Of a stretch of DNA of 64,000 nucleotides, positions 1-64,000 are shown piece after piece; position 1 is the stretch's first letter; every line of letters starts with the position of its first letter. The notes beneath the pieces are model-generated. The model searched no databases. It was given only the letters and a program-made list of their open reading frames with translations, and was not told the DNA's origin. Made by a program: the position numbers and the translations under genes. Source of the DNA: Candidatus Latescibacterota bacterium (GTDB lineage Bacteria > Latescibacterota > UBA2968 > UBA8231); contig CBDCDC010000002.1 in NCBI GenBank assembly GCA_965215195.1, positions 352,001-416,000 of the forward strand. The letters run 5' to 3'.

Positions 1-1
1 C

Positions 2-1414
2 TACGGCGACGCCCTAGAGCGAGTGATCGATATAGTGCTCTATCCAGAGAGCGAAGACCACGTGCGCGCCATCGTGCGCCTCGCCTCCGAGCGCAGTGTT
101 TGCCTCGTGCCCTACGGCGGCGGCACCAACGTCAGCGGCGCACTGGCCCTGCCCACCGACGACGGCCGCGTCTTCGCCTCGGTCGATATGCGGCGCATGA
201 AGCGGATCGTCGAGCTCGACGAAGAAAATCTCCAAGCCTGCGTCGAAGCGGGGATTTCGGGCAAGGAGCTGGAGCGGGCACTCGCCGCCCGGGGCTATAC
301 GGCCGGCCACGACCCGGACAGCATTGAGCTTTCAACCCTCGGCGGTTGGATCGCCACCAATGCCAGCGGCATGAAAAAAAATCGCTACGGCAATATCGAA
401 GACATCGTCCTCGAAGCGACCCTCGTGACGCCGACTGGCGCGGTGGAGACCTTGCACGCCACGCCGCGCAACTCAACCGGCATCCAGCCGCGCGGGCTGC
501 TCTTTGGCTCGGAGGGCAACCTCGGCATCATCACCAAGGCCGTGCTCAAAATCCATCCCCAACCAGAAGTGCGCGAATACGGTTCGCTGGTGTTCAAGTC
601 CTTTGCCCAAGGCATGGAGTACTTGCAGGCCCTGCGCCAGACCGGGACCTTGCCGGCGAGTATCCGCCTGGTCAACAACCAAGAATTCCGCTTCGGACAG
701 GCCCTCAAGGCCGCGCCTTCTCCCTTGCAGCACCTCAAGGAAAAGGTGCAAAAGTTCGCCTTGTTGAAGCTGTTGGGGTTTGACCCGCTAAAAATGGCCG
801 CATGTACGATCGCCATGGAAGGGACGCGCGCCGAGGTCGCGCATCAGAAGCGGACGATCTTCAAGCTGGCCAAGGCCCACGGCGGCAAAAGTGCCGGTGC
901 CACCAACGGCCGGCGCGGGTACATGCTGACCTTTGGGATCGCCTATATCCGCGACTTTTTGAACCAGTTCGATTTCTTGGGCGAGACCTTTGAGACCTCT
1001 GTGCCTTGGAGCCGCATCCACGACGTGACACAGGCCGTGCAAGCAGAGCTGAGCGCCCAGTGCCGCGCCCGCAGCGTGGCCGGGCGGCCCTACCTGTCGT
1101 ACCGGGTGACGCAGACCTATCACACCGGGGTGTGCATCTACTTTACGATGGGGTTTTGCGGGCGGGGATTGGCGCGGCCCATTGAGGTCTATCACGACAT
1201 TGAGCACGCGCTGCGGCAGACGATCTTGGACCACGGCGGCTCCCTGTCCCACCACCACGGAGTGGGCAAAATCCGGCAGAGCTTTGTCCAGCACATCCAG
1301 AGCGACAACAGCATTGAGGTCCTGCGAAAGACCAAAGAAGCGCTGGATCCCCAGAATATCTTTGGCATTCAGAATGGGATTTTTGGGAGTGCGCACCGGA
1401 AGCCTAAGCAATAA
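2..1414 (+). CDS. FAD-linked oxidase, alkyldihydroxyacetonephosphate synthase (AGPS)-like; 5' end lies outside the window
   Basis: Frame is open from base 2 (YGDALERVIDIVLYP). Motifs PYGGGTNVS, GHDPDSIELSTLGGWIAT, GMKKNRYGNIEDIV, GSEGNLGIIT, RVTQTY and SLSHHHGVGK are typical of AGPS. Confidence 0.85.
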   Translation, partial: YGDALERVIDIVLYPESEDHVRAIVRLASERSVCLVPYGGGTNVSGALALPTDDGRVFASVDMRRMKRIVELDEENLQACVEAGISGKELERALAARGYTAGHDPDSIELSTLGGWIATNASGMKKNRYGNIEDIVLEATLVTPTGAVETLHATPRNSTGIQPRGLLFGSEGNLGIITKAVLKIHPQPEVREYGSLVFKSFAQGMEYLQALRQTGTLPASIRLVNNQEFRFGQALKAAPSPLQHLKEKVQKFALLKLLGFDPLKMAACTIAMEGTRAEVAHQKRTIFKLAKAHGGKSAGATNGRRGYMLTFGIAYIRDFLNQFDFLGETFETSVPWSRIHDVTQAVQAELSAQCRARSVAGRPYLSYRVTQTYHTGVCIYFTMGFCGRGLARPIEVYHDIEHALRQTILDHGGSLSHHHGVGKIRQSFVQHIQSDNSIEVLRKTKEALDPQNIFGIQNGIFGSAHRKPKQ

Positions 1415-2207
1415 GGTAGTAGTTATCACCGGCGCTTCTGCCGGCTTGGGCGCGGCGCTGGCGCTGGCGTGTGCCCAGCAGGGAGCGCGGCTGGTTATCT
1501 TGGCGCGGAATGGCAAGCGGCTGGAGGCCGTCGCCCGAGCGTGCGAGCCGTTGGGGGGCGAGGTGCTGACCGTGGTCGGGGATGTGGCCGTAGCCGAGGA
1601 TGGCAAGCGGCTGGTGGAAGCCGCGATAGAGCGCTTTGGGCGCATAGATTACTTGGTCGCCAACGCCGGCGTCAGCATGTGGACCGCGTTTGCCGCGATC
1701 GAGGATGTGGCTCTGTTTCGCACGCTGATGGAGGTAAATTACTTAGGGGCCGTGTACTGCGTGCATCCGGCGCTGCCGCATCTAAAAAAAAGCAAGGGCC
1801 TATTCGTGGCCATTTCGTCCATTCAGGGGCAGGTGGGGGTGCCGCTGCACACGGGGTACTCGGCGTCCAAACACGCGCTACAGGGGTTTTGCGACGCCCT
1901 GCGGATGGAGGTTGCCGAGAGCGGGGTGGGGGTGATGACCGTGCTGTTGCACTGGCTCGCGGGGACGGAGCTGCGGCAACGCGCATTGGGGAGGGACGGG
2001 AAGGCGTTGGGCAGTGCATCGCGCAAACACCGCGCGGGGGCGGTGATCTTAGAGGCGGCGGCGCAGGCGATTGTGCGCGGGATGCAGAAGCGACGGCAGC
2101 GGCTCTACGTGCCTAGACGGCTCAGGCTGCTGGCGGTGGTCCACGCCCTGTGGCCGCCGCTGGCCGAGTGGGTCGTCAAGGGGAAAGTGGCGCGGGAGGA
2201 AGGGTAG
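1389..2207 (+). CDS. Short-chain dehydrogenase/reductase (DHRS7B/11-beta-HSD-like subgroup)
   Basis: VITGASAGLG Rossmann motif, NAG, catalytic YSASK. Probable GTG start at 1389 overlaps the AGPS 3' end. Confidence 0.85.
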   Translation: MRTGSLSNKVVVITGASAGLGAALALACAQQGARLVILARNGKRLEAVARACEPLGGEVLTVVGDVAVAEDGKRLVEAAIERFGRIDYLVANAGVSMWTAFAAIEDVALFRTLMEVNYLGAVYCVHPALPHLKKSKGLFVAISSIQGQVGVPLHTGYSASKHALQGFCDALRMEVAESGVGVMTVLLHWLAGTELRQRALGRDGKALGSASRKHRAGAVILEAAAQAIVRGMQKRRQRLYVPRRLRLLAVVHALWPPLAEWVVKGKVAREEG

Positions 2208-2217
2208 GCCGACGGGG

Positions 2218-2513
2218 ATCAATGCGCCGTTGAGAAAGCTCTGGCGCAGACTTGTGAGCGGCCAGCTCGGCTCCTCTTTCCCGTAAGTGACCCGCGAGAA
2301 ATTGCGCGACGAATTCTTCTTCAGTTGGGCCCTCCACCGATATGGCCAGTGTGCGCACTTGCTGATTAAAGTCCTCCGGGCAGTGTGCATCGCACGGGTC
2401 CGGCAGCAGCGCCCGCGACGAGGCCAAATTGACTTCTCCCGAGCCGCGTACCGCGACATTTTGGCAATGGGGAAATCGACTTCGGCGAGACGCTTGCATT
2501 CGCGGGGGATCAC
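2218..2513 (-). pseudogene. Mosaic remnant: collinear stubs of DUF1156 methyltransferase, DUF4276 and DUF499 genes
   Basis: Minus-strand translations VIPRECKRLAEVDFPIAKMSRYAAREKSI, LASSRA and LLPDPCDAHCPEDFNQQ match the start of 8710..11688. LAISVEGPTEEEFVAQFLAGHLRERGAE matches the start of 6961..7587. WPLTSLRQSFLNGAL matches ~4675-4720. Confidence 0.9.
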
Positions 2514-3748
2514 GATGGCTTCGCTTCCTTCCACAAGCGCACGGTGAAACGGTACTCCTCCGCGATCAGGTCCGGCTCGGTGCCGTTGTGGGCCAACATG
2601 CCGGGAATGATTTTGTTCCGAATGCCCATGCCACGCGCATCCACATAGCCGTAGTCGCGCATCACGTTGACTAAGGTCTGATTGCGGGCGTAGCGCAGCC
2701 CCAATCGCATCCCGGCGGGCGTCACGGTGTTGGGCAGGCGGCCCGGACTGACGACTTCGAGGCGGTCCGAGAAGATGACCAGCATAATGTCGGTCCCCAC
2801 GATGCTGTAATCGCGGTGTACTAGGGCGTTGACCACGGCCTCGCGCACCGCACTTTCGGGAAATTCCCAGCGGTCAATCCGCCTCGCCCCTTCCAAATGG
2901 GAGGAGGGCGTCGTATTGCGCCGCACGAAATCCCACGCCTTGTCCACAAGTCCCAACTTGACAAGCTCCCCGTCCTCGGGGTCGCAGAGTGGAACCATAG
3001 GGCCTTTGAGATCCTCGTCCGCACGAGTTGCATAATCCGGCTCCGGGCCTAAGTAGCAAATAGCTCGAATGCCCGATTGTGGAAGAAACCGCTTGGGGTT
3101 CTTGCCAAACAGGAGCATTCCGTCGACGGTGGCGACCAGCTGGCCCGCTACTCGCGTCGCAAGTTCGAGGTTTTGCAGCAGCCTTTGCCACTGATCGACA
3201 TCGCTTGCAGGCGGAACGCTACCGCCCAGAACGCGGCCAAAATAATCGCGCAAATGCCGCTGGTCGAGCGAGCCGAGTGCAGTGCCGAGGACGGGCTTTA
3301 AGCCGTAGCGAAACGGTCCTCCCTGTAGGTAGAGCCGTTCCTCTTCCTCGCGGCCCGCGGCTCGCGTAGTCGTCCCGACGCGCACCTGAGTGACCCAATT
3401 TTCCCCGCGCTTGGCCTTATAAGGCTTGTCCGGCGCATCTCTCGGAAGAGATATAACGCCGACCGTCTTCCCTTCTCCCCAGTCCACGGTCTCCCAATAG
3501 GGAATCGTCGCCGGCAGGACGTGGGTGCGTGCAATTTCCATCACCCACTCCTCGACCTTGCGCGGTTCGCGGGTGAGACCGGCAACTGAGCCATTGTCCT
3601 CAACGCCGAGGAAAATGTACCCGCCCTCCAGATTGAGTAGAGCCGCAATTTCCGCGGCGAGCCGTTCCGGGCGGAGATCGGTGCGCTTGAACTCCACGCC
3701 GGAGTTCTCGCCGCTGCGGATCAGTTCGACCAAATCGGATTTGTTCAT
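2510..3748 (-). CDS. AlbA_2 (Schlafen-like) domain + RecG-C/HATPase_c_4 ATP-binding protein
   Basis: N-terminal GENSGVEFK and ALLNLEGGYIFLGVEDNG; C-terminal AVREAVVNALVHRDYS, SPGRLPN, RNQTL and GMGI. Confidence 0.85.
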   Translation of the reverse strand: MNKSDLVELIRSGENSGVEFKRTDLRPERLAAEIAALLNLEGGYIFLGVEDNGSVAGLTREPRKVEEWVMEIARTHVLPATIPYWETVDWGEGKTVGVISLPRDAPDKPYKAKRGENWVTQVRVGTTTRAAGREEEERLYLQGGPFRYGLKPVLGTALGSLDQRHLRDYFGRVLGGSVPPASDVDQWQRLLQNLELATRVAGQLVATVDGMLLFGKNPKRFLPQSGIRAICYLGPEPDYATRADEDLKGPMVPLCDPEDGELVKLGLVDKAWDFVRRNTTPSSHLEGARRIDRWEFPESAVREAVVNALVHRDYSIVGTDIMLVIFSDRLEVVSPGRLPNTVTPAGMRLGLRYARNQTLVNVMRDYGYVDARGMGIRNKIIPGMLAHNGTEPDLIAEEYRFTVRLWKEAKPS

Positions 3749-3829
3749 GGCTTTATCTTTTTGCGGTTGTTGTACTGTGTCGCAGGCTCGCGAATTTCCA
3801 TCGGCGGCTTGAGCGTGTCAACGCTCAGG
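3745..3829 (-). pseudogene. 3' stub of an SNF2 helicase allele
   Basis: Encodes LSVDTLKPPMEIRE...KP*, against LSVDTLKQPMEIRE...RP* at the end of 17402..20854. Its stop overlaps the AlbA_2 ATG. Confidence 0.85.
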
Positions 3830-3835
3830 TCATAT

Positions 3836-4083
3836 TCACCACGCAAAAAGTGCGCCCACTTCCATCGTCAACTCTCGGCCCGGATCGCCGTCCTCGCGCA
3901 CCACGAGTTGACCGTCGGTGTATCCGACATCGGCGACGCCGGAAAAATCGGAGGGAATCTGCATGAGAAAGTTGGCGTAGGTAAAAACCTGGGTCTCGTC
4001 GGCGTCGATATATTGAAAGAGCGAGCGGCCGAAAATCCGGCCTTTTTCCAACAACACCGGGCTAGGTTGGGGTAAGCCCGTAG
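3836..4083 (-). repeat. Diverged duplicate of the 3' end of gene 20844..21953
   Basis: About 250 bp align with 20844-21091 (GLPQPSPVLLEKGRIFGRSLFQYIDADETQ...MEVGALFAW* vs GLHQPSPVLLEKGRIFGRTLFHYIDADETQ...MEVGELFAW*). Confidence 0.92.
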
Positions 4084-4094
4084 GCCGATGCGTA

Positions 4095-4160
4095 CCACGC
4101 CCTGCGGCCGCCACTGGCTGAGTGGATCGTCAAAGGGAAGGTCGCACGGGAGGAGGGGGC
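4095..4160 (+). repeat. Diverged duplicate of the SDR 3' end (2141-2210)
   Basis: ccacgccctgcggccgccactggctgagtggatcgtcaaagggaaggtcgcacgggaggaggg vs ccacgccctgtggccgccgctggccgagtgggtcgtcaaggggaaagtggcgcgggaggaaggg. Changes are mostly at third codon positions. Confidence 0.88.
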
Positions 4161-6917
4161 CTACGAACGTTCGACGCGGAGCTGGTCGCCCAGTTCGAGA
4201 TCGTCGAGAATCTGCTGCAATTCAGTTTCCATGTTGTGGGCAAACTGCGAGCGGACGCTCACAGTACATTCAATACCGACGTTAAGCTCTTCCCCGGAGC
4301 GCAGCTTGGGCAGCATCTTGGTTCCCAGCCGGTTCCAGACTTCGGGAGGTACGGTGCCGGTAAGCCGCAGCGTTGTCTTTTGATTGTCCTCGCTCGGTGT
4401 GGGCTCTGGCTGGGGTGCTAACTCTGGGCTCGGCGCGGGTTCCGGTGGCGTCTGTGGCGAATGTTTAGCTGCGGCTTTGAGTTCTCTAACTTTGGCTTTG
4501 GTCACCAAGAAGACATTCTCCTCAAACGCCACTTCCTCGGCTGCGACCGACTCTTTATACCACAGCCGATTAAAGCCGCCATCGTCCTTGGCACCCGAGG
4601 CTAGACCAAACTCTCCCTTCGCCACGAACTCAACGACCTTCTGACGCAGGACCGCATCGGGATTGAGCAGCCGCGTCAATGCGCCGTTCAGAAAGCTCTG
4701 GCGCAGACTCGTGAGCGGCCACGCGCCGGAGTCTTTGAACGCCGCGGGCCAGTGGCGGTCGATGTAGCCGGCCCCCACGTTCTCGTTGAGCAGGGCCTCG
4801 GCCTTCAAAGCACTAATGATCCGTCCGCAGAGGGTTTCGCTTGCGCTGGCGTGGCCGGCCCCGAGGTCAATGACCTTGAGCCGATGCTCTTCCTGATTGT
4901 CCGCAAGTGCCACGAACCGATAGCCGGCCCACACTTCGTCCTTAGCCGCTTCCTCCGCGTCCCGAACATGGGTCTGAATTTCGGCGCGGTCGGCGCGGTC
5001 GTACTCTGAGCCGAGGACGCCCTCGGTTACTTCTTGGGCCACGCGCTTCCAAGCGAGCCACAACTCCACCTTATCGCGCAGTTCTCGTCCTAATTTCCTC
5101 GCACACCAGACCAGTGAACCCGGGTACAGCCGTGGCGCAGTGCCTCGTTCCTGCGTCCAATGGCCAATGCGCTCGACCACTTGGTTGCCGTTTATCCATT
5201 CCTCATCGGGGTCGAGGACGATCAGAGTGAGGCGCGGCGAATCTTGGACCGTGGCGCTGTCTTGCGGGAAGAACGTTATCGGCAGGGTCGCACCGCGTTT
5301 GAATTCCTCCTCGACCAGCTTGCGGATCGCCGGCTTGATCTCTGTAGTCTCGTCGAGCGAAGCCCGTCGGTCACTGACGACCTTGCGCAGTGTCGCTTGA
5401 TGGTAGATGCGATAGCCGTCCGTGCCGACCTTGCGGATAAAGAACCCCGACCCTTCGAGAGCTGTCGCTGCGCTGTCAATAGTCGTAGTCTCGACCTCGG
5501 GCTCGCCGAGCGCAAAGCGCAATTCCGGCAGATGGGCCACCTTTTCTACCTGTCCGCCGGAGGACTCGAATAGGATGGCCGTGCCCACGCGGCGGTGGAT
5601 GTCGCGCAGTGCTCCCGTGGCATCCGCGTCGAGAGGTCTGGCATGTGCCATCGGCCCGGCGAGGTCGGCGTCAATTGCCACATCGAGCCGCGACTCGCCC
5701 AACTGGCCCAAGACCACAGCGCGAAACTCGGGCACGTCCAACGGCGCCGACCCCAGCGTAATCAGCGGCTCGGTTCGCGCCTTTGTAAACTGCTCGCGCA
5801 CGGCCCAGGAAATCCATTGCGCCAGCATGGCCAGCGCACCTCGGGTTTGCTGAAACTGAGAAAGCGCACGCCACTTGCGCTGAAAGACCGAAAGAGTTGC
5901 CGGATGAAAGGGATAGCACACCTCGAATCGGCCGCGCAAAAATTCCCTTGCCTTGGCCTCCGTCGTCGCGGTATCGACTGCTAACCACTCGGCGGGCAAG
6001 CGAGCAGTGCGTTCAAAGCACCAGTCCGCGTAGGTCTTGGCGACGCGCTTGCGAGTGCGCTCGTTGCCGAGGTCCTCAAACAGCCGCCGGCGCACCACCT
6101 CGCTGATTTCGGATTCGTCATTGGCAATTAGATCGCGGGCAACGCGACGTACCACCTTGGTGATCCGGTCCTGCCACTGCTGATCCCAATCGGTCATTTC
6201 GACTTGGCTGCGCGGCAGGCTAATGAGTGCGGCAGCCTGAGTAGTGCCCGTGACGGCGACGGTCAGGTTTTGGAGGAAGGCGTGGAAGGGCTCGGCCATG
6301 GGGCGATGGCGATTGACAAAGTTCAGGACTTCATCGAACAACAGCAGCACGGGCGCATCCGCGGCAGCGAATACGTTGGCCAGTGCCTCGGTTCCCGGCG
6401 GCGTGGTCCGTGCGGCAGCACCGAGTGCCGCGACGCCCTTATCGCCCGCTAGTTGGTGCGCCAGATCGAGCCAAGGCGTTTCCCGGCCCTCCGCAGGGTC
6501 CCAAGCATTGCCCACGAAGACGCCGACTCGGGCAGGCGGAGCTTCTGCCATGCCGGCCTCGTTCAGGAGGTCTGCCACGCCGGGGAACTTGGCGGCATCC
6601 GCGCCGGCGTTGGCGATATGGTACAGCGAAGCCAGCGTATGCGTCTTGCCGCCACCAAATTGGGTGACGAGTGTGAGAACCGGAGCTGTGTTCTCGGTCT
6701 TGCCGGAGAGACGCCGGAGGACCATGCCAGCGTGTTCCTTTAGGGCGCGGGTGAAGCAGGTGCGCGAAAAAAATTGCGCTGGATCGCGGTAATCCACGGG
6801 GGCGGTTTGGGCTACGATCTGCTCAAGGGCAATGGCGAACTCGTCCGGGCTGAACGAGCGGCCTTCGCGCACTTCTTTGCGGAGCGTTACGGTTTTGTAC
6901 CAAGGGTCAAGGGCCAT
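4161..6917 (-). CDS. DUF499 AAA+ ATPase (BrxC-related)
   Basis: MALDPWYKTVTLRKEVREG start, Walker A QFGGGKTH, Walker B LLFDE, YPFHP and FQQTRG motifs. Confidence 0.88.
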   Translation of the reverse strand: MALDPWYKTVTLRKEVREGRSFSPDEFAIALEQIVAQTAPVDYRDPAQFFSRTCFTRALKEHAGMVLRRLSGKTENTAPVLTLVTQFGGGKTHTLASLYHIANAGADAAKFPGVADLLNEAGMAEAPPARVGVFVGNAWDPAEGRETPWLDLAHQLAGDKGVAALGAAARTTPPGTEALANVFAAADAPVLLLFDEVLNFVNRHRPMAEPFHAFLQNLTVAVTGTTQAAALISLPRSQVEMTDWDQQWQDRITKVVRRVARDLIANDESEISEVVRRRLFEDLGNERTRKRVAKTYADWCFERTARLPAEWLAVDTATTEAKAREFLRGRFEVCYPFHPATLSVFQRKWRALSQFQQTRGALAMLAQWISWAVREQFTKARTEPLITLGSAPLDVPEFRAVVLGQLGESRLDVAIDADLAGPMAHARPLDADATGALRDIHRRVGTAILFESSGGQVEKVAHLPELRFALGEPEVETTTIDSAATALEGSGFFIRKVGTDGYRIYHQATLRKVVSDRRASLDETTEIKPAIRKLVEEEFKRGATLPITFFPQDSATVQDSPRLTLIVLDPDEEWINGNQVVERIGHWTQERGTAPRLYPGSLVWCARKLGRELRDKVELWLAWKRVAQEVTEGVLGSEYDRADRAEIQTHVRDAEEAAKDEVWAGYRFVALADNQEEHRLKVIDLGAGHASASETLCGRIISALKAEALLNENVGAGYIDRHWPAAFKDSGAWPLTSLRQSFLNGALTRLLNPDAVLRQKVVEFVAKGEFGLASGAKDDGGFNRLWYKESVAAEEVAFEENVFLVTKAKVRELKAAAKHSPQTPPEPAPSPELAPQPEPTPSEDNQKTTLRLTGTVPPEVWNRLGTKMLPKLRSGEELNVGIECTVSVRSQFAHNMETELQQILDDLELGDQLRVERS

Positions 6918-6960
6918 TCTGTCTCTCTCTTTGATCGGGTCTCTGCGCGGTGGTTCAATC

Positions 6961-7587
6961 TCAACTCCCCAGCGACTCCAAGCTCGTTACCCAGCCGTTG
7001 AACCGAGGGCATTCATTGCGAATCTTGGCCAAGCCAATCTCCACTGCTAGAAGGGGGGCGTCAACTTTCTTATCGTACCGGGGTATAATCTCCTTGATCC
7101 GTTTGCTCGGAGCCGTGTCCTTGTTGTCGTTAATGTCCTCGGGCGTCTGGAACTGTGAACGGATGTTTTGCAGGGCCTCCACCGATCCGTCCGGTGCGCT
7201 AACCAGGCCCGCAAAAACGCTTACATCCGAAAACAACAGCCCCTCGAACTCATGTCGTTGGACATATGGGAACACTCTTTTTGGATGCCATAGACCGCCG
7301 AGTTTCTGGCGAAGGTCTTCCTCCAACTCATCGCTTGTTCTGCCTTCTTTGCGACGAAACCCATAGAAGTCAACGAGCGATGTCACCGCATCAAAGGAAC
7401 GGAGTAAATGGGTCATTTCCGACACGAGTCGCTCCACCGAAACATTTCCGCCGTCAGATCTGCCGCGGGCGCGGCCAAACAGAATCGGTATCGGTTCGAC
7501 TCCTCTTTCTCTTAAGTGAGCCGCGAGAAAATGTTTGACAAATTCCTCTTCGGTTGGGCCTTCTACCGATATGGCCAGTCGGATCAC
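6961..7587 (-). CDS. DUF4276 family protein (TOPRIM-like putative nuclease)
   Basis: VEGPTEEEFV, LVDFYG, HEFEGLLFSD, PEDIND..TAPSKRI and IRNECPRF motifs. GTG start overlaps the upstream ATPase stop. Confidence 0.85.
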   Translation of the reverse strand: MIRLAISVEGPTEEEFVKHFLAAHLRERGVEPIPILFGRARGRSDGGNVSVERLVSEMTHLLRSFDAVTSLVDFYGFRRKEGRTSDELEEDLRQKLGGLWHPKRVFPYVQRHEFEGLLFSDVSVFAGLVSAPDGSVEALQNIRSQFQTPEDINDNKDTAPSKRIKEIIPRYDKKVDAPLLAVEIGLAKIRNECPRFNGWVTSLESLGS

Positions 7588-8699
7588 GGACGTCCTCCGA
7601 GCAGATTCTTTTGCCAAAGCTCACCCGATGTGAAGTTGTCGTCGAGCCATACCTGATAGTCATCCGGCGCCAGTTTGCGAAACTCAGTACGACCGTCCTG
7701 TAGCTCTAACACGAAAATTTCGTCGAGACCGAACGCATCAACCAGCAAGGGCGATTGCGTTGCCACAATGACCTGCCTTTCCTCGGCGAGGGACTTTATC
7801 ATACCCCCAATCAAGGCGATGGCTGCCGGATGCAGGCCCAGTTCTGGTTCGTCCAACAGGATTACGTTGGGCAACATCTCCGGCGGCAGATTGAGCAGAG
7901 TGACGAGGGCGAAGAACCGTAGCGAGCCATCGGACGTGAGATGTGCGCCAAAGGTCTTGTCCATTCCTTTGGCTTTCCACCTCAGCAATACTTTTCCGTA
8001 GCTCTCTTCAAGCTGAAAACGGTCGAATACAGGCAAGACTCGGCTGATATGCTGGCAGATCAGATCATATCGCTTGATGTCTTCCCGCTCCAACCGGTGC
8101 AGTACGGCGGCCAAGTTGCCCCCGTGGCTAAGAAGGCAGTTGTTGTCCTCCGCGTCCCATCTTTTTTTGAAGTCAGATGTGTCGGATGTGTCGTGAAATT
8201 GATAGACAACGCAACTGCGGAGACGATCCACAATCACCTTGGCGGTGATGAGGTCGTTAGCATAAAATTCGCTGGGCTTTGTGACCCGGACAATCTCGGC
8301 TTCCTGATGCCCACTTCCCAAGTATTGCCAATTGCTACTGAATCGAAAACTTTCCTTGCTAAAGAAAAAGCGGTCAGGATGAGCGTGGGAAAGCATGAAC
8401 CGATAGTCGTAGCTGCTGTGGCCCGCTCCGATTCTCAACCTAACCTCGGCTTCCATGCGCGGAGTACGTTGGTTGCCACCATACAATTGATCGTCGGCTC
8501 CTCCGTGCCTCTCGATGAACTCTGCGAGTCTGCGAGACCCGAGCATCCAGTTCAGCATTTCAAAGAATCGAATGAAATTCGACTTGCCCGAGCCGTTGGC
8601 ACCAATTAGGACCGCCGCCTTGGGAATTCCCGAAAGCTCGACATCGGCCAACGACCGGAAGCCCTGGATGCGGACGTATTCAATCATTGTTGGTTCCAT
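7584..8699 (-). CDS. AAA_21/AbiEii-like ABC ATPase
   Basis: IQGFRSL, Walker A GANGSGKSN, signature SDGSLRF, Walker B LLDEPELGLHP and ATQS. Confidence 0.88.
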   Translation of the reverse strand: MEPTMIEYVRIQGFRSLADVELSGIPKAAVLIGANGSGKSNFIRFFEMLNWMLGSRRLAEFIERHGGADDQLYGGNQRTPRMEAEVRLRIGAGHSSYDYRFMLSHAHPDRFFFSKESFRFSSNWQYLGSGHQEAEIVRVTKPSEFYANDLITAKVIVDRLRSCVVYQFHDTSDTSDFKKRWDAEDNNCLLSHGGNLAAVLHRLEREDIKRYDLICQHISRVLPVFDRFQLEESYGKVLLRWKAKGMDKTFGAHLTSDGSLRFFALVTLLNLPPEMLPNVILLDEPELGLHPAAIALIGGMIKSLAEERQVIVATQSPLLVDAFGLDEIFVLELQDGRTEFRKLAPDDYQVWLDDNFTSGELWQKNLLGGRP

Positions 8700-8709
8700 C
8701 GCGTTCCTT

Positions 8710-11688
8710 TCACCTCGGCACCGCCAACAGCATGGCGTCGAGCAGGCGTTTTTCGTTGCAGCCTTGAGGGTAGAGTGCCGATAGCGCGTTGGCAAGGCGC
8801 AGGAAGTCGGGGCCGCGATCTTGCTCGGCGTTGATCAGCGTCCGCAGTGCGTTGGCGTGGCCGCTGGACTGGAGCAGCATGGCGGTGTGGACGCGGTCGA
8901 GGGTGGTGCCGTCGGAAGTTGCGGCGAGGTGTTCGTCGGAGGTTTCGCCGTATCGCGGGCGCGGCTCCCGCACGAGAGCGGGTGCGCCGTCCTGCCAGTC
9001 GGGGAAGAGCGTCTGCTGCGCGTTGGTGCCCGGGTCGCTTTCGATGTAGGTGGCAGCGGCCGTAGCGCCCTCCTCGCCGAAGAGCTTTTTGGCCCGCTCG
9101 GCTACGGGTAGTAGGCGCACGACGCCCTTTGCTTGGCCGATGATGCGGTCGGTCCAAGTACCGAGGTCAATGCCCATGGGCTGGGCGAAGCGGCGCACCA
9201 CGTCGAAGGGGAGCGCAAATCCCGTGGCCGCGACCTTGGCGACGGCTTCTTCGTCGGCCTCGTCGTCTCGTTCCCCTGCGTTCGCAAGGGCAGGACTCTG
9301 ATTTTCTGCAACAAGGGTTGTGCTCTGGAGCGTCCACAGGAAGAGTGCGGTCAGGCGGGCGTCCTCTTCCAACGCGCCGGAAAGGCCGTTGTGCGCTCGC
9401 GCCTCGGCCGTGCCGAGTACCTGTTGCAGGGCGGCGCGGCCGACGACCTCCCAGACTTTCTCCAGATAATCGGGCAGGCCGATTATATTGCCCTCGGCGG
9501 TTTCGACAGCGCGGTAACGGCTGAAAATTTCGAGCGCCGGGCCGATGCAGGCGAAGACCAGATCGGCACCGCGGATGCCTTCGCCCTGCAAACGCTCGAT
9601 CCAGTCGGCGACGCGGACCGGCAGTTCGCGGAGGACATCGGCCCAGTCGCCGATGGGGGCGTCCTCGGGACGGGGGCGGCAGATGAGGTGGATGCTAGTG
9701 GCGAGTGCGGCGGAGTCGCGGGCGCGCAGGCGGGTCTCGCTCTCCGTGGCGATTGGCCAAGAGCCGGTGATAGTCCAGCCGCCGCGAATCATGCCGGAGA
9801 GTAGCGCCTCCCAGCCCTCTGTCGTCTTGTGAGCGAAGACGACGGAGCCGACACCTTCTTCGCTTAGAATCCGGCGTCCCTCGGCGAAGGCTTTCGCCAT
9901 TGTTTCCTCGAACCACTCTCGGTCCTTGGGTCGGCCGTCGACCTGCTTGGTCTCGTCCTGTACGGCCTCGGCTGTCTTGGGCGAGAGCGGGTTGTCTGGA
10001 TCGAACGGGTCGCGCAGCAACGGGTTATCAGGTAGCGTACGCTTGAGCCAGACTAGGAAAAAGTCGGATAGATCGGAATAGGGTATTGCGTCGTAGTAGG
10101 GTGGATCGGTGAACCAGATGCCGGCGGACTGGTCGGGAAGGGGGTGGTCGGTGGCGTTGGCGGGCTGGACTTGGCCTCCCGCCACGACTCGTACAGCGTC
10201 TATGACCTTACATGCTGCGGTGATCCCCGACAGAAAAACTCCCCGCGCATTGCTTTTTGGCGCTGATTCACAGAAATCCCACACTACAGGAATGGCTTGG
10301 CGTGCAAATAGATTCACAGGATTTTCAGCACCGCTTTCCCATCTGGCAAGTGAATTATTCCCATCCGACATTCTGCCTAAGAGCAATGCGATTAGGGTCT
10401 GTTGAATGCTTGGCGTAAGCGTTACCGTTGATCGCCCCAACCCCACCATCGCCACCTTCTGCCGCGCCGTAAACAAATCGCCCCACTGCATCATCCCGTA
10501 CCGCTGCACACGGAAGCCCAACGTTCCAATCGGTGGCAACAGCTCGTCCGGCACCGGGCAAAGCCCCTGTTTCCCGCTCCTTTCCCATTCCTCCAGAACC
10601 TGCGCCACCCGTTCCTGAGCCTTTCGCACCGCTGCGTAGTCCGCGTCGTTGGGCAGCCGATAGTGCCGCCCTGTTTCATTAGGGCGCAACGTCACCACCG
10701 CCGTCATTCGCGCCCCGCCCATCCGCCGCCCGTCCGCGTCGAAAATCACATCCGCCCCGCCCCGCTCGGCCGCAAGCTGCGCCCGCACCCGCTCCGGCGG
10801 CAGGACCGCGCCGCAGCACAAACAAGTCGCCCGCGCCCGCGCCACCGTGCCGCCGCGCACCTCTCTATCCGCCTGCGGCTCAAACACCTCAAACTCGACG
10901 CTCGGTGGCTCCCCCGCGCAGCACTCGACGCGATGCCGCAACGCCCGCTTGCGCTTGGCCTTCTTGCACAGATAAAACGACCGCATCAGCGGAATCTCCG
11001 CGCCGCAGTTGGGCGCTTCGCAACGCACTGTCCGCGCCCACAAATAGGCAATTGGCGTGGCCCCGTCCGGGTCCTTGGGATACAGAGTGGCCAACTCCTG
11101 CTCGGCCTGCCGCTTAATCTCGCCGCCGACCCGGCGCAGTTCCTCGGCCAACCCCGGCCCGTGCCGCGGAATATCCTCCAGCATCACCTTGAGAATCAGG
11201 CACGCCACCGGATTCAGATCACTGGCGAACGCCTCGCAGCCCAGCCGTAGCGCCTCCAGCGGAATCGAGCCTCCGCCCGCAAACGGATCCACCACGAGCG
11301 GCGGCTCCTCGCCATGCGCCGCCTTCACCAAAGCCCGGCTCACGTCGAGGTGGGTGCGATCCGCAGCATTTTTCCAGTTGGCGAAGTTGGCAATGAACGA
11401 CAGCAACCCCTGTCGCAGTTCCGCGTCATTCGCCGGCGGCTGACGCACCTCGCGCAGAATCTCGCGCGCTTGCTGCTTAAACTCCTCCGGGCAGTGCGGG
11501 TCGCACGGGTCCGGCAGCAGCAACGCCAGCAACACGGCCCGCGACGAGGCCAAAGGCCGCCGCGCCCACCACAGGTGCAGCGTACTCGGATGCCCGTGCC
11601 GAATCGACTTCTCCCGCGCCGCGTGCGTGGACACTTGGGCGATGGGGAAATCGACTTCGGCGAGACGCTTGCATTCGCGGGGGATCAC
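8710..11688 (-). CDS. DUF1156 adenine-specific DNA methyltransferase
   Basis: LHLWWARRPLA (DUF1156), DPFAGGGSIP SAM-binding motif, Cys-rich Zn finger, catalytic TDPPYY. True start is probably the GTG at 11688. Confidence 0.9.
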   Translation of the reverse strand: MIPRECKRLAEVDFPIAQVSTHAAREKSIRHGHPSTLHLWWARRPLASSRAVLLALLLPDPCDPHCPEEFKQQAREILREVRQPPANDAELRQGLLSFIANFANWKNAADRTHLDVSRALVKAAHGEEPPLVVDPFAGGGSIPLEALRLGCEAFASDLNPVACLILKVMLEDIPRHGPGLAEELRRVGGEIKRQAEQELATLYPKDPDGATPIAYLWARTVRCEAPNCGAEIPLMRSFYLCKKAKRKRALRHRVECCAGEPPSVEFEVFEPQADREVRGGTVARARATCLCCGAVLPPERVRAQLAAERGGADVIFDADGRRMGGARMTAVVTLRPNETGRHYRLPNDADYAAVRKAQERVAQVLEEWERSGKQGLCPVPDELLPPIGTLGFRVQRYGMMQWGDLFTARQKVAMVGLGRSTVTLTPSIQQTLIALLLGRMSDGNNSLARWESGAENPVNLFARQAIPVVWDFCESAPKSNARGVFLSGITAACKVIDAVRVVAGGQVQPANATDHPLPDQSAGIWFTDPPYYDAIPYSDLSDFFLVWLKRTLPDNPLLRDPFDPDNPLSPKTAEAVQDETKQVDGRPKDREWFEETMAKAFAEGRRILSEEGVGSVVFAHKTTEGWEALLSGMIRGGWTITGSWPIATESETRLRARDSAALATSIHLICRPRPEDAPIGDWADVLRELPVRVADWIERLQGEGIRGADLVFACIGPALEIFSRYRAVETAEGNIIGLPDYLEKVWEVVGRAALQQVLGTAEARAHNGLSGALEEDARLTALFLWTLQSTTLVAENQSPALANAGERDDEADEEAVAKVAATGFALPFDVVRRFAQPMGIDLGTWTDRIIGQAKGVVRLLPVAERAKKLFGEEGATAAATYIESDPGTNAQQTLFPDWQDGAPALVREPRPRYGETSDEHLAATSDGTTLDRVHTAMLLQSSGHANALRTLINAEQDRGPDFLRLANALSALYPQGCNEKRLLDAMLLAVPR

Positions 11689-11755
11689 AGGCACTCCTCC
11701 GTCCATTGGACGAGCGCTTTGGCGGTGTCGATCGCTTCCCGGTATTCCTGCTCGT
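11685..11755 (-). pseudogene. HEPN C-terminal stub
   Basis: EQEYREAIDTAKALVQWTEECL* matches the end of HEPN 16332..16724 (EQEYAEAVETAEAVLRWVEEHL*). Its stop overlaps the DUF1156 GTG. Confidence 0.8.
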
Positions 11756-11835
11756 ATTCCGAAGTGTGGATCTTGGAACTCCAAGGAATCCAGTACCCCA
11801 ATGCGATTGCTTTTTCTTTATCGTGTCGTGCATAT

Positions 11836-14142
11836 CTACGAGGTGCCATGGTCATGTTCTTTCAAATAGAGGATGTCGCACCGGACCTCCAACCGCTTCC
11901 GCTCGCCCGTCTCCGGCTGGAAATCGTTCGCGATTTCATGCGGGATCGGAATGAATGTGCGATCTTTCGCGAGAATAGTCGAGGTGACCCTAGGACCACC
12001 TCCGGACGCGGCACTAACAAGTCCAGGACAAAGGATGTCGTAGTAAAGGCCGAAACGCCTTGAGTGATGCTGGAATATGAATATGACCTTTCGGCCACCC
12101 CAGACCACTTCTGTTGAATGCGGCTGTAGGAAGAAGTCACCCTTCTCGCGTTGAACTAGGTCACTTAACGAGAGAAAACAAGTATATCCGTTAACCGGTT
12201 CCTCACTCGTTAGAATACGTGCATTCGTCTCCTGCTCCCGGCGGTCAATTCCGGGTCTAGCGTCAAAGAAGTCTTGAGGGTCTCCTTCAGTAGTCTCTTC
12301 TCTGATCTCATTGACAACCGAGGAAAGTGGTTCCGTGCTCGCACCGCTCACATCTACGACTGAGCGATCCCTATCGATCAGTCGTCGTGCCGCCTCGACA
12401 TTCGTTAGTCGTCCGGTACGCAGTTCCTCGAAAATCTCATCGAGATCGGCCTTGTCATCGAACTCATATTCAAACAATTCTCTGTTTGAACGAAGATGCC
12501 TTAAGAATGCCTCGGCTCCCTCCCGTGTGCTGCTAGGTACGAGCTTCGCAATTCTTGGGAAGATCGTAGATCGAACGAAGTCTTTTACGAAGGGCGCGAA
12601 CGCGTTGTAGTTATCGCGATAAAGAGCGAGCAACGGCGCGACGCTAGAAGAATCCGGGTCGAGGTAGATCCTCACTGGCACTTTCTTATCAGTTACGAGG
12701 AGGGGTAGTCCACCAGAGATTGTCCCGAAACGGATGTCGACTCCAAGGAAGTAGTCCTCTTCAAGGATTAGGGCGACCCGAGTTGCGAGAGCAGAATGAG
12801 CGAAACTCTGACTCGTTATCGGGAGCTCTTGTTTCACCCGAGGGGTAATATCAACCTCGTTGACTCCTTGCTTGATTAAGTAGCCCAACTCGCAGTCACG
12901 CCGAGGTCTCCGTCGGGAAAGCACAATAAGCGGTTCATCCTCGCTGGCGTATGTCTGGATTACTGATTCATTATGCCCACTGTAGTACCGTACACCACTG
13001 CGCTTTACTAGCGAAGCGAGTACCTCGGGTTTGCCGGAAGGTCGGGGTACTACCTCTAGCTTGCCGCAGAGTGCGAACTGTCCTGTTGCAGTGATCCATT
13101 GGAGAAAACCATCGTTGGCGAAGGATTCGTCGTGCTCGGCTGCAATTGGCGAAATCAGGTTGTCTAGTGCCCAGATAATTCGCTGCAGCAGTTGATTTGA
13201 AGAAGCGTCTAGGGCTTCACGGCCTGCTGTGGGCTTCAGGATGGAGAGATCAACCACGCCGCCCCACTGGTACCCGGACTGCATTGCGACTGTCGAAAGA
13301 CCGAATCCAGAACGAAGTGTACGAATGCCGTTGCGGCCTTGTAGTAGGACCATCGAACCGGGTTTTCCAAGCCTTGGTGCGGACTTGATGTTCTCTAGAA
13401 CAACGCGCAGTTCACCCGACGCCATGCCAATAAGTTCTATATCGCCGGAGAGAATTCCGTCAAGCGATATGTCTCGGCAGTGTTCCAACCAAGCATGTCT
13501 TTCGGAAGGAAGCACTGCTCTGTGGTTCGCGCCACTGAGCTTGTCGCCGTTGAAAAGGACGGGTACGTCGACGAACTCGACAAACTCACGGAGATACGTA
13601 CGTGCGTCCTGAACGGATACCCCGCTCATAGGGGCGAGGTGAGCTCGCACCGTGGTTCCTGGCTTGCCTTTTTGAGTAATTGGCGTGACCGAGATGCCCG
13701 CGGTTTCGGTCGACAGTTCCGACTTCCGTACCGACGACAACGTACGTTCGCCTGTGACTGCTGACTCACTCTCAACGGAAAGTTCATCAGCGACGCCGAA
13801 ATTTGCCATCGCCCCTATGCCGAACGTCCCTACCACACCAGCCGCCCGAGCAGAGTCGGTGTTCTTACCGCTTTTCCCTGCATACCAGAAGTGAGTTTCG
13901 ATCTCTTGGGCCGTCATGCCGATACCGTTGTCGGATACGATGATCTGTTCGTCATCAACGGTCACATGAATCATGGGTTCAAATTTTCCGCCAAGCGCCT
14001 GTCTCATGCGCACTGCGTCGAATGCGTTTTGCGTGTTCTCTCGAAGAAGAGCGAGTGGCGACTGGTAAATCTGATCGGCAAGCAATTCAAGTATCCGGGA
14101 GAATTCGACTTTGAACGCGATTCTCTTCTCAGTTGAGCTCAT
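11836..14142 (-). CDS. Hsp90-like (GHKL) ATPase with an unrecognised C-terminal region
   Basis: FKVEFSRILELLADQIYQSPLALLRENTQNAFDA, DNGIGMT, GTFGIG and GTTV motifs. The C-terminal ~550 aa do not resemble HtpG. Confidence 0.8.
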   Translation of the reverse strand: MSSTEKRIAFKVEFSRILELLADQIYQSPLALLRENTQNAFDAVRMRQALGGKFEPMIHVTVDDEQIIVSDNGIGMTAQEIETHFWYAGKSGKNTDSARAAGVVGTFGIGAMANFGVADELSVESESAVTGERTLSSVRKSELSTETAGISVTPITQKGKPGTTVRAHLAPMSGVSVQDARTYLREFVEFVDVPVLFNGDKLSGANHRAVLPSERHAWLEHCRDISLDGILSGDIELIGMASGELRVVLENIKSAPRLGKPGSMVLLQGRNGIRTLRSGFGLSTVAMQSGYQWGGVVDLSILKPTAGREALDASSNQLLQRIIWALDNLISPIAAEHDESFANDGFLQWITATGQFALCGKLEVVPRPSGKPEVLASLVKRSGVRYYSGHNESVIQTYASEDEPLIVLSRRRPRRDCELGYLIKQGVNEVDITPRVKQELPITSQSFAHSALATRVALILEEDYFLGVDIRFGTISGGLPLLVTDKKVPVRIYLDPDSSSVAPLLALYRDNYNAFAPFVKDFVRSTIFPRIAKLVPSSTREGAEAFLRHLRSNRELFEYEFDDKADLDEIFEELRTGRLTNVEAARRLIDRDRSVVDVSGASTEPLSSVVNEIREETTEGDPQDFFDARPGIDRREQETNARILTSEEPVNGYTCFLSLSDLVQREKGDFFLQPHSTEVVWGGRKVIFIFQHHSRRFGLYYDILCPGLVSAASGGGPRVTSTILAKDRTFIPIPHEIANDFQPETGERKRLEVRCDILYLKEHDHGTS

Positions 14143-15563
14143 GAGGTCATCCTTCTAACGGTGATGGTGGCAGCCAACTCCTCAAAGAGGGCGCGATTAA
14201 CGAATGCCGACGCGGCGTTAAGGCGTACCGCAGCTTCGTCGAATCGACCACCGTCTAGGAGCAGCGAGATGACCCTAACAACCTCGTCCACGCTTTGGGG
14301 TGGGTCGAGAAGTTCGATCAATTCCTCCTGTCGTCCCAAACCGTCCAACGCCCGGATCTTGATCTGGCGTTTTTCATGTGAGTGGGACGTGTTAATCTCA
14401 GCGAGAAGTTCCAATGCTCTCTCGTATTGTTCGGTGGCTACCGCCGTCATCGCGTTATCGAGTCGTTGAGTGGGGGTAGGTGGTTTAGGACGTGAAGGCG
14501 AAAGCGGGAGGTTTAGCTTGATGAAGGTTTTACCGCCGAAGTCGTCCCGATGGGAGCCGGTGAAGACGCCCCCTGATGACATCGCTCGTACATGAACGGT
14601 GATTGAGTTACTGTTCGGATCGATGACGACGATGTTGAATTGGCGTCGCTCTCCCGTGGGGAGTTCATGGTCGCCCACTGCAATTGAGCCGGCACCTACG
14701 ACCGCCATTGAGGTCAGGTTCGGCAGACGAAGTTCAAACGGCGCTGCACCAGGATAATGCTGATGTCCGTGTAGCCCGACGCTGAATCCGAAATCGATAA
14801 GTTTGTGGATGACACGTTGGTCCATATAATCGTTTGCTCGTGGTCCGCCGACAACGCTATGGTGCCACACGGCGACGGCAACCGGGGCATTCGAGCCCGC
14901 AAGTAGTTCCCGCGATGAGGCCAGCGATACCGAGTCGATCTCTCCCACGTGGCAAAAGCAGTCGTTCCCGTGCCAAGAGGCGAATCCGACAATAACGAGC
15001 CCGAGAGACGGATACTCGACAAAAACGAGGTCATCATCTCTATGCGACAATGGACTTGGGTCTAACCCTGCATAGAAGTCTGCTTGAAACTGTCGGAAGT
15101 GTTTGAAGCGAGATTCATACAGATTACTGTCACTGATCTCGTAGGATTTCTGCTCCTTCCAGTTCCAGCGCACGTTTGAACTGGCCTCAAAGGCCTTGCT
15201 AGCGATCCCTTCTGGACAGGTTGCGAGAGGCTCCATCGCGTTTCGGGCGCGACCCCAGTCAACATCGTGGTTTCCAGGGATGATGACGACGCGCGATCGA
15301 TCAGAATCAACAAACTCGGCTGCCAGATATCGTAAGAAATCGCAGGCTTCAGAGTATTGGGCTGCGATCTCGGAGTCGGGATCGGTAGTGCCGATACTTA
15401 CGCCCTGAACTAGGTCGCCGCTCACCACGACTAGGTCTGGACTCGGAATCCCCTCTCCGCTCCACCGCGTTGCATCGCTGGTGATTGCCGCGAGAAGCTC
15501 ATCGTTGCTTAAACGAGGCCCCGACGTTCGGTGTAGGTCAGAGATGTGAAGGAGAGTAGGCAT
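14139..15563 (-). CDS. Calcineurin-like metallophosphoesterase with a helical/TPR-like C-terminus
   Basis: HISDLH, SGDLV, PGNHD, WHH and LHGHQH motifs. ATGA overlap with the downstream Hsp90-like gene. Confidence 0.85.
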   Translation of the reverse strand: MPTLLHISDLHRTSGPRLSNDELLAAITSDATRWSGEGIPSPDLVVVSGDLVQGVSIGTTDPDSEIAAQYSEACDFLRYLAAEFVDSDRSRVVIIPGNHDVDWGRARNAMEPLATCPEGIASKAFEASSNVRWNWKEQKSYEISDSNLYESRFKHFRQFQADFYAGLDPSPLSHRDDDLVFVEYPSLGLVIVGFASWHGNDCFCHVGEIDSVSLASSRELLAGSNAPVAVAVWHHSVVGGPRANDYMDQRVIHKLIDFGFSVGLHGHQHYPGAAPFELRLPNLTSMAVVGAGSIAVGDHELPTGERRQFNIVVIDPNSNSITVHVRAMSSGGVFTGSHRDDFGGKTFIKLNLPLSPSRPKPPTPTQRLDNAMTAVATEQYERALELLAEINTSHSHEKRQIKIRALDGLGRQEELIELLDPPQSVDEVVRVISLLLDGGRFDEAAVRLNAASAFVNRALFEELAATITVRRMTS

Positions 15564-15617
15564 TAATTACTCCTCGCAGGGATTCCGCGTGTAAGCAGAT
15601 GATCAATCCGGTTTTGG

Positions 15618-15678
15618 TCTCTACGATGCGCTGGATGATGTCGTCCGACGTTTGTTGGTCCAGCATCCTCTTTTTCAC
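15618..15678 (-). pseudogene. MNT 5' stub (third copy)
   Basis: VKKRMLDQQTSDDIIQRIVE matches the starts of both intact MNTs and has the same ctaggagagaagcc RBS region as MNT copy 2. Confidence 0.8.
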
Positions 15679-15715
15679 GGCTTCTCTCCTAGTGCTTGCT
15701 CAGCGCCTCCCGCGT

Positions 15716-15804
15716 GCGGTCGATTTCTGCCGCGCTACGTACCGCGACATTTGGGCGATGGGAGAATCGACTTCGGCGAGACGCTTGCAGGCGCGGGGGA
15801 TCAC
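15716..15804 (-). pseudogene. DUF1156 5' stub
   Basis: VIPRACKRLAEVDSPIAQMSRYVARQKS vs intact VIPRECKRLAEVDFPIAQVSTHAAREKS. Confidence 0.85.
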
Positions 15805-15917
15805 AGTATGCGTTCCTCAGCCCAGCGGATGACGGCTTCGGCGGTCTCTATCGCTTCAGCGTACTCCTGTTCGGAAACCGGGCTGGCGGTGAAAGGATAG
15901 CGTTCAGGCAGTTTCAT
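15801..15917 (-). pseudogene. Internally deleted HEPN gene
   Basis: MKLPE-RYPFTASPVSEQEYAEAIETAEAVIRWAEERIL*: the start and end of HEPN joined in frame at a CGCT microhomology. Confidence 0.85.
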
Positions 15918-16230
15918 ACACCACCCGTCCTTCCCGCAAAGCGGGCTTGACGACCAGCGCGTGGCTGTTCTTGTAACGCTCTACATATTCAGGGGAGACC
16001 ACAATTGCATCCACAGCCGCCCCGGCACCGCGCATGTTCCGGTATATTCGCTTCGTGACGTCGGTCGCGTTTTCTCCTGCCTTGACGATGAGCAGATCGA
16101 CGTCGCTGTGGGGCCCCATTTCGCCGCGGGCGGCAGAGCCGAACAGGATGATCTTTTCCGGCTGAGCGACCTCTACGATACGCCGGATGATGTCGTCCAA
16201 CGTTTGTTGGTCCAGCATCGTCTTTTTCAT
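15904..16230 (-). CDS. Minimal nucleotidyltransferase (MNT) antitoxin, copy 2
   Basis: ILFGSAARGEMGPHSDVDLLIV. ATG at 16230 follows an aggagag RBS. Confidence 0.88.
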   Translation of the reverse strand: MKKTMLDQQTLDDIIRRIVEVAQPEKIILFGSAARGEMGPHSDVDLLIVKAGENATDVTKRIYRNMRGAGAAVDAIVVSPEYVERYKNSHALVVKPALREGRVVYETA

Positions 16231-16267
16231 GGCTTCTCTCCTAGGGTTGCTCCGCGTTTGTGGTATG

Positions 16268-16335
16268 CGGTCGATTTCTGCCGCCCCCGCAGTTTTATCG
16301 ACTGCGGCGAGACGCTGGCATTCGCGGGGGATCAC
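16268..16335 (-). pseudogene. DUF1156 5' stub
   Basis: VIPRECQRLAAVD directly follows the HEPN stop with a GTGA overlap, the same junction as at 11688. Confidence 0.75.
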
Positions 16336-16724
16336 AGGTGCTCCTCGACCCAGCGAAGGACGGCTTCGGCGGTCTCTACCGCTTCAGCGTACTCCTGTTC
16401 GGAAACGGGCCTGCTGGGATTGGGATAGCGCGTGGTTATCGCGTAACGCGTAAGTCTCGAAGCACGGCGAACCGCGTCCGGAATGCACTCTTCACTTCCT
16501 GCAAGGATTGCCAGTAAATGGGCTAAATCATGCACGTACGGAAACTTGATGTCATGCGAGATCATCGCGGCTTTGATGGCCTTCTCCGCGGCCTGCTGGG
16601 CCGCGAAACACAAGTCTTCGAGGTAGGCGTTGGGGACGCGATTCTTCGCGATTGCCAGACTGCTTCTGGCGCGGTTCAACCACTCCCGCGGATCGTCGGG
16701 CGGGAAGCGCTCAGTCAGTTTCAT
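16332..16724 (-). CDS. HEPN domain protein (toxin of the MNT-HEPN pair)
   Basis: LCFAAQQAAEKAIKA, YVHDLAHL and YAITTRYP motifs. Confidence 0.88.
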   Translation of the reverse strand: MKLTERFPPDDPREWLNRARSSLAIAKNRVPNAYLEDLCFAAQQAAEKAIKAAMISHDIKFPYVHDLAHLLAILAGSEECIPDAVRRASRLTRYAITTRYPNPSRPVSEQEYAEAVETAEAVLRWVEEHL

Positions 16725-17037
16725 ACACGACCCTCCCCTCGCGCAGTGCCGGCTTGATGACTAGCGCGTGGCTGTTCTTGTAACGCTCTACGTCACTGGG
16801 AGTCACCACGATCGCGTCAACCGCGGAGCCGACGCCATACAGCTTGTCATAAATCTGCCCCATGAGGTCAAGCGCGTCCGCCCCTTCCTTGACGACGAGC
16901 AGATCGACGTCGCTGTGGGGTCCCATTTCGCCGCGGGCGGCCGACCCGAACAGGATGATTTTCTCCGGTTGAGCAACCTCTACGATGCGCCCGATGATGT
17001 CGTCCAATGTTTGTTGGTCCAGCACCCTCTTTTTCAT
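16711..17037 (-). CDS. Minimal nucleotidyltransferase (MNT) antitoxin, copy 1
   Basis: ILFGSAARGEMGPHSDVDLLVV; overlaps the HEPN start. Confidence 0.88.
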   Translation of the reverse strand: MKKRVLDQQTLDDIIGRIVEVAQPEKIILFGSAARGEMGPHSDVDLLVVKEGADALDLMGQIYDKLYGVGSAVDAIVVTPSDVERYKNSHALVIKPALREGRVVYETD

Positions 17038-17118
17038 GACTTCTCTTTCCGTTCCTGCCGAGGCGGGATGGCGCTGGCACGGCTGAGCCTTCGGTCCGGC
17101 GTCACCAGTGGCCAGAGC

Positions 17119-17328
17119 TTATCCGCGCTTCAGTTCGGCCGGATGCATGCTGAGGTATTCTCGGACCTCCAACTGCATTCGGTCGATCTCGGCGAGAAAT
17201 CCCGATACCGAGCCCCGGTAATTTTCAGGATGGGTTTCCATATTGTGCAGATGGGCTATTTGACGTTGGAAATGCGCGATTCGTCCAAGGGTGACGTCGA
17301 GTTCGCGATCGTTTGCAATCATGATCAT
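17119..17328 (-). CDS. Small helical hypothetical protein (possible antitoxin-like partner)
   Basis: 69-aa ORF MIANDRELDVTLGRIAHFQRQIAHL...FLAEIDRMQLEVREYL, coupled to an upstream mini-ORF. Confidence 0.6.
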   Translation of the reverse strand: MIMIANDRELDVTLGRIAHFQRQIAHLHNMETHPENYRGSVSGFLAEIDRMQLEVREYLSMHPAELKRG

Positions 17329-17405
17329 CCCACCGTGATTTCGACGATGCCACGTTCAGTGCCATCGCGTTTGAGCTTGTCGGCTTTGAGTATTGACTTT
17401 TTCAT
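17325..17405 (-). pseudogene. 26-aa remnant ORF, probably an internally deleted gene
   Basis: MKKSILKADKLKRDGTERGIVEITVG*, joined by ATGA overlaps to both the helicase and the 69-aa gene. Confidence 0.45.
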
Positions 17406-20400
17406 GGTCTGCTCTTCGCTCCGTAGTGCCCTTCGTCTTCCCGAATTTCCATCGGCTGCTTGAGCGTGTCAACGCTCAGATAGTAGTGGGCGACCTTGGT
17501 GACCTCGTGCCACGGGAAACGGGCTGGGTCTTTAATCGGCTCTTGAAGCTCCGGGGTGCTGGCGCAGTTGGTCACCACGTAGAGCCAGTAACAGTCGCGG
17601 CGATCTTCGGCGATGCGGCGCTCGTTGGGCGTCAGCAGAATGCTGCCGGAAGCGGCGGCGAGACCTTTTATCTCGATCAGACGCAACTCGCCGGACTCTA
17701 AATCGCGGCTAGTTATATCGTACCCAAGATTCTTCTCGTGAACATCATCGACTTGACGACCTTGGGCGGTCTCGTACTCCATGACCACCTGCATCGCCGT
17801 CATCTCGGTTTCGGGATGTGGACGCAGGTGCCGGACATCGAGGGTGTCGCGTTCGGGATGGGGCAGGATTAAGACGCTGGCGAGCCGCTCGACTCCCTGC
17901 AAGGTCAGCGCCCGCTGCCGCTCGAACTCAGTGCGCCGACGGTCGCGGCGCGCCATCACCTCGGCATGGCGGACTTCGGCCTGCGCCAAGCGGCCCTCGG
18001 CACCAGTTGCGTTGTTATCCCTCTCCTCGGCGGCGCGACCAATCTCCTCATCGGCCCGCTGTATAACCTCCGTCAAGGACAGTTCGACGTGTTTGGCAAT
18101 GCGCTCGACTTCGGCCAGACGCTCGGCGCGAACCTCGTTGATAAAAGGCACCAAGGCGTTTTCGTTGAGCCACGCAGTCGCTTCTGGGAGAGCGGCTACC
18201 GGAGGCAGATCGCCTGGAGCGGTGGCGGGGCTGAGATTGCCAAGGACATCCGGCTCGCGGAGACAGAAAGAGCCATCATCCGTCAATTCCACTGTGAACA
18301 ACCGTTCGTGAATCACCTGCCCGAGGCCATCTACGACCCGCGCCCGGTAGAAGTCGAGACGCGCCGGTACTGTGTGCGCTAGGGAATGGAAACAGGCCCC
18401 CTTGGCAAAGGCATCTTGGCCGAGATGGAGGCTATGCCGGCGCAGGGCCTCGAATAGGGGATGCCCGGGAGTCACCCATTCGAGGTTGTGCTCCTCGGCT
18501 GTGTTGCGGTCCGTTGATAGCCGCGGATAGCGCATCGCCAGTTCCGGGAGTTTCCAGTCTGGATCGCGCTCGTATTCCTTCAACTTGGACGGCGTCCGCC
18601 CCGGCTCGAACGTATGCGCCAAGTGGCCCATCGGCTTCAGAGTTAGGGCCGCATGTTGGGCGCACTCCGCCATGAACCGCGCAATAGTCTCGGGCACGAC
18701 GCGCCGCTCTTGGGCCTTGGCTCGGTGCTCGACGAGCATGTCGAGGTTGAGCTTCTTGGAGGCCAAACCTTCCAGTGCCGTCTGGCAGATGGACCGGAAG
18801 TGGCCTTCATCCACGTCCTGCAAAAGCCGCTCTTCGAGGTCAGTGTGCCCCAACTTTCCCGCGTAGTAGTCCCGCAGCACGCGCTCCACGTGGGCGGACG
18901 GCAAGACTTCGCCGACTACGTTGAACACTGCGTCGTCGTCGAGGGCGTCGCGGATCTCTTGGAGCTTGTCCAACAACCGCTGGAGCACCCGCCCCTCAAT
19001 GGTGTTGGTGGCGACGAAGTTGAAGATCAGGCAATCGCGCCGCTGGCCGTAGCGGTGGATGCGGCCCATGCGCTGCTCGAGCCGGTTCGGGTTCCAGGGG
19101 ATGTCGTAGTTGAAGAGGATGTGGCAGCACTGAAGGTTGATGCCTTCGCCGGCTGCTTCGGTGGCCACCAAGACTTGGATGGCACCTTTGCGAAACTGCT
19201 GTTCGGTGTGGAGACGGCTGCCCGGTTCGTCGCGTGAGCCGGGCTTCATGCCGCCGTGGATGCAGCCGACGCGGAAGCCCCAGGCTTGCAAGCGTTCCAT
19301 CAGGTGGTCGAGAGTGTCCTTGAACTCGGTGAAAAGGAGCAGTCGCTGATCGGGCCGGTCGAAGAACCCCTCCTCCTGCATTATGTTGCGAAGATGTGCG
19401 AGTTTTGCCTCGCGGCCCGCGTCTTCGACGACCTTGGCCTTTTCAGCGAGCTGGAGCAGTTCGCCGATCTCTGCGCGGATCTGGTCGGCGTTGCCCGCCA
19501 GTGTGATGGCCTCCAGCAGCTCCTCCAAGTGCTCGCGCTCGGCGTCTTCCAATTCCTCCAGCTCTTCGAGGTCGGGAAGGTCCGGCGGTGCGGTCCGCAC
19601 TAGCTCCTCGGCGCGCTTGAGGCCATCCTTTAGACGCCGGGCGCGGTTTTCGAGGGACCGCCGCATGGCGTAGGTGCTGGAGGCGAGGCGTCGTTGGTAC
19701 AGCGACATCAGAAAACCGACCGCCCGAGCACGCGGGTCGTCGCCCTGTGCCGCAGCGCGTGCGCTCTGCCGTTTCACAAACCGCGTGACCTTTTGATAAA
19801 GCTCGAACTCAGCGCCCTGAATAGCGAAATCCGCGGTGCGCGGGATGCGCTTGGTAAAGACCGGCTTTGCAGTCCACGTTCCGTCCGTCTGGCGCTCCGG
19901 GAAGTACACCATCGCCTCCTTGGTGCGCCGCAGGTAAAAAGGCGCTCGCCTTCGTTCCATAGCTTCGCGGATCGATTTCACGTCCGCGTAGGCATCGCGG
20001 TCGAGCAATTGCAGAAACAGGGTGAAGTTCTGCGGGTCGCCCTTGTGGGGCGTGGCGGTCAGTAGCAGCACGTGATCGGCGCTGTCGCGCAGCAATTCTC
20101 CGAGCCGGTAGCGCTGGCTCTTGTGGGTCTCGTCGCGCGCCGACATGCGGTGCGCCTCATCGACAATCACCAGATCCCAATGCACCTGTTGCAATCCGGG
20201 CAAGATCTCGGTGCGCTTGGCGAGGTCGAGCGAGGTAATGATCTGCTTTTGCTCCAGCCACTGGTTGACCCCGAACTGATCGCGGATGTCGCCGCCCTTC
20301 ATCACTAGGAACTTATCGTCGAACTTTTCCTTGAGTTCGCGCTGCCACTGGAACGTCAGGTTCGCGGGGCAGACGACGAGCACCCGTTCGATGAGACCCC

Positions 20401-20854
20401 GGAGCTTGAGTTCGCGGGTTAAGAGACCGGCCATGATGGTCTTGCCCGCCCCCGCATCGTCGGCGAGCAAGAAGCGCACGCGGGGTAGCTTGAGGAGGTG
20501 CTCGTACACCGCTTCGAGTTGGTGCGGCAGTGGATCAACGCGCGAAATGGAAAGCCCGAAATAGGGATCGAACTCGTAGGCGATGCCGAGCGCATAAGCT
20601 TGGAGGCCGATCCGCAAAAGCCGCCCATCGCCGTCGTAGGAAAGAGCGGCGTCGGCGATAGTCAGGTTGGAAATGTCAGCGGAAGTGAGCGCGACCTGAC
20701 GGAACTGCTCCGACCGTTGGCCGACGAGGCCCGCTTCCACGTAATCAGTAGCATTTGCACGCACGGTCACCACGCGCATCGGCTCGCTGAACAGCGGGCC
20801 GGTCAGAACCTGTCCTTCGCGGATGGCGGATTCAGCTACCACTTCACCACGCAA
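17402..20854 (-). CDS. SNF2-family helicase with a C-terminal DUF3883 (NOV-like) nuclease domain
   Basis: LLADDAGAGKT, VDEAH, LLLTATPH, EAAGEGINLQ, WNPNRLEQRMGRIHRYGQ; C-terminal GYDITS...IEIKG. The start may be the GTG at 20842. Confidence 0.92.
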   Translation of the reverse strand: MRGEVVAESAIREGQVLTGPLFSEPMRVVTVRANATDYVEAGLVGQRSEQFRQVALTSADISNLTIADAALSYDGDGRLLRIGLQAYALGIAYEFDPYFGLSISRVDPLPHQLEAVYEHLLKLPRVRFLLADDAGAGKTIMAGLLTRELKLRGLIERVLVVCPANLTFQWQRELKEKFDDKFLVMKGGDIRDQFGVNQWLEQKQIITSLDLAKRTEILPGLQQVHWDLVIVDEAHRMSARDETHKSQRYRLGELLRDSADHVLLLTATPHKGDPQNFTLFLQLLDRDAYADVKSIREAMERRRAPFYLRRTKEAMVYFPERQTDGTWTAKPVFTKRIPRTADFAIQGAEFELYQKVTRFVKRQSARAAAQGDDPRARAVGFLMSLYQRRLASSTYAMRRSLENRARRLKDGLKRAEELVRTAPPDLPDLEELEELEDAEREHLEELLEAITLAGNADQIRAEIGELLQLAEKAKVVEDAGREAKLAHLRNIMQEEGFFDRPDQRLLLFTEFKDTLDHLMERLQAWGFRVGCIHGGMKPGSRDEPGSRLHTEQQFRKGAIQVLVATEAAGEGINLQCCHILFNYDIPWNPNRLEQRMGRIHRYGQRRDCLIFNFVATNTIEGRVLQRLLDKLQEIRDALDDDAVFNVVGEVLPSAHVERVLRDYYAGKLGHTDLEERLLQDVDEGHFRSICQTALEGLASKKLNLDMLVEHRAKAQERRVVPETIARFMAECAQHAALTLKPMGHLAHTFEPGRTPSKLKEYERDPDWKLPELAMRYPRLSTDRNTAEEHNLEWVTPGHPLFEALRRHSLHLGQDAFAKGACFHSLAHTVPARLDFYRARVVDGLGQVIHERLFTVELTDDGSFCLREPDVLGNLSPATAPGDLPPVAALPEATAWLNENALVPFINEVRAERLAEVERIAKHVELSLTEVIQRADEEIGRAAEERDNNATGAEGRLAQAEVRHAEVMARRDRRRTEFERQRALTLQGVERLASVLILPHPERDTLDVRHLRPHPETEMTAMQVVMEYETAQGRQVDDVHEKNLGYDITSRDLESGELRLIEIKGLAAASGSILLTPNERRIAEDRRDCYWLYVVTNCASTPELQEPIKDPARFPWHEVTKVAHYYLSVDTLKQPMEIREDEGHYGAKSRP

Positions 20855-21953
20855 AAAGCTCGCCCACCTCCATCGTCAGCGCTCGGCCCGGCCCGCCGTC
20901 CTCGCGCACCACGAGCTGCCCGTCGGCATATCCGACAGCGGCGACGCCGGAAAAGTCGGCGGGAATCTGCATGAGAAAGTTGGCGTAGGTGAAAACTTGG
21001 GTCTCGTCGGCGTCGATATAGTGAAAGAGCGTGCGGCCAAAAATCCGCCCCTTTTCCAACAACACCGGGCTAGGTTGGTGCAGGCCCGTAGTGCCAAACT
21101 CCAAGCCGCGGGCAAAGGGCTTGCCGTCGCGCACGTGCCGCCAAGCGTCGAACCAAGGGTAGTCAGCCACTGGCCAGATGTAGCCAATCAACAGCCCCTT
21201 GCCGGCGTTGATAGCCGTGGTCCAGCCGTATTCTTCCTCGATTATGTACGACACGACCGCTGGGGCGGCGTCATCCGTCAAATGGCGAATATCCACCTCG
21301 GTGCCGTCCTTTTTGAGTGCTGAGGGCCAGCGCACCTCTGGATCCTCGGGCGTTGGCATGGGCGTTTCCTGCATAAAGCCGCGCGTGCCGTTGGCATCAA
21401 CGCGGGTGCTCTCGTCCAAAAAGGGCGGCCCAATGGTCGGGTGCTGGACGATGTTGTACACGCGGCCCAAATGGCGGGTATTGGTGACGGCCTCGGTGAC
21501 CGCAAAGACGGCCTGGTCCTGATCCATGCGAATCGAGCGCACGACCTCGAGGCCGGCCAAGGGCAGTGCGGCCGACATTTGGGCCACGAGGTAGCCGTCC
21601 TCTGCGCGTGCGTCCTCATCCAAGTTCCACCACACGCGCGTGGCCTCGCCGTGCCAGCCCATGCCGTGGGCCTGCTCGGCTTTGGTGGCCGGTCCCCAGC
21701 GGTCGAGGCAGAGGAAGTGCCCCATGGAGCGCGGCTCTATGGGCGGTGCTTGGTCCGGGGTGTCGCCGAAGGACCAAGAGTCCCATTGCAGGGGGTTGAG
21801 CGGGTTGCTTTTGAGGTGGAAATCGGCCATGGAGCCGCCGCCTAAATCGACGACGAGCACGGCTGCTTGGCTGTCGAGCACGAGGCGGGGGCGGTCTTGG
21901 GCCGCGCTGTGCGAGGCCGTCCAGAGGAAGGCGGCGAGGAGGGTCCATTTCAT
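20844..21953 (-). CDS. Secreted hypothetical protein, possible galactose-mutarotase-like fold
   Basis: Signal peptide MKWTLLAAFLWTASHSAA; GHFLCLDRWG, HGEA, QHPTIG and GLEFGT motifs. Confidence 0.65.
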   Translation of the reverse strand: MKWTLLAAFLWTASHSAAQDRPRLVLDSQAAVLVVDLGGGSMADFHLKSNPLNPLQWDSWSFGDTPDQAPPIEPRSMGHFLCLDRWGPATKAEQAHGMGWHGEATRVWWNLDEDARAEDGYLVAQMSAALPLAGLEVVRSIRMDQDQAVFAVTEAVTNTRHLGRVYNIVQHPTIGPPFLDESTRVDANGTRGFMQETPMPTPEDPEVRWPSALKKDGTEVDIRHLTDDAAPAVVSYIIEEEYGWTTAINAGKGLLIGYIWPVADYPWFDAWRHVRDGKPFARGLEFGTTGLHQPSPVLLEKGRIFGRTLFHYIDADETQVFTYANFLMQIPADFSGVAAVGYADGQLVVREDGGPGRALTMEVGELFAW

Positions 21954-22014
21954 TATAGGTACTCCTTCTGTGAAGTGAGGGGATGGCAAAAGAGACGCAA
22001 CAACGTACTAGAAA

Positions 22015-24111
22015 TTGACAGCAGACAAAAGACAGCGGATGTTGTTTCTGATGAGCGTTTTTCTGATCGTCCCCATCCTCGCCCTAAGCGGCTGCCAAGA
22101 ACCGACTGGCCGCTCAGACGCGTTTCTCCAATCGTACTACCGCGGCTTGGACTTGCTGGAGCGCTATCGGCTCCGGGCGGCCGAGCGCGCCTTTGCGCAT
22201 TGCGTCCGGCTGGAACCCGAGGCGGCCGAGGGCTACTGGCAGCTAGGGAGGGTGCGGCTCGTGCAGGGGCGGATAGAAGAGGGCGTGGGGTTGCTGGAAC
22301 AGGCCACAGCGCTAGATCCTGAATTGACGGCGGCGCGGTCTTTGGTGTTGGAGACGTTTTTGGGGCGGGGAAAAGAAGCGCTCGAAGAGGGGCACTTCGC
22401 GCAGGCGGAACGGTATTTGCAGCGGGCACTGGCCGTTGATCCCCAAGGCTATGAGTCGCTCTACTGGGCGGCGATTGCCGCGCTGTGGCAGGAGGACTAC
22501 GCCCGCGCCGATTCGATCTTGCAGCAGGCCGTGGCGCTGCATCCCGAGCCGCTGGAGCTGCGCTGGCACCGGAAGTGGTTGCAGCAGGCCTTGGGCCGGC
22601 CGGCGACCGGGGCATTTGCCGACGCTGTGCCACAGGGGCCCATCAGCGGGCGATTTAGCGAGATCGGGGCCGAGGCCGGGGTCGATAAATTCGACGGCGG
22701 CCGCGCCAGCGCTTGGGCCGACTACGACGAGGACGGCGACCTCGACTTGGTCGTCATTGGCCATCCAGCGTTGGCGTACTTCCGCAACGACGGAGCGCGT
22801 TTTGCCGAGCGGACCCAGGCCGCCGGGCTGGTGTTGCCCGAGGGCGGGATCGGGGTGCAGACGGCCGACTACGACAACGACGGAGACGCCGACTTGTACG
22901 CGACGCGCAATGGCTGGTTTGGCGGCGGCGTGAACCTGCTCTTCCAAAACGACGGCCGGGGCGTCTTCGCCGATGTGACCCAAGCATCGGGCACCGGCGA
23001 TCCCGGGTCGAGCTTTTGCGCCGCGTGGAGCGACTTTGACCGCGACGGCAACCTCGACCTATACGTGGCCAACGGCACGGGCGCGACCGGCGACTCGACC
23101 AATGTGCTCTATCGCAACCACGGCGACGGCACCTTTGTAGATGTGGCGGCAACGGCCGGGGTGGCGCACAAGGGGCAGACCCTGAGCGCGGCGTGGGGCG
23201 ACTTTGACGGCGACGGCTGGCCCGATCTGTACGCATGCAATTTCACCGAGCCGAATGTGCTTTTTCGCAATCGGGGCGACGGTGCGTTTGCCGATCAGAC
23301 GGCGGCGGCCGGCGTAGGTGCCGAGCACATCGACGGCTTTATAACGTTTGTCCTAGACTACGACAACGACGGTGCGCTGGACATTTTCGTGGGCAACTGG
23401 AGCCAGTACGCGGTGGTGCTGGCCGATCGAGTCGCTGGAAAATCGACGAGCGTGCGCGACCGACCAGTGCTTTTCCGCAACCAAGGCGACGGCACTTTCG
23501 TCGATGTGACGGAAACAGCCGGGCTAGGGCGGGCGCTGGGCACGATGAGCGGCGTTCCCGGCGATGTGGATAACGACGGCTGGGTGGACCTGTACCTCGG
23601 CAACGGCGGGCCGCAGATGGGCCGGCGCGAGCCGGATGTGCTTTTCCGCAATCAGGGCGACGGGACCTTTGCCGACGCGACCGCAGCGGCCGGACTCGGG
23701 CATTTGGGCAAATCGCACGGCGTGACCTTTGCCGACTACGATGGCGACGGCGACCTCGACCTGTACGCGCCCGTGGGCGGTGCCCAGCCGGGCGACCAGT
23801 GGCCCAACGCACTCTACCGCAGCGAGGGCTTTGGCAATCACTACTTGGTGCTGGAATTGGAAGGAGTCGAGAGCAATCGCGACGGAATCGGCGCCAAAGT
23901 GCGGGTGCAGGCCGGCGATTTGGCGCAGTACCAAGAAGTGGCTTCTGGATACAGCTTCGGCAACAGCAATAGCCTAGCGTTGGAATTTGGCTTGGGGCAA
24001 CGGGTGCGGGCCGACCGCATTGAGGTGGCGTGGCCCAGTGGGCAGGTCGATGTGTATCGGGATATTGAAGCCGATCAGTACTTGGTGCTCAGAGAAGGGG
24101 AGACGCGGTGA
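22015..24111 (+). CDS. TPR + CRTAC1/ASPIC-UnbV (FG-GAP repeat) lipoprotein
   Basis: Lipobox LSGC, N-terminal TPRs, many DYDxDGDLDL repeats, C-terminal GIGAKVRV...FGLG...WPSG. The start may be the ATG at 22039 or 22051. Confidence 0.85.
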   Translation: MTADKRQRMLFLMSVFLIVPILALSGCQEPTGRSDAFLQSYYRGLDLLERYRLRAAERAFAHCVRLEPEAAEGYWQLGRVRLVQGRIEEGVGLLEQATALDPELTAARSLVLETFLGRGKEALEEGHFAQAERYLQRALAVDPQGYESLYWAAIAALWQEDYARADSILQQAVALHPEPLELRWHRKWLQQALGRPATGAFADAVPQGPISGRFSEIGAEAGVDKFDGGRASAWADYDEDGDLDLVVIGHPALAYFRNDGARFAERTQAAGLVLPEGGIGVQTADYDNDGDADLYATRNGWFGGGVNLLFQNDGRGVFADVTQASGTGDPGSSFCAAWSDFDRDGNLDLYVANGTGATGDSTNVLYRNHGDGTFVDVAATAGVAHKGQTLSAAWGDFDGDGWPDLYACNFTEPNVLFRNRGDGAFADQTAAAGVGAEHIDGFITFVLDYDNDGALDIFVGNWSQYAVVLADRVAGKSTSVRDRPVLFRNQGDGTFVDVTETAGLGRALGTMSGVPGDVDNDGWVDLYLGNGGPQMGRREPDVLFRNQGDGTFADATAAAGLGHLGKSHGVTFADYDGDGDLDLYAPVGGAQPGDQWPNALYRSEGFGNHYLVLELEGVESNRDGIGAKVRVQAGDLAQYQEVASGYSFGNSNSLALEFGLGQRVRADRIEVAWPSGQVDVYRDIEADQYLVLREGETR

Positions 24112-25496
24112 AGGGGTTGACCGCCATGGCGCTGTTGTGGGCTGGGTGCGCGGCCGCGCCAGACGCTCTGACCCAGTACCGCCAAGCGCAGGAACTAGTT
24201 GACGGCCGGCCGCTGCGGACCTTGAGCCAGGCCGAATTGGCGCAGGCCGAACGCCTAGCAGCGCAGGCGCGGGCACTCGATCCTGAGCTGCACGAGGCGA
24301 CCTTTGCCTTGGCCGCGCTCTACGTGGTGCGCGGTGCGTACGAAGACGCGACCGCGCTCTACCGCAGCTTGGTGGAGGCGCGCCCGGACGACGGGCGGGC
24401 CTATGCCGAACTGGGGCTTAGCCTCGCCGCCCAAGGACGCTATAGCGGCGCACTGCGCGCCTATCAGGACGCCGTGCGCCGGGGCGAGCAGTCGGCCCTG
24501 ATTTACGCGCGGCTGGGCCACGCCTATCAGGCGCTCGGGCACTTGCGCGAAAATCTCCACGCAGCGCAGGCGGCCTATGGCGCATCCCTACAGCTTGCGC
24601 CCGAACAGGCCGAGGTGCGCTACCAATTGGCGCGGGTAGAAGTGCGGTTGGGGCGGGACGAGGAGGCGCAAACGCTAATGCAGCAGGCGCTCGCGGCCGC
24701 GCCCGCAGACGCTGGCATCCGCGCTGACCTCGCCGCGCTCTACACAGAGGCGGGGCAACGGGAGCTAGCCCGCGCCGCGCTCGTCGAGGGTTTGGCCGAC
24801 CGCGACCGGGGCGGCGCGGAAGCGGTCTTGCACTACGAGCTGGGGCGGCTGCTGTGGGAGGACGGGGATGGTGCCGGGGCACTGGCGCAGTTTGAACGGG
24901 TGCGCGCGGCCGACCCCGACCTGCACCCGGTCTATCGCTATCTTGGTTTGATCCACAGCGCAGAGGGGCGGCTGGACTCGGCACTCGCCGCGTTTGTCGA
25001 GCTAGCCGACCGACAGCCCGGCCATGCGGCCGCCCAAGTGAGTATCGGCATTGTCCACAGCCGCATGGGCGCACTCGCCAAGGCAGAAGAGGCTTTCAAA
25101 ACGGCGATCGCCTTGGGCGGCGCGGAAGGGGACGCGGCCTTGAAGTTGGGTGGTTTGTACGTGCATCAGCGGCGGCTGCGCGCGGCCGTGCAGGTGTTCA
25201 AAGAAGCCACGGCCGCGCATCCGCACCACGCCGAGCTTTTCGCGTCCCTAGGCGACGCCTATCGCCAGTTGGGCTTGCTCGGCGCGGCCGTGCAGGCCGG
25301 CGAGGAGGCCGTGCGGCTCGAACCCGAGCGGGCGCTGTGGCGCTTCCACCTCGCCTCGACCTACGAAAAAGTAGACCCGGACCAAGCGCGAGCCGAGTGG
25401 CATGCGTACGCATCTTTGGCAGAAGACGACGGGCGCGAGGCCCAGCGGCTGGCTCGCGCCCGGGCGCGTTTGCAAACCTTGCAACAGGAGAAATGA
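24108..25496 (+). CDS. TPR repeat lipoprotein
   Basis: LWAGC lipobox followed by repeated TPR helices. Confidence 0.8.
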   Translation: MKGLTAMALLWAGCAAAPDALTQYRQAQELVDGRPLRTLSQAELAQAERLAAQARALDPELHEATFALAALYVVRGAYEDATALYRSLVEARPDDGRAYAELGLSLAAQGRYSGALRAYQDAVRRGEQSALIYARLGHAYQALGHLRENLHAAQAAYGASLQLAPEQAEVRYQLARVEVRLGRDEEAQTLMQQALAAAPADAGIRADLAALYTEAGQRELARAALVEGLADRDRGGAEAVLHYELGRLLWEDGDGAGALAQFERVRAADPDLHPVYRYLGLIHSAEGRLDSALAAFVELADRQPGHAAAQVSIGIVHSRMGALAKAEEAFKTAIALGGAEGDAALKLGGLYVHQRRLRAAVQVFKEATAAHPHHAELFASLGDAYRQLGLLGAAVQAGEEAVRLEPERALWRFHLASTYEKVDPDQARAEWHAYASLAEDDGREAQRLARARARLQTLQQEK

Positions 25497-26350
25497 TGAT
25501 CGACCTAGTGGCTTTTGACCTCGACGGCACAGTGCTCGACGCAGAGGGGCGGCTGGCGGCTTCGGCTGTGGCGGCCATCGAAGAACTGATCGGGCGCGGC
25601 ATCCCCACCGCCAGCATCAGCGGGCGCAGCATCCGCCGCGGCCAATACCCTTTTGCGGCCTACCCCGCACTGGCGCGGGCACTCTACATGAGTGGCTACA
25701 ATGGCTCGGTAGTGCTCGGGCCGGGCGCGGGCGCGGAGCGCGAGGTGCTGCGCGAGGAGCGGTTGGACGAGGCCTCTTTTGCCCAGATAGTCGAATACGG
25801 GCGCGCAGAGGGGCTAAACCTGATCTACTGTCTGTTTGAACGCACGGCCGCCGGGGTCGCCGAGGAATATCGGTACGTCCGCCCCATGGAGTACCTCGAA
25901 TCGTTCGCAGAGCCGGGCCTGGTGCGCGACGTCGATTTGTACGCACGCTGCCAAAGCGGCGAACTGGGCACACCGCCCAAGCTCATGCTGGAAGTAGAAC
26001 CCGAGCGGCGAGAACAGCACATCGCCGATATTGCGGCCCTGTGCAAAGATCGGATCTATGTGGCTTGGGCGCATCCCGGTATGGTGGAATTTATGCGCCG
26101 GGGAGTGAATAAGGGCGTGGCCCTGCGGACGCTAACCGAGCAGGTAGGTGGGTGTGCGGAGCGCGTCTTGGCGGTAGGGGATGCGAACAACGACTTGCCC
26201 ATGTTGCGAGCGGCCGGGATCGGGGTGTTGCTGGGGAATGCAAAGGCGGAGGTACAAGCGGCCGTGGCCGGGGATGGGGTGCGGATTGGACCGAGTTTTG
26301 CGGAGGATGGATTTGCCACAGTGGTGCGGGAATACGCGCTAAAAGGATAG
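25493..26350 (+). CDS. Cof-type HAD hydrolase
   Basis: DLDGT, GVNKG and VGDANNDLPML motifs; ATG after a caggag RBS. Confidence 0.88.
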   Translation: MMIDLVAFDLDGTVLDAEGRLAASAVAAIEELIGRGIPTASISGRSIRRGQYPFAAYPALARALYMSGYNGSVVLGPGAGAEREVLREERLDEASFAQIVEYGRAEGLNLIYCLFERTAAGVAEEYRYVRPMEYLESFAEPGLVRDVDLYARCQSGELGTPPKLMLEVEPERREQHIADIAALCKDRIYVAWAHPGMVEFMRRGVNKGVALRTLTEQVGGCAERVLAVGDANNDLPMLRAAGIGVLLGNAKAEVQAAVAGDGVRIGPSFAEDGFATVVREYALKG

Positions 26351-26358
26351 GAGCAGAA

Positions 26359-27063
26359 ATGACGCAGGTGTTTTGCGGGGTCGCGCTGTGTATTGCTGTT
26401 GCGGCCTCGGCTTTGGCTCAAAGGCAAGCTGTGGCCGACTCCCTCAAGGGCGGGGAGATGGTAAAAGTCGCCGGGGAAAATCGCGGGTTTTACATAGACA
26501 AGTACGAGGTGACCAACGAGGAGTACGCAGCGTTTCTGACCGCGAAGGGAAACGCCAAGGTGGAGGGCATGTACTGGGTGGAGCTGGGGGGCCGATACAC
26601 GGCACTGGTGGTGGAGGACGGCGCGTACAAGGTCAAAGAAGGGTTTGCCCGGCATCCGGTCATTGAGGTGTCGTGGTACGGGGCACTGGCCTATTGCCAA
26701 TGGGCGGGCAAGCGCCTGCCCACGCAGGAGGAATGGCAATTCGCCTGCGCGGGAGCTGAAGGGCTAAAGTACCCGTGGGGAGCGGACTTTGCGAAGGGAC
26801 GCGCCAATATATTCGGGGACGAGGATGGCTATGGGCGAACTGCGCCCGTAGGCTCTTTCCCCAGTGGCGCCAGCCCCTTTGGACTCTTGGATATGGGCGG
26901 CAATGTGTGGGAGTGGACGCAAGGAGGCGAGAAAATGCAGTTCCTGCGCGGGGGCTCGTGGATCAACGGCCCCACCTTGACCCAGTGCAACAAGCGGACC
27001 AACACCAAGGATTCGCATTCGTACATCAAGGGCAACACCATAGGCTTCCGCTGCGCCCGCTAG
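26359..27063 (+). CDS. FGE-sulfatase (SUMF1-like) domain protein
   Basis: FYIDKYEVTN, HPVIEVSW, KRLPTQEEW, GLLDMGGNVWEW and GFRC motifs. Confidence 0.88.
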   Translation: MTQVFCGVALCIAVAASALAQRQAVADSLKGGEMVKVAGENRGFYIDKYEVTNEEYAAFLTAKGNAKVEGMYWVELGGRYTALVVEDGAYKVKEGFARHPVIEVSWYGALAYCQWAGKRLPTQEEWQFACAGAEGLKYPWGADFAKGRANIFGDEDGYGRTAPVGSFPSGASPFGLLDMGGNVWEWTQGGEKMQFLRGGSWINGPTLTQCNKRTNTKDSHSYIKGNTIGFRCAR

Positions 27064-27185
27064 AAGGCTGATGGCCGGTGGTCAGCACATTTTATCACTT
27101 TTTCTGATTTCGGCCATTTTGGGCGATTTCTTGATTTTCTAGGGGCAGCGATCGCTGCCCCCTACGGCGTCCATCTGCGGATATT

Positions 27186-28847
27186 ATGGTTTTCGTCCTT
27201 TTACTGCTCGTCGCTGCCAGCGCCCACGCCGATTCCTTCTTTGTGGATGCCACGCGGGAAGCCGGTCTGGACCATGCCACCGTCAACGGCGGAGCGGATA
27301 AGCGCTTCATCCTCGAATCCACCGGCAGCGGCGCGGCCTTTTTCGACTCCGACCGCGACGGCGATCTCGACCTCTACGTAGTAAACGGCTCGACCTACGC
27401 TCACTACGCGGCACGCTCGGGGCCGGGCAATGTGCTCTATCGCAACGAGGGCCGAGGCACTTTTGCGGCCGTGGTCGCCGGCGTTGAGGATCGCGGTTGG
27501 GGCATGGGGGTGGCTGTGGGGGATTACGACGGCGACGGCCACAGCGACCTCTATGTGACCAACTACGGTGCCAACGCGCTCTATCGCAATCGCGGCGATG
27601 GCGCCTTTGCCGCGGTCGCCGCACCGGCTGGGGTTGCTGGCGATGGCTTCAGCACGAGCGCGGCGTTTTTCGACTACGATGGCGACGGCGATCTCGACCT
27701 CTACGTGGCCAACTACGTGGTCTTCGACCTTGAGCCGGTGCTGCAAGACCCGGAGTTAGAAGATCCCTGCATCTACTTGGGCGGGCTGCGGGTCTTCTGT
27801 GGCCCGCAGGGCATGGCGGGCGGGCGGGACCGGCTCTACCGCAACGACGGCGGGATTTTTGCCGACGCCACGGCCGCGTCCGGCGCGGCCGCGGCCAATG
27901 CCTACTACGGCTTGGGCGTGGTGTCCGCAGACTTTGACCGCGACGGCGACCTCGACCTGTTCGTGGCCAACGACGAGACCCCCAATGTGCTGTTCCGCAA
28001 CGACGGTGGTCGCTTGGGCGACATGGGCTTGCAGGCCGGCGTGGCGTACAACGGCGACGGCGAGGCCGAGGCGAGCATGGGGGTGGATGCGGGCGATTGC
28101 GACGGCGACGGCGACCTAGATCTCTACGTGACCAACTTCTACGGCGAGACCAACACGCTCTATTTGAACTCGGGCCACGGGACCTTTATCGACGCCACGA
28201 GCGAGCGCGGCTTGGCGGCCCCGACCGTGGGCTATCTCGGCTGGGGTGCGCGCTTTTTCGACTTTGACTTCGACGGCGACTTGGACCTGTTCGTGGCCAA
28301 CGGCCACATCTATCCCCAAGTCGATCGCGCCAGCGCCGGGGGCACGTACGCCCAGCGCAACCAGCTTTTCGCCAACGAGGGATCGGGCGCGTTCTCGGCG
28401 GTGGAAGGGGCCGGCCCCGGGCTGCTGGTGCAAAAGTCGAGCCGCGCGGCCATCAGCGGCGACTACGACCAAGACGGCGATGTCGATTTGTTCACGACCA
28501 ATATCGACGACAGCCCGACGCTCTTGCGCAATGAGACGCGCAGTGGTCGCTATCTCGTGGTGCAAGTCGAACCGGAAGTGGTCGGCACTTGGGTGCGGCT
28601 GGTGGCGGGCGGGCGGACGCAGGTGCGGGCGGTCGGCGGGGCGGCGAGCTATTTGGGCCACAGCGACGCGCGCCTCCACTTTGGCTTGGGTCGCGCCGAG
28701 CGCGTCGAGCGCGTCGAGGTGTGGTGGCCGGACGGTGCAGTGACGCGGTTGGAGGATTTGCCGGTGGATGAACTACTGATCGTGTACAAGGAGGGGAGGG
28801 TTATGGTGAAAGTGTTGGATCGCGTCCCGGTACAGAAGCAGCCGTGA
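27186..28847 (+). CDS. CRTAC1/ASPIC-UnbV FG-GAP repeat protein
   Basis: Signal peptide, ESTGSGAAFFD, repeated DxDGDLDL, LHFGLG. Confidence 0.87.
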   Translation: MVFVLLLLVAASAHADSFFVDATREAGLDHATVNGGADKRFILESTGSGAAFFDSDRDGDLDLYVVNGSTYAHYAARSGPGNVLYRNEGRGTFAAVVAGVEDRGWGMGVAVGDYDGDGHSDLYVTNYGANALYRNRGDGAFAAVAAPAGVAGDGFSTSAAFFDYDGDGDLDLYVANYVVFDLEPVLQDPELEDPCIYLGGLRVFCGPQGMAGGRDRLYRNDGGIFADATAASGAAAANAYYGLGVVSADFDRDGDLDLFVANDETPNVLFRNDGGRLGDMGLQAGVAYNGDGEAEASMGVDAGDCDGDGDLDLYVTNFYGETNTLYLNSGHGTFIDATSERGLAAPTVGYLGWGARFFDFDFDGDLDLFVANGHIYPQVDRASAGGTYAQRNQLFANEGSGAFSAVEGAGPGLLVQKSSRAAISGDYDQDGDVDLFTTNIDDSPTLLRNETRSGRYLVVQVEPEVVGTWVRLVAGGRTQVRAVGGAASYLGHSDARLHFGLGRAERVERVEVWWPDGAVTRLEDLPVDELLIVYKEGRVMVKVLDRVPVQKQP

Positions 28848-28897
28848 CGACTTGGCCCTTTGCAGGGGTGAGATAAACGTCGTAGAAATTTAGGAAC

Positions 28898-30028
28898 ATG
28901 CGAAACCTGACCATAATCGGAAAACTCGCCAATGTGGATTGGGATTTTCCAAAGCGCGTCACCCACAGTGACATTGAGGGACTCCATCCCTATCCGGCGA
29001 AGTTCGTCGCCGAACTGCCGCGCACTTTGCTGAATATCCTCCCGATCCCCGCAGGAACAGCCGTCCTCGACCCTTTCTGCGGTAGCGGCACTACCCTAGT
29101 GGAAAGCCAGAGGCACGGTCTCGCCTCCGTGGGTATCGACGTGAATCCAATCGCCTGTCTGATGTCGCGAGTGAAGACAGAGTCCGTGCCACCCGATCTG
29201 GCAGAAACAGCGCGGGACGTTCTCGACCGTGCTCAAAGAGAACGGGACCCTGCGATTCCCGCGATCCCTAACCTCGACCACTGGTTTCGACGGCCAGTAC
29301 AGAAAGCACTAGCAGCGTTGACTAGTGCGCTAACTGCGGTACCCGCTGAGTACCAAGCTCCGCTCCGCCTCGCCCTGTCGAGCATCATCGTCCGCGTCTC
29401 CAACCAAGACAGCGACACCCGCTATGCTGCCGTGGAGAAACAGGTTGCCGCCGAAGATGTCTTCCGGGGGTTTGAGCAGGCGACGCGCCGCATTCTCAAT
29501 GTTTTGCAGAAGCGGCCCTATCCGCTCGTACCTGCCACGGTGCTGCAAGCCGATACGCTAGCCCTCGATCCGAAACAGATCCTAGGGCGCATCGGCTTGG
29601 TAATCACCTCGCCCCCCTATCCGAACGCGTACGAATACTGGCTGTACCACAAGTACCGCATGTGGTGGCTCGGCTTTGATCCCATAGCCGTAAAAACGCA
29701 AGAGATCGGTGCTCGCGCCCATTTCTTTAAGCGGAATCACCATACAGCCGAGGACTTCGCGCACCAGATGGCGCAGACTTTTGCCCTCCTTCAGGAGGTG
29801 CTCGTGTCGGATGGCTATGCGTGTTTCGTCGTCGGTCGCTCTCGCATCCACGGCCGCGTTGTGGACAACGCCCGCATCATTGAGGATACGGGTCGCGCCG
29901 CCGGATTCAAGCGCGTGTTTGCTGCTGAACGCGCACTTGCGCCTAACCGAAAGTCTTTCAATCTCTCACACGCCAACATCAAGACCGAGACGGTCCTGCT
30001 GTTGAGACGGGCAACATCATGCGCCTAA
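28898..30028 (+). CDS. DNA methyltransferase 1 (probable N4-cytosine) of a type IIS R-M system
   Basis: HPYPAKF, DPFCGSGTT and TSPPY motifs. Confidence 0.88.
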   Translation: MRNLTIIGKLANVDWDFPKRVTHSDIEGLHPYPAKFVAELPRTLLNILPIPAGTAVLDPFCGSGTTLVESQRHGLASVGIDVNPIACLMSRVKTESVPPDLAETARDVLDRAQRERDPAIPAIPNLDHWFRRPVQKALAALTSALTAVPAEYQAPLRLALSSIIVRVSNQDSDTRYAAVEKQVAAEDVFRGFEQATRRILNVLQKRPYPLVPATVLQADTLALDPKQILGRIGLVITSPPYPNAYEYWLYHKYRMWWLGFDPIAVKTQEIGARAHFFKRNHHTAEDFAHQMAQTFALLQEVLVSDGYACFVVGRSRIHGRVVDNARIIEDTGRAAGFKRVFAAERALAPNRKSFNLSHANIKTETVLLLRRATSCA

Positions 30029-31524
30029 TCTGGCACGGCTATCACTACTATCCTTATGAGCGGGACCTCGCCCTCCGCGAAGTAGCTGTCCTGTTCGGGA
30101 ATCCGGCCTTTCGCCTAACCTCGGACGGGGTGGAATGGGCCGGGCAACCAGACAGCGAAAGCATTCCCTTCGGCAGGCTCAGGGCCTCACGTCTCACGTA
30201 CTTCGCAAGAGCCATCAGTGGCCCTCATTCGTACTCAACGCTGCAAGGTCGTCTCGAAGACAGCGGGCGTTTGGGCCGGAACCGGCAGGCCACTCGCTAC
30301 TCGGTCCACGGGCTACACGAGTACAAGGGAAAATTCAACCCGCAAGTGGCAAAGGCACTGCTCAATATCTTCGCCATCGAGCCCGGCCAGCACGTCCTCG
30401 ATCCCTTCTGCGGCAGTGGTACCACGCTCGTCGAATGCGCCCATCTCGGAGTGACAGGCTGGGGCATTGACCTGAACCCGCTAGCCATATTCTTGGCTAA
30501 CGCAAAACTACGGGCCCTGGGCACATCGGTGGAAGAACTGCGCGACATGCACGCCCAGCTAGCGACCAGCCTAAGGCAGGCCGGGCGGCAGACAATCCAA
30601 GTCGGCGACGATCTTAGGGGACAGTACCTCCGCTCGTGGTTTGACCCGGATACCCTCCAGATCGTCGAGTTCGTCGGCGCAGAGATCCGGAAGATCGCAG
30701 GAGAAGTCGCGCCAGTCTTCCTAGTGCTTGCCAGCGATCTACTGCGCGAATACTCACTTCAGGATCCCCGGGACCTGCGTTGCCGCCGTCGCAAGTCGCC
30801 GTTGCCCGATACCCCTTTTAGCGATGCCTTTCTGGCGAACTGTACGCGAGCCATTGAGCGCATCGAAGCGGCGCAGACCGTGCTCGGAACCGATATGCCA
30901 CTGGGCCGAGCCATTCATCGGGACGTGACGACGCTCGCGCTGGCCGATCTGCCGGCTCCCTGCCACGCGGCGATTACTAGCCCGCCCTATGCGATGGCAC
31001 TGCCCTACATCGACACTCAGCGCCTGTCCCTCGTCTGGCTGGATCTCCTGACGCCGGACCGCGTCCGCGACCTTGAAGCCGATCTAATCGGCAGTCGCGA
31101 AATGCGCGGCCCTACTCGCAACAAAATGCTCGCTGCCATGCAGGACAACGAAGCCGGGCTGCCGGAGACCGAAGCCGCTCTCTGCTGCCAGTTACAGGCA
31201 GCTCTCGGTGCGGAGGACGGATTTCGCCGGCGGGCCGTTCCCATTTTACTTTATCGGTACTTTGCGCTGATGCAGCGGAGCTTCCGGGCCGTGCGCGGTG
31301 TCATGCGCCAGAAGGCCCCTTGCGGGCTCATCGTTGGGCGCAACCACACCACGCTCGGTGGCATCCGTCAAGACATCGACACTCCAACCCATCTCGCGGC
31401 CCTCGCTACGAGTGTCGGCTGGAGTATAGACGAGATGATCCCTCTCCAGACTTACCGCCGCTACGGCTACCACATGAGTAACGCCGTCAAGGCCGAAACT
31501 CTCGTCCTGCTCCGCAACCTATGA
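30019..31524 (+). CDS. DNA methyltransferase 2 (probable N4-cytosine) of a type IIS R-M system
   Basis: HEYKGKFNPQ, DPFCGSGTT and TSPPY motifs; overlaps MTase 1 and the nuclease. Confidence 0.88.
   Translation: MRLIWHGYHYYPYERDLALREVAVLFGNPAFRLTSDGVEWAGQPDSESIPFGRLRASRLTYFARAISGPHSYSTLQGRLEDSGRLGRNRQATRYSVHGLHEYKGKFNPQVAKALLNIFAIEPGQHVLDPFCGSGTTLVECAHLGVTGWGIDLNPLAIFLANAKLRALGTSVEELRDMHAQLATSLRQAGRQTIQVGDDLRGQYLRSWFDPDTLQIVEFVGAEIRKIAGEVAPVFLVLASDLLREYSLQDPRDLRCRRRKSPLPDTPFSDAFLANCTRAIERIEAAQTVLGTDMPLGRAIHRDVTTLALADLPAPCHAAITSPPYAMALPYIDTQRLSLVWLDLLTPDRVRDLEADLIGSREMRGPTRNKMLAAMQDNEAGLPETEAALCCQLQAALGAEDGFRRRAVPILLYRYFALMQRSFRAVRGVMRQKAPCGLIVGRNHTTLGGIRQDIDTPTHLAALATSVGWSIDEMIPLQTYRRYGYHMSNAVKAETLVLLRNL
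30166..30185 (+). repeat. REP-like mini hairpin within the MTase 2 coding sequence
   Basis: cccttcggcaggctcagggc resembles the widespread CCCTTCGACAGGCTCAGGGC repeat and reads PFGRLRA in frame. Confidence 0.45.
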
Positions 31525-32603
31525 ACGAACTGACCGTTCATCCCAACGTGTACGCGACTGGACGCAGCAAGGGGCTAATTTCCCTGCTCGAACGCATCTG
31601 GATGCGCGAGCGCGAAATGGGCGACGGAACGCTCTACATCGTTTCCGGCTTTGCCAATTACAATGGCGGCGTCCGCTTCTTTCCCGTATTTCGCCGCCAC
31701 ATTGAGCAAGGTGGCCGAGTAGTGGCGATTTTCGGTGGTAGCACTCAGCAGAAGCTGACCAGCCAGCAGGTCGTGCGGGAACTGCTCAACTGTGGAGCCG
31801 AGATACACCTTGTCAACCGCAAGCGCCTCATGCACGTCAAGAGCTACGGATCGAAGACCTGCAACGGAGAGATGCTCGTCGTCACCAGCGGCAACTTCAC
31901 TGGACCGGGCATGTCTCAAAATGTCGAAATGGCCATCTTGCTCGATCGCGTGACAACCCGCAGTTTGCGCTTCTCTTGGGACGACATGCTCAATGCGATG
32001 TTCGCACAACGCTGGGATTTCTACCAGCCCGCCCTTTCTGAAGATGCGACGGCCCCCGCTTGGCAGCTACTATACGACGAGCAATCATCCCAGATCGTTC
32101 TCGACGAAACCCATGAGGTCACGCTGATCCTGCGCTTGGGACATGCCGACACCGTGCGGATCAATGCGAAGCCCGGAACTACTCAGGCACAGGGAACTCA
32201 GTATTTCTGGCTCAGCCGGGATTGCTACGACTTCTTTCCCCCTCTCACCATCCCGAATCGGCTCGGACACAAGAAAACGTACTCCTGCCGAATCGAGATG
32301 GATTTCGTCGATCTTGGGCACAAAGAGGAAGTTCGAGTGACGTTTGAAGCCGAGAACAACCTCGACTTTCGTCTGGGCACCGGGCCGCTGCGCTATTCTG
32401 GTCTGGTGCGAGTAGGGGATCTTGCCGCGATCTCCCGCGTAGGAGAAACCCGTTACGAGCTACGCCTCTATAGACAGGAGACCGCGGCTCATCAAGCCCT
32501 TGCTCCTTACGCGATCAACTTCATAGGAAATCGAGGCAAGCAGTACGGATTCATATCCAATCAGGAGTTCCAGAGGACAATCAAGTCTTGCGGTGGTCGT
32601 TGA
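31521..32603 (+). CDS. bfiIR: BfiI-like PLD-superfamily type IIS restriction endonuclease
   Basis: HPNVYATGR.KGLI, SGFANYNGGVRF, HxK (MHVKSYG), SGNFTGPGMSQN, GTQYFWLS and FEAENNLDFRLGTG closely follow my recollection of the BfiI sequence; 360 aa. Confidence 0.85.
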   Translation: MNELTVHPNVYATGRSKGLISLLERIWMREREMGDGTLYIVSGFANYNGGVRFFPVFRRHIEQGGRVVAIFGGSTQQKLTSQQVVRELLNCGAEIHLVNRKRLMHVKSYGSKTCNGEMLVVTSGNFTGPGMSQNVEMAILLDRVTTRSLRFSWDDMLNAMFAQRWDFYQPALSEDATAPAWQLLYDEQSSQIVLDETHEVTLILRLGHADTVRINAKPGTTQAQGTQYFWLSRDCYDFFPPLTIPNRLGHKKTYSCRIEMDFVDLGHKEEVRVTFEAENNLDFRLGTGPLRYSGLVRVGDLAAISRVGETRYELRLYRQETAAHQALAPYAINFIGNRGKQYGFISNQEFQRTIKSCGGR

Positions 32604-32676
32604 CTAAACTCATAACTGCATCCCTTTCGCTGCCTGAGAGCTATTTTTTAATGACCGCCCAACCTTCCGCGGGCGA

Positions 32677-32705
32677 TTGACGCGGCGATTTTTATTTCCT
32701 AGCTT
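32677..32705 (+). promoter_or_regulatory. Putative sigma70 promoter of the ABC operon
   Basis: TTGACG-17 bp-TAGCTT upstream of the permease start. Confidence 0.4.
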
Positions 32706-32731
32706 TAACGCTTCTCCAAATTCACCTGTAC

Positions 32732-33748
32732 ATGCTCATGTCTTGGAATTTTGTCGTCAAAAGGGTCGCCCTTTTTCTGATCGTAGTGTGGGCCGCCGCG
32801 AGCGTGAACTTCTTTGTGCCGCGGCTGGGTACGGGCCGCGATCCCATCCGCGAGAAGCTCGGCCAGCTAGCGGCCAGCGGGGGATTGCGCCAAGACGGCA
32901 TTGAGGCCATGGTAAGGGCCTATCAGGCCAAGTTCGGCCTCGACAAGCCGCTCCACGTCCAATACTTCAACTTTCTCAGCGACACCTTTACGCTCGACTT
33001 GGGCTATTCGCTGGCCAACTATCCGGCCCGCGTCGGGCAGATCATCGGCAATGCCATTCCCTGGACCATTGGGCTGATGATCATTTCAGTGCTGCTCGGG
33101 TTTGCCTTGGGCACGCTCATGGGGGCGCTGTCGGCTTGGCCGACGGCACCGCGCCTTACGCGCAACCTAGCAGTGCCCATGATGACCCTGTCGGCGATTC
33201 CCCCCTATCTGCTGGGGCTGATCGTGCTCTACATATTGGGCCTCAAGCTGAACCTCTTTCCGCTTTCGGGTGGGTACTCGCCCGGCATGTTGGCGATCTT
33301 CAACCTCTCCTTTGCCCTCGACGTGTTGCACCACTCAATTCTGCCGGCGCTGGCCATTGTCTTGCAGCAGGTCGGCTTCTGGGCACTGGGGATGCGGGGG
33401 ATGATGGTCACGACCTCGGGCGAGGACTACATCACCCTCGCCGAGGCCAATGGCCTGCGCAACCGCACGATCTTCTTCCGCTTCGGCCTGCGCAATGCCC
33501 TGCTGCCGCAGCTAACGGCGCTGGGGCTGTCGCTGGCCAACGTGGTCGCCGGCCAAGTCATCGTCGAGGTGATCTTCGCCTATCCAGGGATCGGCACAGT
33601 GCTTTTTCAGGCCATCCAAGCCTCGGACTATACGGTCATCAACGGCGTGGTCCTGATTCTCATCCTATCCATCGGCTTGGTGACCCTGCTGATGGACTTC
33701 TTCTATCCGCTGCTCGACCCGCGGATTTCCCACAGCCGCCACCACTAG
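32732..33748 (+). CDS. Peptide/nickel ABC transporter permease (DppB/OppB-like)
   Basis: FGLDKPL, EDYITLAEANGL, RNALLP and VEVIFAYPGIG motifs. Confidence 0.9.
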   Translation: MLMSWNFVVKRVALFLIVVWAAASVNFFVPRLGTGRDPIREKLGQLAASGGLRQDGIEAMVRAYQAKFGLDKPLHVQYFNFLSDTFTLDLGYSLANYPARVGQIIGNAIPWTIGLMIISVLLGFALGTLMGALSAWPTAPRLTRNLAVPMMTLSAIPPYLLGLIVLYILGLKLNLFPLSGGYSPGMLAIFNLSFALDVLHHSILPALAIVLQQVGFWALGMRGMMVTTSGEDYITLAEANGLRNRTIFFRFGLRNALLPQLTALGLSLANVVAGQVIVEVIFAYPGIGTVLFQAIQASDYTVINGVVLILILSIGLVTLLMDFFYPLLDPRISHSRHH

Positions 33749-33750
33749 CC

Positions 33751-34608
33751 ATGCACCGCTTCGACCAAATTCTCTACTACTTGCGCGAAAGCCCGATGCT
33801 TGCGGCCGGCCTGTGCATGATCCTGTTGGTGGTGCTCTTCGGGGTCTTGGGGCCGCTCTTCGTCGATACCTCGCAGGCCCAGCCGCTGGCCACGCCGCCG
33901 CGGCAAGCGCCCTCGCTGGACCACCCCTTTGGCACTGACGACTCCGGCCGCGACCTCCTCGCGGTGATGGTGGTGGGGGTGCCGCTGACCATGCGGATTG
34001 GCCTGTTGGCCGGCACGGTGGGGTTGGGGCTGGGCATTTTCCTCGGCTTTACGAGCGGCTATATGGGCGGCAAAATAGACGCGGTCATCCGCGGGCTCGT
34101 GGATACGCTGCTGACCGTGCCCGGGCTCGTGGTGCTGGTCTCCATTGCCTCGACGATCCGCGAGGAAATCAGCGTCAACATCATGGCCTTGGTGGTGGCT
34201 TCGCTGGCGTGGATGTGGCCCACGCGCACGATTCGCTCGCAGGTCTTGACCATGCGCGAGCGGGCCTACGTGCAGATGGCCCAGCTCAACGGCATGAGCA
34301 ATGCCGAGATCATCTGGAAGGAACTTTTTCCCAATCTGCTGCCCTATCTCGCGGCCAATTTCACCAATGCTGTCAACTGGGCCATTCTCTCGTCGATCGG
34401 CTTGGAGGCCCTTGGCTTGGGGCCGCAGAACGATCCAACGGTCGGCATGACCATTTACTGGGCCATCACGTTCAGTGCGCTCATTCGCGGCATGTGGTGG
34501 TGGTGGGCCATTCCCATTCTCTTTATCGGCGTGATCTTCGTCGGCTTGTTGATGACGGCGGCCGGCTTAGACGAGCTGGCCAACCCCAAACAGCGCAAGG
34601 CCGTATGA
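33751..34608 (+). CDS. Peptide/nickel ABC transporter permease (DppC/OppC-like)
   Basis: HPFGTDDSGRDLL; RERAYVQMAQLNG EAA loop. Confidence 0.9.
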   Translation: MHRFDQILYYLRESPMLAAGLCMILLVVLFGVLGPLFVDTSQAQPLATPPRQAPSLDHPFGTDDSGRDLLAVMVVGVPLTMRIGLLAGTVGLGLGIFLGFTSGYMGGKIDAVIRGLVDTLLTVPGLVVLVSIASTIREEISVNIMALVVASLAWMWPTRTIRSQVLTMRERAYVQMAQLNGMSNAEIIWKELFPNLLPYLAANFTNAVNWAILSSIGLEALGLGPQNDPTVGMTIYWAITFSALIRGMWWWWAIPILFIGVIFVGLLMTAAGLDELANPKQRKAV

Positions 34609-35612
34609 GCAGGGCCGACAAAGAGGTCCTGCTGGCCATTCGCGGCTTGGAGGTCCACTTCGAGACCCGGCGCGGCATTGCCCGCGCCGTCAACGAGGTT
34701 GATCTGACTCTGTACAAAGGCGAGCGTTTTGGCCTCGTCGGCGAATCCGGCAGCGGCAAGACCACGTTGATTTTGGCGCTGTTGCGGATGATCAAGACGC
34801 CGGGCCTCATCGCCGCTGGCAGCGCGACCTTAGACGACGGCACCGACTTGATCCAACTCAACCGCGAGCAGGTGCGGCAGGCCCGGCTCAAGCGGGTCGC
34901 GATGGTGCCGCAGGGCGCGATGAACTCGCTCAACCCGGTGATGCGGATCGGGGATCAACTGATGCTGACGATGCGCGAGCACGCAGTTGAGCAAGCCCCG
35001 CCGCCCAAGGCCGCGCAGGTGGAGCGCGCCATTGAGCTGTTGGCCAAGGTCGGGCTAAAGCCGGAAGTGGCCCGTCTCTACCCCCACGAATTGAGCGGCG
35101 GCATGAAGCAGCGGGCCTGCATTGCCCAGGCCATTTCGCTCAACCCGCAGCTTATCTTGGCCGACGAGCCGACCTCTGCCCTCGACGTGGTCGTGCAGCG
35201 GCAAATCATGCAGACCTTGCGCCAGCTACAGCACCAGCTCAATGCCACCGTGCTCTTGGTGGGCCACGACATGGGCCTGATGGCGCAGTTCGCCGAGCGC
35301 GTGGGCATCATGTACGGCGGCAAATTGGTCGAGGTGGGCCGGGTCGAGGAGATTTTTCACAACCCGCAACACCCCTATACCCAGCTCTTGATTGCCAGCA
35401 TTCCCTCGTTTGAGACCAAGGGCGAGTTCAAGGGCATTCCCGGGGTCGCGCTGTCGCTGCTGGACCCGCCATCGGGCTGCCTCTTCCACCCGCGCTGCCC
35501 CCAAGCCATGCCCCAGTGCAGCCAACGCGCACCCGTCCTGCAAACGGTCGCCCCGGACCACTTAGCGTCGTGTTTGTTGCACGAGGAGGACGCCGATGCC
35601 CCCGCTTCTTGA
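34605..35612 (+). CDS. ABC transporter ATP-binding subunit (DppD-like)
   Basis: GESGSGKT, LSGGMKQR, ADEPTSALD, C-terminal GCLFHPRC. Confidence 0.92.
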   Translation: MSRADKEVLLAIRGLEVHFETRRGIARAVNEVDLTLYKGERFGLVGESGSGKTTLILALLRMIKTPGLIAAGSATLDDGTDLIQLNREQVRQARLKRVAMVPQGAMNSLNPVMRIGDQLMLTMREHAVEQAPPPKAAQVERAIELLAKVGLKPEVARLYPHELSGGMKQRACIAQAISLNPQLILADEPTSALDVVVQRQIMQTLRQLQHQLNATVLLVGHDMGLMAQFAERVGIMYGGKLVEVGRVEEIFHNPQHPYTQLLIASIPSFETKGEFKGIPGVALSLLDPPSGCLFHPRCPQAMPQCSQRAPVLQTVAPDHLASCLLHEEDADAPAS

Positions 35613-36651
35613 GGCGCGCCATCTGCGCAAGGTTTTCCGCAGCGGCGGCCAGCGCTTCGGCCCCAGTACCGAGACTGTAGCTGTTGACGATTTTTCCCTG
35701 TCGATTGACGCTGACCGGCCCTCCTTTACCACGATTGCCGGCGAGTCCGGCAGCGGCAAGACCACAATCGCCCGCATGTTGCTCGGGGTGCTCGCCCCCA
35801 GCGCCGGCGAGGTGCTCTACCAAGGCCGCGATGTACACCACCTGCAAAAGGAGGAGCGGCGGCAATTTCGCAAGGACGTACAGGCTATTTTTCAAGACCC
35901 CTTTGAGGTGTACAATCCCTTCTACAAGATCGATCACATCCTGACGACGCCGGTGCGGAAGTTCGGGTTGGCCGCGTCCAAGGCCGATGCGTACGACAAG
36001 ATCCGCGAGGCCCTGCGCGCGGTTGGGCTGCGGCCCGAGGAAACGTTGGGTCGCTATCCGCACCAGCTTTCGGGCGGGCAGCGCCAGCGCATCACCATTG
36101 CGCGTGCGCTCTTGCTCAAGCCCAAGTTGATCATCGCCGACGAGCCAGTGTCCATGGTCGATGCCTCGCTACGCGCTACCATTCTCTCCACTCTGCACGC
36201 GCTGTATCGCAACTTTGGCATTTCCTTCATCTACATCACTCACGACCTGACGACCGCGTACCAAGTCAGCGAGAACATCGTCATCCTGTTCCACGGGGCC
36301 GTAGCCGAGGCTGGCCACACCGAGAAGGTGATCAAGGACCCGCAGCATCCCTATACGCGCGAGCTAATTCACTCAATTCCCGTGCCCGAGCCGGGGCGCG
36401 AGTGGATCGACGAAGCGGTGGAAGAAAAGGAAGTAGTTGATATAGAGGATATAGAGGCCGAAGAGATGGCTACTGGCTGCCGCTACGTGCTGCGCTGTCC
36501 TCAAGCCATGGCCCAGTGTGCGGCCGCGCCGCCGTTTTATCGACCAGAAGCCGAGCGGGCAGTGGCTTGTTTTCTGCACGCTGAGTCGCCGGTGTTGGAA
36601 AGCGGCGATCTAAACGAAGTGTTCTCGGCTGCGGCCGACGCGCAGAAATGA
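35596..36651 (+). CDS. ABC transporter ATP-binding subunit (DppF-like)
   Basis: GESGSGKT, LSGGQRQR and ADEPVSMVD motifs. Confidence 0.92.
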   Translation: MPPLLEARHLRKVFRSGGQRFGPSTETVAVDDFSLSIDADRPSFTTIAGESGSGKTTIARMLLGVLAPSAGEVLYQGRDVHHLQKEERRQFRKDVQAIFQDPFEVYNPFYKIDHILTTPVRKFGLAASKADAYDKIREALRAVGLRPEETLGRYPHQLSGGQRQRITIARALLLKPKLIIADEPVSMVDASLRATILSTLHALYRNFGISFIYITHDLTTAYQVSENIVILFHGAVAEAGHTEKVIKDPQHPYTRELIHSIPVPEPGREWIDEAVEEKEVVDIEDIEAEEMATGCRYVLRCPQAMAQCAAAPPFYRPEAERAVACFLHAESPVLESGDLNEVFSAAADAQK

Positions 36652-38399
36652 TTTTTCGGAGGAATGCTATGCGGGGTCTGTTGTTGTGCTTGGTGGGGGT
36701 GCTGTTGGTCGGCTGTGGAGACCGGGGGCACGAGAACGTGCCGCGGAGCCGCACCTTGATCATGGACTGTTCCAGCTTGCAGGATTGTAGCGGGCAGATC
36801 AAGGATTACAACTCGTTTAACCCGTTTTTGCTGACCGGCGTTTCCAAGACGGGTTGGAACTTCCAGTACGAGCCGCTGTATTTCTACAACGCCTACAGCC
36901 CGCAAGCCGACAACATCATTCCTTGGATCGCCACCGGGCACGAGTACAACGAAGACTATACCGCGATCACCATCCACATCCGCGAGGGGGTCGAGTGGAG
37001 CGATGGGCAGCCGTGGACCGCGCACGACTTGGTCTTTACGATCAACATGCTCAAGGACCACGCGCCGCATCTGTCTTTTTCCACCGACATGCAGACGTGG
37101 GTACAGAGCGCGGTGGCCAGCGACGCCCACACGGCCCAAATCGCGCTGACCAAGCCCAATCCGCGCTTTGTCTTTAGCTACTTCACCAACAACTTCGACA
37201 ACGGCATTCCCATTGTACCCAAGCACATTTGGGAGGGCCAAGACCCGCAGACGTTCAACAACTTCGACCCGCAAAAAGGCTGGCCCGTGGCCAGCGGCCC
37301 GTACGAGATTTTCATTTCCGTGCCCGCGCAGCGGGTGTGGGATTTGCGCCCGGGCTGGTGGGCGCAGAAGACGGGCTTTCGCCAGCCCCCGGCCGTGGAG
37401 CGCATCATCTACCTGACGCACATGGAGGAGACCAAGCGGGTGCAGAACTTGATCTCCAATGCCATGGACACCTGCCTCGACATCCGGCCGCCGAACATGC
37501 AATCGATTCTCGACGCCAATCCCAACGTTTCTACGTGGACCGGGCGCGCACTGCCGCACGGGTATCTCGACTGGTGGCCGGTGTGCTTGGGGTTCAACAA
37601 CTTGGAGCCGCCGTTTGACGACCCGGCGATCCGCCGCGCCATCAACTACGCCATTGACCGCGACCAGTTGGTAGCCATTGGCTGGCAGGGGGCCGGGACC
37701 AAATCGCATCTGCCGCTGCCGGACTTTCCGCCCCTGCGCCAATACACCGACTCGATCCAAGACTTGGTGGAAAAGTACGAGGTCGGCGTCCACGCCCCGG
37801 CCAAGGCTGCGGCGATTATGGAGCGCAAGGGGTGGACTAAGGACGCCGAGGGCTTCTGGATCAAAGAGGGCGAGCGGCTCAAAATTGTCATCGACATTTT
37901 CGATATTTTTACGGACTTAGCGCCGGTCTTGGTGGCGCAGTTGGAGCGGGCGGGTTTTGACGCGGACTTCCGCATGACGCCCGATGCGTTTTCGCGGATG
38001 GCGCAGGGCACGGCGCGGGCCTTTTTGATGGGCAACGGCGCGAGCGTACGCGATCCGTACTTCACCTTGCGGCTCTATCACAGCCGCTTCGTCCGGCCCA
38101 CCGGTACGCACTCCGAGCGGTTTTGGCGCTGGTCGAACCCGGCGTTTGACGCCCTAGTCGATCGGATGGGGCAGACCGCGCCCGACGACCCGGCGCTAAA
38201 AATGCTCTTTCGCGAGGCCATGGAAATCTGGCTGGCCGAGCTGCCTTCCATTCCCATCGTGCAGTGGTATCACCGCATCCCGCACAACCAGACCTATTGG
38301 AAGAACTGGCCGTCGGCGCAAAATCCCTATATCAACAGTGCCTACTGGCACAACACGTGGCTGTTGGTGTTGCTCGGGCTGGAGCCGGTGGCGGGGTAA
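36648..38399 (+). CDS. ABC transporter substrate-binding lipoprotein, family 5
   Basis: LVGC lipobox, IREGVEWSDGQPWTAHD and RRAINYAIDR motifs. The start may be the ATG at 36669. Confidence 0.9.
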   Translation: MIFRRNAMRGLLLCLVGVLLVGCGDRGHENVPRSRTLIMDCSSLQDCSGQIKDYNSFNPFLLTGVSKTGWNFQYEPLYFYNAYSPQADNIIPWIATGHEYNEDYTAITIHIREGVEWSDGQPWTAHDLVFTINMLKDHAPHLSFSTDMQTWVQSAVASDAHTAQIALTKPNPRFVFSYFTNNFDNGIPIVPKHIWEGQDPQTFNNFDPQKGWPVASGPYEIFISVPAQRVWDLRPGWWAQKTGFRQPPAVERIIYLTHMEETKRVQNLISNAMDTCLDIRPPNMQSILDANPNVSTWTGRALPHGYLDWWPVCLGFNNLEPPFDDPAIRRAINYAIDRDQLVAIGWQGAGTKSHLPLPDFPPLRQYTDSIQDLVEKYEVGVHAPAKAAAIMERKGWTKDAEGFWIKEGERLKIVIDIFDIFTDLAPVLVAQLERAGFDADFRMTPDAFSRMAQGTARAFLMGNGASVRDPYFTLRLYHSRFVRPTGTHSERFWRWSNPAFDALVDRMGQTAPDDPALKMLFREAMEIWLAELPSIPIVQWYHRIPHNQTYWKNWPSAQNPYINSAYWHNTWLLVLLGLEPVAG

Positions 38400-38401
38400 A
38401 C

Positions 38402-38613
38402 GCTATAAAGGAGGTCAAGTTCGTTGGTTCCTCTCAACGACCTCCGCGCCTTTCCAAAAGCTCCACGCCAAGATATGGGTCGCCCAAGGGCTTGATCCGC
38501 ATGACTGGAGGCCCATGCGGAGTGTGGGCCGCGGTGTTCGCGAGATTCGTATTCTCGATGAGGGCAATAACTACCGCTGCATGTACGTGACGAACATTGG
38601 CGATGCCGTCTGA
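38402..38613 (+). pseudogene. RelE/HigB (Gp49-like) toxin pseudogene
   Basis: Fragments in different frames: IKEVKFVGSS / LNDLRAFPKAPRQDMGR / QGLDPHDWRPMRSVGRGVREIRI...YRCMYVTNIGDAV. The C-terminus is missing. Confidence 0.8.
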
Positions 38614-38860
38614 CAGCCCCGCAGAAGCGGCTAACCTCAAGCTCCGTTCTCTGCTAATGGATGCTATAAAGTCGTACATTGACCAAGAGAAACTCACTCA
38701 GGAAGAGGCGGCCAAATGGCTTGGTGTGACGCGATCGCGTGTGAGTGAACTCGTCAATGGCCGAATCAGCAAATTCACCATTGACAAGCTAGTGGCCGCA
38801 CGAGTTGGGCTGACTACTCGGATTACTGTCAAGAGGGAAGAAGTCGTAGAGGTAGGATAA
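38597..38860 (+). CDS. XRE/HigA-type HTH antitoxin, probably N-terminally truncated
   Basis: SPAEAANLKLRSLLM...LTQEEAAKWLGVTRSRVSELVNGRISKFTIDKL. Confidence 0.75.
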   Translation: MAMPSDSPAEAANLKLRSLLMDAIKSYIDQEKLTQEEAAKWLGVTRSRVSELVNGRISKFTIDKLVAARVGLTTRITVKREEVVEVG

Positions 38861-38873
38861 AAGGAGAAGCACC

Positions 38874-39740
38874 ATGCGCTATCGGCGATTTGGGCGCACG
38901 GAATTGCAAGTGAGCGCGGTCAGCTTGGGTGGGGCTTACTTGGGGGGCAAGGATCCAGAGCGCGCCGAAGAAAACGCTCGGGCGATTGTGCAGTGCGCGT
39001 TGGATTTGGGCTGCAATTACATCGACACAGCACCGCTCTACGGGGTGAGCGAAGAACTGCTGGGCAAGGCGCTGGCAGGGGAGCGCCGCCCCTTTTACTT
39101 GGCGACCAAGGTGGGGTTTAGGCCGGAAGGATTTGACTACCGGCGCGATTCGGTCTTGCAGAGCTTGGAGCGCAGCTTGGCCTTGTTGGGCCTAACTAAG
39201 CTCGCGGTGGCGCAGATCCACGAGGTGAACATGGCGGGCTGGGAGCGGATCGTGGAAAAGGGCGGGACGTTGGAGGGCTTGCGCGCCGCGCAAAAACAGG
39301 GGTTGTGCGATTTTATCGGCGCGACGGGCCGGGCCATCCCCCTGTTGGCACAGCTAGCGGCGACTGGAGAATTTGATACGGTCCTGTGCTACCACGACTA
39401 CCATCCCTGTGTGCAGTTAGCCGCGGAGGCCGTCTTGCCGGCCGCCGCGCAAAGCGATATGGGCGTGGTGCTGGCGACGGTGTTAGCTGGGGGTATGTAC
39501 GTCGCTGGCAAGGGCCAGTGCGCGGCGGTGGAGCGTCGATTTGAGCGCGAGGAAGAGCGACAGCGGGCTTGGGCGACGATCGCCCGGCTGGCGCAGGAGG
39601 AATCCACCTTGCCGCAGAGCGCGTTCCGCTGGGTCTTGGCCGACGAGCGGGTCTCGACCGTGGCCAGCGGCGCGGCGAGCGTGGCCGAGCTAGCGGAAGT
39701 GGCGCAGGCTGGGGATATGGTGCCGCTGGAGCGTGAATAG
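38874..39740 (+). CDS. Aldo/keto reductase
   Basis: MRYRRFGRTELQVS, IDTAPLYG and ATKVG motifs. Confidence 0.88.
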   Translation: MRYRRFGRTELQVSAVSLGGAYLGGKDPERAEENARAIVQCALDLGCNYIDTAPLYGVSEELLGKALAGERRPFYLATKVGFRPEGFDYRRDSVLQSLERSLALLGLTKLAVAQIHEVNMAGWERIVEKGGTLEGLRAAQKQGLCDFIGATGRAIPLLAQLAATGEFDTVLCYHDYHPCVQLAAEAVLPAAAQSDMGVVLATVLAGGMYVAGKGQCAAVERRFEREEERQRAWATIARLAQEESTLPQSAFRWVLADERVSTVASGAASVAELAEVAQAGDMVPLERE

Positions 39741-39753
39741 GCCGCGGTCGCGC

Positions 39754-40155
39754 TCAGAGCTTGATGACGGCGATGAGGACGCCGGTGATGGCCACCAACG
39801 TGCCCATCATCCACAGGAAATAGGTGTCCATGCGCTTGTGGACGGCGCGGATCTGCTCGCTCAATAAGCGATTGGTCTCGTCAATGCGCTTGTTGGTCTC
39901 TTTGAGACCGTCATTGAATAAGCGGTTGGTCTCGTCGATGCGCTTGTGGACGACTCCTATTTCGGTGTGTAGGGCTTGAATGTCGTGGGTGCGCAGGGCT
40001 TGAATGTCATTGTGTGATTGGATGCGCAGGGCTTGAATGTCGTTGTGTGATTGGATGCGCAGGGCTTAGATGTCGTCGTGCAGATAGCTAATGCTCCAAG
40101 GCATTTCTTCGGGGATGGGGATCGCACGGGTTTGCGGATCGGTGCTCTCGCTCAT
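39754..40155 (-). pseudogene. Coiled-coil repeat protein with a C-terminal membrane anchor (DUF1640/Bdr-like), interrupted by an in-frame TAA
   Basis: aggag RBS, then MSESTDPQ...YLHDDI*ALRIQSHNDIQALRIQSHNDIQAL...KRIDETN...FLWMMGTLVAITGVLIAVIKL*. The stop at 40066-40068 replaces the repeat's CAA. Not in the ORF track. Confidence 0.75.
39971..40080. repeat. 33-bp coding tandem repeat
   Basis: agggcttgaatgtc(a/g)ttgtgtgattggatgcgc occurs twice, plus a 24-bp variant and a partial copy. Confidence 0.85.
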
Positions 40156-40319
40156 GGCCGGGCTCCTAAGTTAGGCGAGGATGGGACAAATATAAACCGA
40201 GTGCTAAAAACCACATGTACATACTGCAATATCCATGCCAGCACCCATAGTCTGACAAAGCGGCTTGTGCTCGGCGCAAACTGTGTCCAACAATACCCAT
40301 CAGTGGATACCTCTCGACA

Positions 40320-41372
40320 TTAAATCCAGCCGTGCTGGCCGGTCACAGGCGCGCCAGAAATCTGGGTTTGCCAATGCGGGCCGCGGCCTATTTTGACCTC
40401 GCGCCGGGTGAGGGACGAGGCTTCGGCCGCGAAGAGGATTTCCATGATGTGTCGCCCGTATTGGCCGTGGGTCGGCGGCTCGATGTTGAGCGCGATGGCC
40501 TCGGCAAAGCTCTTCCACTCGTGGTACATCTCGGTCGGCGCGTCCGCAAACGGGACGTCTTCCCACGCATCGCCGCGGCCTATTTTGACGTACTTCTCGC
40601 CGTGCTGGCTGAAGCGCAGTGAGCCGTTGGCGCAAATCACTTGGCATTCAAAATTCGGCGCTCCGTCGGCGTACCCCACGGCCACGGCCGTGCCGGCGAG
40701 GCCGTTCTTGTAGCGAATAAAGGCCGTGGCCGAATCGTCGCCGGCTTGGTAGTGAGCGCGGGTGCCAATGGCGGCCGAGACCGACGCAGCTTGCGAAGCC
40801 ATCACCCACGTGAGCCGATCGACGACGTGGACCCCATTGGTCAACCACATGCCGCCGCCGTGAAAGCGGCTGCGGTACTGGGGCCGGCGGCCAGCGAAAT
40901 TCCAGTTTTTCGCCATGTAGCTGACAGCCGTAATCACCGGGCCGAGCTGGCCGGAGTCGAGAATTTCCTTGGCCTTGAGGCTGGTGCTGTAAAAGTGCTG
41001 CGACAGCCCGACCATCAGCTTGACCTTGTTTTCCGCGGCCGCGGCGACCATGGCGTCGCATTGCGCTAGGCTGATGGCCATGGGCTTTTCCACGAGTACG
41101 TGCTTGCCGGCGCGGCAGGCGTCGATGGTGAGCTGGTGGTGCAACTGGTGCCCGAGCACGATGGCGACTGCGTCGACGTCGGCATCCGCCAAGAGTTCGT
41201 GGTGCGTTGGATAGCCCTTGGGGATGTGGTACTGGTCCATGTACTCGCGCCGCTTCTCCTCGAATAGATCGGCGACTGCTACTACTTCTACTGGGTCGAG
41301 ATGGGCGATTGCATCGCAGTGGGAGCGGGCGATGCCGCCGAGGCCAATGATGCCTACTTTGAGCGCTGCCAT
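40320..41372 (-). CDS. Gfo/Idh/MocA family oxidoreductase
   Basis: KVGIIGLGGIA, GKHVLVEKPMA and GGGMWLTNGVH motifs. Confidence 0.9.
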   Translation of the reverse strand: MAALKVGIIGLGGIARSHCDAIAHLDPVEVVAVADLFEEKRREYMDQYHIPKGYPTHHELLADADVDAVAIVLGHQLHHQLTIDACRAGKHVLVEKPMAISLAQCDAMVAAAAENKVKLMVGLSQHFYSTSLKAKEILDSGQLGPVITAVSYMAKNWNFAGRRPQYRSRFHGGGMWLTNGVHVVDRLTWVMASQAASVSAAIGTRAHYQAGDDSATAFIRYKNGLAGTAVAVGYADGAPNFECQVICANGSLRFSQHGEKYVKIGRGDAWEDVPFADAPTEMYHEWKSFAEAIALNIEPPTHGQYGRHIMEILFAAEASSLTRREVKIGRGPHWQTQISGAPVTGQHGWI

Positions 41373-41509
41373 AGAGCGTCCTTTTGTGAATGAGGGTGCG
41401 CTAAGTATAGAATGCGGCTTGCGCAGCGACAAATGGCCGCGCATTTGCGCCGAGATACACAATGTCCTAAGATGCTCTAAGCAGCCGTCTTAACACCCCC
41501 GGCGACTAT

Positions 41510-41602
41510 TGGTTAGTGGCCAATGGCCAGTGATTAGTGGTGTCCCGCACCACAGGGTCGAGGATGGGTTGCGACCTAACCACTATCTACTAACCACTTC
41601 TA
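41510..41602. repeat. Inverted arrays of heptamer repeats
   Basis: TGGTTAG TGGCCAA TGGCCAG TGATTAG ... CTAACCA CTATCTA CTAACCA, ending just before the ATG at 41603. Confidence 0.6.
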
Positions 41603-43546
41603 ATGCCCGGTAATTTTACCTATCGCTCGTTCGCCGTGGGTGCGTTGCTCTCGCTGGCGATCAATGTGTTTTTCGCGTATGCGCGGCTGGCGATGGCCAC
41701 TGCGGGCATGTCCTCGGATTACATCACGGCCGGGGCGGTGTTCCTGTTCTTCCTGTTGGTAGCTTTTGTCAATCCCGCGCTCAAGCTGATGCGCCGTGCT
41801 TGGGGCTTTAACCGCTCCGAGCTGATCGTCATCTACGCGATGATGATCATTGGTTCGGCCATTCCCACGTGGGGCTTTACGGGCAATTTGATCGCCATGT
41901 TGCCCAATATCTACTACTATGCTACTCCCGAGAACAACTGGTCGGAACTGCTGCACCCTTATGTCCGCGAGTGGATGGTGCCGCAGGATCCAGACGCGAT
42001 CAAGTACTTCTTCGAGGGCCTGCCCAAGGGGCAGCCCATCCCCTGGGAACACTGGATCGTGCCGCTGGCGGCTTGGATCTCGTTCATTCTGTCGATCTAC
42101 CTGATGATGATCGCCATTGCGTCGATCGTCCGCCGCCAGTGGGTTGACTACGACCGCTTGACCTTTCCGCTGTTGCAGCTACCCATTGACCTGACCGAAG
42201 AAAGCAAGGGCGGCTCCATCGTCGGGCCGCTACTCAAAAGGCCGCTTTTGTGGATCGGGTTTGCGCTGCCCTTTGTGCTGCATAGCACCAACGCCTTAAA
42301 CCACTATTTCCCCTTTATCCCGGCCGTGCAGTTGCGCCACAGCATCTCCCTGTTTAACAATGCGCTGGGGCTGACGACCAATGTGAACTTCGCGGCACTG
42401 GGGTTGGCGTACTTTTTGAGCTTAGACGTGGGGCTGAGCATTTGGCTCTTCCACTTGCTGACCAAAGTGCAGATCACCACTGAGAACGTCCTCGGCTATT
42501 CCCTGCCCGGCCGCCGCGACCTGTTTATGGAAGGTTCGATGTCAGTGTCTTACGAGGGCATGGGGGCCATGCTGGTGCTGGTGCTCTACGGGCTGTGGAA
42601 CAGCCGCGGCTATCTGCGGCGGGTCTGGCGCAAGGCCCTGTACAACGAGGGGGGGTTGGACGATTCGCAGGAGATCCTCTCGTATCGGGCGGCACTCGTG
42701 GTCTTGGTCCTGGCCAGCGCGTATGCCACCGGCTGGCTGACCCTATCGGGTGTGCCGTGGTGGGTTTCGCTGTTTTTTCTCTTTATCGCCTTTTGCATCT
42801 TCTATGGGCTGACGCGGATCGTGGCCGAGGGCGGGTTGGGCTTTGCGCGGGCGCAGATGACGGCGCAGCCGTTTGTGATCGACGCGGTGGGCACGGAGGC
42901 GATTGGTCCGTCGGGGCTGGTGAGCTTGGGGATGACCTTTAGCTGGGCGGGCGATCTGCGCACCATGGTGATGGCCTCGGCCATCAACGGTCTCAAGTTG
43001 GCCGATATTGGCCAAGTGCGGGGACGGCCCCTGTTCTGGGCGCTGATGCTCTCAATAGGGGTCGGCTTGGCGGGGTCGATCTGGATGGTGGTGTGGATGG
43101 GCTACCAGTACGGGGGCATCAATTTGGACTGGTGGTTCTACAACCGCTTCGGCGAAATAATCCACGGCGACTCGGCCTACAAGATCGCCAACCCGAGGCA
43201 CCCCTTGGGCGACTTCGACGAGATTGGGCCGCGCTTCCTGTTCGCGGGGATCGGCGCGGGGATCATGGGGTTGTTGATGTACGCCCGGCACCACTTCCTC
43301 TGGTGGCCGGTGCATTACCTCGGCTTCCCCATCGGCGCGACCCTGACGATCATCTGGACGTGGTTTGGCATTTTCATCGGCTGGCTCTTAAAGGCGCTGG
43401 TGCTCAAATACGGCGGTGTGGTGCTCTACCGGCAGCTACGGCCGCTGTTTTTGGGGTTGATTTTGGGGCACATTTTTGTGTCGGGATTCTGGGTGTTCTT
43501 CGACTATATCACCGGGGAGACCGGCAATCGGATTCCCATTTACTGA
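41603..43546 (+). CDS. DUF6785/DUF6784-like polytopic membrane protein (putative transporter)
   Basis: ELIVIYAM, YYYATPENNW, IPWEHWIVPL, RQWVDYDRLTFPL, WWPVHYLGF and YGGVVLYRQLRPLFLGLILG. Confidence 0.75.
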   Translation: MPGNFTYRSFAVGALLSLAINVFFAYARLAMATAGMSSDYITAGAVFLFFLLVAFVNPALKLMRRAWGFNRSELIVIYAMMIIGSAIPTWGFTGNLIAMLPNIYYYATPENNWSELLHPYVREWMVPQDPDAIKYFFEGLPKGQPIPWEHWIVPLAAWISFILSIYLMMIAIASIVRRQWVDYDRLTFPLLQLPIDLTEESKGGSIVGPLLKRPLLWIGFALPFVLHSTNALNHYFPFIPAVQLRHSISLFNNALGLTTNVNFAALGLAYFLSLDVGLSIWLFHLLTKVQITTENVLGYSLPGRRDLFMEGSMSVSYEGMGAMLVLVLYGLWNSRGYLRRVWRKALYNEGGLDDSQEILSYRAALVVLVLASAYATGWLTLSGVPWWVSLFFLFIAFCIFYGLTRIVAEGGLGFARAQMTAQPFVIDAVGTEAIGPSGLVSLGMTFSWAGDLRTMVMASAINGLKLADIGQVRGRPLFWALMLSIGVGLAGSIWMVVWMGYQYGGINLDWWFYNRFGEIIHGDSAYKIANPRHPLGDFDEIGPRFLFAGIGAGIMGLLMYARHHFLWWPVHYLGFPIGATLTIIWTWFGIFIGWLLKALVLKYGGVVLYRQLRPLFLGLILGHIFVSGFWVFFDYITGETGNRIPIY

Positions 43547-43556
43547 GGGAGGCAGC

Positions 43557-44585
43557 ATGCGAGCAGGCGACAGAGAAAAAATTGGCCCGCACGGCTTGGA
43601 GGTGACGCGCTTGGGGCTGGGCGGCACGACCTTTGGCAATATGTATTCGGTGCTGAGCGAACAGGAGGGGCTGGACGTGCTAGACGCGGCTTTTGCGGCC
43701 GGGGTGCGCTACTTCGACACCGCGCCCCTGTATGGCTACGGCCTGAGCGAGACGCGCTTGGGACCGGGTCTGGCGCGTTACCACCGCGACGAGATTGTCC
43801 TTTCCTCCAAAGTGGGCTATACGCTGGTGGAGCGGCAGCCCGGCGACGCCTACGTCGATCTGTTCGTGGATGCGCCCGAGATGACCAGCTATTTCGACTT
43901 CTCGCGCGACGCAGTGCTGCGCTCGATTGAGGGGAGTTTGGAGCGGCTCAAAATGGATCGCCTCGACATGGTGCTGATCCACGACCCGGACGAGGCGAGA
44001 AGCATCGAACCCGATTGGACGCCGGGCGAGCCGGGGTACTTCGATCAAGTGATGGCCGAAACCTATCCCGCGCTCGACGAGCTGCGCCAGCAAAAGGTGA
44101 TCAAGGCCCTCGGCTTGGGTATGAACCAGTGGCAGATGCTGGCCGACTTCGCCCGCGCCGGCGACTTTGACGCCTTTTTGCTGGCCGGCCGCTATACGCT
44201 GCTGGAGCAGGAATCGCTGCGCGAGTTGTTGCCGCTGTGCCTAAAGAAAGGGGTGCGGATCGTCATTGGCGGGCCGTACAACTCGGGGATTTTGGCTAGC
44301 GGAGCGGTCGAAGGTGCGTATTACAACTACGCGCCGGCCGCGGAAGATGTGCTGGCAAAGGTGCGCCGCATTGAGGCGGTCTGCGCTCGGCACGAGGTGC
44401 CCTTGCCGGCCGCAGCCCTGCAATTCCCCTTTGGGCATCCGGCCGTGGCGACCGTCATTCCCGGGGCGCGGACCGTTGCGGAAGTCGCGGCCAATGTGGC
44501 CTGCCTGGAGTACGCGATCGCGGCCGACTGCTGGGCCGAGCTTAAACGGGAAGGGCTGATCGCGGCCGCGGCGCCGACGCCTTAG
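43557..44585 (+). CDS. Aldo/keto reductase (D-threo-aldose/L-fucose dehydrogenase-like)
   Basis: FDTAPLYGYGLSE, FDFSRDAVLRS, LLAGRYTLLEQ and GGPYNSGILA motifs. Confidence 0.88.
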   Translation: MRAGDREKIGPHGLEVTRLGLGGTTFGNMYSVLSEQEGLDVLDAAFAAGVRYFDTAPLYGYGLSETRLGPGLARYHRDEIVLSSKVGYTLVERQPGDAYVDLFVDAPEMTSYFDFSRDAVLRSIEGSLERLKMDRLDMVLIHDPDEARSIEPDWTPGEPGYFDQVMAETYPALDELRQQKVIKALGLGMNQWQMLADFARAGDFDAFLLAGRYTLLEQESLRELLPLCLKKGVRIVIGGPYNSGILASGAVEGAYYNYAPAAEDVLAKVRRIEAVCARHEVPLPAAALQFPFGHPAVATVIPGARTVAEVAANVACLEYAIAADCWAELKREGLIAAAAPTP

Positions 44586-44629
44586 GCCCCCATGCGAACT
44601 ATCCCCATTCACACCAAGGAGTAATCGCG

Positions 44630-47134
44630 ATGTCCAATTGGCCGATGCTCAAGCACTACGATCGGGATCATCTCGCCAGCATGGCCATGCCCATTGGCGG
44701 CATTGGCACGGGCACAGTTTCACTGGGCGGACGCGGGGATTTGCGCGACTGGGAACTGATGAACCGCCCGGCCAAGGGATTTGTCCCGAGGCGCGGGGGA
44801 AGCCAAGGAGATGGGCCGTTTTTTGCCCTGTACGCCAAACCCGCTGGCGGCCCATCCGTCACCCGCGCGCTCGAAGGGCCGGTGGATGTATCCGCATACC
44901 AAGGTGCGCGCGGCAGTGTGGCGGTCAATCACGGGTTGCCGCGCTTTGCACAATGTGCGTTTGCAGCGGCCTATCCACTTGCACAGGTCCATCTGTCCGA
45001 TCCGTGCGTTCCGGTGGCGGTTTGTCTCGAAGCGTTTAACCCGCTCATTCCCGCCAACGCCGATGACAGCGGCATCCCCATGGCGGTGCTGCGCTATACG
45101 CTCACCAATCGGACCAACAAGCGCGTCGCGGCCTCGGTATGCGGCTCGCTGCCCAATTTCATTGGCAACGATGGCGTGGAAGAGTTGGCCCGGGCCAATC
45201 GCAATCGCTTTCGCAAAGCACCCCACTGTCAGGGCATTTTCATGGACAGCGAAGGGGTTGATCCCACCGCCATCAGTTATGGCACTATGGCCCTGACCAC
45301 CACGGCCAAAACGGGTATTACCTATCGCACGGCTTGGAAAAAAGCCGGGTGGGGCACGTCTCTGCTCGACTTTTGGGACGACTTTGCAGCCGATGGCCGG
45401 GTGGAAGAGCGCCCCGGCGAAGGGGCCGACATGCCGAGTACCTCGCTGGCGGTGCGCACCAACATTTTGCCCAAGGCGCACAAGACCATCACCTTCTTGC
45501 TTACGTGGCACTTTCCCAATCGGCACACGTGGTCGCCGGACGACGACCCCTACATTGGCAACTACTATGCGGCGCACTATGGCGATGCGTGGGATGTGGC
45601 CTGCAAAACCGCGCCGCGGCTCAAAAAGCTCGAACGACAGACCGTGCGCTTTGTCCAAGCCTTTGCGGCAAGCGACCTGCCCGCAGTAGTCAAGGAAGCC
45701 GCCCTTTTCAATCTCAGCACCCTGCGTACGCAAACGTGCTTCCGCACCCCCGATGGACGTTTGTTTGGCTGGGAGGGATACGACGATCACAGCGGCTGCT
45801 GCATGGGCTCCTGTACGCATGTGTGGAATTACGAACAAAGTACGGCGTTCCTCTTTGGCGATCTGGCCCGCACGATGCGCGATACCGAATTCAATCACGC
45901 CACCGACGACCAAGGCATGATGAACTTTCGCGTCCATTTGCCCCTCAGGCGCGCCCAAGAATTTGGCAAAGCCGCGGCCGACGGTCAGATGGGCTGTATT
46001 ATGAAAGCCTATCGCGACTGGCAGCTTTGCGGCGACGATGCCTTCCTACAATCAATTTGGCCAAAGGTCCAAAAGGCCCTTGAATTTTGCTGGATCGAAG
46101 GGGGGTGGGACGGCGATGGCGACGGTGTTATGGAGGGCTGTCAGCACAATACCATGGATGTCGAATACTACGGCCCTAATCCACAAATGGGGATATGGTA
46201 TCTGGGTGCTCTGCGCGCCGGCGAGGAAATGGCGGCCCATCTGGGCGAATCCGACTTTGCCCAAACCTGCCGTCGGCTCTACCAGAGTGGTCGCGCCTAC
46301 ATCGACGAGCAATTGTTCAATGGCGAATACTACGAGCATCGCATTGAGCCAGCCAAAAAAGTGGCCGCAGCGCTGCGGCTGGGTATGGGCGCGGCCGAAC
46401 TCTCCGATCCAGATTACCAACTCGGCAGGGGTTGTCTGGTAGATCAGCTCGTTGGCCAGCTTTGCGCCCACGTCTGCGGCTTGGGCTATCTGACCAAACG
46501 CGCCCACGTGCGCCAAACCCTCAAGAGCATCCGCAAGTACAACTACCGCAAGAAGCTGACCGATCACTTCAACTGCATGCGCTCTTATGCCTTGGGCGAT
46601 GAATCGGCCTTGCTCATGGCGAGCTATCCCCACGAGCGGCCCGACAACCCATTCCCTTATTTCACGGAAGTGATGACCGGGTTTGAATACACTGCGGCCA
46701 TTGGCATGCTCTACGAGGGGCAACTCAAAAGCGGTCTGCAAACCATACGCGACATTCGCAATCGCTACGATGGGGCCAAACGCAGTCCCTTTGACGAAGC
46801 CGAATGCGGCCATCACTACGCCCGCGCCATGGTTGCTTGGGCCGGGGTGCTCGCGCTGACGGGATTTAATTATTCGGGGGTTACAAAGTCCATCGCCTTT
46901 GCCGCAAAGCCCGGGACCTTTTTCTGGTCAAACGGTGCTGCTTGGGGCACGGTGTGCATTGCCCAACGCCCGGCGGGCTATGGCATTGCCTTGGATGTTT
47001 TGTATGGGCAGCTCCAAATTAAGCACTTTAAGCTGACCGGCGTGGGCGAGCACACCTTTGAGCGGCAGCTCGTGCTGCGCGAGAATAGCCAACGGACTTT
47101 TGTCGTGGGATCGGGCAAGAAGCATAAAACATGA
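44630..47134 (+). CDS. GH116 glycoside hydrolase (non-lysosomal glucosylceramidase-like)
   Basis: MPIGGIGTG, GSCTHVWNY, AADGQMG, QHNTMD, DQLVGQ, EVMTGFEY and ECGHHYARAM motifs. Confidence 0.88.
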   Translation: MSNWPMLKHYDRDHLASMAMPIGGIGTGTVSLGGRGDLRDWELMNRPAKGFVPRRGGSQGDGPFFALYAKPAGGPSVTRALEGPVDVSAYQGARGSVAVNHGLPRFAQCAFAAAYPLAQVHLSDPCVPVAVCLEAFNPLIPANADDSGIPMAVLRYTLTNRTNKRVAASVCGSLPNFIGNDGVEELARANRNRFRKAPHCQGIFMDSEGVDPTAISYGTMALTTTAKTGITYRTAWKKAGWGTSLLDFWDDFAADGRVEERPGEGADMPSTSLAVRTNILPKAHKTITFLLTWHFPNRHTWSPDDDPYIGNYYAAHYGDAWDVACKTAPRLKKLERQTVRFVQAFAASDLPAVVKEAALFNLSTLRTQTCFRTPDGRLFGWEGYDDHSGCCMGSCTHVWNYEQSTAFLFGDLARTMRDTEFNHATDDQGMMNFRVHLPLRRAQEFGKAAADGQMGCIMKAYRDWQLCGDDAFLQSIWPKVQKALEFCWIEGGWDGDGDGVMEGCQHNTMDVEYYGPNPQMGIWYLGALRAGEEMAAHLGESDFAQTCRRLYQSGRAYIDEQLFNGEYYEHRIEPAKKVAAALRLGMGAAELSDPDYQLGRGCLVDQLVGQLCAHVCGLGYLTKRAHVRQTLKSIRKYNYRKKLTDHFNCMRSYALGDESALLMASYPHERPDNPFPYFTEVMTGFEYTAAIGMLYEGQLKSGLQTIRDIRNRYDGAKRSPFDEAECGHHYARAMVAWAGVLALTGFNYSGVTKSIAFAAKPGTFFWSNGAAWGTVCIAQRPAGYGIALDVLYGQLQIKHFKLTGVGEHTFERQLVLRENSQRTFVVGSGKKHKT

Positions 47135-47391
47135 CGCGCTATACCCGCATCGGCCGCGTCCTGCTGGCTGGCTTGGGAGCTGAGTACGCGCGCCGCCCGT
47201 ATAGTCCGTGGAAGCTGTAATTCACTTGGCTGCCGATCCTAGCCCGAGCGTGCGGGAGCACGAGTGGAAGGGTAAGCCGCCTTGAGCAGATAGACTTTCA
47301 GGCGTAATTTTAGCAACACTCAGAGCGTATTTCATCTCAACCCAGTCCTCCGCGTTTTTCGAGCGCGAGGACTTAATCAGAAAGGATAGGA

Positions 47392-48372
47392 ATGATTCCT
47401 TCCCCCCGCACCGCAGGTTCGCGCTTGGCGTTTCTGCTCCAGAGCGCAACCCCCTTGCTCATCGCTGCTCTCACCGTGCTGCTGCCGCAGATGGCCGCGG
47501 CCGGGGCTTGGACGCTCGGAAAGGGCCAGGTATGGAGCAAAATTACCTACATGTCGTTATCGACCAACGAGCATTACGATAACGACGGAAATGTCGGTGA
47601 GATTCCCGCCCGCTATAAATCCCAGCAGGTCTATTTCGACGTTTACTACGGTTTGCATGACCGGATCGACATCGGCATAAAGATCCCGTATATCAGCAAT
47701 GAATTTGTCGATGTTAGTCCCGATCATCCTTTCTCTGGGTCACCAGATAAAAAGGACTCGGGCGTGGGCGATGTGCGCGGAGTGGCCAAAATTAACCTCG
47801 TGAACAGCGCAGATCTGGTGGGCACGCTAAAGTTGGAATTCAAAGCCCCTATGGGCGAATATCGGGAAGTGCCCGAGGCCCTTTCCATAACTGGTGGCCA
47901 ATGGGATTTTGACGTTGTGGCGCAACTGGGCCGCTCCTTTTGGCCCGTCCCGGTGTACGCCAATGTCGATCTGGGGTATCGCCTGCGCGGCGAATATACA
48001 GATTCCAACCCCGACGACGCTGGCGGAGTTGATCGCACGTACACCCCGGGCGCGGAGTTTGTTTTTAACGCCGAGGCTGGCTATAGCCCGATGGACAAAC
48101 TCCTCGTCGCCCTCAAGTACGAAAGCATCCTAGGCGCCGAGTACGACACCATAAACAACCCCCCAGCAGGCAGCACAGAAGAAACGCTCAACCAAAGCGT
48201 CTCCTACCTAGCGCCGACGGTCTTGGTTGGTCTCCATCCCAGCGTGAGTCTTGAAGCTCAGGCGCGCCTGACGATCAGCGGCAGCCGGTATTTCGCTGGT
48301 TCGACTTATGGGCTAGGGCTTTCTTTTACGGGCAGTCTGATCGATAAGGTGATTCATCAGGGGACGCCGTAG
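47392..48372 (+). CDS. Secreted/outer-membrane beta-barrel-like protein
   Basis: Signal peptide ending AAAGAWT, alternating amphipathic strands, SGVGDVR. Confidence 0.6.
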   Translation: MIPSPRTAGSRLAFLLQSATPLLIAALTVLLPQMAAAGAWTLGKGQVWSKITYMSLSTNEHYDNDGNVGEIPARYKSQQVYFDVYYGLHDRIDIGIKIPYISNEFVDVSPDHPFSGSPDKKDSGVGDVRGVAKINLVNSADLVGTLKLEFKAPMGEYREVPEALSITGGQWDFDVVAQLGRSFWPVPVYANVDLGYRLRGEYTDSNPDDAGGVDRTYTPGAEFVFNAEAGYSPMDKLLVALKYESILGAEYDTINNPPAGSTEETLNQSVSYLAPTVLVGLHPSVSLEAQARLTISGSRYFAGSTYGLGLSFTGSLIDKVIHQGTP

Positions 48373-48398
48373 TCTGCTTCTGCGGAGTAGAACGAGTA

Positions 48399-48437
48399 GG
48401 GGAAGGGCCTTTTGGCTTCTTCCCCGTTTTATTTTTT
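48399..48437 (+). terminator. Rho-independent terminator
   Basis: ggggaagggcc-tttt-ggcttcttcccc hairpin followed by gttttatttttt. Confidence 0.7.
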
Positions 48438-48473
48438 GCGGTAGGGAGAGCTATCCATACGAGGAGAAACAAC

Positions 48474-49265
48474 ATGAACACGCCAAACATTACCTTGGCC
48501 TCGGGCCACGCCATCCCGCAATTGGGCTTGGGCACTTGGACGTTGCGCGGCCAGCAGTGCCAAGCCGTGGTCAAAGAGGCCCTTGAACTGGGCTATACGC
48601 ATTTGGATTCGGCTTGGATGTACCAGAATCAGGACGCTATGGGCCAAGTCCTCAAGGAGGTCGGGGCCGACCGCGACCGCCTTTTCATCACTTCCAAGAT
48701 CTGGCATTCGCACCTCGAGTACGAGGCGACCTTGGAGCAGATGGAGCAGATTCTGCGCGATCTACAGACCGCATACGTCGATCTCCTGCTCATCCACCAC
48801 CCCGGGCAGGGCGTGCCGGTGGAGCGCACCTTGGCCGCGTTTGAAAAAATCTGCGCGGCCGGTCAGGCCAAGAGCATTGGCATTAGCAATTTCAGCATTG
48901 AGCAAACCGAGCGGGCACGGGCCGCCACCGGCTTGCCTATTTGCACCAATCAGGTCGAATACCATCTGCGCCACAACCGCGAGAAGCTGCGGCGTCATTG
49001 CCACGCCCACAACGTGGTGCTGACCGCGCACCGCCCGCTGGCCCAAGGCGAGCTGGCCCGAGACGAGGTCCTAAAACAGGTGGCTGCCGAGCACGGCAAG
49101 ACCCAAGCGCAAGTGGCCTTGAAGTGGCTTTTGCAAAAGGATATGATCGTCATCCCCAAGGCCAGCTCAACGGCCCATTTGCGCGACAATCTAAATTTGT
49201 TCGACTGGCAGCTAGGGGACGAGGAGATGGGGCGTCTCAACCGGGTGGGTGCCGATCCCGAATGA
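48474..49265 (+). CDS. Aldo/keto reductase (2,5-diketo-D-gluconate reductase-like)
   Basis: IPQLGLGTW, LFITSKIW, SIGISNF, NQVEYH and IVIPK motifs. Confidence 0.9.
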   Translation: MNTPNITLASGHAIPQLGLGTWTLRGQQCQAVVKEALELGYTHLDSAWMYQNQDAMGQVLKEVGADRDRLFITSKIWHSHLEYEATLEQMEQILRDLQTAYVDLLLIHHPGQGVPVERTLAAFEKICAAGQAKSIGISNFSIEQTERARAATGLPICTNQVEYHLRHNREKLRRHCHAHNVVLTAHRPLAQGELARDEVLKQVAAEHGKTQAQVALKWLLQKDMIVIPKASSTAHLRDNLNLFDWQLGDEEMGRLNRVGADPE

Positions 49266-49273
49266 TCCACGCC

Positions 49274-51196
49274 TCAATAGTAGTAGAACGCATAGACCAG
49301 CGCGGCCCCGCCCACGCCGACGCAGGTGCCCAAGATCAGACCAATGAAAAAGGGCAGCAGGGCGCGGTAGAGCCGGATGCCGCCGTAGCGCAGGGCTAGG
49401 AGCTTGACCAGCCAGGCCAAGAAAATCCCGAACCAGTCGATGGAGACGGTGTTGGTCAGGGCGATGCCCAGTCCCACCGGGTGCAAGGGCCAGCCGGCGA
49501 AGCGGTACTGGGCCAGCGAGAGCAGCCCGGCGAGGCCCGCGCCAATGGCGAGGAACACGGCCACCAGCGGCTCGGCGGGATTGGGGTTGTTGATCGAATT
49601 GGCGACCCAAGACCAATGGTATTGCGGGGACATGACGAAGTACCAGCGGTAGCCGTGGATCAGTCCGTGGCGATAGCCCAGCCATATATAGCAGACCATG
49701 GTGGTGATGAGGCCGACGAGCATGGCGGCGGACAAAAAGAACACCAGCTTGCGCCCGCTGATGTTGAGCCGGGCCGGCTCGCAGACCTTGAAGGCGTGGG
49801 CGAGAGTGCCCATCAGAAAGAGCTGCAAGTCGGCCGTCCAGACCATGCTCAGCCCCATCGCGCTCAGCCCTTGGGCGCCAAAAGGGGCCGTGCCCACGAG
49901 ATTGGTCAAGATCGGCGGCACCGAGACCGGGCCGCGCAGGCGGCCGATCCCGGTCTGGGCCAACAGGCGGGCAATGCCAAAGAAAATCACCAGCGCGACC
50001 AGCAAAAAGACGATGCTCCAGGCCAAACTCAGGCCGCTGGCCCAGAGGAAGCCGCTCATGTACGTCAGCCCGACGAGCCCGAGCAGGGCGGCGGTGCGCG
50101 GCGCGATCGGGCTGTTGCGGTCTGGACCACCGCTGCTGATCAGCCGCCACTGGCGCCGCAGGAAGTGGCGCGACATCCACAGCGAAATCCCGACGATGCA
50201 CGCCAGCGAGCCGATCTGCTGATGGGCCAGCAGTACGTTGGGTGGTGCGTGGGGCTGGGCCGGCAGCGACAGGGAAATGCCCAGCCAGTTGAGCAGGGCC
50301 CCTTCGGCGGCGATGAGTAGGTGAAAAAACCAGACGCTGAACAGCACGTTGAGGCCCACCAGATAGCTCAAGCCCACGACCAGCAGGTCGGTGTTAAGCC
50401 CGTAACTAAGCCCGAATTGACGGATCTCGATGCGGCCGCCGGGGATGCCAAAACCGTGGATGATCTCGATGTCTAATACTTGGTCGAGCATATTGACGGT
50501 CGGCAGCACCCAAGCGATGAGAAACCCCACCCACAACAGCTTGCTCTTGAGAATGGACGCGGTGGGGTTTTCTAGGCTTTCGAGGAGCATGTTGGGGACG
50601 GCGGCGAGGGGGTACACCAAGCGCTCTTGGCGCGACCACTGGTGGTGGACGAGGCTGATCAGGGCGATGCTGACCAAGAAGAAGGCCAGCATGAAGAGGC
50701 CCCACCACAGCAGCGGCCCAGCCCACAAGGCCCAAGGCACGGGCGCGGCGGCCCCGGCTCCTTCAAAGAGCTGGCGGATCGCTTCGAGGTCGCGGGGGAC
50801 GGCCCAGTGGGGGATGTGCGGCCAGAGCAGGTCGGACCAGTTGTTTTCTGCGGTGGCGTAGTAAAAGACGCCGGCGATTAAAGGGATGAAGTAGCCGCCA
50901 AAGCCCATGGAGGGCAGCACTACGGCCACCATGAGCGCGGCATAGACCAAGGCGAAATTGGCTGGCGAGAGGCGCAAGAGCGGGTGGAGCAGGCGCAGCG
51001 CAAGGGCGACGACCACCAGCCAGAAGATCAGGAAGATGACGCCGACGGTGTTGAAGTGATCGGTCAGCCCGGTGTAGCTGCCATAGAGAACGTAGGTCCG
51101 CACACTGGTAAAGGTCATGCAGACGGTAAAGACTAAGACGAGGCCGAAGGAGAAACAGGTGCCGAGGAAGGAGGTAGTTGTAGGGATGCGGGGCAT
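49274..51196 (-). CDS. DUF6785/DUF6784-like polytopic membrane protein (paralogue of 41603..43546)
   Basis: FYYATAENNW, QWSRQERLVYPL, WPLHPVG and RYGGIRLYRALLPFFIGLILG. Start is at 51196 or 51292. Confidence 0.75.
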   Translation of the reverse strand: MPRIPTTTSFLGTCFSFGLVLVFTVCMTFTSVRTYVLYGSYTGLTDHFNTVGVIFLIFWLVVVALALRLLHPLLRLSPANFALVYAALMVAVVLPSMGFGGYFIPLIAGVFYYATAENNWSDLLWPHIPHWAVPRDLEAIRQLFEGAGAAAPVPWALWAGPLLWWGLFMLAFFLVSIALISLVHHQWSRQERLVYPLAAVPNMLLESLENPTASILKSKLLWVGFLIAWVLPTVNMLDQVLDIEIIHGFGIPGGRIEIRQFGLSYGLNTDLLVVGLSYLVGLNVLFSVWFFHLLIAAEGALLNWLGISLSLPAQPHAPPNVLLAHQQIGSLACIVGISLWMSRHFLRRQWRLISSGGPDRNSPIAPRTAALLGLVGLTYMSGFLWASGLSLAWSIVFLLVALVIFFGIARLLAQTGIGRLRGPVSVPPILTNLVGTAPFGAQGLSAMGLSMVWTADLQLFLMGTLAHAFKVCEPARLNISGRKLVFFLSAAMLVGLITTMVCYIWLGYRHGLIHGYRWYFVMSPQYHWSWVANSINNPNPAEPLVAVFLAIGAGLAGLLSLAQYRFAGWPLHPVGLGIALTNTVSIDWFGIFLAWLVKLLALRYGGIRLYRALLPFFIGLILGTCVGVGGAALVYAFYYY

Positions 51197-51432
51197 AGTG
51201 GGAATTGGGAATTGAGGGGTGAAGGGGTGAGTTGGGGGCTTTATAATAGAATAGATGGGGGGAGTGCAGGCAATGATGCGCGGCGGCAGCATCTCGTCTC
51301 ATGCTTGACAAACCCTAACGCGGGAAAAAAACGCTCGGCGCGGCGGAGAATCCTGTATGCAGTGGCAGCGGTAGGGGTTCTGCCGTTTGCGATTCCGGCA
51401 ACGAGAGGTAAAAGCTGTAAAAGGAAAATACT

Positions 51433-52820
51433 TTGCCAAGTATGTTACCTAGACTAGTCGGGCGGCAACTAGAGGTATTATACCTCCCAGCCAATGGCCA
51501 TACAGTGGTGCTCGGCACCGCTGGGAGCGGCAAGACGACGCTCTCTATTTACCGCGCTCTCTACTTGTCCGAGCCGTCCACCGACCACTGCGGGCGTACG
51601 CTGCTGGTGACGTTCAATCGATGTCTGGTCACCTATATGAAGCATCTAGCTGAAACAATCCAGCAATCTGTGGATATACGAAATTACCATCGCTTCGCAC
51701 GGGATTATCTCGACCACAGAGGCAAGTTACCACCGAAAAGCATCTGTCGCCCCGAAGAACGGTTGCGCTTCATAAGGCTTGCAGTGAGCGAAGCGCGAGC
51801 CGATGGTGTACAGAGCCCGATGCTGCGACGTTCAGAGGAATTCCTCGATGAAGAGTTCCAATGGATTCAGCAGCATGGTATTGCGAGCGAGGAGGATTAT
51901 GTCGCGGCGGAACGCATAGGTCGGACGGCAACCCGAGTTGCAAGGGTTGAGCGTCCTGCACTATTTGATCTTTACAAGCGATACTTGAATCAGCGGCAGC
52001 AAGGCGGCAAGTCGTACGACTGGGATGACCTCGCCAGTGCCGTGCTCCGAGAGCTTCAGTTCGATCAGAGTAAACGCCTCTACCGCCACGTAATTATTGA
52101 CGAAGGCCAAGACTTTTCGCCCGAGATGCTGCGCTCGCTCGCAGCCGCTATCCCAGAAGACGGAAGTCTCACTTTCTTTGGCGATATTGCTCAGCAGATA
52201 TACGGGCACCGGATGTCTTGGAGAAGTGCTGGACTTACCGCGACGAAAATCTGGCCATTTAAGGAGAACTACCGCAACACCAAGCAGATTTCCCAACTCG
52301 CGCTCGCGCTTGCGGCCATGCCCAATTTCCCGGACGACCCAGACTTGATCGAGCCAACGGCCCCGGTTGCCGACGGGCCATCTCCGGCGCTTGTGCGGCT
52401 TGCAAGCGAGTCGGAAGAACGAGAATTTGCCGTTTCGCGGGCGACCTTACTGGCTCAGACGGGAACAGTTGCCATTTTGTTTAGGACGCGCGATCAAGAG
52501 AGAACTTTTCGACAGTATCTCCCAAGCGAGGCGACACGGCTCCATCGCGAACTAAAACAATGGCCAAGCGGGCTAGGGCTTTTCTATGGCACATATCACG
52601 CCGCCAAGGGACTGGAGTTTGATACGGTGTTCCTGCCATTCCTGTCGGATAAATGTTGGCCCCGTCCATCCGACGTTAAACTCTTGGGGAACAAGAAGCG
52701 GCGGTGCGAAACTCGCGCCTTCTTTACGTTGGGATCACGCGAGCCAGATCGACGCTCGTACTGACATACTCGGGGTGCGTGACGTCGCTCTTACCGGAAA
52801 TAGAAGGGCTGTATCAATGA
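51433..52820 (+). CDS. UvrD/Rep-like SF1 helicase; one-base frameshift at ~52689 before motif VI
   Basis: GTAGSGKT, IIDEGQD, FGDIAQQIY, ENYRNT and TYHAAKGLEFD. RLLYVGITRARSTL is in another frame, which ends at TGA 52820 overlapping the darT ATG. Confidence 0.82.
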
Positions 52821-53530
52821 TGACTGAGACGATAGCTTCGATACAGGCCAGCGCGATGCGCCGCGGAATCACACGCCTTTGCCATTTCGCGCCCTCTCGC
52901 AATCTGGGGCACATCGCAGAAGATCGCGCAGGGATTCTCGCCTCGAAGTATCTTGAGGAGGACGAGAAAGCTGTCTTCAATCCGACGGATTCAGAGCGCA
53001 TGGATGGTTATCCAAACTATGTGTGCTGCTCGATTCAGTACCCGAACGCTTGGTACTTCAGAAAAGCTCGGGGTCGGGAACCGCTATTTCGAGATTGGGT
53101 CATACTTCTGATCAAGCCTGACTACCTATGGTATGCTGGCGCGAAGTTCTGTCCCCGCAATGCGGCGGCCGAGCACGGGACGCTCGTCGATGAAGGTGCA
53201 GAGGCATTCGAGGCGTTATTTGCCGACACCGTCGAAGGCACTCACACGTACAGGCGTGATCACCGTCATCCTGATTTCCTGCCCACTGACGAACAAGCCG
53301 AGGTGTTGATTCCGGATCACATCCGACGGGGAGATGTGATCGGCATCGCTGTTTACGACGACGAACAGGCCAAACGGGAAGTGGCTCGGCTGAAGCTGCT
53401 TGGCCGGAGTTTCTCGCCGATCGCGATTGTTCCCGAATTTTTCGACCCGAATAAACTCAGTCAATTGCTACGCTCTGGTCGGGTTCCGGTCGAGCGCGAG
53501 CATCAACAAGGAGACCCTCATGCCCGATAA
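52817..53530 (+). CDS. darT: DarT (DUF4433) ssDNA ADP-ribosyltransferase, DarT1-like
   Basis: LCHFAPSRNL, D.ERMDG.....CCSIQYPN, WVILLI, FCPRNAA, FEALF and catalytic PTDEQAEVL. Confidence 0.85.
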   Translation: MMTETIASIQASAMRRGITRLCHFAPSRNLGHIAEDRAGILASKYLEEDEKAVFNPTDSERMDGYPNYVCCSIQYPNAWYFRKARGREPLFRDWVILLIKPDYLWYAGAKFCPRNAAAEHGTLVDEGAEAFEALFADTVEGTHTYRRDHRHPDFLPTDEQAEVLIPDHIRRGDVIGIAVYDDEQAKREVARLKLLGRSFSPIAIVPEFFDPNKLSQLLRSGRVPVEREHQQGDPHAR

Positions 53531-55175
53531 CAGCGAGAGCCAAGCGCACGAACCGATCTTGCCGTTGCAGGCCAAAGCCGAGGGTGCCTTTCTTGCGCTC
53601 GCGGCTGGCGACGCGCTGGGCTGGCCCCAAGAAATAGCTCGAAACGTCCAAGGCAGCCCTGAGAGCAAGGGGGCACATGTGGAGTTCAAGGGGTGGACGC
53701 GGCGCAGTGGTGGACGATTCCAACCCTATGAGGAAAACATCTACGCCGGAGACTATAGCGACGATACGCAACTTACCCTCGCGGTTGCACGGAGCAGAAC
53801 AAATCACGGCTCTAAATGGTGGAAAGCGTTTACGAAGGTGGAACTTCCGCTCTGGACGCTGTACGAACGGGGTGGGGGTGGGGCTACGAAGCGCGCGGCC
53901 AAAGCATGGGTCGAAGGTACACCTCCGTGGAAGTCAGATAAGAAAGATGGCGTTCGCCGATACTTTGAGGCTGGCGGCAACGGGGTCGCCATGCGCGTCC
54001 TACCCCATGCCTTGTTTCTCGCTGGGCAGGAAGATCCCGCCGACCTTATGTACGATGTCATTCTCGATGGATCGGCTACCCATGGCCATCCGCGCGCATT
54101 CGTCGGGGCGACGGTGTACGCCTATGCCGCGTGGATGCTGGCGCGTAGAAGTGACACGCTCCGGTTTGGTGAATTGCTGGACGTATTGATCGATGAATCG
54201 CCCAAATGGAGCAAGTTTCCCGAGTCGAATCGAAATGACCGAACGTGGTTCTCATTCGCTAAAGGCGCGATAGGCGGATACGAGTTGAAATGGGATCAAA
54301 CGATTAAGGAAATGCGAGAGCTACTCGCGAACGCGCGAAAAGGGGTCCAAGCTGGTGCGCTCGCGGACGACCATGTGGTCTTGAAAGAGCTTGGATGTCT
54401 CGGTCATGCCAAGGGAGCGGGAACCGTTAGTGCGGCTGCCGCCGCGTACCTTGTCGCACGTCATGCAGCACAGCCGGTGCAAGGGATACTCAGAGCCGCC
54501 TTTGAGCAGGGCGCGGACACGGACACCCTCGCGGCCATGACCGGAGGGCTGATGGGATGCTTGGCGGGTGTCGAATGGCTACCGGCATCGTGGCTAGAAG
54601 TCCAAGATGCCGAATACCTCCGAAACATCGCCAGCCAAATTGCCTTGGGGCCGGACCGTGCGTCCCAGAATCCTGTAGAACCTCCTGCGAACCCTCAAGC
54701 CATCTTCTCTGATCTTGCTTGGAACGGAGACCGCGAAGTGGTCTTTGGCGGCTTAAAACGAGTTCGGGCAACGCCTCTGCCGGTTCCTAAGCCAATTGCC
54801 CGATCAATCGCGGTCCAAGCGTGGAAGCTCAAAACTTCCGAGGGCCAGACCATGTATGTCACCAAGGTGAACCATTTGCGGGACAGCAAGGCGAGCCATA
54901 CACCGGAGCCGACCAAGCCAGCCGGCGCGAACGAGGCGGTGGAATCCGCTCGGGTCTCGAAGGGGGTGCTCTACGCTGAGTTTTGCCGACAATTGCAAGG
55001 TCATCTAGAATCTGGGGCCATGAAACGCAAAGAAATAGAGAGTGCTTTGGACCTCGTTCCGGGCCAAGTCAAAAAATGGCTAAGCCAAGCCGAACAGGAT
55101 GGGTGGATTCGGCGGATATCCATCAAGCCCGCAAAATTCGCGTTGTGCGGCCAGAAGTCCCTACGTAAAGAGTAA
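53520..55175 (+). CDS. ADP-ribosylglycohydrolase (ARH/DraG family) with a C-terminal wHTH-like domain
   Basis: AAGDALG, YSDDTQL, GNGVAMR, THGHP and DTDTLAAMTGGL; C-terminal MKRKEIESALDLVPGQVKKWLSQAEQDGWI. Confidence 0.87.
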   Translation: MPDNSESQAHEPILPLQAKAEGAFLALAAGDALGWPQEIARNVQGSPESKGAHVEFKGWTRRSGGRFQPYEENIYAGDYSDDTQLTLAVARSRTNHGSKWWKAFTKVELPLWTLYERGGGGATKRAAKAWVEGTPPWKSDKKDGVRRYFEAGGNGVAMRVLPHALFLAGQEDPADLMYDVILDGSATHGHPRAFVGATVYAYAAWMLARRSDTLRFGELLDVLIDESPKWSKFPESNRNDRTWFSFAKGAIGGYELKWDQTIKEMRELLANARKGVQAGALADDHVVLKELGCLGHAKGAGTVSAAAAAYLVARHAAQPVQGILRAAFEQGADTDTLAAMTGGLMGCLAGVEWLPASWLEVQDAEYLRNIASQIALGPDRASQNPVEPPANPQAIFSDLAWNGDREVVFGGLKRVRATPLPVPKPIARSIAVQAWKLKTSEGQTMYVTKVNHLRDSKASHTPEPTKPAGANEAVESARVSKGVLYAEFCRQLQGHLESGAMKRKEIESALDLVPGQVKKWLSQAEQDGWIRRISIKPAKFALCGQKSLRKE

Positions 55176-55220
55176 AGATGCCCTTCCGAGTAGTAGCCAA
55201 CCGTCGGTTGGGGCAGTAAT

Positions 55221-57035
55221 ATGCCCCTCCGAGTAGCTAACCTTCACACTCCATACATCGGCTGGCTCGTCTTCGCCCTCGCCCTCGCGCTGCGGGTCGC
55301 CTACATCTTCGAGCTGGATGCGAGTCCGCTCTTTGCACATCCAGCGGTCGATGCCAAGACGTACACCCATCACGCCCAGCGCTTGGCCGCGGGCAACTGG
55401 TTGGGCGTTGGCGAGGGGCCGTTTTGGCAGCCGCCGCTCTACCCGTACTTCCTCGGGGCGGTGAAGCTCCTTTTTTCGGAGTCATTTTTTTACGCTGTGC
55501 GCTTTGTGCAGGCCCTGCTGGGGGCGCTGGTCTGCGCGATGAGCTGGTGGATTGGGCGCACTTTGTTCAATCCGGCGGTGGGGTTGCTGGCCGGGGTTGG
55601 CGCAGCAGTGTGCGGGCCGCTGATCTTTTTTGACGGCGAGCTGTTGCCGGCCTCGCTAGCCGCCTTTGTCGATCTGCTGGCCTTGGTGGTGCTTTTGCGC
55701 GTCTGGCGTCGCCCGAGCCGTTGGGGCTTTTTGGGTGCCGGCGCGGGCTTTGGCGTTGGTGGGTTGGCCGTGCCGACGGTGCTGACCTTTGCGGTCGCCG
55801 TGCCCATCGTCCTCTTGTGGCGCACTCCCCGTCGGCAGGGCTTGAGTTGGGCCGGTGCGTTCTCGCTGGGGGTGCTCTTGGCCATCGCGCCAGTGGCTTG
55901 GCGCAACTGGGCCATTGGCGGCGACGGGGTGGGGATTTCCTACAACGCGGGGATCAACCTGTACATTGGCAACAATCCCGACTATGCACAGACTACGGCC
56001 ATCCGCCCGGGGTGGGAATGGGACGAGTTGGTCACCCAACCGGCGCGGGCGGGGATTGCGCGGCCCTCGGCTAAGTCGGCGTACTTTGCCGAGCGAGCTT
56101 GGGACTACATCGCAGGCGATCCGACCGCGTGGCTGGGGTTGATGGGGCGCAAGCTAGGGGCGTTTTGGCACGGCGACGAGCAGGGGCGCAACCAGCCGAT
56201 CTACTTCTGGCGCACCTATTCAAAGGTGCTGTCGGCGACCCTGTGGAAAGCGGGCATTGCCTTCCCCTTTGGCCTAGTGGCCCCCTTGGCGCTGTGGGGG
56301 ATGCTCTTGAGTCTGCGGCGGATCGGCCCGACGTGGTCGCTGCTGTACGCGCTGAGCTATTGCTTGGGGGTGGTCGCATTTTTTGTGGCGGCGCGCTACC
56401 GGGTGCCGGTGCTGCCAGTGCTCGTAGTCTTTGCCGCCTACGGGCTGTGGGCGCTGTGGGAGTGGGGACGGGCGGGCCGTTGGCGCAGCTTGGGGCTGGG
56501 GTTGGCCGTCTGCTCGGCCTTTGCGTTGGCGGCCAACAGCCGTATAGCGCCCATGGACATGGAGGGGGATGCGGCCATCCACTACAATCTGGGCAATGCG
56601 TATGCCGAGGCCGGCGACCAAGAGCGGGCACTGGCGGCGTTTGAGCGGGCAGTGGCTGAGGATCCGCACTACTGGCAGGCGTGGTTAAATCTGGGTGGGG
56701 TCAAGGGGGCGCGGGGGGATTTGCAGGGCGCGGGGGAAATTTTCGCACGTCTGACCCGCGAGATCCCCGGGCAAGTCGAGCCGTGGCTCAACCTAGCCCA
56801 CGTGCGGATCGTGCAGCGCGACCTAGAGGGGGCCTTTAGCTGCTACGAGTCCGCGCTCGCGGCTAATCCCAAATTCCTACCAGCCTACGTGGAAATGATC
56901 CACCTCTACGGGCAGATGGGCGATCTGGCCCGGGCGGCGCACGTCCTCCAACGAGCGGTCGATCATTTGCCCGCCCAGCGCGAGCGGTTGGATCGGCTGT
57001 ACGGTCGGCTGCTCAACGCGGCTGCACGGCCCTGA
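55221..57035 (+). CDS. GT-C (PMT_2/GT39-like) glycosyltransferase with C-terminal TPRs
   Basis: DAKTY, PFWQPPLYPYFLG, GINLYIGNNP, ARYRVP, many TM helices and TPR HYNLGNAY. Confidence 0.82.
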   Translation: MPLRVANLHTPYIGWLVFALALALRVAYIFELDASPLFAHPAVDAKTYTHHAQRLAAGNWLGVGEGPFWQPPLYPYFLGAVKLLFSESFFYAVRFVQALLGALVCAMSWWIGRTLFNPAVGLLAGVGAAVCGPLIFFDGELLPASLAAFVDLLALVVLLRVWRRPSRWGFLGAGAGFGVGGLAVPTVLTFAVAVPIVLLWRTPRRQGLSWAGAFSLGVLLAIAPVAWRNWAIGGDGVGISYNAGINLYIGNNPDYAQTTAIRPGWEWDELVTQPARAGIARPSAKSAYFAERAWDYIAGDPTAWLGLMGRKLGAFWHGDEQGRNQPIYFWRTYSKVLSATLWKAGIAFPFGLVAPLALWGMLLSLRRIGPTWSLLYALSYCLGVVAFFVAARYRVPVLPVLVVFAAYGLWALWEWGRAGRWRSLGLGLAVCSAFALAANSRIAPMDMEGDAAIHYNLGNAYAEAGDQERALAAFERAVAEDPHYWQAWLNLGGVKGARGDLQGAGEIFARLTREIPGQVEPWLNLAHVRIVQRDLEGAFSCYESALAANPKFLPAYVEMIHLYGQMGDLARAAHVLQRAVDHLPAQRERLDRLYGRLLNAAARP

Positions 57036-57038
57036 GCA
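57012..57038. repeat. Direct repeat (left) flanking hicAB; copy of the CRTAC1 gene 3' end
   Basis: ctcaacgcggctgcacggccctgagca vs 57527-57553 ctcaacgcggctgcacgaccttgagca (25/27 identical). Confidence 0.8.
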
Positions 57039-57056
57039 GGTCGCCAAACCAGAGCT

Positions 57057-57305
57057 TCAATAGGGTCGGGTCGTTGCTGCCCCAGAGGTTGCGCGGTCTT
57101 GGTTCTCAATCTCAAGGCAAAGCTCAATAACGACTTCCAACTGCCGACGAACTTCCGCTGGCGTATCTCCGTGACAACAGTTCCCTCCGGCAATTTGAGC
57201 ATGGCCGATGAAGCACTCGTCTTCGTCTGACCAGTAAATAGTATAGGGACATTTTCTCAATTTGCCCTCTTCAATGGTCACTGGAGGATTGAGAATTTCG
57301 TTCAT
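57057..57305 (-). CDS. hicB: HicB-like antitoxin
   Basis: YTIYWSDEDECFIG...CCHGDTPAEVRRQLEVVIE. Confidence 0.8.
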   Translation of the reverse strand: MNEILNPPVTIEEGKLRKCPYTIYWSDEDECFIGHAQIAGGNCCHGDTPAEVRRQLEVVIELCLEIENQDRATSGAATTRPY

Positions 57306-57472
57306 CGTTTGACCTTTCTGAGACTTAATCTGACGTCTCTTTCTTGATAACCCCTCGTTTACCAGAAATCGTCACTACAATTCCTTCTGAGTGTTTATAG
57401 ACTTTTGCTTCTTTGGAGGACAAAACCGGCTCGCTCTAGGTCGGAGAGGAGTTCGCGAATTTTTCTTGGCAT
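57302..57472 (-). pseudogene. hicA: HicA toxin pseudogene
   Basis: MPRKIRELLSDLERAGFVLQRSK / YKHSEGIVVTISGKRG / GYQERDVRLSLRKVKR* in shifted frames. The GSH catalytic motif is missing. Confidence 0.8.
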
Positions 57473-57527
57473 TGAGTTTGATCGCGCCTATCTGGGTATT
57501 CTATCGCAGCATCCCTAAAAGTCAACC

Positions 57528-59153
57528 TCAACGCGGCTGCACGACCTTGAGCACTTGGTTGGCGGCGATCTTCTTTAAGATCTGATGCGTCCCGTCCGGC
57601 CAGTGGATTTCTACTTGGACGCTCGGGGCCGCGCCCAGCCCAAAGTGCAGGCGCGGGTCGTGGCTGGCCAGATAGCTGCCGCCCGATTGGCGCTCCTGCA
57701 CTTGGCGCACCCCGTCGGCTATAACCTCCACCCGCGTGCCGAGGGCGTCGGGGTGGCTCTTTCCCACCAGTAGAATTTGCAAATAGTGGCGGGCATTGCC
57801 GCCGTCGTTGCGCAACAGCCGCGGCCGGGCCGCTACCGTGGTCACTAGGAGGTCGAGGTCGCCGTCGTCGTCGTAGTCGGCCACAGCCACAGCGCGGCCG
57901 GCATTGGCCCGTTGGAAGTCCGCTCCCAACGCGGCCGAGATGTCGGCAAAGCGGCGGCCAGCGTCGTTGCGGAACATCTGGTTGGGTTGCCGATAGGTCT
58001 GGCTCGAATCCACTTCTGCAATGCGGTCGATGACGTGGCCGTTGGCGGCGAAGAGGTCGAGGTCGCCGTCGTTGTCGTAGTCGAAGAACTTGGTGCCAAA
58101 GCCGAGGGGCCGGTACGAGGGATCGGCCAGCCCGAGGCGCTGGGTGGCGACGGCGAATTGGCCTTGGCCGTCGTTGCGGTAGAGGGCGTTGGTCTCAAAG
58201 GCAAAGTTGGTGACGAAGAGGTCGGCGTCGCCATCGCGGTCGTAGTCGCCAAAATCGACGCCCATGCCGGCGTCGGCGTGCCCGTGCTCGTTGTAGCGGG
58301 TGCCGGCAATCAAGCCCACCTCGGCGAAGGTGCTGTGCTGGTTGGCGTAGAGGAAGTTCATGGTGCCGTCGTTGGCCACGTAGATGTCGGTGTCGCCGTC
58401 GCGGTCGTAGTCGGCCAGCGCCACGCCCAGCCCCTTGCCCTTGAGCGCGATGCCGGTCTCTTCGGTGACGTCGGCGAAGGTGTCGCCGTCGTTGCGGTAG
58501 AGGAGGTCGCCGGTGGGATCGTACGCGCTAGGCTCGCAGTACGCGCGCACTTGGCCCTGCTGGCAGACGGCATCGTCGTCGAGTCTGTAGCGCACGTAGT
58601 TGGCGACGAAGAGGTCGAGATCGCCGTCGCGGTCGTAGTCGAGGAAGCCGGCACTGGTGCCCCAGCGCGGGTCCGCTAGGCCGGCCGGCGTTTTGGCAAA
58701 GGTGCCGCTGTCGTTGCGGTAGAGGGCGTTGGGGCCGTAGTTGGCGACGAAAAGGTCGGCATCGCCGTCGGCATCGTAGTCGGCGACCGCCACGCCAAAG
58801 CCGTAGCCGGGGTCGGCACTGCCGCTGTGGGCGGTGACGTCGGCGAAGGTCCCCGCGCCGGCGTTGCGGTAGAGTCGGTTCACCGGCGGTGGGTCCGGGG
58901 GAGGTCCGGTTAGGTAGGTGCCGTTGGCGAGATAGAGATCGAGGCGACCGTCGCCATCGTAGTCGAGGAAGGCAGCCCCGGCACCAAAGGTTTCGACGTA
59001 GTAGTATTGGCCGGAAAAGCCGTTGTAGTGGACAAAGTCGATACCAGCGGCGGCCCCGGCGTCGGCGAAATGCACCAGTGGGGCCGGGGGGTCTTGGGGG
59101 GCGCAGGCCCAGAGGGTGCTGGCGAGGGCGAGACCCCAGAGCTTGTCGTTCAC
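57528..59153 (-). CDS. CRTAC1/ASPIC-UnbV FG-GAP repeat lipoprotein
   Basis: LWAC lipobox, ETFGAGAAFLDYD, repeated DYDxDGD, GGSYLASHDPRLHFGLG. Confidence 0.87.
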   Translation of the reverse strand: MNDKLWGLALASTLWACAPQDPPAPLVHFADAGAAAGIDFVHYNGFSGQYYYVETFGAGAAFLDYDGDGRLDLYLANGTYLTGPPPDPPPVNRLYRNAGAGTFADVTAHSGSADPGYGFGVAVADYDADGDADLFVANYGPNALYRNDSGTFAKTPAGLADPRWGTSAGFLDYDRDGDLDLFVANYVRYRLDDDAVCQQGQVRAYCEPSAYDPTGDLLYRNDGDTFADVTEETGIALKGKGLGVALADYDRDGDTDIYVANDGTMNFLYANQHSTFAEVGLIAGTRYNEHGHADAGMGVDFGDYDRDGDADLFVTNFAFETNALYRNDGQGQFAVATQRLGLADPSYRPLGFGTKFFDYDNDGDLDLFAANGHVIDRIAEVDSSQTYRQPNQMFRNDAGRRFADISAALGADFQRANAGRAVAVADYDDDGDLDLLVTTVAARPRLLRNDGGNARHYLQILLVGKSHPDALGTRVEVIADGVRQVQERQSGGSYLASHDPRLHFGLGAAPSVQVEIHWPDGTHQILKKIAANQVLKVVQPR

Positions 59154-59410
59154 CCAGCCTTTAGAGGCCCTCTGATTCTCTAACACTATTTGTATTCGCC
59201 CGACGTTCAACAATGGTGTTCGCCATCCCTGTATCTGTCGGGAACAATGTACTCAGTGGCGCGAATTTTGTCGCCCAGCAGGTGGAGCACGATACCAGCC
59301 CCTGCGGCGCACCGAGCCGGACGAGTTCCTCGGCCATCCTCCCTCTTGCGCGATGGGGTCGCGGCGCATTTAATGGTGGCATTACCAACCACTAAACAGG
59401 AGAATGGACG

Positions 59411-59602
59411 ATGCCATTTATCAACGTGAAGATGCTCGCGGGGCGTTCCGCCGAGCAGAAGCGAGCCTTAGTCGAAGCGCTGACCCAAGCTATGGTGGAT
59501 ACCTGCGATGCGCCCCGCGAGGGGACGACGGTAGTGCTCGAAGAATGCGAGCGCGAGCACTGGGCCGTTGGCGGGGTGCTGGTGGCAGACCGCCCGCAAT
59601 AA
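59411..59602 (+). CDS. 4-oxalocrotonate tautomerase family protein
   Basis: Pro1 start MPFINVKMLAGRSAEQK...HWAVGG; 63 aa. Confidence 0.9.
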   Translation: MPFINVKMLAGRSAEQKRALVEALTQAMVDTCDAPREGTTVVLEECEREHWAVGGVLVADRPQ

Positions 59603-59681
59603 GGGGGTCAAACGATCGCTCCCGCCAAGAGGACGCCGCGGCCGTAGAATCACGGCCCGGCGATCCTCCCCGTCCGTCAGA

Positions 59682-60182
59682 TCAGACTAACTGCTCAATG
59701 GCGATTTCTACGATTGTCTGTGTCACAAACAAGCTGCTTACCTCATAAAGTGCTATAAGGATCTTCTCGGCCTCGGAATAGGTCAGAACCCCTTCCTTAT
59801 ATCCTCTGACGGCTATGCCCAATGAGCCCACAGGCCGTACGCACAACCGCCTAGCTGCCTCCCTAACGGCCAGATCATCGGTCAATAGCAGGGGAATATC
59901 CAGTTGGTTGCAGAGGCAGAGGCTTTCCCGCTCGCCTACATGCAAATTGCTCAGTGAATATGTTTGGACAAAACGATCGACGTCGTCAGCAGCAAGGGTA
60001 TGGCGTCGTACGTTATTGAGGTCCAGTGAGGGAGTATTGATTTTATCGACGCTCTCTGCCCACACAGCACTGGGTATGCAGAGTATTTTGAATAAATTCA
60101 GTAGATTGGTTTGTCCCACCTCGTGCAGGTGAATGAGAGGACCCGCATCAGCGACGGCATTTTCTACCCGCCCATGGCCCAC
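59682..60182 (-). CDS. PIN-domain (DUF3368-like) toxin
   Basis: VADAGPLIHL, IPSAVWAE, LHVGERESL, LLLTDDLAVR and GSLGI motifs. Confidence 0.82.
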   Translation of the reverse strand: MGHGRVENAVADAGPLIHLHEVGQTNLLNLFKILCIPSAVWAESVDKINTPSLDLNNVRRHTLAADDVDRFVQTYSLSNLHVGERESLCLCNQLDIPLLLTDDLAVREAARRLCVRPVGSLGIAVRGYKEGVLTYSEAEKILIALYEVSSLFVTQTIVEIAIEQLV

Positions 60183-60412
60183 TCAAGATCCTCCATCATG
60201 GCTTGGTGCTGGTGCTCGGCTAGTTCCACCCAATCCACGCCCGCCCCTTCTATCGCTTCGTCGCGGGTGATTTCTCGTCGCAGGTAGCGTCCTAGGATGC
60301 GTTCCCGCCACATCTGCTGGACGCCTTTCTGAAACGCCAGTGTCATTACCTCGGACTCGGATTTTTCGGTCTCCTGCGACAGAGTCGCCAAATAAGAGAA
60401 AGTTTTGTCCAT
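60164..60412 (-). CDS. Putative antitoxin partner of the PIN protein
   Basis: 82-aa ORF overlapping the PIN start; YLRREITRDEAIE motif. Confidence 0.7.
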   Translation of the reverse strand: MDKTFSYLATLSQETEKSESEVMTLAFQKGVQQMWRERILGRYLRREITRDEAIEGAGVDWVELAEHQHQAMMEDLEWAMGG

Positions 60413-60506
60413 TTAGTGCCTGCTTCGATTTACTTCGTTTAATAGTGGATAGTGTGCTAGAATATACTCCGTTCGCACTTGGCGGCACAAAGGCGATCGC
60501 TAATAA

Positions 60507-60530
60507 TGGGCCGTTGGCCGGGTGCTGGTG
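60507..60530. repeat. Direct repeat (right) flanking the PIN TA; copy of the tautomerase 3' region
   Basis: tgggccgttggccgggtgctggtg vs 59561-59584 tgggccgttggcggggtgctggtg (23/24 identical). Confidence 0.8.
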
Positions 60531-60531
60531 A

Positions 60532-62073
60532 TCACGACAGGTGAGCCAAAGCTACGGCGATGAGCAGGCCGAAGGAAACCCAGCCCAGCAGGGCCTCGAC
60601 GACAGCGAGGAGTTTGAGCTTGCCCGTCGCGTCCCAAGCTCGGTGGTTGACGTGGATGAAGGTATAGATGCTGAAGACGATGCAGTCGGCGAGGGTGGGC
60701 CGACCTTCTCCGCTGGCCGGGCGCATGGCGTTAGAAGCTGTGCGGTACGCCAAGCCGAAGAGGAGCATAACGACGAGCATGGAGGCGATCACTCGCTGGG
60801 GGGCTGTGCCGTACTCCGCGCTCAAGCGCCACAGTTCCAGTCCCCAGCGCGCTGGCTCGCAATAGGTGCGCGATAGGCGCTGGTATTCCATGTGCTCGGC
60901 GCGGCAGGCCGCGGCGTCGCTGTCCAAGCCTTGGGCTAGGAATTGGTGGTACAGGGCGGCGTAGGTTGGGTTGAGGGCGGCCGCGTGGGTTGAGTCGGCC
61001 GCGGCGAGATGGCCTGCTAGCTGGGACCAGCGCACTTGGAGGCGACCGAAGCGCGGCTGGTGCAAGTAGAGGCGGCCCCCAGCCGCGAAGGTCGAATCCG
61101 CCCCGGTTGGTCGCAGGTCGATCAGGGCGAAGGCGGCGCGGCTCAGGTTGAGGGAATGGTTGAAGAAAGCGCCGAGGCGGATGACGCGGCCCTCGCTCTC
61201 GCTGAAGTCGGCTTCGCGGCGGAAGTACGCTCCATCAAAGCGGGCCTTGCCAAAGGTCGCACTGCGAAAGCGCGCCGCCCGAGCGAAGGTGAAGTCGGCA
61301 AAGGACGCCCGGCCGCTGAAACGCGCTCGCTCGAAGGCGACCTCCCCGTCGGCCCGCCCGCTGGCGAAGGACACTTCCTCGGCGAAGCGCGCATCCCAAA
61401 ACAGTGCTCGCTCGGCGAAGCGGACCCCAGCAAAGGATAGGGGCTGTGCCCAAGCGGTTTCCTTGAAGGAGGCAACCCCGGCGAAGGCGGCGTCGGTGAA
61501 GGTGGCTGGCGCGGCAAAGGCCGCCTGCTCGAAATAAGCGGCCTTGTCGAATTGGGTCTGGGCGAAAAGGATGCGCTGACCGGCAAAGCGCGCTCCGACG
61601 AAAGAGGCGACCCCGGCAAAGCGGCTTGCTCCTAGGTCGGCATCGCCGCGGAAGCGGGTCTTTTGGAAGGTCGCGTGCTTGGCTATATGGCTAGCGTGCA
61701 GGGCGAAGGCGGCGGTAAAGTGCGCGGCGGCAAAGGACAGGCCAGCGGCGAAGTGGGTGCGGGCAAAGCGCACCGGGGCGAGGAACGCGACTTGGCCGAA
61801 GGATACCTCGTCGAGAAAGTACACGGCCTCGAAGTTGAGGGGGACACGCACGGTGTCGATCCCCGCAGTGGGCGCAAACAGGCGTCCGCGAAAGGCGACT
61901 TGCCGGTGTGCGACGGGCGGGCCGTTGGCCGGGCCTTGTAGCTGGGCGATTAGCGTCTCAATGGGGAGCAGGGGAAGGGATTGGCCGGCGATGGTGGTAT
62001 CGGCTGCGGGCGTCTGGGCGCGCAAGGAGGTGCTCGAGAAGAGCAAGGCAGAAAATAAGAGCTTTGGCAGCAT
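60532..62073 (-). CDS. Pentapeptide-repeat protein with a C-terminal 2-TM channel-like domain
   Basis: Signal peptide, many A.F....F repeats (ASFVGARF, ATFTDAAF), YGTAPQRV and AVVEALLGW. Confidence 0.78.
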   Translation of the reverse strand: MLPKLLFSALLFSSTSLRAQTPAADTTIAGQSLPLLPIETLIAQLQGPANGPPVAHRQVAFRGRLFAPTAGIDTVRVPLNFEAVYFLDEVSFGQVAFLAPVRFARTHFAAGLSFAAAHFTAAFALHASHIAKHATFQKTRFRGDADLGASRFAGVASFVGARFAGQRILFAQTQFDKAAYFEQAAFAAPATFTDAAFAGVASFKETAWAQPLSFAGVRFAERALFWDARFAEEVSFASGRADGEVAFERARFSGRASFADFTFARAARFRSATFGKARFDGAYFRREADFSESEGRVIRLGAFFNHSLNLSRAAFALIDLRPTGADSTFAAGGRLYLHQPRFGRLQVRWSQLAGHLAAADSTHAAALNPTYAALYHQFLAQGLDSDAAACRAEHMEYQRLSRTYCEPARWGLELWRLSAEYGTAPQRVIASMLVVMLLFGLAYRTASNAMRPASGEGRPTLADCIVFSIYTFIHVNHRAWDATGKLKLLAVVEALLGWVSFGLLIAVALAHLS

Positions 62074-62242
62074 ACGGCGGTTGCGTTTCAAAAGTGCAGC
62101 GTGGCGACGGCGGACCGGCTTCCTCTGTGATGCTAATATAATGATCGTCAATATAGAATCCGAAAAGAGGCCATAAGAGCACCGCCCCAACTTGTTGGGC
62201 GATTCGCTCGCTGGTCTCCCTTGCGGCCGGTGCGGTGAATTC

Positions 62243-62271
62243 TTGACAAGCCCTGCGGAAAAGCGTAACAA
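62243..62271 (+). promoter_or_regulatory. Putative sigma70 promoter, possibly giving a leaderless transcript
   Basis: TTGACA-17 bp-TAACAA, with the ATG at 62278 only 6 bp downstream. Confidence 0.4.
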
Positions 62272-62277
62272 ACAGGC

Positions 62278-64000
62278 ATGAAATACCCCCCTGTTTGCGC
62301 CTTCCTCATCGCCGTCTTGAGCGGCCTGCCAGCCGCTGCCGACACCATCGTCGTCGGCGCGAGCGGCCTCGGCTGGCGCAGTGGTGGCGGCGAGATCCAA
62401 GCCAAGGTCATCCGCGGTGCCCAAAGCGTTGAGAACACCAACGCGCCCGGCGGCGTTATCGACTTTGCACCCGCCAATTTTGCGGACTGGATTTTTCCCC
62501 AGCGCGCCGATACCACGCTAAACATCGCCCTCGGGGCCAACAGCGAGTCGCGTGGCGGTTCCATCACGTCGCCCAACAACCTCAACGTGCGCGGCGAACT
62601 GGCCAAGCTCATCGACGACGATGGCCAAAGCGGACTCGATCTGCGCTTGAGCGCCGGGGCCAATAGCGCCCAGGTTTTGGGGCTGATCATCGACTTGGAC
62701 TTGGGCGCACGTTTTGGCGTCAATCGCTTCCGCTTTTTTCCGCGCAACGCCGCGCCCGAATTCCCCGCGCCCAACTTCCCCTTCCAAAACGATTTCATGC
62801 GCAGCTTTGAGATTTTCATCAACGACGGCACGCCAGACACCCAGCGCGAGGGGGTGCCCATCCGCACGAGCGTGGCCTTGGAAGGGCAGAACGAAGAGGC
62901 GGTCGTGGATATCCGCATCCCGCCGCAATACGTGCGCTTCGTGCGGCTCAAATCCCTGACGGCGCTGGGCTTTGACATCGCCGAGTTCCAAGTCTTCGGC
63001 ACGGGCTTTGTGCCCGAGGCCGTCTATATCTCCAACATCTTCGACTTTGGCGATCTGGCGCTGTTGGGCCATGTGCGCTGGGTGCAAGAGCAGGTCGGCG
63101 ACGCCCAGCTTTCGCAGATCGCAGTGCGCACGCGCACCGGCATTGATCCCGAACCGGTGGAATTCAACAAGATGCGGCCCGGCGAGCAGATCTTCCGCGT
63201 CGGCGGGGGCAACGTCGGGCTACAGTCGGATGGGGCTGGGGTCAGCAGCGGCACCGGGATCAGCAGTGGCCTGCGCACCAGCGAGGTGGGGGTGCCGTGG
63301 AAATTTGCCAAAGACGTGGAAGACGAGGCCCTGCAAGCACTCGTCGCAGAAGTCCTCGACAACGAGGAAGTGGATTTGCGCGACGCTGTGCAGGCGTTTA
63401 ATGCGCTGTCGCCGGAGGAACGCGAGCAGGTGGTTTTGCGCGAGGCCGACTACGAGAAACTCCCCCGAAGGGACCGGGCCACGATTCGCAACGACGTGAG
63501 CAATTGGAGTGCGTGGTCGCCGCCCTATCCCCCCAGCAGCATTGTCGGCCCGGCGGCTTTGGGCAGCGAAGGCGCGGGTGGGCCAATCGTCTCGCCAAGC
63601 CCAAGGCGCTACTTCCAATTTATGATCGAGTTCGCCAGCGACGACTTTGAGGCGGCCACCGGCGTGGGGGGCCTTTCCTTTGACGTGTTGCCATCGCCCT
63701 TTGCCGAGGAGCTAATCGCCGAGATCGGCCCTCGCAGCGCGGCCGTGGGCGAGAACACGGACTTTACTTACGCGGTGCGGAGCAAGTTCCGCCCCGGCCA
63801 AGACCGGGGTTTCAATCGCCTGCGGATCGCGACCCCGCTCCGGGTGGAACGGGTAGGTGCGGTGCAGATACGGCCGCCTGCGGGCGACGTGCTAAAAGCC
63901 GATTTTAGCGGCGCAGTACTCGACGAGTTGCCGGTGGTGCGCGGCGACTTTGCAGTCGTAGAGGTGGCCGACGACGCCTTTGCCATTGAGTTCCCGACCG
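62278..64000 (+). CDS. Large secreted hypothetical protein; runs off the window end
   Basis: Signal peptide MKYPPVCAFLIAVLSGLPAAA; IDLDLGARFGVNRFRFFPR, EFQVFGTGFVP and SPSPRRYFQF. Absent from the ORF track because it has no stop within the window. Confidence 0.75.
   Translation, partial: MKYPPVCAFLIAVLSGLPAAADTIVVGASGLGWRSGGGEIQAKVIRGAQSVENTNAPGGVIDFAPANFADWIFPQRADTTLNIALGANSESRGGSITSPNNLNVRGELAKLIDDDGQSGLDLRLSAGANSAQVLGLIIDLDLGARFGVNRFRFFPRNAAPEFPAPNFPFQNDFMRSFEIFINDGTPDTQREGVPIRTSVALEGQNEEAVVDIRIPPQYVRFVRLKSLTALGFDIAEFQVFGTGFVPEAVYISNIFDFGDLALLGHVRWVQEQVGDAQLSQIAVRTRTGIDPEPVEFNKMRPGEQIFRVGGGNVGLQSDGAGVSSGTGISSGLRTSEVGVPWKFAKDVEDEALQALVAEVLDNEEVDLRDAVQAFNALSPEEREQVVLREADYEKLPRRDRATIRNDVSNWSAWSPPYPPSSIVGPAALGSEGAGGPIVSPSPRRYFQFMIEFASDDFEAATGVGGLSFDVLPSPFAEELIAEIGPRSAAVGENTDFTYAVRSKFRPGQDRGFNRLRIATPLRVERVGAVQIRPPAGDVLKADFSGAVLDELPVVRGDFAVVEVADDAFAIEFPT

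Follow-up and report, generated by a model that had tools for sequence, protein, structure and literature searches.

The DNA analysed here (the window) is a 64,000-nt stretch of Candidatus Latescibacterota sequence, and two unequal copies of a defence island lie near its left end between the same two host genes, an SDR oxidoreductase and a gene whose sole Pfam match, DUF4432, falls under the cut-off (26.4 vs 32.5 bits; Table 1). By its profile matches the big copy (4095-21091) is a PADLOC Hma (helicase-methylase-ATPase) system with HmaA, HmaB and HmaC, in which HEC-01 and other cargo are embedded. The HEC-01 pair comprises a HEC-01A ABC ATPase and a DUF4276/TOPRIM-like partner, adjacent and on one strand. 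HmaB likely starts with the GTG at 11688, the point from which relatives align. No counterpart of the GHKL/HSP90-like ATPase or the metallophosphoesterase is present in the 18 relatives' loci compared, and 11701-15900 has no match in any of these relatives.

Table 1. Features of the two Hma copies and their flanking genes in window coordinates; percentages are identities to the counterpart.
Feature	Position (strand)	Counterpart	Details
SDR oxidoreductase, full-length left host flank	1410-2207 (+)		Pfam adh_short E=1e-47; NCBIfam SDR family oxidoreductase 284.8 bits
SDR 3' end	2141-2204	4095-4158	85.9%
HmaC (DUF499 ATPase) fragment, aa 733-747	2219-2264 (-)	4676-4721	95.7%; 2 differences, 2/2 synonymous
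HEC-01B (DUF4276) fragment, aa 14-40	2267-2350 (-)	7496-7579	84.5%
HmaB (DUF1156 methylase) 5' stub	2353-2513 (-)		GTG start overlaps AlbA2 stop (GTGA)
HmaB/DUF1156 piece 1	2353-2410	11464-11521	89.7%
HmaB/DUF1156 piece 2	2400-2428	11526-11554	86%
HmaB/DUF1156 piece 3	2423-2513	11598-11688	89.0%
AlbA2, intact cargo gene, 412 aa	2510-3748 (-)		Schlafen-like SLFN_AlbA_2 N-terminal, HATPase_c_4 C-terminal
HmaA remnant ORF, 33 codons	3745-3846 (-)		HmaA codons 1-6 joined in frame with aa 1126-1138, then a diverged tail; stop overlaps AlbA2 start (ATGA)
HmaA tail piece, aa 1126-1138	3788-3828	17439-17479	95.1%
Right flank gene stub, DUF4432-like, last 82 codons and stop	3835-4083 (-)	20843-21091	90.4%; Sd 14.5, Nd 9.5
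Tandem junction	4084-4094 (.)		Between the two flank-gene stubs; 6-11 nt filler without a match to either of this genome's flank genes
SDR 3' end stub, 21 codons	4095-4158 (+)	2141-2204	85.9%; contiguous with intact island
HmaC, AAA+ ATPase (DUF499), intact	4161-6917 (-)		PADLOC HmaC E=2.4e-95
HEC-01 pair, embedded	6961-8795 (-)		HEC-01B/DUF4276 6961-7617, PADLOC 2.7e-63; HEC-01A ABC ATPase 7584-8795, 6e-115
HmaB, DUF1156 adenine methylase, intact	8710-11688 (-)		PADLOC HmaB 5.3e-114
Cargo	11836-15563 (-)		GHKL/HSP90-like ATPase 11836-14142, metallophosphoesterase 14139-15563; Pfam; NCBIfam matches weak
MNT/HEPN cassettes with repeated scars	15538-17037 (-)
HmaB-start stubs in MNT/HEPN region	15714-15804, 16297-16335
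HEPN 3' fragments	15814-15902, 11695-11783
MNT 5' fragment	15619-15692
HmaA, SNF2 helicase with NOV_C end, intact	17402-20854 (-)		PADLOC HmaA 1.2e-171
Right flank gene, full-length, DUF4432-like	20844-21989 (-)		Last 249 nt form the second copy of the flank end

The small copy occupies 2141-4083 and consists of at least seven pieces that match the big island at 85-96% identity (repeat search, and blastn of 2100-4200 against 4085-22100 with E-values of 4e-13 to 4e-96); the rest of the window (22101-64000) holds no match to pieces of 2100-4200. A preliminary description had proposed that the island parts recur here in their minus-strand order, that about 300 bp stand in for about 7.5 kb of core, that the AlbA_2 cargo gene is intact and overlaps the stubs on either side, and that the junction joins the ends of both flanking host genes. 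All of this is borne out: the matches are colinear and on the same strand, 295 bp (2219-2513) correspond to 4161-11688, both Pfam domains of the AlbA2 reading frame score above their cut-offs (SLFN_AlbA_2 47.9 bits against 25.3, HATPase_c_4 67.8 against 26), the ATGA at 3748-3745 and the GTGA at 2513-2510 are both present in the sequence, and 4084-4094 lies between the two gene ends. The description had missed that the first six codons of HmaA are also retained. Taken together, the three DUF1156 pieces correspond to the initial 225 nt of HmaB, less two small deletions of 15 nt and 49 nt. With 19 codons left of HmaA, about 54 of HmaB and 15 of HmaC, the small allele (2208-3846) fails as a Hma system. 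The HmaA remnant was considered as a selected feature and rejected, since the HmaA deletions in two relatives (G012 and G002) and the remnant in a third (G010) are out of frame; its in-frame state may be a matter of chance.

The flank ends that border the two copies are diverged as well. The two SDR ends differ at 9 sites, seven of them third codon positions, and the earlier remark that the copied end differs mainly at synonymous positions is correct (7 synonymous vs 2). The gene-attached end is the first copy of the pair and matches 16 relatives at 91-97% identity (97% for G018, G022, G043 and G044), and the stub is 79-87.5% identical to the same 16. The small allele adjoins a 10-nt spacer after the SDR stop that is common to G018, G009, G045 and G021. 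DUF4432 homology extends to 4088 in some relatives, and the 6-11 nt of filler show no evident microhomology. A search of 30 other genomes of the genus did not turn up the junction, and the exact 25-mer spanning it had 0 matches in both metagenome_contigs and genome_contigs, collections that may leave out this genome's own records. An island borne by an integrase or transposase would carry a recombinase gene and attachment-site repeats. Pfam detected no integrase or transposase domain in 17 proteins scanned across 1-24111, which is consistent with the preliminary view of an integrase-free locus. At the borders the repeats are diverged copies of host gene ends, 64 and 249 nt long, and do not have the form of short identical att sites.

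In 14 of the 18 relatives' loci, Hma genes or what is left of them lie between SDR and DUF4432 flanks. The preliminary description had predicted a relative in which the same flanks enclose an intact AlbA_2-bearing allele. G022, a species of the genus, fits this prediction, with the order full HmaA, AlbA2 (93% aa), MNT, HEPN, HmaB, HEC-01A, DUF4276 and HmaC. AlbA2 orthologues at 94% occupy the same locus in G012, G002 and G046. At least seven of the 18 loci (G002, G010, G012, G018, G020, G045 and G046) are decayed though single. None of the deletion boundaries of the small allele is common to any relative; the nearest candidate, HmaC aa 723-764 next to the SDR gene in G018, overlaps aa 733-747, yet its borders differ. 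A donor of the left end of the island (4085-4700) was sought in 168 genomes of the phylum and not found, the best match being 87%. Duplicated stubs of Hma gene ends also border cargo cassettes across the genus, and such stub-bordered cassettes suggest one imprecise, integrase-free recombination process.

We read 2208-4094 as a degenerate second Hma allele that diverged in a separate lineage (dS about 0.3) and was joined head to tail to the intact island without a site-specific recombinase, and we give this reading a probability of about 0.6. Pooled over the stubs there are 66 differences from the intact copies (Sd 39 and Nd 27, for S 149 and N 469), distributed 15/11/40 over codon positions 1/2/3, which gives a dS of 0.32 and a dN/dS of 0.19. 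Neutral drift of one copy since a duplication in place would predict a dN/dS of about 0.5 or more. The differences are mostly synonymous, and therefore the second allele appears to have diverged as working genes in another lineage and not after duplication in place, which agrees with the preliminary description of a second, diverged allele with stub changes biased to synonymous sites. Polarised with relatives, the stub lineages show 26 synonymous and 17 non-synonymous changes, where a neutral pattern would be roughly three quarters non-synonymous. The SDR stub carries 8 derived changes vs 1 in the gene-attached copy, and the DUF4432 stub 14 vs 8 in the intact copy; that both stubs at the junction are the more derived would fit a donor origin of both. 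In a tree of the 249 nt, however, the DUF4432 stub and the intact copy of this genome are sisters (support 87/85), with branches of 0.055 for the stub and 0.071 for the intact copy. This placement would count against an origin in a separate lineage, unless the donor belonged to a sister lineage missing from the sample or gene conversion followed later. Neither sliding identity nor the polarised changes gave a clear switch that would mark a crossover point or the resident allele.

The course of events may be pictured as follows. The Hma island is resident at the intergenic site between SDR and DUF4432 through much of the genus, and two alleles would have diverged as working genes in separate lineages before recombining head to tail. 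The joining would have used homology on at least one side together with one non-homologous joint at 4084-4094, and this joint would account for the duplicated flank-gene ends, one of 249 nt and the other of 64 nt. The entering DNA could have been circularised and integrated by one crossover, or linear, with a single homologous anchor. The earlier proposal of integration using flank homology would need a non-homologous joint in addition, and the junction has filler and no microhomology. Six deletions, four of them large and two small, would have removed the Hma core of the small allele, either ahead of the joining or later. Several short colinear fragments between large deletions are an odd pattern, for which a single complex template-switching event would account equally well. 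Loss of a redundant core once integration had taken place, as also proposed earlier, need not have been the order, given the number of relatives' loci that have decayed as single copies.

Other explanations have to be weighed against this one. That two strain haplotypes of one locus were set in tandem during assembly of the metagenome-derived genome is very improbable. The runs do contain several related strains, with many split positions, and contig joints from 2207 to 4195 and from 2211 to 4192 link the SDR end to the HmaC end with other letters between. However, the junction fuses the interiors of two genes with filler and offers an assembler no shared word to cross, and the genome is in 2 contigs. 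Contigs from four runs of one study (X18-X21) cover 2156-2496 with 0 differences in all four, and contigs of run X18 cover 3324-3864 and 3959-6213, again with 0 differences and at a depth of about 5, which is that of their neighbours. The latter stretch is one independently built 2255-nt contig that spans the junction. Among the contigs listed, the junction itself is bridged in one of the four runs (X18), and the runs may be the genome's own assembly data. The junctions are bridged by contigs, and the small copy next to the big island is confirmed as a real feature. The X18-X21 contigs that join the SDR end directly to the HmaC end were also considered as a deletion variant, and rejected: their short side has 21-24 letters, with other letters between, which points to another strain's single allele. 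In runs X1-X17 the share of the window's words is small (0.06-0.09). If the tandem is taken as real, it could have arisen in place, the whole island and bits of both flanks being duplicated by one illegitimate sister-strand exchange and then diverging and decaying over a long time. The exact tandem topology, with the end of one unit joined to the start of the other at 4084-4094, speaks for this, as does the sister placement of the DUF4432 stub. We nevertheless consider it improbable: the dN/dS is far from the value expected of a copy that was non-functional since birth, even the flank stubs, which were never functional, differ mostly synonymously (also in DUF4432), the branch of the stub is not longer than that of the intact copy, and a 17-kb direct repeat would have to survive 10-14% divergence. 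A recent duplication would have left near-identical copies or neutral divergence, and the identities and the dN/dS show neither.

Harder to set aside, if somewhat short of even odds, is the reverse order of events. Relatives often carry a single allele that has decayed, and so the small allele may already have been in that state when the intact island arrived as the newcomer. The small allele would then be the old resident, as in G002, G018, G020 and G046, and an intact Hma island with different cargo would have been placed next to it and so have re-armed the locus. In favour of this, the small allele runs on into a genus-typical SDR end and the shared spacer, and the big island's SDR stub and neighbouring HmaC 3' end (4201-4500, 85% at best) are both unusually far from all relatives. 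Against this order, the DUF4432 stub on the small allele is again the more derived of its pair, which fits a donor origin of that stub, the remaining core of the big island is as near to relatives (88-94%) as are the flanks, and the small allele has no deletion boundary in common with any relative.

The second-allele reading has parallels in known processes. In homology-facilitated illegitimate recombination, and in Campbell-type insertion of a circularised fragment, a homologous crossover and a non-homologous joint add foreign DNA without an integrase, and the joints of the former typically show 3-8 nt of microhomology. Unlike the textbook case, the junction here has filler and no visible microhomology, and the organism is uncultured, with no known uptake route. 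The multiple deletions of core genes resemble ordinary pseudogene erosion, as in the single alleles of G002, G018, G020, G045 and G046 and in other phyla (L124, L106). Unlike in ordinary erosion, one gene is selectively retained and the remnant stands in tandem with an intact paralogous island.

Hma systems with embedded genes have already been described, and mobility-associated proteins are given as 3.1% of the embedded genes in the main text of that preprint (Payne et al., 2024, bioRxiv 10.1101/2024.01.29.577857). As stated there, pseudogenes and duplicated hma genes were excluded, HEC-01 had no defence activity in the preprint's assays, and the route of embedding was left open. The words "AlbA", "Schlafen" and "recombination" do not occur in its main text, and its supplementary tables may list cargo of the AlbA2 type among the preprint's 434 embedded families. 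The big island resembles the published systems, as the main text presents them, in having HmaA, HmaB and HmaC on one strand, nested cargo, and HEC-01 between HmaB and HmaC. It differs in the five intact cargo genes and fragments between HmaA and HmaB, in the stubs at cassette borders and in the whole decayed second allele. The curation rule given in the preprint calls for hma genes on one strand, each once, without pseudogenes and with at most three embedded genes per gap; the big island has its genes intact and on one strand and would be expected to act as a Hma system, but would fall outside the curated set because of the five intact cargo genes between HmaA and HmaB and the extra HmaB-start stubs. 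For the defence hotspots cDHS1 of Pseudomonas aeruginosa (Johnson et al., 2023, PMC10250203) and hotspot 37 of E. coli (Hochhauser et al., 2023, PMC10121019), exchange via flank homology has been proposed. Like these, going by what the two papers say of them, the present locus is a fixed site between conserved genes with variable defence content, often without a recognisable mobile element. Whereas scarless replacement is proposed there, a scar of duplicated flank ends and filler is found here, and the allele has been added in tandem while the resident was not replaced.

There is documentation both of defence genes nested in Hma, BREX, DISARM and type I R-M systems and of hotspots that lack mobile-element genes, and how the genes arrive is described as open in the text of these sources (bioRxiv 10.1101/2024.01.29.577857, PMC10250203). 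The present locus preserves scars: both flank-gene ends are duplicated and diverged, at a junction that contains filler. Speculatively, and with more doubt than confidence, we suggest that in these sponge-associated bacteria the homology arms of an integrase-free cassette system could be conserved gene ends, namely those of the host flank genes and, in the Hma core, the HmaA 3' tail, both ends of HmaB (5' start and 3' end) and the HmaC 5' start. One-ended, imprecise recombination with other lineages would add cassettes or a whole allele, each addition leaving a gene-end stub, and this could be a route by which Hma genes come to be "embedded". AlbA2-like cargo would outlive the decaying core as a stand-alone module. 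If the scars record one process, they would point to a testable integrase-free way to build and stack defence cargo, with a simple sequence signature that can be searched for in other genomes.

The cargo gene of the small allele would be such a module. AlbA2 matched none of the NCBIfam models, and its PADLOC matches are confined to the AlbA_2 parts of pAgo-associated proteins. A scan of 2000-4700 for sigma-70-like promoters gave 0 sites (0.6 expected by chance) and three terminator-like sites (2.7 expected), both counts being uninformative, and a weak consensus scan found no minus-strand terminator-like sites between 4161 and 3748. The gene is probably still expressible from the minus strand, through read-through from the upstream island and translational coupling to the 33-codon HmaA remnant. 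Judging from a dN/dS of 0.11-0.14 against G012, G002 and G022, it is kept by purifying selection. Genomic context is what would make AlbA2 an anti-phage candidate: among 78 loci with homologues, a full HmaA-AlbA2-HmaB arrangement is present in nine and partial Hma in ten.

The SDR and DUF4432-like host genes are convergent and lie in the first 22 kb of the window, with everything between them on the minus strand. They enclose an Hma system that is complete by the PADLOC definition (20854 down to 4161, minus strand; the big island, 4095-21091) and a small copy (2141-4083), in which the intact gene AlbA2 is framed by stubs, i.e. fragments of gene ends. As the main text of a 2024 preprint already describes Hma systems carrying embedded genes (Payne et al., bioRxiv 10.1101/2024.01.29.577857), the big island belongs to a known kind. 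The pieces that a preliminary description had listed for the small copy were recovered by two independent computations, in the order and on the strand of the big island, and 22101-64000 contains no match to any of them. For HmaA, the tail is present as described, but the remnant is not confined to the last codons, as codons 1-6 are joined to the tail in frame, giving a 33-codon ORF (3846-3745).

Features of the locus and pieces of the small copy (window coordinates)
Feature	Position	Strand	Remarks
SDR oxidoreductase, host flank gene	1410-2207	+	
DUF4432-like host flank gene	20844-21989	-	
HmaA, SNF2 helicase	17402-20854	-	PADLOC E=1.2e-171
HmaB, DUF1156 methylase	8710-11688	-	PADLOC E=5.3e-114
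HmaC, DUF499 ATPase	4161-6917	-	PADLOC E=2.4e-95
HEC-01 pair: AAA_21/ABC ATPase; DUF4276	7584-8795; 6961-7617	-	nested cargo
GHKL/HSP90-like ATPase	11836-14142	-	nested cargo
Metallophosphoesterase	14139-15563	-	nested cargo
Nucleotidyltransferase/HEPN cassettes	15904-17037	-	nested cargo
AlbA2, 412 aa, intact	2510-3748	-	SLFN_AlbA_2 and HATPase_c_4 domains; between HmaB and HmaA stubs
Small copy: SDR end	2141-2204		86% identity
Small copy: HmaC aa 733-747	2219-2264		96% identity
Small copy: DUF4276 aa 14-40	2267-2350		85% identity
Small copy: HmaB first 225 nt, less 15 and 49 nt	2353-2513		86-90% identity
Small copy: HmaA aa 1126-1138	3788-3828		95% identity
Small copy: DUF4432-like gene, last 82 codons	3835-4083		90% identity

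In the related genome G010, a remnant beside the DUF4432 gene (about 37540-37700) keeps only HmaA codons 1-24 and an HmaA tail piece; it resembles window 3745-3846, but is out of frame, and the SDR side of that locus lies elsewhere in the genome. Where the HmaC and DUF4276 fragments of the small copy meet (2255-2269, plus strand), there is a weak hairpin of terminator-like form, its tail rich in T, 48 nt past the SDR stop; terminator-like sites are no more numerous in the region than in shuffled sequence.

At 4084-4094, the DUF4432 stub joins a copy of the SDR end that is 64 nt long (4095-4158), through 6-11 nt of filler that matches neither flank gene of this genome. The tandem feature is real. 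The genome is assembled in 2 contigs, and four public runs of one study (X18-X21) contain 84-97% of sampled words; the contigs of these runs were assembled separately from the genome, although the underlying data may be the same. No differences are seen in a 341-nt contig over 2156-2496, present in all four runs, or in an X18 contig over 3324-3864. The junction, for which spanning reads had been proposed as a check, is bridged by run contigs, among those listed in X18 only (2255 nt over 3959-6213, 0 differences, depth about 5 as in neighbours). Other strains are also present in these runs, and some contigs join the SDR end straight to the HmaC end with different letters between; these might be another strain's single allele, the short side being only 21-24 letters. 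The junction was not seen in 30 other genomes of the genus, and searched as an exact 25-mer it has no match in two public collections.

Seven codon-aligned stubs (206 codons) were compared with their intact copies. The 66 differences fall 15/11/40 on codon positions 1/2/3 (Sd 39, Nd 27, dS 0.32), and the dN/dS of 0.19 bears out the synonymous bias noted earlier for the copied SDR end. Polarised with up to 18 relatives, the stub lineages carry 26 synonymous and 17 non-synonymous changes, the intact copies 12 and 6. As these changes are biased towards synonymous sites, most of the divergence probably arose while both were working genes, that is, in different lineages, which supports the idea that the small copy is a second, diverged allele rather than a fresh duplicate. 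In-place tandem duplication of the whole island, followed by long divergence and decay of one copy, would produce the same joining of unit end to unit start, and a 249-nt tree pairs the DUF4432 stub as sister with the intact end in the same genome (support 87/85, branches 0.055 and 0.071). We nevertheless consider duplication unlikely, since a copy non-functional from that event onwards should show a dN/dS near 0.5 or above, not 0.19. Given the sister relationship, the donor of a second allele would be an unsampled close lineage, unless the copies were partly homogenised later; a search of 168 genomes of the phylum yielded no donor (best match 87%).

Full-length flank genes stand outside the tandem and flank stubs inside, with unit end joined to unit start. 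This topology fits tandem duplication and equally a second allele entering through a single homologous crossover plus a single non-homologous joint; it is the divergence pattern that favours the latter. Each stub adjoining the joint has more derived changes than its counterpart (SDR stub 8 vs 1, DUF4432 stub 14 vs 8), and the SDR stub is 79-87.5% identical to all 16 relatives, the gene-attached SDR end 91-97%. Both observations are best fitted by a donor fragment that would have closed on itself at 4084-4094 and entered by a single crossover; alternatively, a linear fragment with one homologous anchor may have entered. Neither identity to relatives nor polarised changes mark a crossover point or single out one allele as resident. 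It is possible, if somewhat doubtful, that the intact island was instead added beside a resident allele already decayed, as the small allele has a native look on its SDR-proximal side, and the big island a foreign one at its left end (4095-4500). The central proposal of the preliminary description, integrase-free tandem joining of a diverged allele, finds support in the divergence pattern and in the lack of integrase or transposase domains in the 17 proteins scanned. New here are an allele in tandem, with scars of the flank ends, and cassettes bounded by stubs; the parts (Hma, HEC-01, MNT/HEPN and AlbA_2 proteins) are of known kinds.

The locus was excised from 18 other species of the genus. 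Hma genes or remnants lie between the same flank genes in 14; in three (G044, G042, G021) these genes are about 160-210 bp apart, and in G011 about 4 kb of other sequence separates them. The predicted intact AlbA2-bearing allele exists in G022, between DUF4432 and SDR, with full HmaA, AlbA2 (93% aa), MNT, HEPN, HmaB, HEC-01A, DUF4276 and full HmaC. AlbA2 orthologues (94%) occur at the locus in G012, G002 and G046, where HmaA is broken or missing. Large core losses are seen in G002, G018, G020, G045, G046 and G010; single-allele decay is thus common among relatives, and the small copy's collapse can be accounted for without redundancy.

Core genes of the big island are 88-94% identical to relatives in nucleotides, about equal to the flanks (90-94%; 18 loci), and cargo 11701-15900 (GHKL ATPase/phosphoesterase) has no match in any of the 18 relatives' loci. 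Compared with the remainder of HmaC (88-93%), the HmaC 3' end (4201-4500) and the SDR stub stand much further from all relatives (best 85%, median 82%); recombination with an unsampled lineage may have left a local tract here. The phosphoesterase weakly matches the NCBIfam 'DS9_1 anti-phage phosphoesterase' (41.7 bits; cut-off 420 bits). Outside the window, the same genome has two more long DUF1156 methylase genes (39-49% aa; C1:709763-712030, C2:1801294-1803711) and two short DUF1156 N-terminal fragments (C1:751382-751879, C2:41808-41987).

AlbA2 is coupled as claimed: at one end, an ATGA combines its start codon with the HmaA remnant's stop, and at the other, a GTGA combines its own stop with the GTG that begins the HmaB stub. 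The gene is under purifying selection (dN/dS 0.11-0.14 against three orthologues), and its context makes it a candidate defence or regulatory module. Read-through expression is plausible, because the genes all share one orientation from the big island's HmaA through AlbA2, a weak scan of the minus strand from 4161 to 3748 found no terminator-like site, and the ATGA coupling to the short leader ORF is intact. Homologues (56-94% aa) were located at 78 loci, in records titled as MAGs of Latescibacterota and many other phyla. Full HmaA (72-81% identical) lies directly upstream and full HmaB downstream at nine loci from several phyla, Hma genes are partial or decayed at ten, and at the other 59 no close Hma gene lies within 10 kb. 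By these counts, AlbA_2/HATPase_c_4 is repeatedly found embedded in Hma and occurs on its own as well; neither AlbA nor Schlafen is mentioned in the 2024 preprint's main text (bioRxiv 10.1101/2024.01.29.577857).

Eight loci with whole HmaA-AlbA2-HmaB(-HmaC) (L079, L081, L083, L085, L115, L122, L127, L129; HmaA 72-81% aa to the window's) are in MAGs titled Dehalococcoidia, Acidobacteria, Nitrospirales and Alphaproteobacteria, which points to movement between phyla; many MAGs are apparently from similar host-associated communities. L085 also holds, at about 11927-12250, an 88% aa fragment of the GHKL ATPase C-terminus directly upstream of HmaB, beside an HmaA-tail stub. Two of the partial loci, from other phyla (records titled Bryobacterales and Opitutales MAGs; L124, about 6971-13000; L106, about 9200-11440), appear collapsed in the manner of the small allele, with the AlbA2 homologue bordered by no more than a stub of the HmaA tail, pieces of HmaB and a piece of HmaC; the L106 homologue is itself broken into two frames. 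The window's own genome yields 15 matches for the AlbA2 protein, led by a paralogue at 43% (C2:2317216-2318436).

Cargo cassettes, too, are bordered by stubs of core-gene ends. Within the big island, copies of the opening 13-32 codons of HmaB lie at 15714-15804 and 16297-16335, and HEPN 3' fragments at 15814-15902 and 11695-11783. Among related genomes, which are kin and not independent, there are additional HmaB-start stubs (G004, G009, G012, G022, G046), HmaB-end stubs (G008, G012, G022, G045, G046), HmaC-start stubs (G043, G045) and an HmaA tail (G045). These are the same type of scar as the flank stubs, on a smaller scale, and their anatomy suggests that cargo may enter Hma systems via imprecise recombination between alleles. 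Between HmaA and HmaB, the cargo zone (15538-17037 and 11695-11783) is pieced together from repeats. It comprises a pair of MNT genes that are 78% alike, a single HEPN gene accompanied by two 3' fragments of HEPN, a 5' fragment of MNT that is fused to the upstream side of the phosphoesterase gene, and two additional HmaB-start stubs; the GTG of a 143-aa ORF (15904-16335) comes from one of these stubs.

Follow-up and report, generated by a model that had tools for sequence, protein, structure and literature searches.

Repeated hmaB gene starts in a cargo slot of an Hma anti-phage operon: probable scars of additive, homology-anchored recombination

The start of the methyltransferase gene hmaB occurs four times in an Hma locus of a Candidatus Latescibacterota bacterium. 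Judging from sequence comparisons, we consider these repeated starts to be probably the scars of additive, homology-anchored recombination, to which local duplication and deletion would have contributed. The window, that is, the whole stretch of DNA analysed here, comprises 64,000 nt (GCA_965215195.1, contig CBDCDC010000002.1, positions 352,001–416,000, forward strand). We compared it with 62 related Hma loci, designated L001 and so on, and counted the window additionally where stated. The locus is a known Hma defence operon, also called the DUF499-centred BREX-related system (PADLOC), and it seems likely that the region under study is its cargo slot 1, between hmaA and hmaB.

Architecture of the Hma locus

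We take HmaA to be a helicase-nuclease, HmaB a methylase and HmaC an ATPase (Table 1). HmaA carries the Pfam domains SNF2-rel_dom, Helicase_C and NOV_C, and its gene is the upstream anchor for slot 1. The intact hmaB likely starts with the GTG at 11688, and its middle (nt 1100–1750) is hypervariable. The PADLOC match of HEC-01A begins at residue 33 of an ORF called from 8795. All slot-1 cassettes, namely the pairs of nucleotidyltransferase (MNT) and HEPN genes, the phosphoesterase–ATPase pair and, in a second copy of the locus, AlbA_2, lie on the operon's strand. Stop and start codons overlap between MNT1 and HEPN1, between each HEPN frame and the next hmaB start, between the phosphoesterase and ATPase genes, and between hmaA and the small ORFs. 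A promoter scan gave 1 site (2.4 expected) and a terminator scan gave 6 (5.3 expected). The cassettes would be co-transcribed, and the cargo presumably functions in defence.

Table 1 Features of the Hma locus in the window (D numbers denote repeats)
Feature	Coordinates	Strand	Description
hmaA	17402..20854	-	SNF2 helicase, C-terminal NOV_C nuclease-like domain; PADLOC HmaA E=1.2e-171
Two-ORF small cassette	17119..17405	-	26 aa + 69 aa, overlapping ATGA junctions
MNT1	16711..17037	-	Minimal nucleotidyltransferase, intact, unit 1; Pfam Polbeta, NTP_transf_2
HEPN1	16332..16724	-	Intact; Pfam HEPN E=1.7e-28
hmaB 5′ stub 1	16297..16335	-	39 nt; in frame with MNT2; D3
Linker, units 1/2	16231..16296	-	3′ tail of lost gene X + MNT leader; D17
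MNT2	15904..16230	-	Nucleotidyltransferase, intact, diverged, unit 2; Pfam
HEPN2	15801..15917	-	Remnant, 38 codons, internal deletion; D5
hmaB 5′ stub 2	15728..15804	-	About 77 nt; reads ..QMSRY..; D4
Linker, units 2/3	15679..15727	-	Second copy of gene X tail + MNT leader
MNT3 start stub	15619..15678	-	60 nt, 20 codons; D6
Metallophosphoesterase (cargo)	14139..15563	-	Calcineurin-like; Pfam Metallophos
Hsp90/GHKL-type ATPase (cargo partner)	11836..14142	-	Pfam HATPase_c_3
HEPN3 3′ tail	11685..11783	-	D5; stop overlaps real hmaB start
hmaB	8710..11688	-	DUF1156 N6-adenine methyltransferase, intact; PADLOC HmaB E=4.3e-114; Pfam DUF1156
HEC-01A	7584..8699	-	ABC/AAA_21 ATPase, cargo slot 2; PADLOC HEC-01A E=6e-115
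HEC-01B	6961..7617	-	DUF4276 (TOPRIM-like) partner; PADLOC HEC-01B E=2.7e-63; Pfam DUF4276
hmaC	4161..6917	-	DUF499 ATPase; PADLOC HmaC E=2.4e-95
SDR 3′-end duplicate	4095..4158	.	D9, 86%; flanking SDR gene 1182-2207, +
DUF4432 3′-end stub	3835..4083	-	Copy A left flank; D2, 249 nt, 90% to 20843-21091
hmaA 3′ stub, copy A	3788..3828	-	D16, 95%
AlbA_2/HATPase_c_4 protein	2510..3748	-	Pfam; sole intact gene of copy A
hmaB 5′ stub, copy A	2353..2513	-	..KMSRY..; internal deletion; D4, D10, D11
HEC-01B 5′ stub, copy A	2267-2350	-	D8, 85%
hmaC internal fragment, copy A	2219-2264	-	D15, 96%

Repeated hmaB starts and the units of slot 1

The original prediction placed hmaB starts at 16335, 15804, 11688 and 2513 and arranged slot 1 into three units of the form MNT-HEPN-hmaB start; ORFs, Pfam matches and repeats bear out both, with all four starts on the minus strand. 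A 39-nt hmaB-start core, searched for with at most 3 mismatches, matched four times in the window (2475–2513 and 11650–11688 with none, 15766–15804 and 16297–16335 with two each), against a mean of 0.00 over 100 shuffles. Three of the starts, the GTG codons at 16335, 15804 and 11688, share bases with the TGA that closes a HEPN frame (CTGTGA); the fourth, at 2513, comes after the end of AlbA_2. Where intact hmaB reads QVSTH, the stub at 15804 has QMSRY and that at 2513 has KMSRY, again as predicted.

Unit 1 consists of an intact MNT1 and HEPN1, sharing 14 nt, and of stub 1, which the HEPN1 stop overlaps. Unit 2 combines an intact, diverged MNT2 with stub 2 and with a HEPN2 shrunk by an internal deletion, which joins at a short repeat (CGCT..CC). 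In unit 3, the 60-nt start of an MNT gene is followed by the metallophosphoesterase, the Hsp90-like ATPase, a HEPN tail and the intact hmaB. This phosphoesterase–ATPase cassette, together with the HEPN tail and the hmaB start, is shared with L015 as one 4104-nt block (89%), in which the two proteins are 88% and 87% identical, respectively. The phosphoesterase matches the NCBIfam 'anti-phage phosphoesterase' weakly, far under the cutoff; the ATPase is also under the cutoff of the NCBIfam HSP90 family, and its PDB matches are HtpG/TRAP1 N-domains. The small two-ORF cassette next to hmaA recurs in L002 and L024 with 90–91% identity over 342 nt, adjoining hmaB there and not, as in the window, MNT; its 69-aa ORF has no match in Pfam, PADLOC or NCBIfam.

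The sequence beyond stubs 1 and 2 is not methylase but the 3′ tail of X, a small gene that sits upstream of MNT in relatives (L010 9051–9299). The linker between units 1 and 2 is homologous to L010 9180–9299 and L008 7690–7790, and that between units 2 and 3 meets its stub at another position. The same gene X tail in both linkers fits unit duplication better than two independent arrivals, although the joins differ.

The hmaB stub at 2513, linked to AlbA_2, is accounted for by a collapsed second copy of the whole Hma locus (copy A, 2204–4158), and the SDR 3′-end duplicate is the boundary of the two tandem copies. In L007 and L008, hmaA is followed by an AlbA_2 to which that of copy A is 93–94% identical. 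The HEC-01B stub of copy A is closer to L010 (90.5%) than to the resident HEC-01B (84.5%), and its DUF4432 stub is equally close to the gene of L005 (90.7%) and to the resident gene (90.4%).

Slot variation and stubs in related loci

Slot 1 is highly variable among the relatives, not invariant: it holds many unrelated cargo families, and its length ranges from −1 to 9916 nt among the 45 loci with both ends located. Stubs of hma genes similar to those of the window, 26–263 nt long, occur in 14 of the 62 related loci and in neither of two isolate-derived Planktothrix plasmid Hma loci. Across the relatives and the window, 30 of 38 stub events lie no more than 300 nt from a slot-facing end of a gene (hmaB 5′, 15; hmaB 3′, 7; hmaC 5′, 4; hmaA 3′, 4), and the others are internal (7) or at an outer end (1). 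The 300-nt stretches at these ends amount to about 13% of the length of the hma genes (binomial p = 5e-20, for events that are not independent). For every type of stub-bearing cassette there is another genome in which it adjoins an intact hmaB (AlbA_2 in L041, HEPN in nine loci, YhcG in five and unk435 in L011).

Recombination at the stubs

The stubs at 15804 and 2513 had been predicted to derive from other alleles. Across the loci, nine stubs have a length of 78 nt or more. Seven of them are nearer to the 5′ end of an intact hmaB from a different genome than to that of their own, among them both of the window stubs tested and a reciprocal pair in L001 and L010; the other two (L008, L026) are nearest their own hmaB. 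The allele test hinges on a few nucleotides per stub.

The proposal that the hmaB start serves as a recombination anchor is supported by a comparison of L008 with L007, which are 96.8% identical up to a 26-nt stub and 83.3% identical after it, with alignments that overlap solely inside the stub. The hmaB start behaves here as a junction for recombination: ancestry switches exactly within this shared stub. The MNT-HEPN block between the two stubs of L007 is missing from this position in L008, and an identical stub-to-YhcG join comes after HEPN in L001 and L007 and after AlbA_2 in L008. Elsewhere in L008, a 173-nt stub meets the MNT leader at the microhomology TTGCTGCT, and in the window the transition from stub 2 to the gene X tail falls in an imperfectly matching patch of about 25 nt. 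Comparison of the window with L015 revealed no clean crossover inside hmaB, identity being about 90% on either side of the hypervariable middle.

Alternative origins of the array

Could the array have arisen without repeated capture? One MNT-HEPN-hmaB arrangement, including the first 80–100 nt of hmaB, might have been duplicated in tandem and expanded to three units by unequal crossing-over, with later insertion of the phosphoesterase and ATPase genes and decay. The MNT tree pairs MNT1 with MNT2 as sisters (support 90/85, under the star threshold) and places the L002 and L024 tandem pairs, along with L010, in a single five-row clade of unresolved branching; local duplication or gene conversion thus contributed. 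Since the gene X tail with MNT leader also recurs at both unit junctions (D6/D17), the units may stem partly from local duplication and unequal crossing-over instead of three separate captures, and the 5′ thirds of MNT1 and MNT2 are 91% identical. As a complete history, however, we regard this as unlikely. MNT1 and MNT2 are 79% identical in both protein and DNA, and their dN/dS of 0.17 at a dS of 0.78 indicates units under selection, not products of neutral decay; dS in their middle third reaches saturation (2.2), and this third resembles the differing alleles of other genomes. The two stub-to-X joins differ in position in both partners, and the resident hmaB is a poorer match for stub 2 (84.6%) than are the hmaB of L008 and L012 and the copy-A stub (87%). 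Local duplication also leaves unexplained the variable slot content and why 14 other loci carry stubs, which represent four kinds of gene end. Of the predicted repeated capture at one slot, the variable slot and the foreign alleles stand, whereas the sisterhood of MNT1 and MNT2 and their shared gene X tail may reflect local duplication in part.

The stubs might also have been kept for a function, such as translational coupling through the stop/start overlap or mRNA context, an idea compatible with a recombinational origin. In every stub the start codon, ATG or GTG, still overlaps the stop that lies upstream, and stub 1 and MNT2 form a single 143-aa ORF. Most frames, however, are only a few codons long or carry a frameshift (L010 8581, L001 1121), and some stubs contain internal deletions, which makes such a role rather improbable.

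There is very little likelihood that the 39-nt hmaB start is the att-like site of an unrecognised recombinase and the array a true integron analogue. The core is near-invariant across its four copies and also travels outside the slot, as in L019, where AlbA_2, a 37-nt stub and MNT-HEPN all lie downstream of hmaC; it is, however, merely the conserved DUF1156 N-terminus. The stubs vary in length from 26 to 263 nt, and the joins occur at varied positions and microhomologies with no single uniform cut point. As the original prediction held, attC-like inverted repeats are absent from the unit junctions; there was no Rfam match, and no integrase or resolvase domain was found in the 14 locus proteins scanned. 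Finally, a chimeric array stitched together from a metagenomic strain mixture is barely credible: the window and all 14 stub-bearing relatives are metagenome-assembled genomes, but the architecture recurs in many independent assemblies, including chromosome records of 4–7 Mb, the copies differ by 5–25% in ordered, in-frame gene contexts, and a protein search located the window's own hmaB on a 4.86 Mb contig.

Discussion

Hma systems with Hma-embedded candidate (HEC) cargo have been described in a preprint, which counts 931 systems with embedded genes out of 1485 (Payne et al. 2024, 10.1101/2024.01.29.577857). Liu et al. (2024, PMC11232893) called Hma a 'defence gene insertion hotspot', with insertions in about 66.5% of systems, and Hma was later renamed the DUF499-centred BREX-related system (NAR 2026, PMC12839542). 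The window has the same three core genes in the same order and on the same strand, cargo in both the hmaA–hmaB and hmaB–hmaC gaps, and HEC-01A/B. Whereas cargo embedding is already published, the gene-end stubs and the insertion mechanism go undescribed in the main texts of both studies: a word search returned 0 occurrences of 'recombination', 'remnant', 'truncated' and 'hotspot' in that of Payne et al. and 0 of 'remnant' and 'duplicat' in that of Liu et al. The survey of Payne et al. admitted at most 3 embedded genes per gap and excluded repeated or pseudogenised hma loci, so that arrays like that of the window would be filtered out.

The MNT-HEPN pairs resemble MntA-HepT in having a small nucleotidyltransferase with a GS..RG...D.D motif, read from translations, and a downstream, overlapping HEPN-domain gene. 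They differ in that the HEPN domain is PF05168 with no Rx4-6H motif at a common position among the 19 homologues checked, and in that MNT1 scores only 35 bits against the NCBIfam MntA model (cutoff 60). A toxin-antitoxin role is on these grounds only putative.

The window shares with integrons (intI, attI, attC) an arrangement in which cassettes, most of them promoter-less, follow one another in order and in the same orientation within one slot, with a repeated element bounding each. It differs in having neither an integrase nor attC-type imperfect palindromes, in that the repeated element is a fragment of the neighbouring gene and varies in length, and in that its joins look like general plus illegitimate recombination. 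The integron-like array of the original prediction thus holds for the outcome but not for the manner of joining, and the prediction as a whole is partly supported.

By analogy, the closer model is sequential displacement through homology-facilitated illegitimate recombination, as put forward for Vibrio cholerae T6SS effector-immunity modules by Kirchberger et al. (2017, PMC5361080), who liken the T6SS array to an integron without an integrase and cite orphan Rhs/CDI toxin-immunity arrays. In both systems a conserved anchor gene stands beside a variable slot, modules would be added rather than swapped, with older ones retained and displaced, and alleles come from different lineages. Fragments of the replaced or constant gene remain, as does the displaced effector 3′ end in the T6SS example and as do strings of orphaned 3′ regions in Rhs. 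T6SS cargo, however, is interbacterial and that of the window presumably anti-phage. The window's anchor, the hmaB 5′ end, lies downstream, so that displacement would run upstream; four gene ends of one operon would act as anchors; and Hma would retain whole defence cassettes, not orphan immunity genes.

For additive, homology-anchored recombination we infer the following direction and order of events and route of DNA entry. A new cassette would enter the slot joined to its donor's hmaB start, with a homologous downstream crossover within hmaB. Its upstream end would be joined illegitimately, at a microhomology of a few bases, within the first 26–263 nt of the resident hmaB, so that the old hmaB start is left behind the older cassette, which would be displaced upstream. 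Repeats of this process, with unequal crossing-over between direct repeats and microhomology deletions, would yield a series of cassette-stub units. The same process may operate at the three further slot-facing gene ends (hmaA 3′, hmaB 3′ and hmaC 5′), and copy A would represent it at the scale of a whole locus, a second Hma allele having been stacked beside the first before its core genes were lost.

Hma operon and embedded cargo

The locus in the window is an Hma, or DUF499-centred BREX-related, system, a defence system that has already been published and whose family was given the latter name more recently (NAR 2026, PMC12839542). HmaA (PADLOC E=1.2e-171, residues 11-1095) carries the Pfam domains SNF2-rel_dom, Helicase_C and, at its C-terminus, the nuclease-like NOV_C; HmaB is a DUF1156-type N6-adenine methyltransferase (PADLOC E=4.3e-114; Pfam DUF1156, 4.3e-23); and HmaC is a DUF499 ATPase (PADLOC E=2.4e-95, with which Pfam DUF499 agrees). 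The ORF map places the three genes on a single strand in the order A-B-C, which is kept in related loci, and all relevant genes in 1-22000 lie on the minus strand. Cargo occupies the gap between hmaA and hmaB (slot 1) and that between hmaB and hmaC (slot 2), the latter containing HEC-01A, an ABC/AAA_21 ATPase (PADLOC 6e-115), followed by HEC-01B, a DUF4276, TOPRIM-like protein (2.7e-63). NCBIfam gave no name to AlbA_2, the 69-aa ORF, gene X (a small gene upstream of MNT, the minimal nucleotidyltransferase gene, in relatives), unk435 or unk292, and its only hints for cargo, 'anti-phage phosphoesterase' and HSP90 family, were below threshold; for the MNT-HEPN, AlbA_2 and phosphoesterase/Hsp90-like cassettes, a role in defence is inferred from context only. 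The promoter and terminator scan of the slot gave counts no higher than those of shuffles and is therefore uninformative on operon structure.

The longest ORF call for hmaB (8710-11784) begins at a TTG at 11784 and crosses the HEPN tail region in another frame, while the conserved start, common to all relatives, is the GTG at 11688. Compared with the related locus L015, hmaB nt 1100-1750 (window ~9940-10590) is hypervariable, with 29-70% identity between flanks of ~90%; with this part the methylase probably recognises its target.

Repeated hmaB starts delimit three units

The first 39 nt of hmaB occur four times in the window with at most two mismatches, and in none of 100 shuffled sequences (see table). 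Direct-repeat families and alignments resolve three units between hmaA and hmaB. Unit 1 consists of MNT1, HEPN1 and a 39-nt stub, that is, a cut-off hma gene end left behind a cargo cassette. Unit 2 consists of MNT2, a HEPN gene of which 38 codons are left and a stub of ~77 nt, and unit 3 of a 60-nt MNT start, a metallophosphoesterase gene, an Hsp90-like ATPase gene, a HEPN tail and the intact methylase gene. The original prediction of hmaB starts at these junctions and of a three-unit anatomy was thus confirmed by the repeat families, the alignments and the shuffle control, and its description of the stub alleles was accurate: where the intact gene has QVSTH, the stub at 15804 has QMSRY and that at 2513 KMSRY. 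The phosphoesterase-ATPase cassette, the HEPN tail and the hmaB start form a single block in common with L015 (4104 nt, 89%).

Upstream of MNT1, the segment 17034-17375, comprising most of a 26-aa ORF, a 69-aa ORF and a spacer, is 90-91% identical to 9663-10004 of L002 and 9669-10004 of L024, two related loci; in those loci its end coincides with the hmaB start codon, and in the window with the MNT1 start. A family search with the 69-aa ORF found none.

Features of the window: copies of the hmaB start and the second, collapsed Hma copy
Feature	Position	Remark
hmaB start, 39 nt	16297-16335	GTG overlaps TGA of HEPN frame at 16335
hmaB start, 39 nt	15766-15804	GTG overlaps TGA of HEPN frame at 15804
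hmaB start, 39 nt	11650-11688	GTG overlaps TGA of HEPN frame at 11688
hmaB start, 39 nt	2475-2513	follows AlbA_2 gene
SDR flanking gene, 3'-end copy	4095-4158	first feature past hmaC (4161), reading down minus strand
DUF4432 flanking gene, 3'-end copy	3835-4083	249 nt, 90%
hmaA 3' stub	3788-3828	41 nt
AlbA_2 gene, intact	2510-3748	
hmaB 5' stub	2353-2513	
HEC-01B 5' stub	2267-2350	
hmaC fragment	2219-2264	
SDR gene, intact	1182-2207	+ strand

Origin of the MNT-HEPN repeats

MNT and HEPN domains (Pfam) lie in adjacent genes that overlap by 14 nt. HEPN adjoins intact hmaB in nine loci of several phyla (tblastn with window proteins), which makes MNT-HEPN-hmaB a common and old linkage. In a regular-expression scan of 19 HEPN proteins (HEPN1, at window 16332-16724, together with its 18 homologues from the loci), the Rx4-6H motif was found in none of 15 and was scattered in the other four, including HEPN1, at a different position in each. 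As the motif is not conserved, the usual toxin-antitoxin reading (MntA-HepT type) may not apply to these MNT-paired proteins.

MNT1 and MNT2 differ with a dS of 0.78 and a dN/dS of 0.17; dS is 0.35 in the 5' third, and the middle third is saturated. Judged from these substitution patterns, the two genes are old, selected and mosaic, with neither a decaying recent copy, and the expectation that the units are not products of mere neutral decay was borne out. The MNT tree makes MNT1 the sister of MNT2 (90/85) and groups the tandem pairs of L002 and L024 with L010 in one unresolved clade. On these groupings, we think that duplication or unequal crossing-over of a unit already carrying a stub gave rise, at least in part, to the MNT-HEPN repeats, with later exchange of segments. 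Independent capture of MNT1 and MNT2 is unsupported by this tree. Repeated capture of cargo, as proposed originally, therefore survives in part: foreign-like stub alleles and variable slots speak for it, but the sister relationship of the two MNT genes does not.

MNT codons 48-84 (window 16786-16896 and 15979-16089) form a hypervariable middle between conserved ends, of which a few types recur across genomes; MNT2 resembles L001, L009 and L012 here, and MNT1 resembles L055 and L039.

Slot content in related loci

An HmaB scan of genome contigs yielded 64 loci, of which 18 are titled Candidatus Latescibacterota. Ten of the loci (L001, L003, L004, L005, L007-L010, L024 and L034) have a chromosomal site in common, DUF4432 - Hma - SDR (tblastn); both flanking genes were found in six, SDR only in L001, L004 and L034, and DUF4432 only in L008. 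Among the 45 loci in which slot 1 could be delimited at both ends, it measures -1 to 9916 nt; slot 2, in 61 loci, measures 58 to 5886 nt. The 294 ORFs called in the slots fall into 151 clusters, and Pfam, run on 111 representatives, identified AlbA_2, MNT, HEPN, YhcG/DUF1016 nucleases, OLD-type ATPase-TOPRIM proteins, several AAA_21 ATPases with DUF4276 or PIN partners, ThsB-like TIR, SIR2-STAND, GmrSD, PRTase-CE, KAP NTPase, a kinase-ORC protein, DUF433/DUF5615 pairs and IS4/5 transposases. Given these sizes and this diversity, the slot is far from invariant across relatives, as the original prediction required. Beside these variable cassettes, the hmaB 5' end is a conserved anchor, with 73-94% DNA identity across phyla.

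IS4/5-family transposase genes lie within the cargo slots of L008 (7906-8674) and L024 (13712-14527), and transposition therefore adds to slot content in some genomes. The gemmatimonadotal locus L056 has two near full-length hmaB genes in tandem (6377-9683 and 9906-13202; 88-90% identical).

Stubs derive mostly from slot-facing gene ends

Stubs were scored by comparing each locus with itself, an event being a piece of an intact hma gene that recurs outside that gene; L056, with its entire hmaB duplicated, and L063, a 30%-identity system of another arrangement, were left out. The comparison returned 38 events: 15 from the hmaB 5' end, seven from hmaB 3', four from hmaC 5', four from hmaA 3', one from an outer end and seven internal, two of which continue a 5' stub past a deletion. 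Slot-facing ends contribute 30 of the 38, with the four 300-nt windows making up ~13% of hma gene length (binomial p 5e-20, which is not a true probability because the events share ancestry). Stubs were borne by at least 14 of the 62 related loci, a lower bound because contig ends cut some loci; these were eight of 18 Latescibacterota and six of 44 others, all metagenome-assembled genomes. As an isolate control, plasmids were searched with HmaB by tblastn, which returned 126 records, none reaching 60% identity; the two compared, Planktothrix plasmid Hma loci, had no hma stubs.

In L009, an hmaC 5' stub upstream of a HEC-01 cassette matches the intact gene over 70 nt without a single difference (14901-14970 versus 16361-16430) and looks like the product of a very recent event.

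A second Hma copy has collapsed beside the first

Downstream of hmaC, the window contains repeats of the core genes and of both flanking genes (see table); the entire locus, flanks included, is therefore present twice in tandem. One copy is complete, and in the other, at 2204-4158, AlbA_2 is the sole intact gene among gene-end fragments, those of hmaA, hmaB, HEC-01B and hmaC being 41-161 nt long. These fragments resemble the genes of other species at least as closely as the resident ones; the HEC-01B fragment, for example, is 90.5% identical to L010 and 84.5% to the resident gene.

Cargo (AlbA_2, MNT-HEPN, HEC-01) is also found downstream of hmaC in L019 (18427-20446), L021 (17841-18531) and L060 (17062-21263); in L019 stubs of the hmaB start lie with it, and in L060 fragments of hmaC. 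Like the window, these loci may each contain a collapsed second copy.

Stacked cassettes and their joins

Multi-cassette arrays in Latescibacterota reach nine ORF calls per slot. L007 reads hmaA, AlbA_2, a stub of 26 nt, RHH, MNT, HEPN, a stub of 28, YhcG, a stub (nt 34-112) fused to KTSC, OLD and hmaB; L008 reads hmaA, AlbA_2, a stub of 33, YhcG, IS, unk435, a stub of 173, MNT, HEPN and hmaB; the arrays of L001 and L010 resemble them. In all four, as in units 1-3 of the window, an old cassette has been kept together with a fragment of the anchor gene. Each stub-carrying cassette type adjoins intact hmaB elsewhere (AlbA_2 in L041, HEPN in nine loci, YhcG in five, unk435 in L011), an arrangement expected if the cassettes had once been next to hmaB and were later pushed upstream.

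A few joins were inspected by eye for microhomology. The 173-nt stub of L008 is joined to the MNT leader through 8 nt of microhomology (TTGCTGCT). Stubs 1 and 2 of the window are each followed by the 3' tail of gene X, which lies upstream of MNT in L010 and L008; stub 2 joins it at an imperfect homology of ~25 nt and stub 1 further upstream, so the two joins differ. The deletion in HEPN2 lies between two copies of a short repeat, and the AlbA_2-linked stubs of L001 and L010 have in common a deletion between two 9-nt hmaB repeats.

Among stubs of at least 78 nt, seven of nine are nearer to another genome's intact hmaB 5' end, with their own gene ranking third to tenth, and two are nearest their own, the differences amounting to few nucleotides. 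The stubs of L001 and L010 are reciprocal, each being closest to the other's gene. Identity between L007 and L008 is 96.8% from the hmaA end through AlbA_2 to the stub, and 83.3% over the next stretch, which starts in the stub and takes in YhcG; the 26-nt stub is all that these alignments share, and the inter-stub RHH-MNT-HEPN block of L007 is absent there in L008. In this pair, a switch of ancestry and a difference in cassettes are placed exactly at a stub. Within hmaB, no clean crossover was seen between the window and L015, identity being ~90% on both sides of the hypervariable middle.

Discussion

The best-fitting model is additive insertion: a cassette would be anchored by homology in an hma gene end, the insertion would be closed by an illegitimate join near that anchor, and recombination and deletion would then follow between the resulting direct repeats. 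Homology-facilitated illegitimate recombination has been proposed for the effector-immunity arrays of type VI secretion systems (T6SS) by Kirchberger et al. 2017 (PMC5361080), who note their likeness to an integrase-less integron. Common to those sequential-displacement arrays and the Hma arrays are the proposed mechanism, a conserved anchor, the retention of old cassettes with anchor fragments, and microhomology at joins.

It is also possible, if rather unlikely, that the stubs (hmaB start, hmaA 3', hmaB 3', hmaC 5') go beyond being scars and serve as working portable homology arms, by which operons gain, lose and reorder cassettes integrase-free. Any two stubs could then loop out the cassette between them, and RecA-type recombination could return the circle, or a fragment taken up by transformation, to the operon at hmaB or any of the stubs. 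If so, the L007/L008 pair would be one event caught happening, and the multi-cassette arrays of Latescibacterota would be the product.

An integron, with IntI beside the array and attC-bounded cassettes, is not what the scanned regions contain: Pfam found no IntI-type tyrosine recombinase domain in the 14 proteins of 2049-21989; a general inverted-repeat search of 11600-17450 gave three weak repeats, none at a unit junction; an Rfam scan of 1500-21500 had no match at E up to 1; and join positions vary. The original comparison to an integron array lacking attC sites and integrase was right about what is missing, and the likeness holds for the outcome only. As a whole, that earlier reading is confirmed in its description and supported in part in its interpretation; the system is a known one.

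Both the system and its cargo embedding are known. Payne et al. (preprint, 10.1101/2024.01.29.577857) count 931 of 1485 Hma systems with embedded genes, and 376 distinct cassettes; they offer a genomic-sink idea, leave the cause of embedding as something that 'remains to be explored', and found HEC-01 not protective in their assays. Liu et al. 2024 (PMC11232893) describe the hma region as an insertion hotspot, with insertions in ~66.5% of systems, and show phage protection for a Halomonas HmaA. By word search, the main texts of both mention no remnants, duplications or recombination mechanism, and in the literature searched we found no prior description of stubs or of an insertion mechanism in embedded defence systems, nor any earlier account of gene-end stubs as a record of cassette stacking, of which they are possibly also a tool.

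Defence genes are known to nest within Hma, BREX, DISARM and type I restriction operons, with their route of entry left open. Stubs record this process legibly: from them one can read which end of a gene was the anchor and at what point the illegitimate join fell, and they suggest in what order the cassettes came in. Should the pattern prove general, stubs could help to locate cassette boundaries automatically, to date acquisitions and to recover multi-cassette arrays that current pipelines discard because of 'duplicate' or 'pseudogene' hma hits; it would also tie the turnover of defence genes to the mechanism proposed for toxin-immunity arrays.
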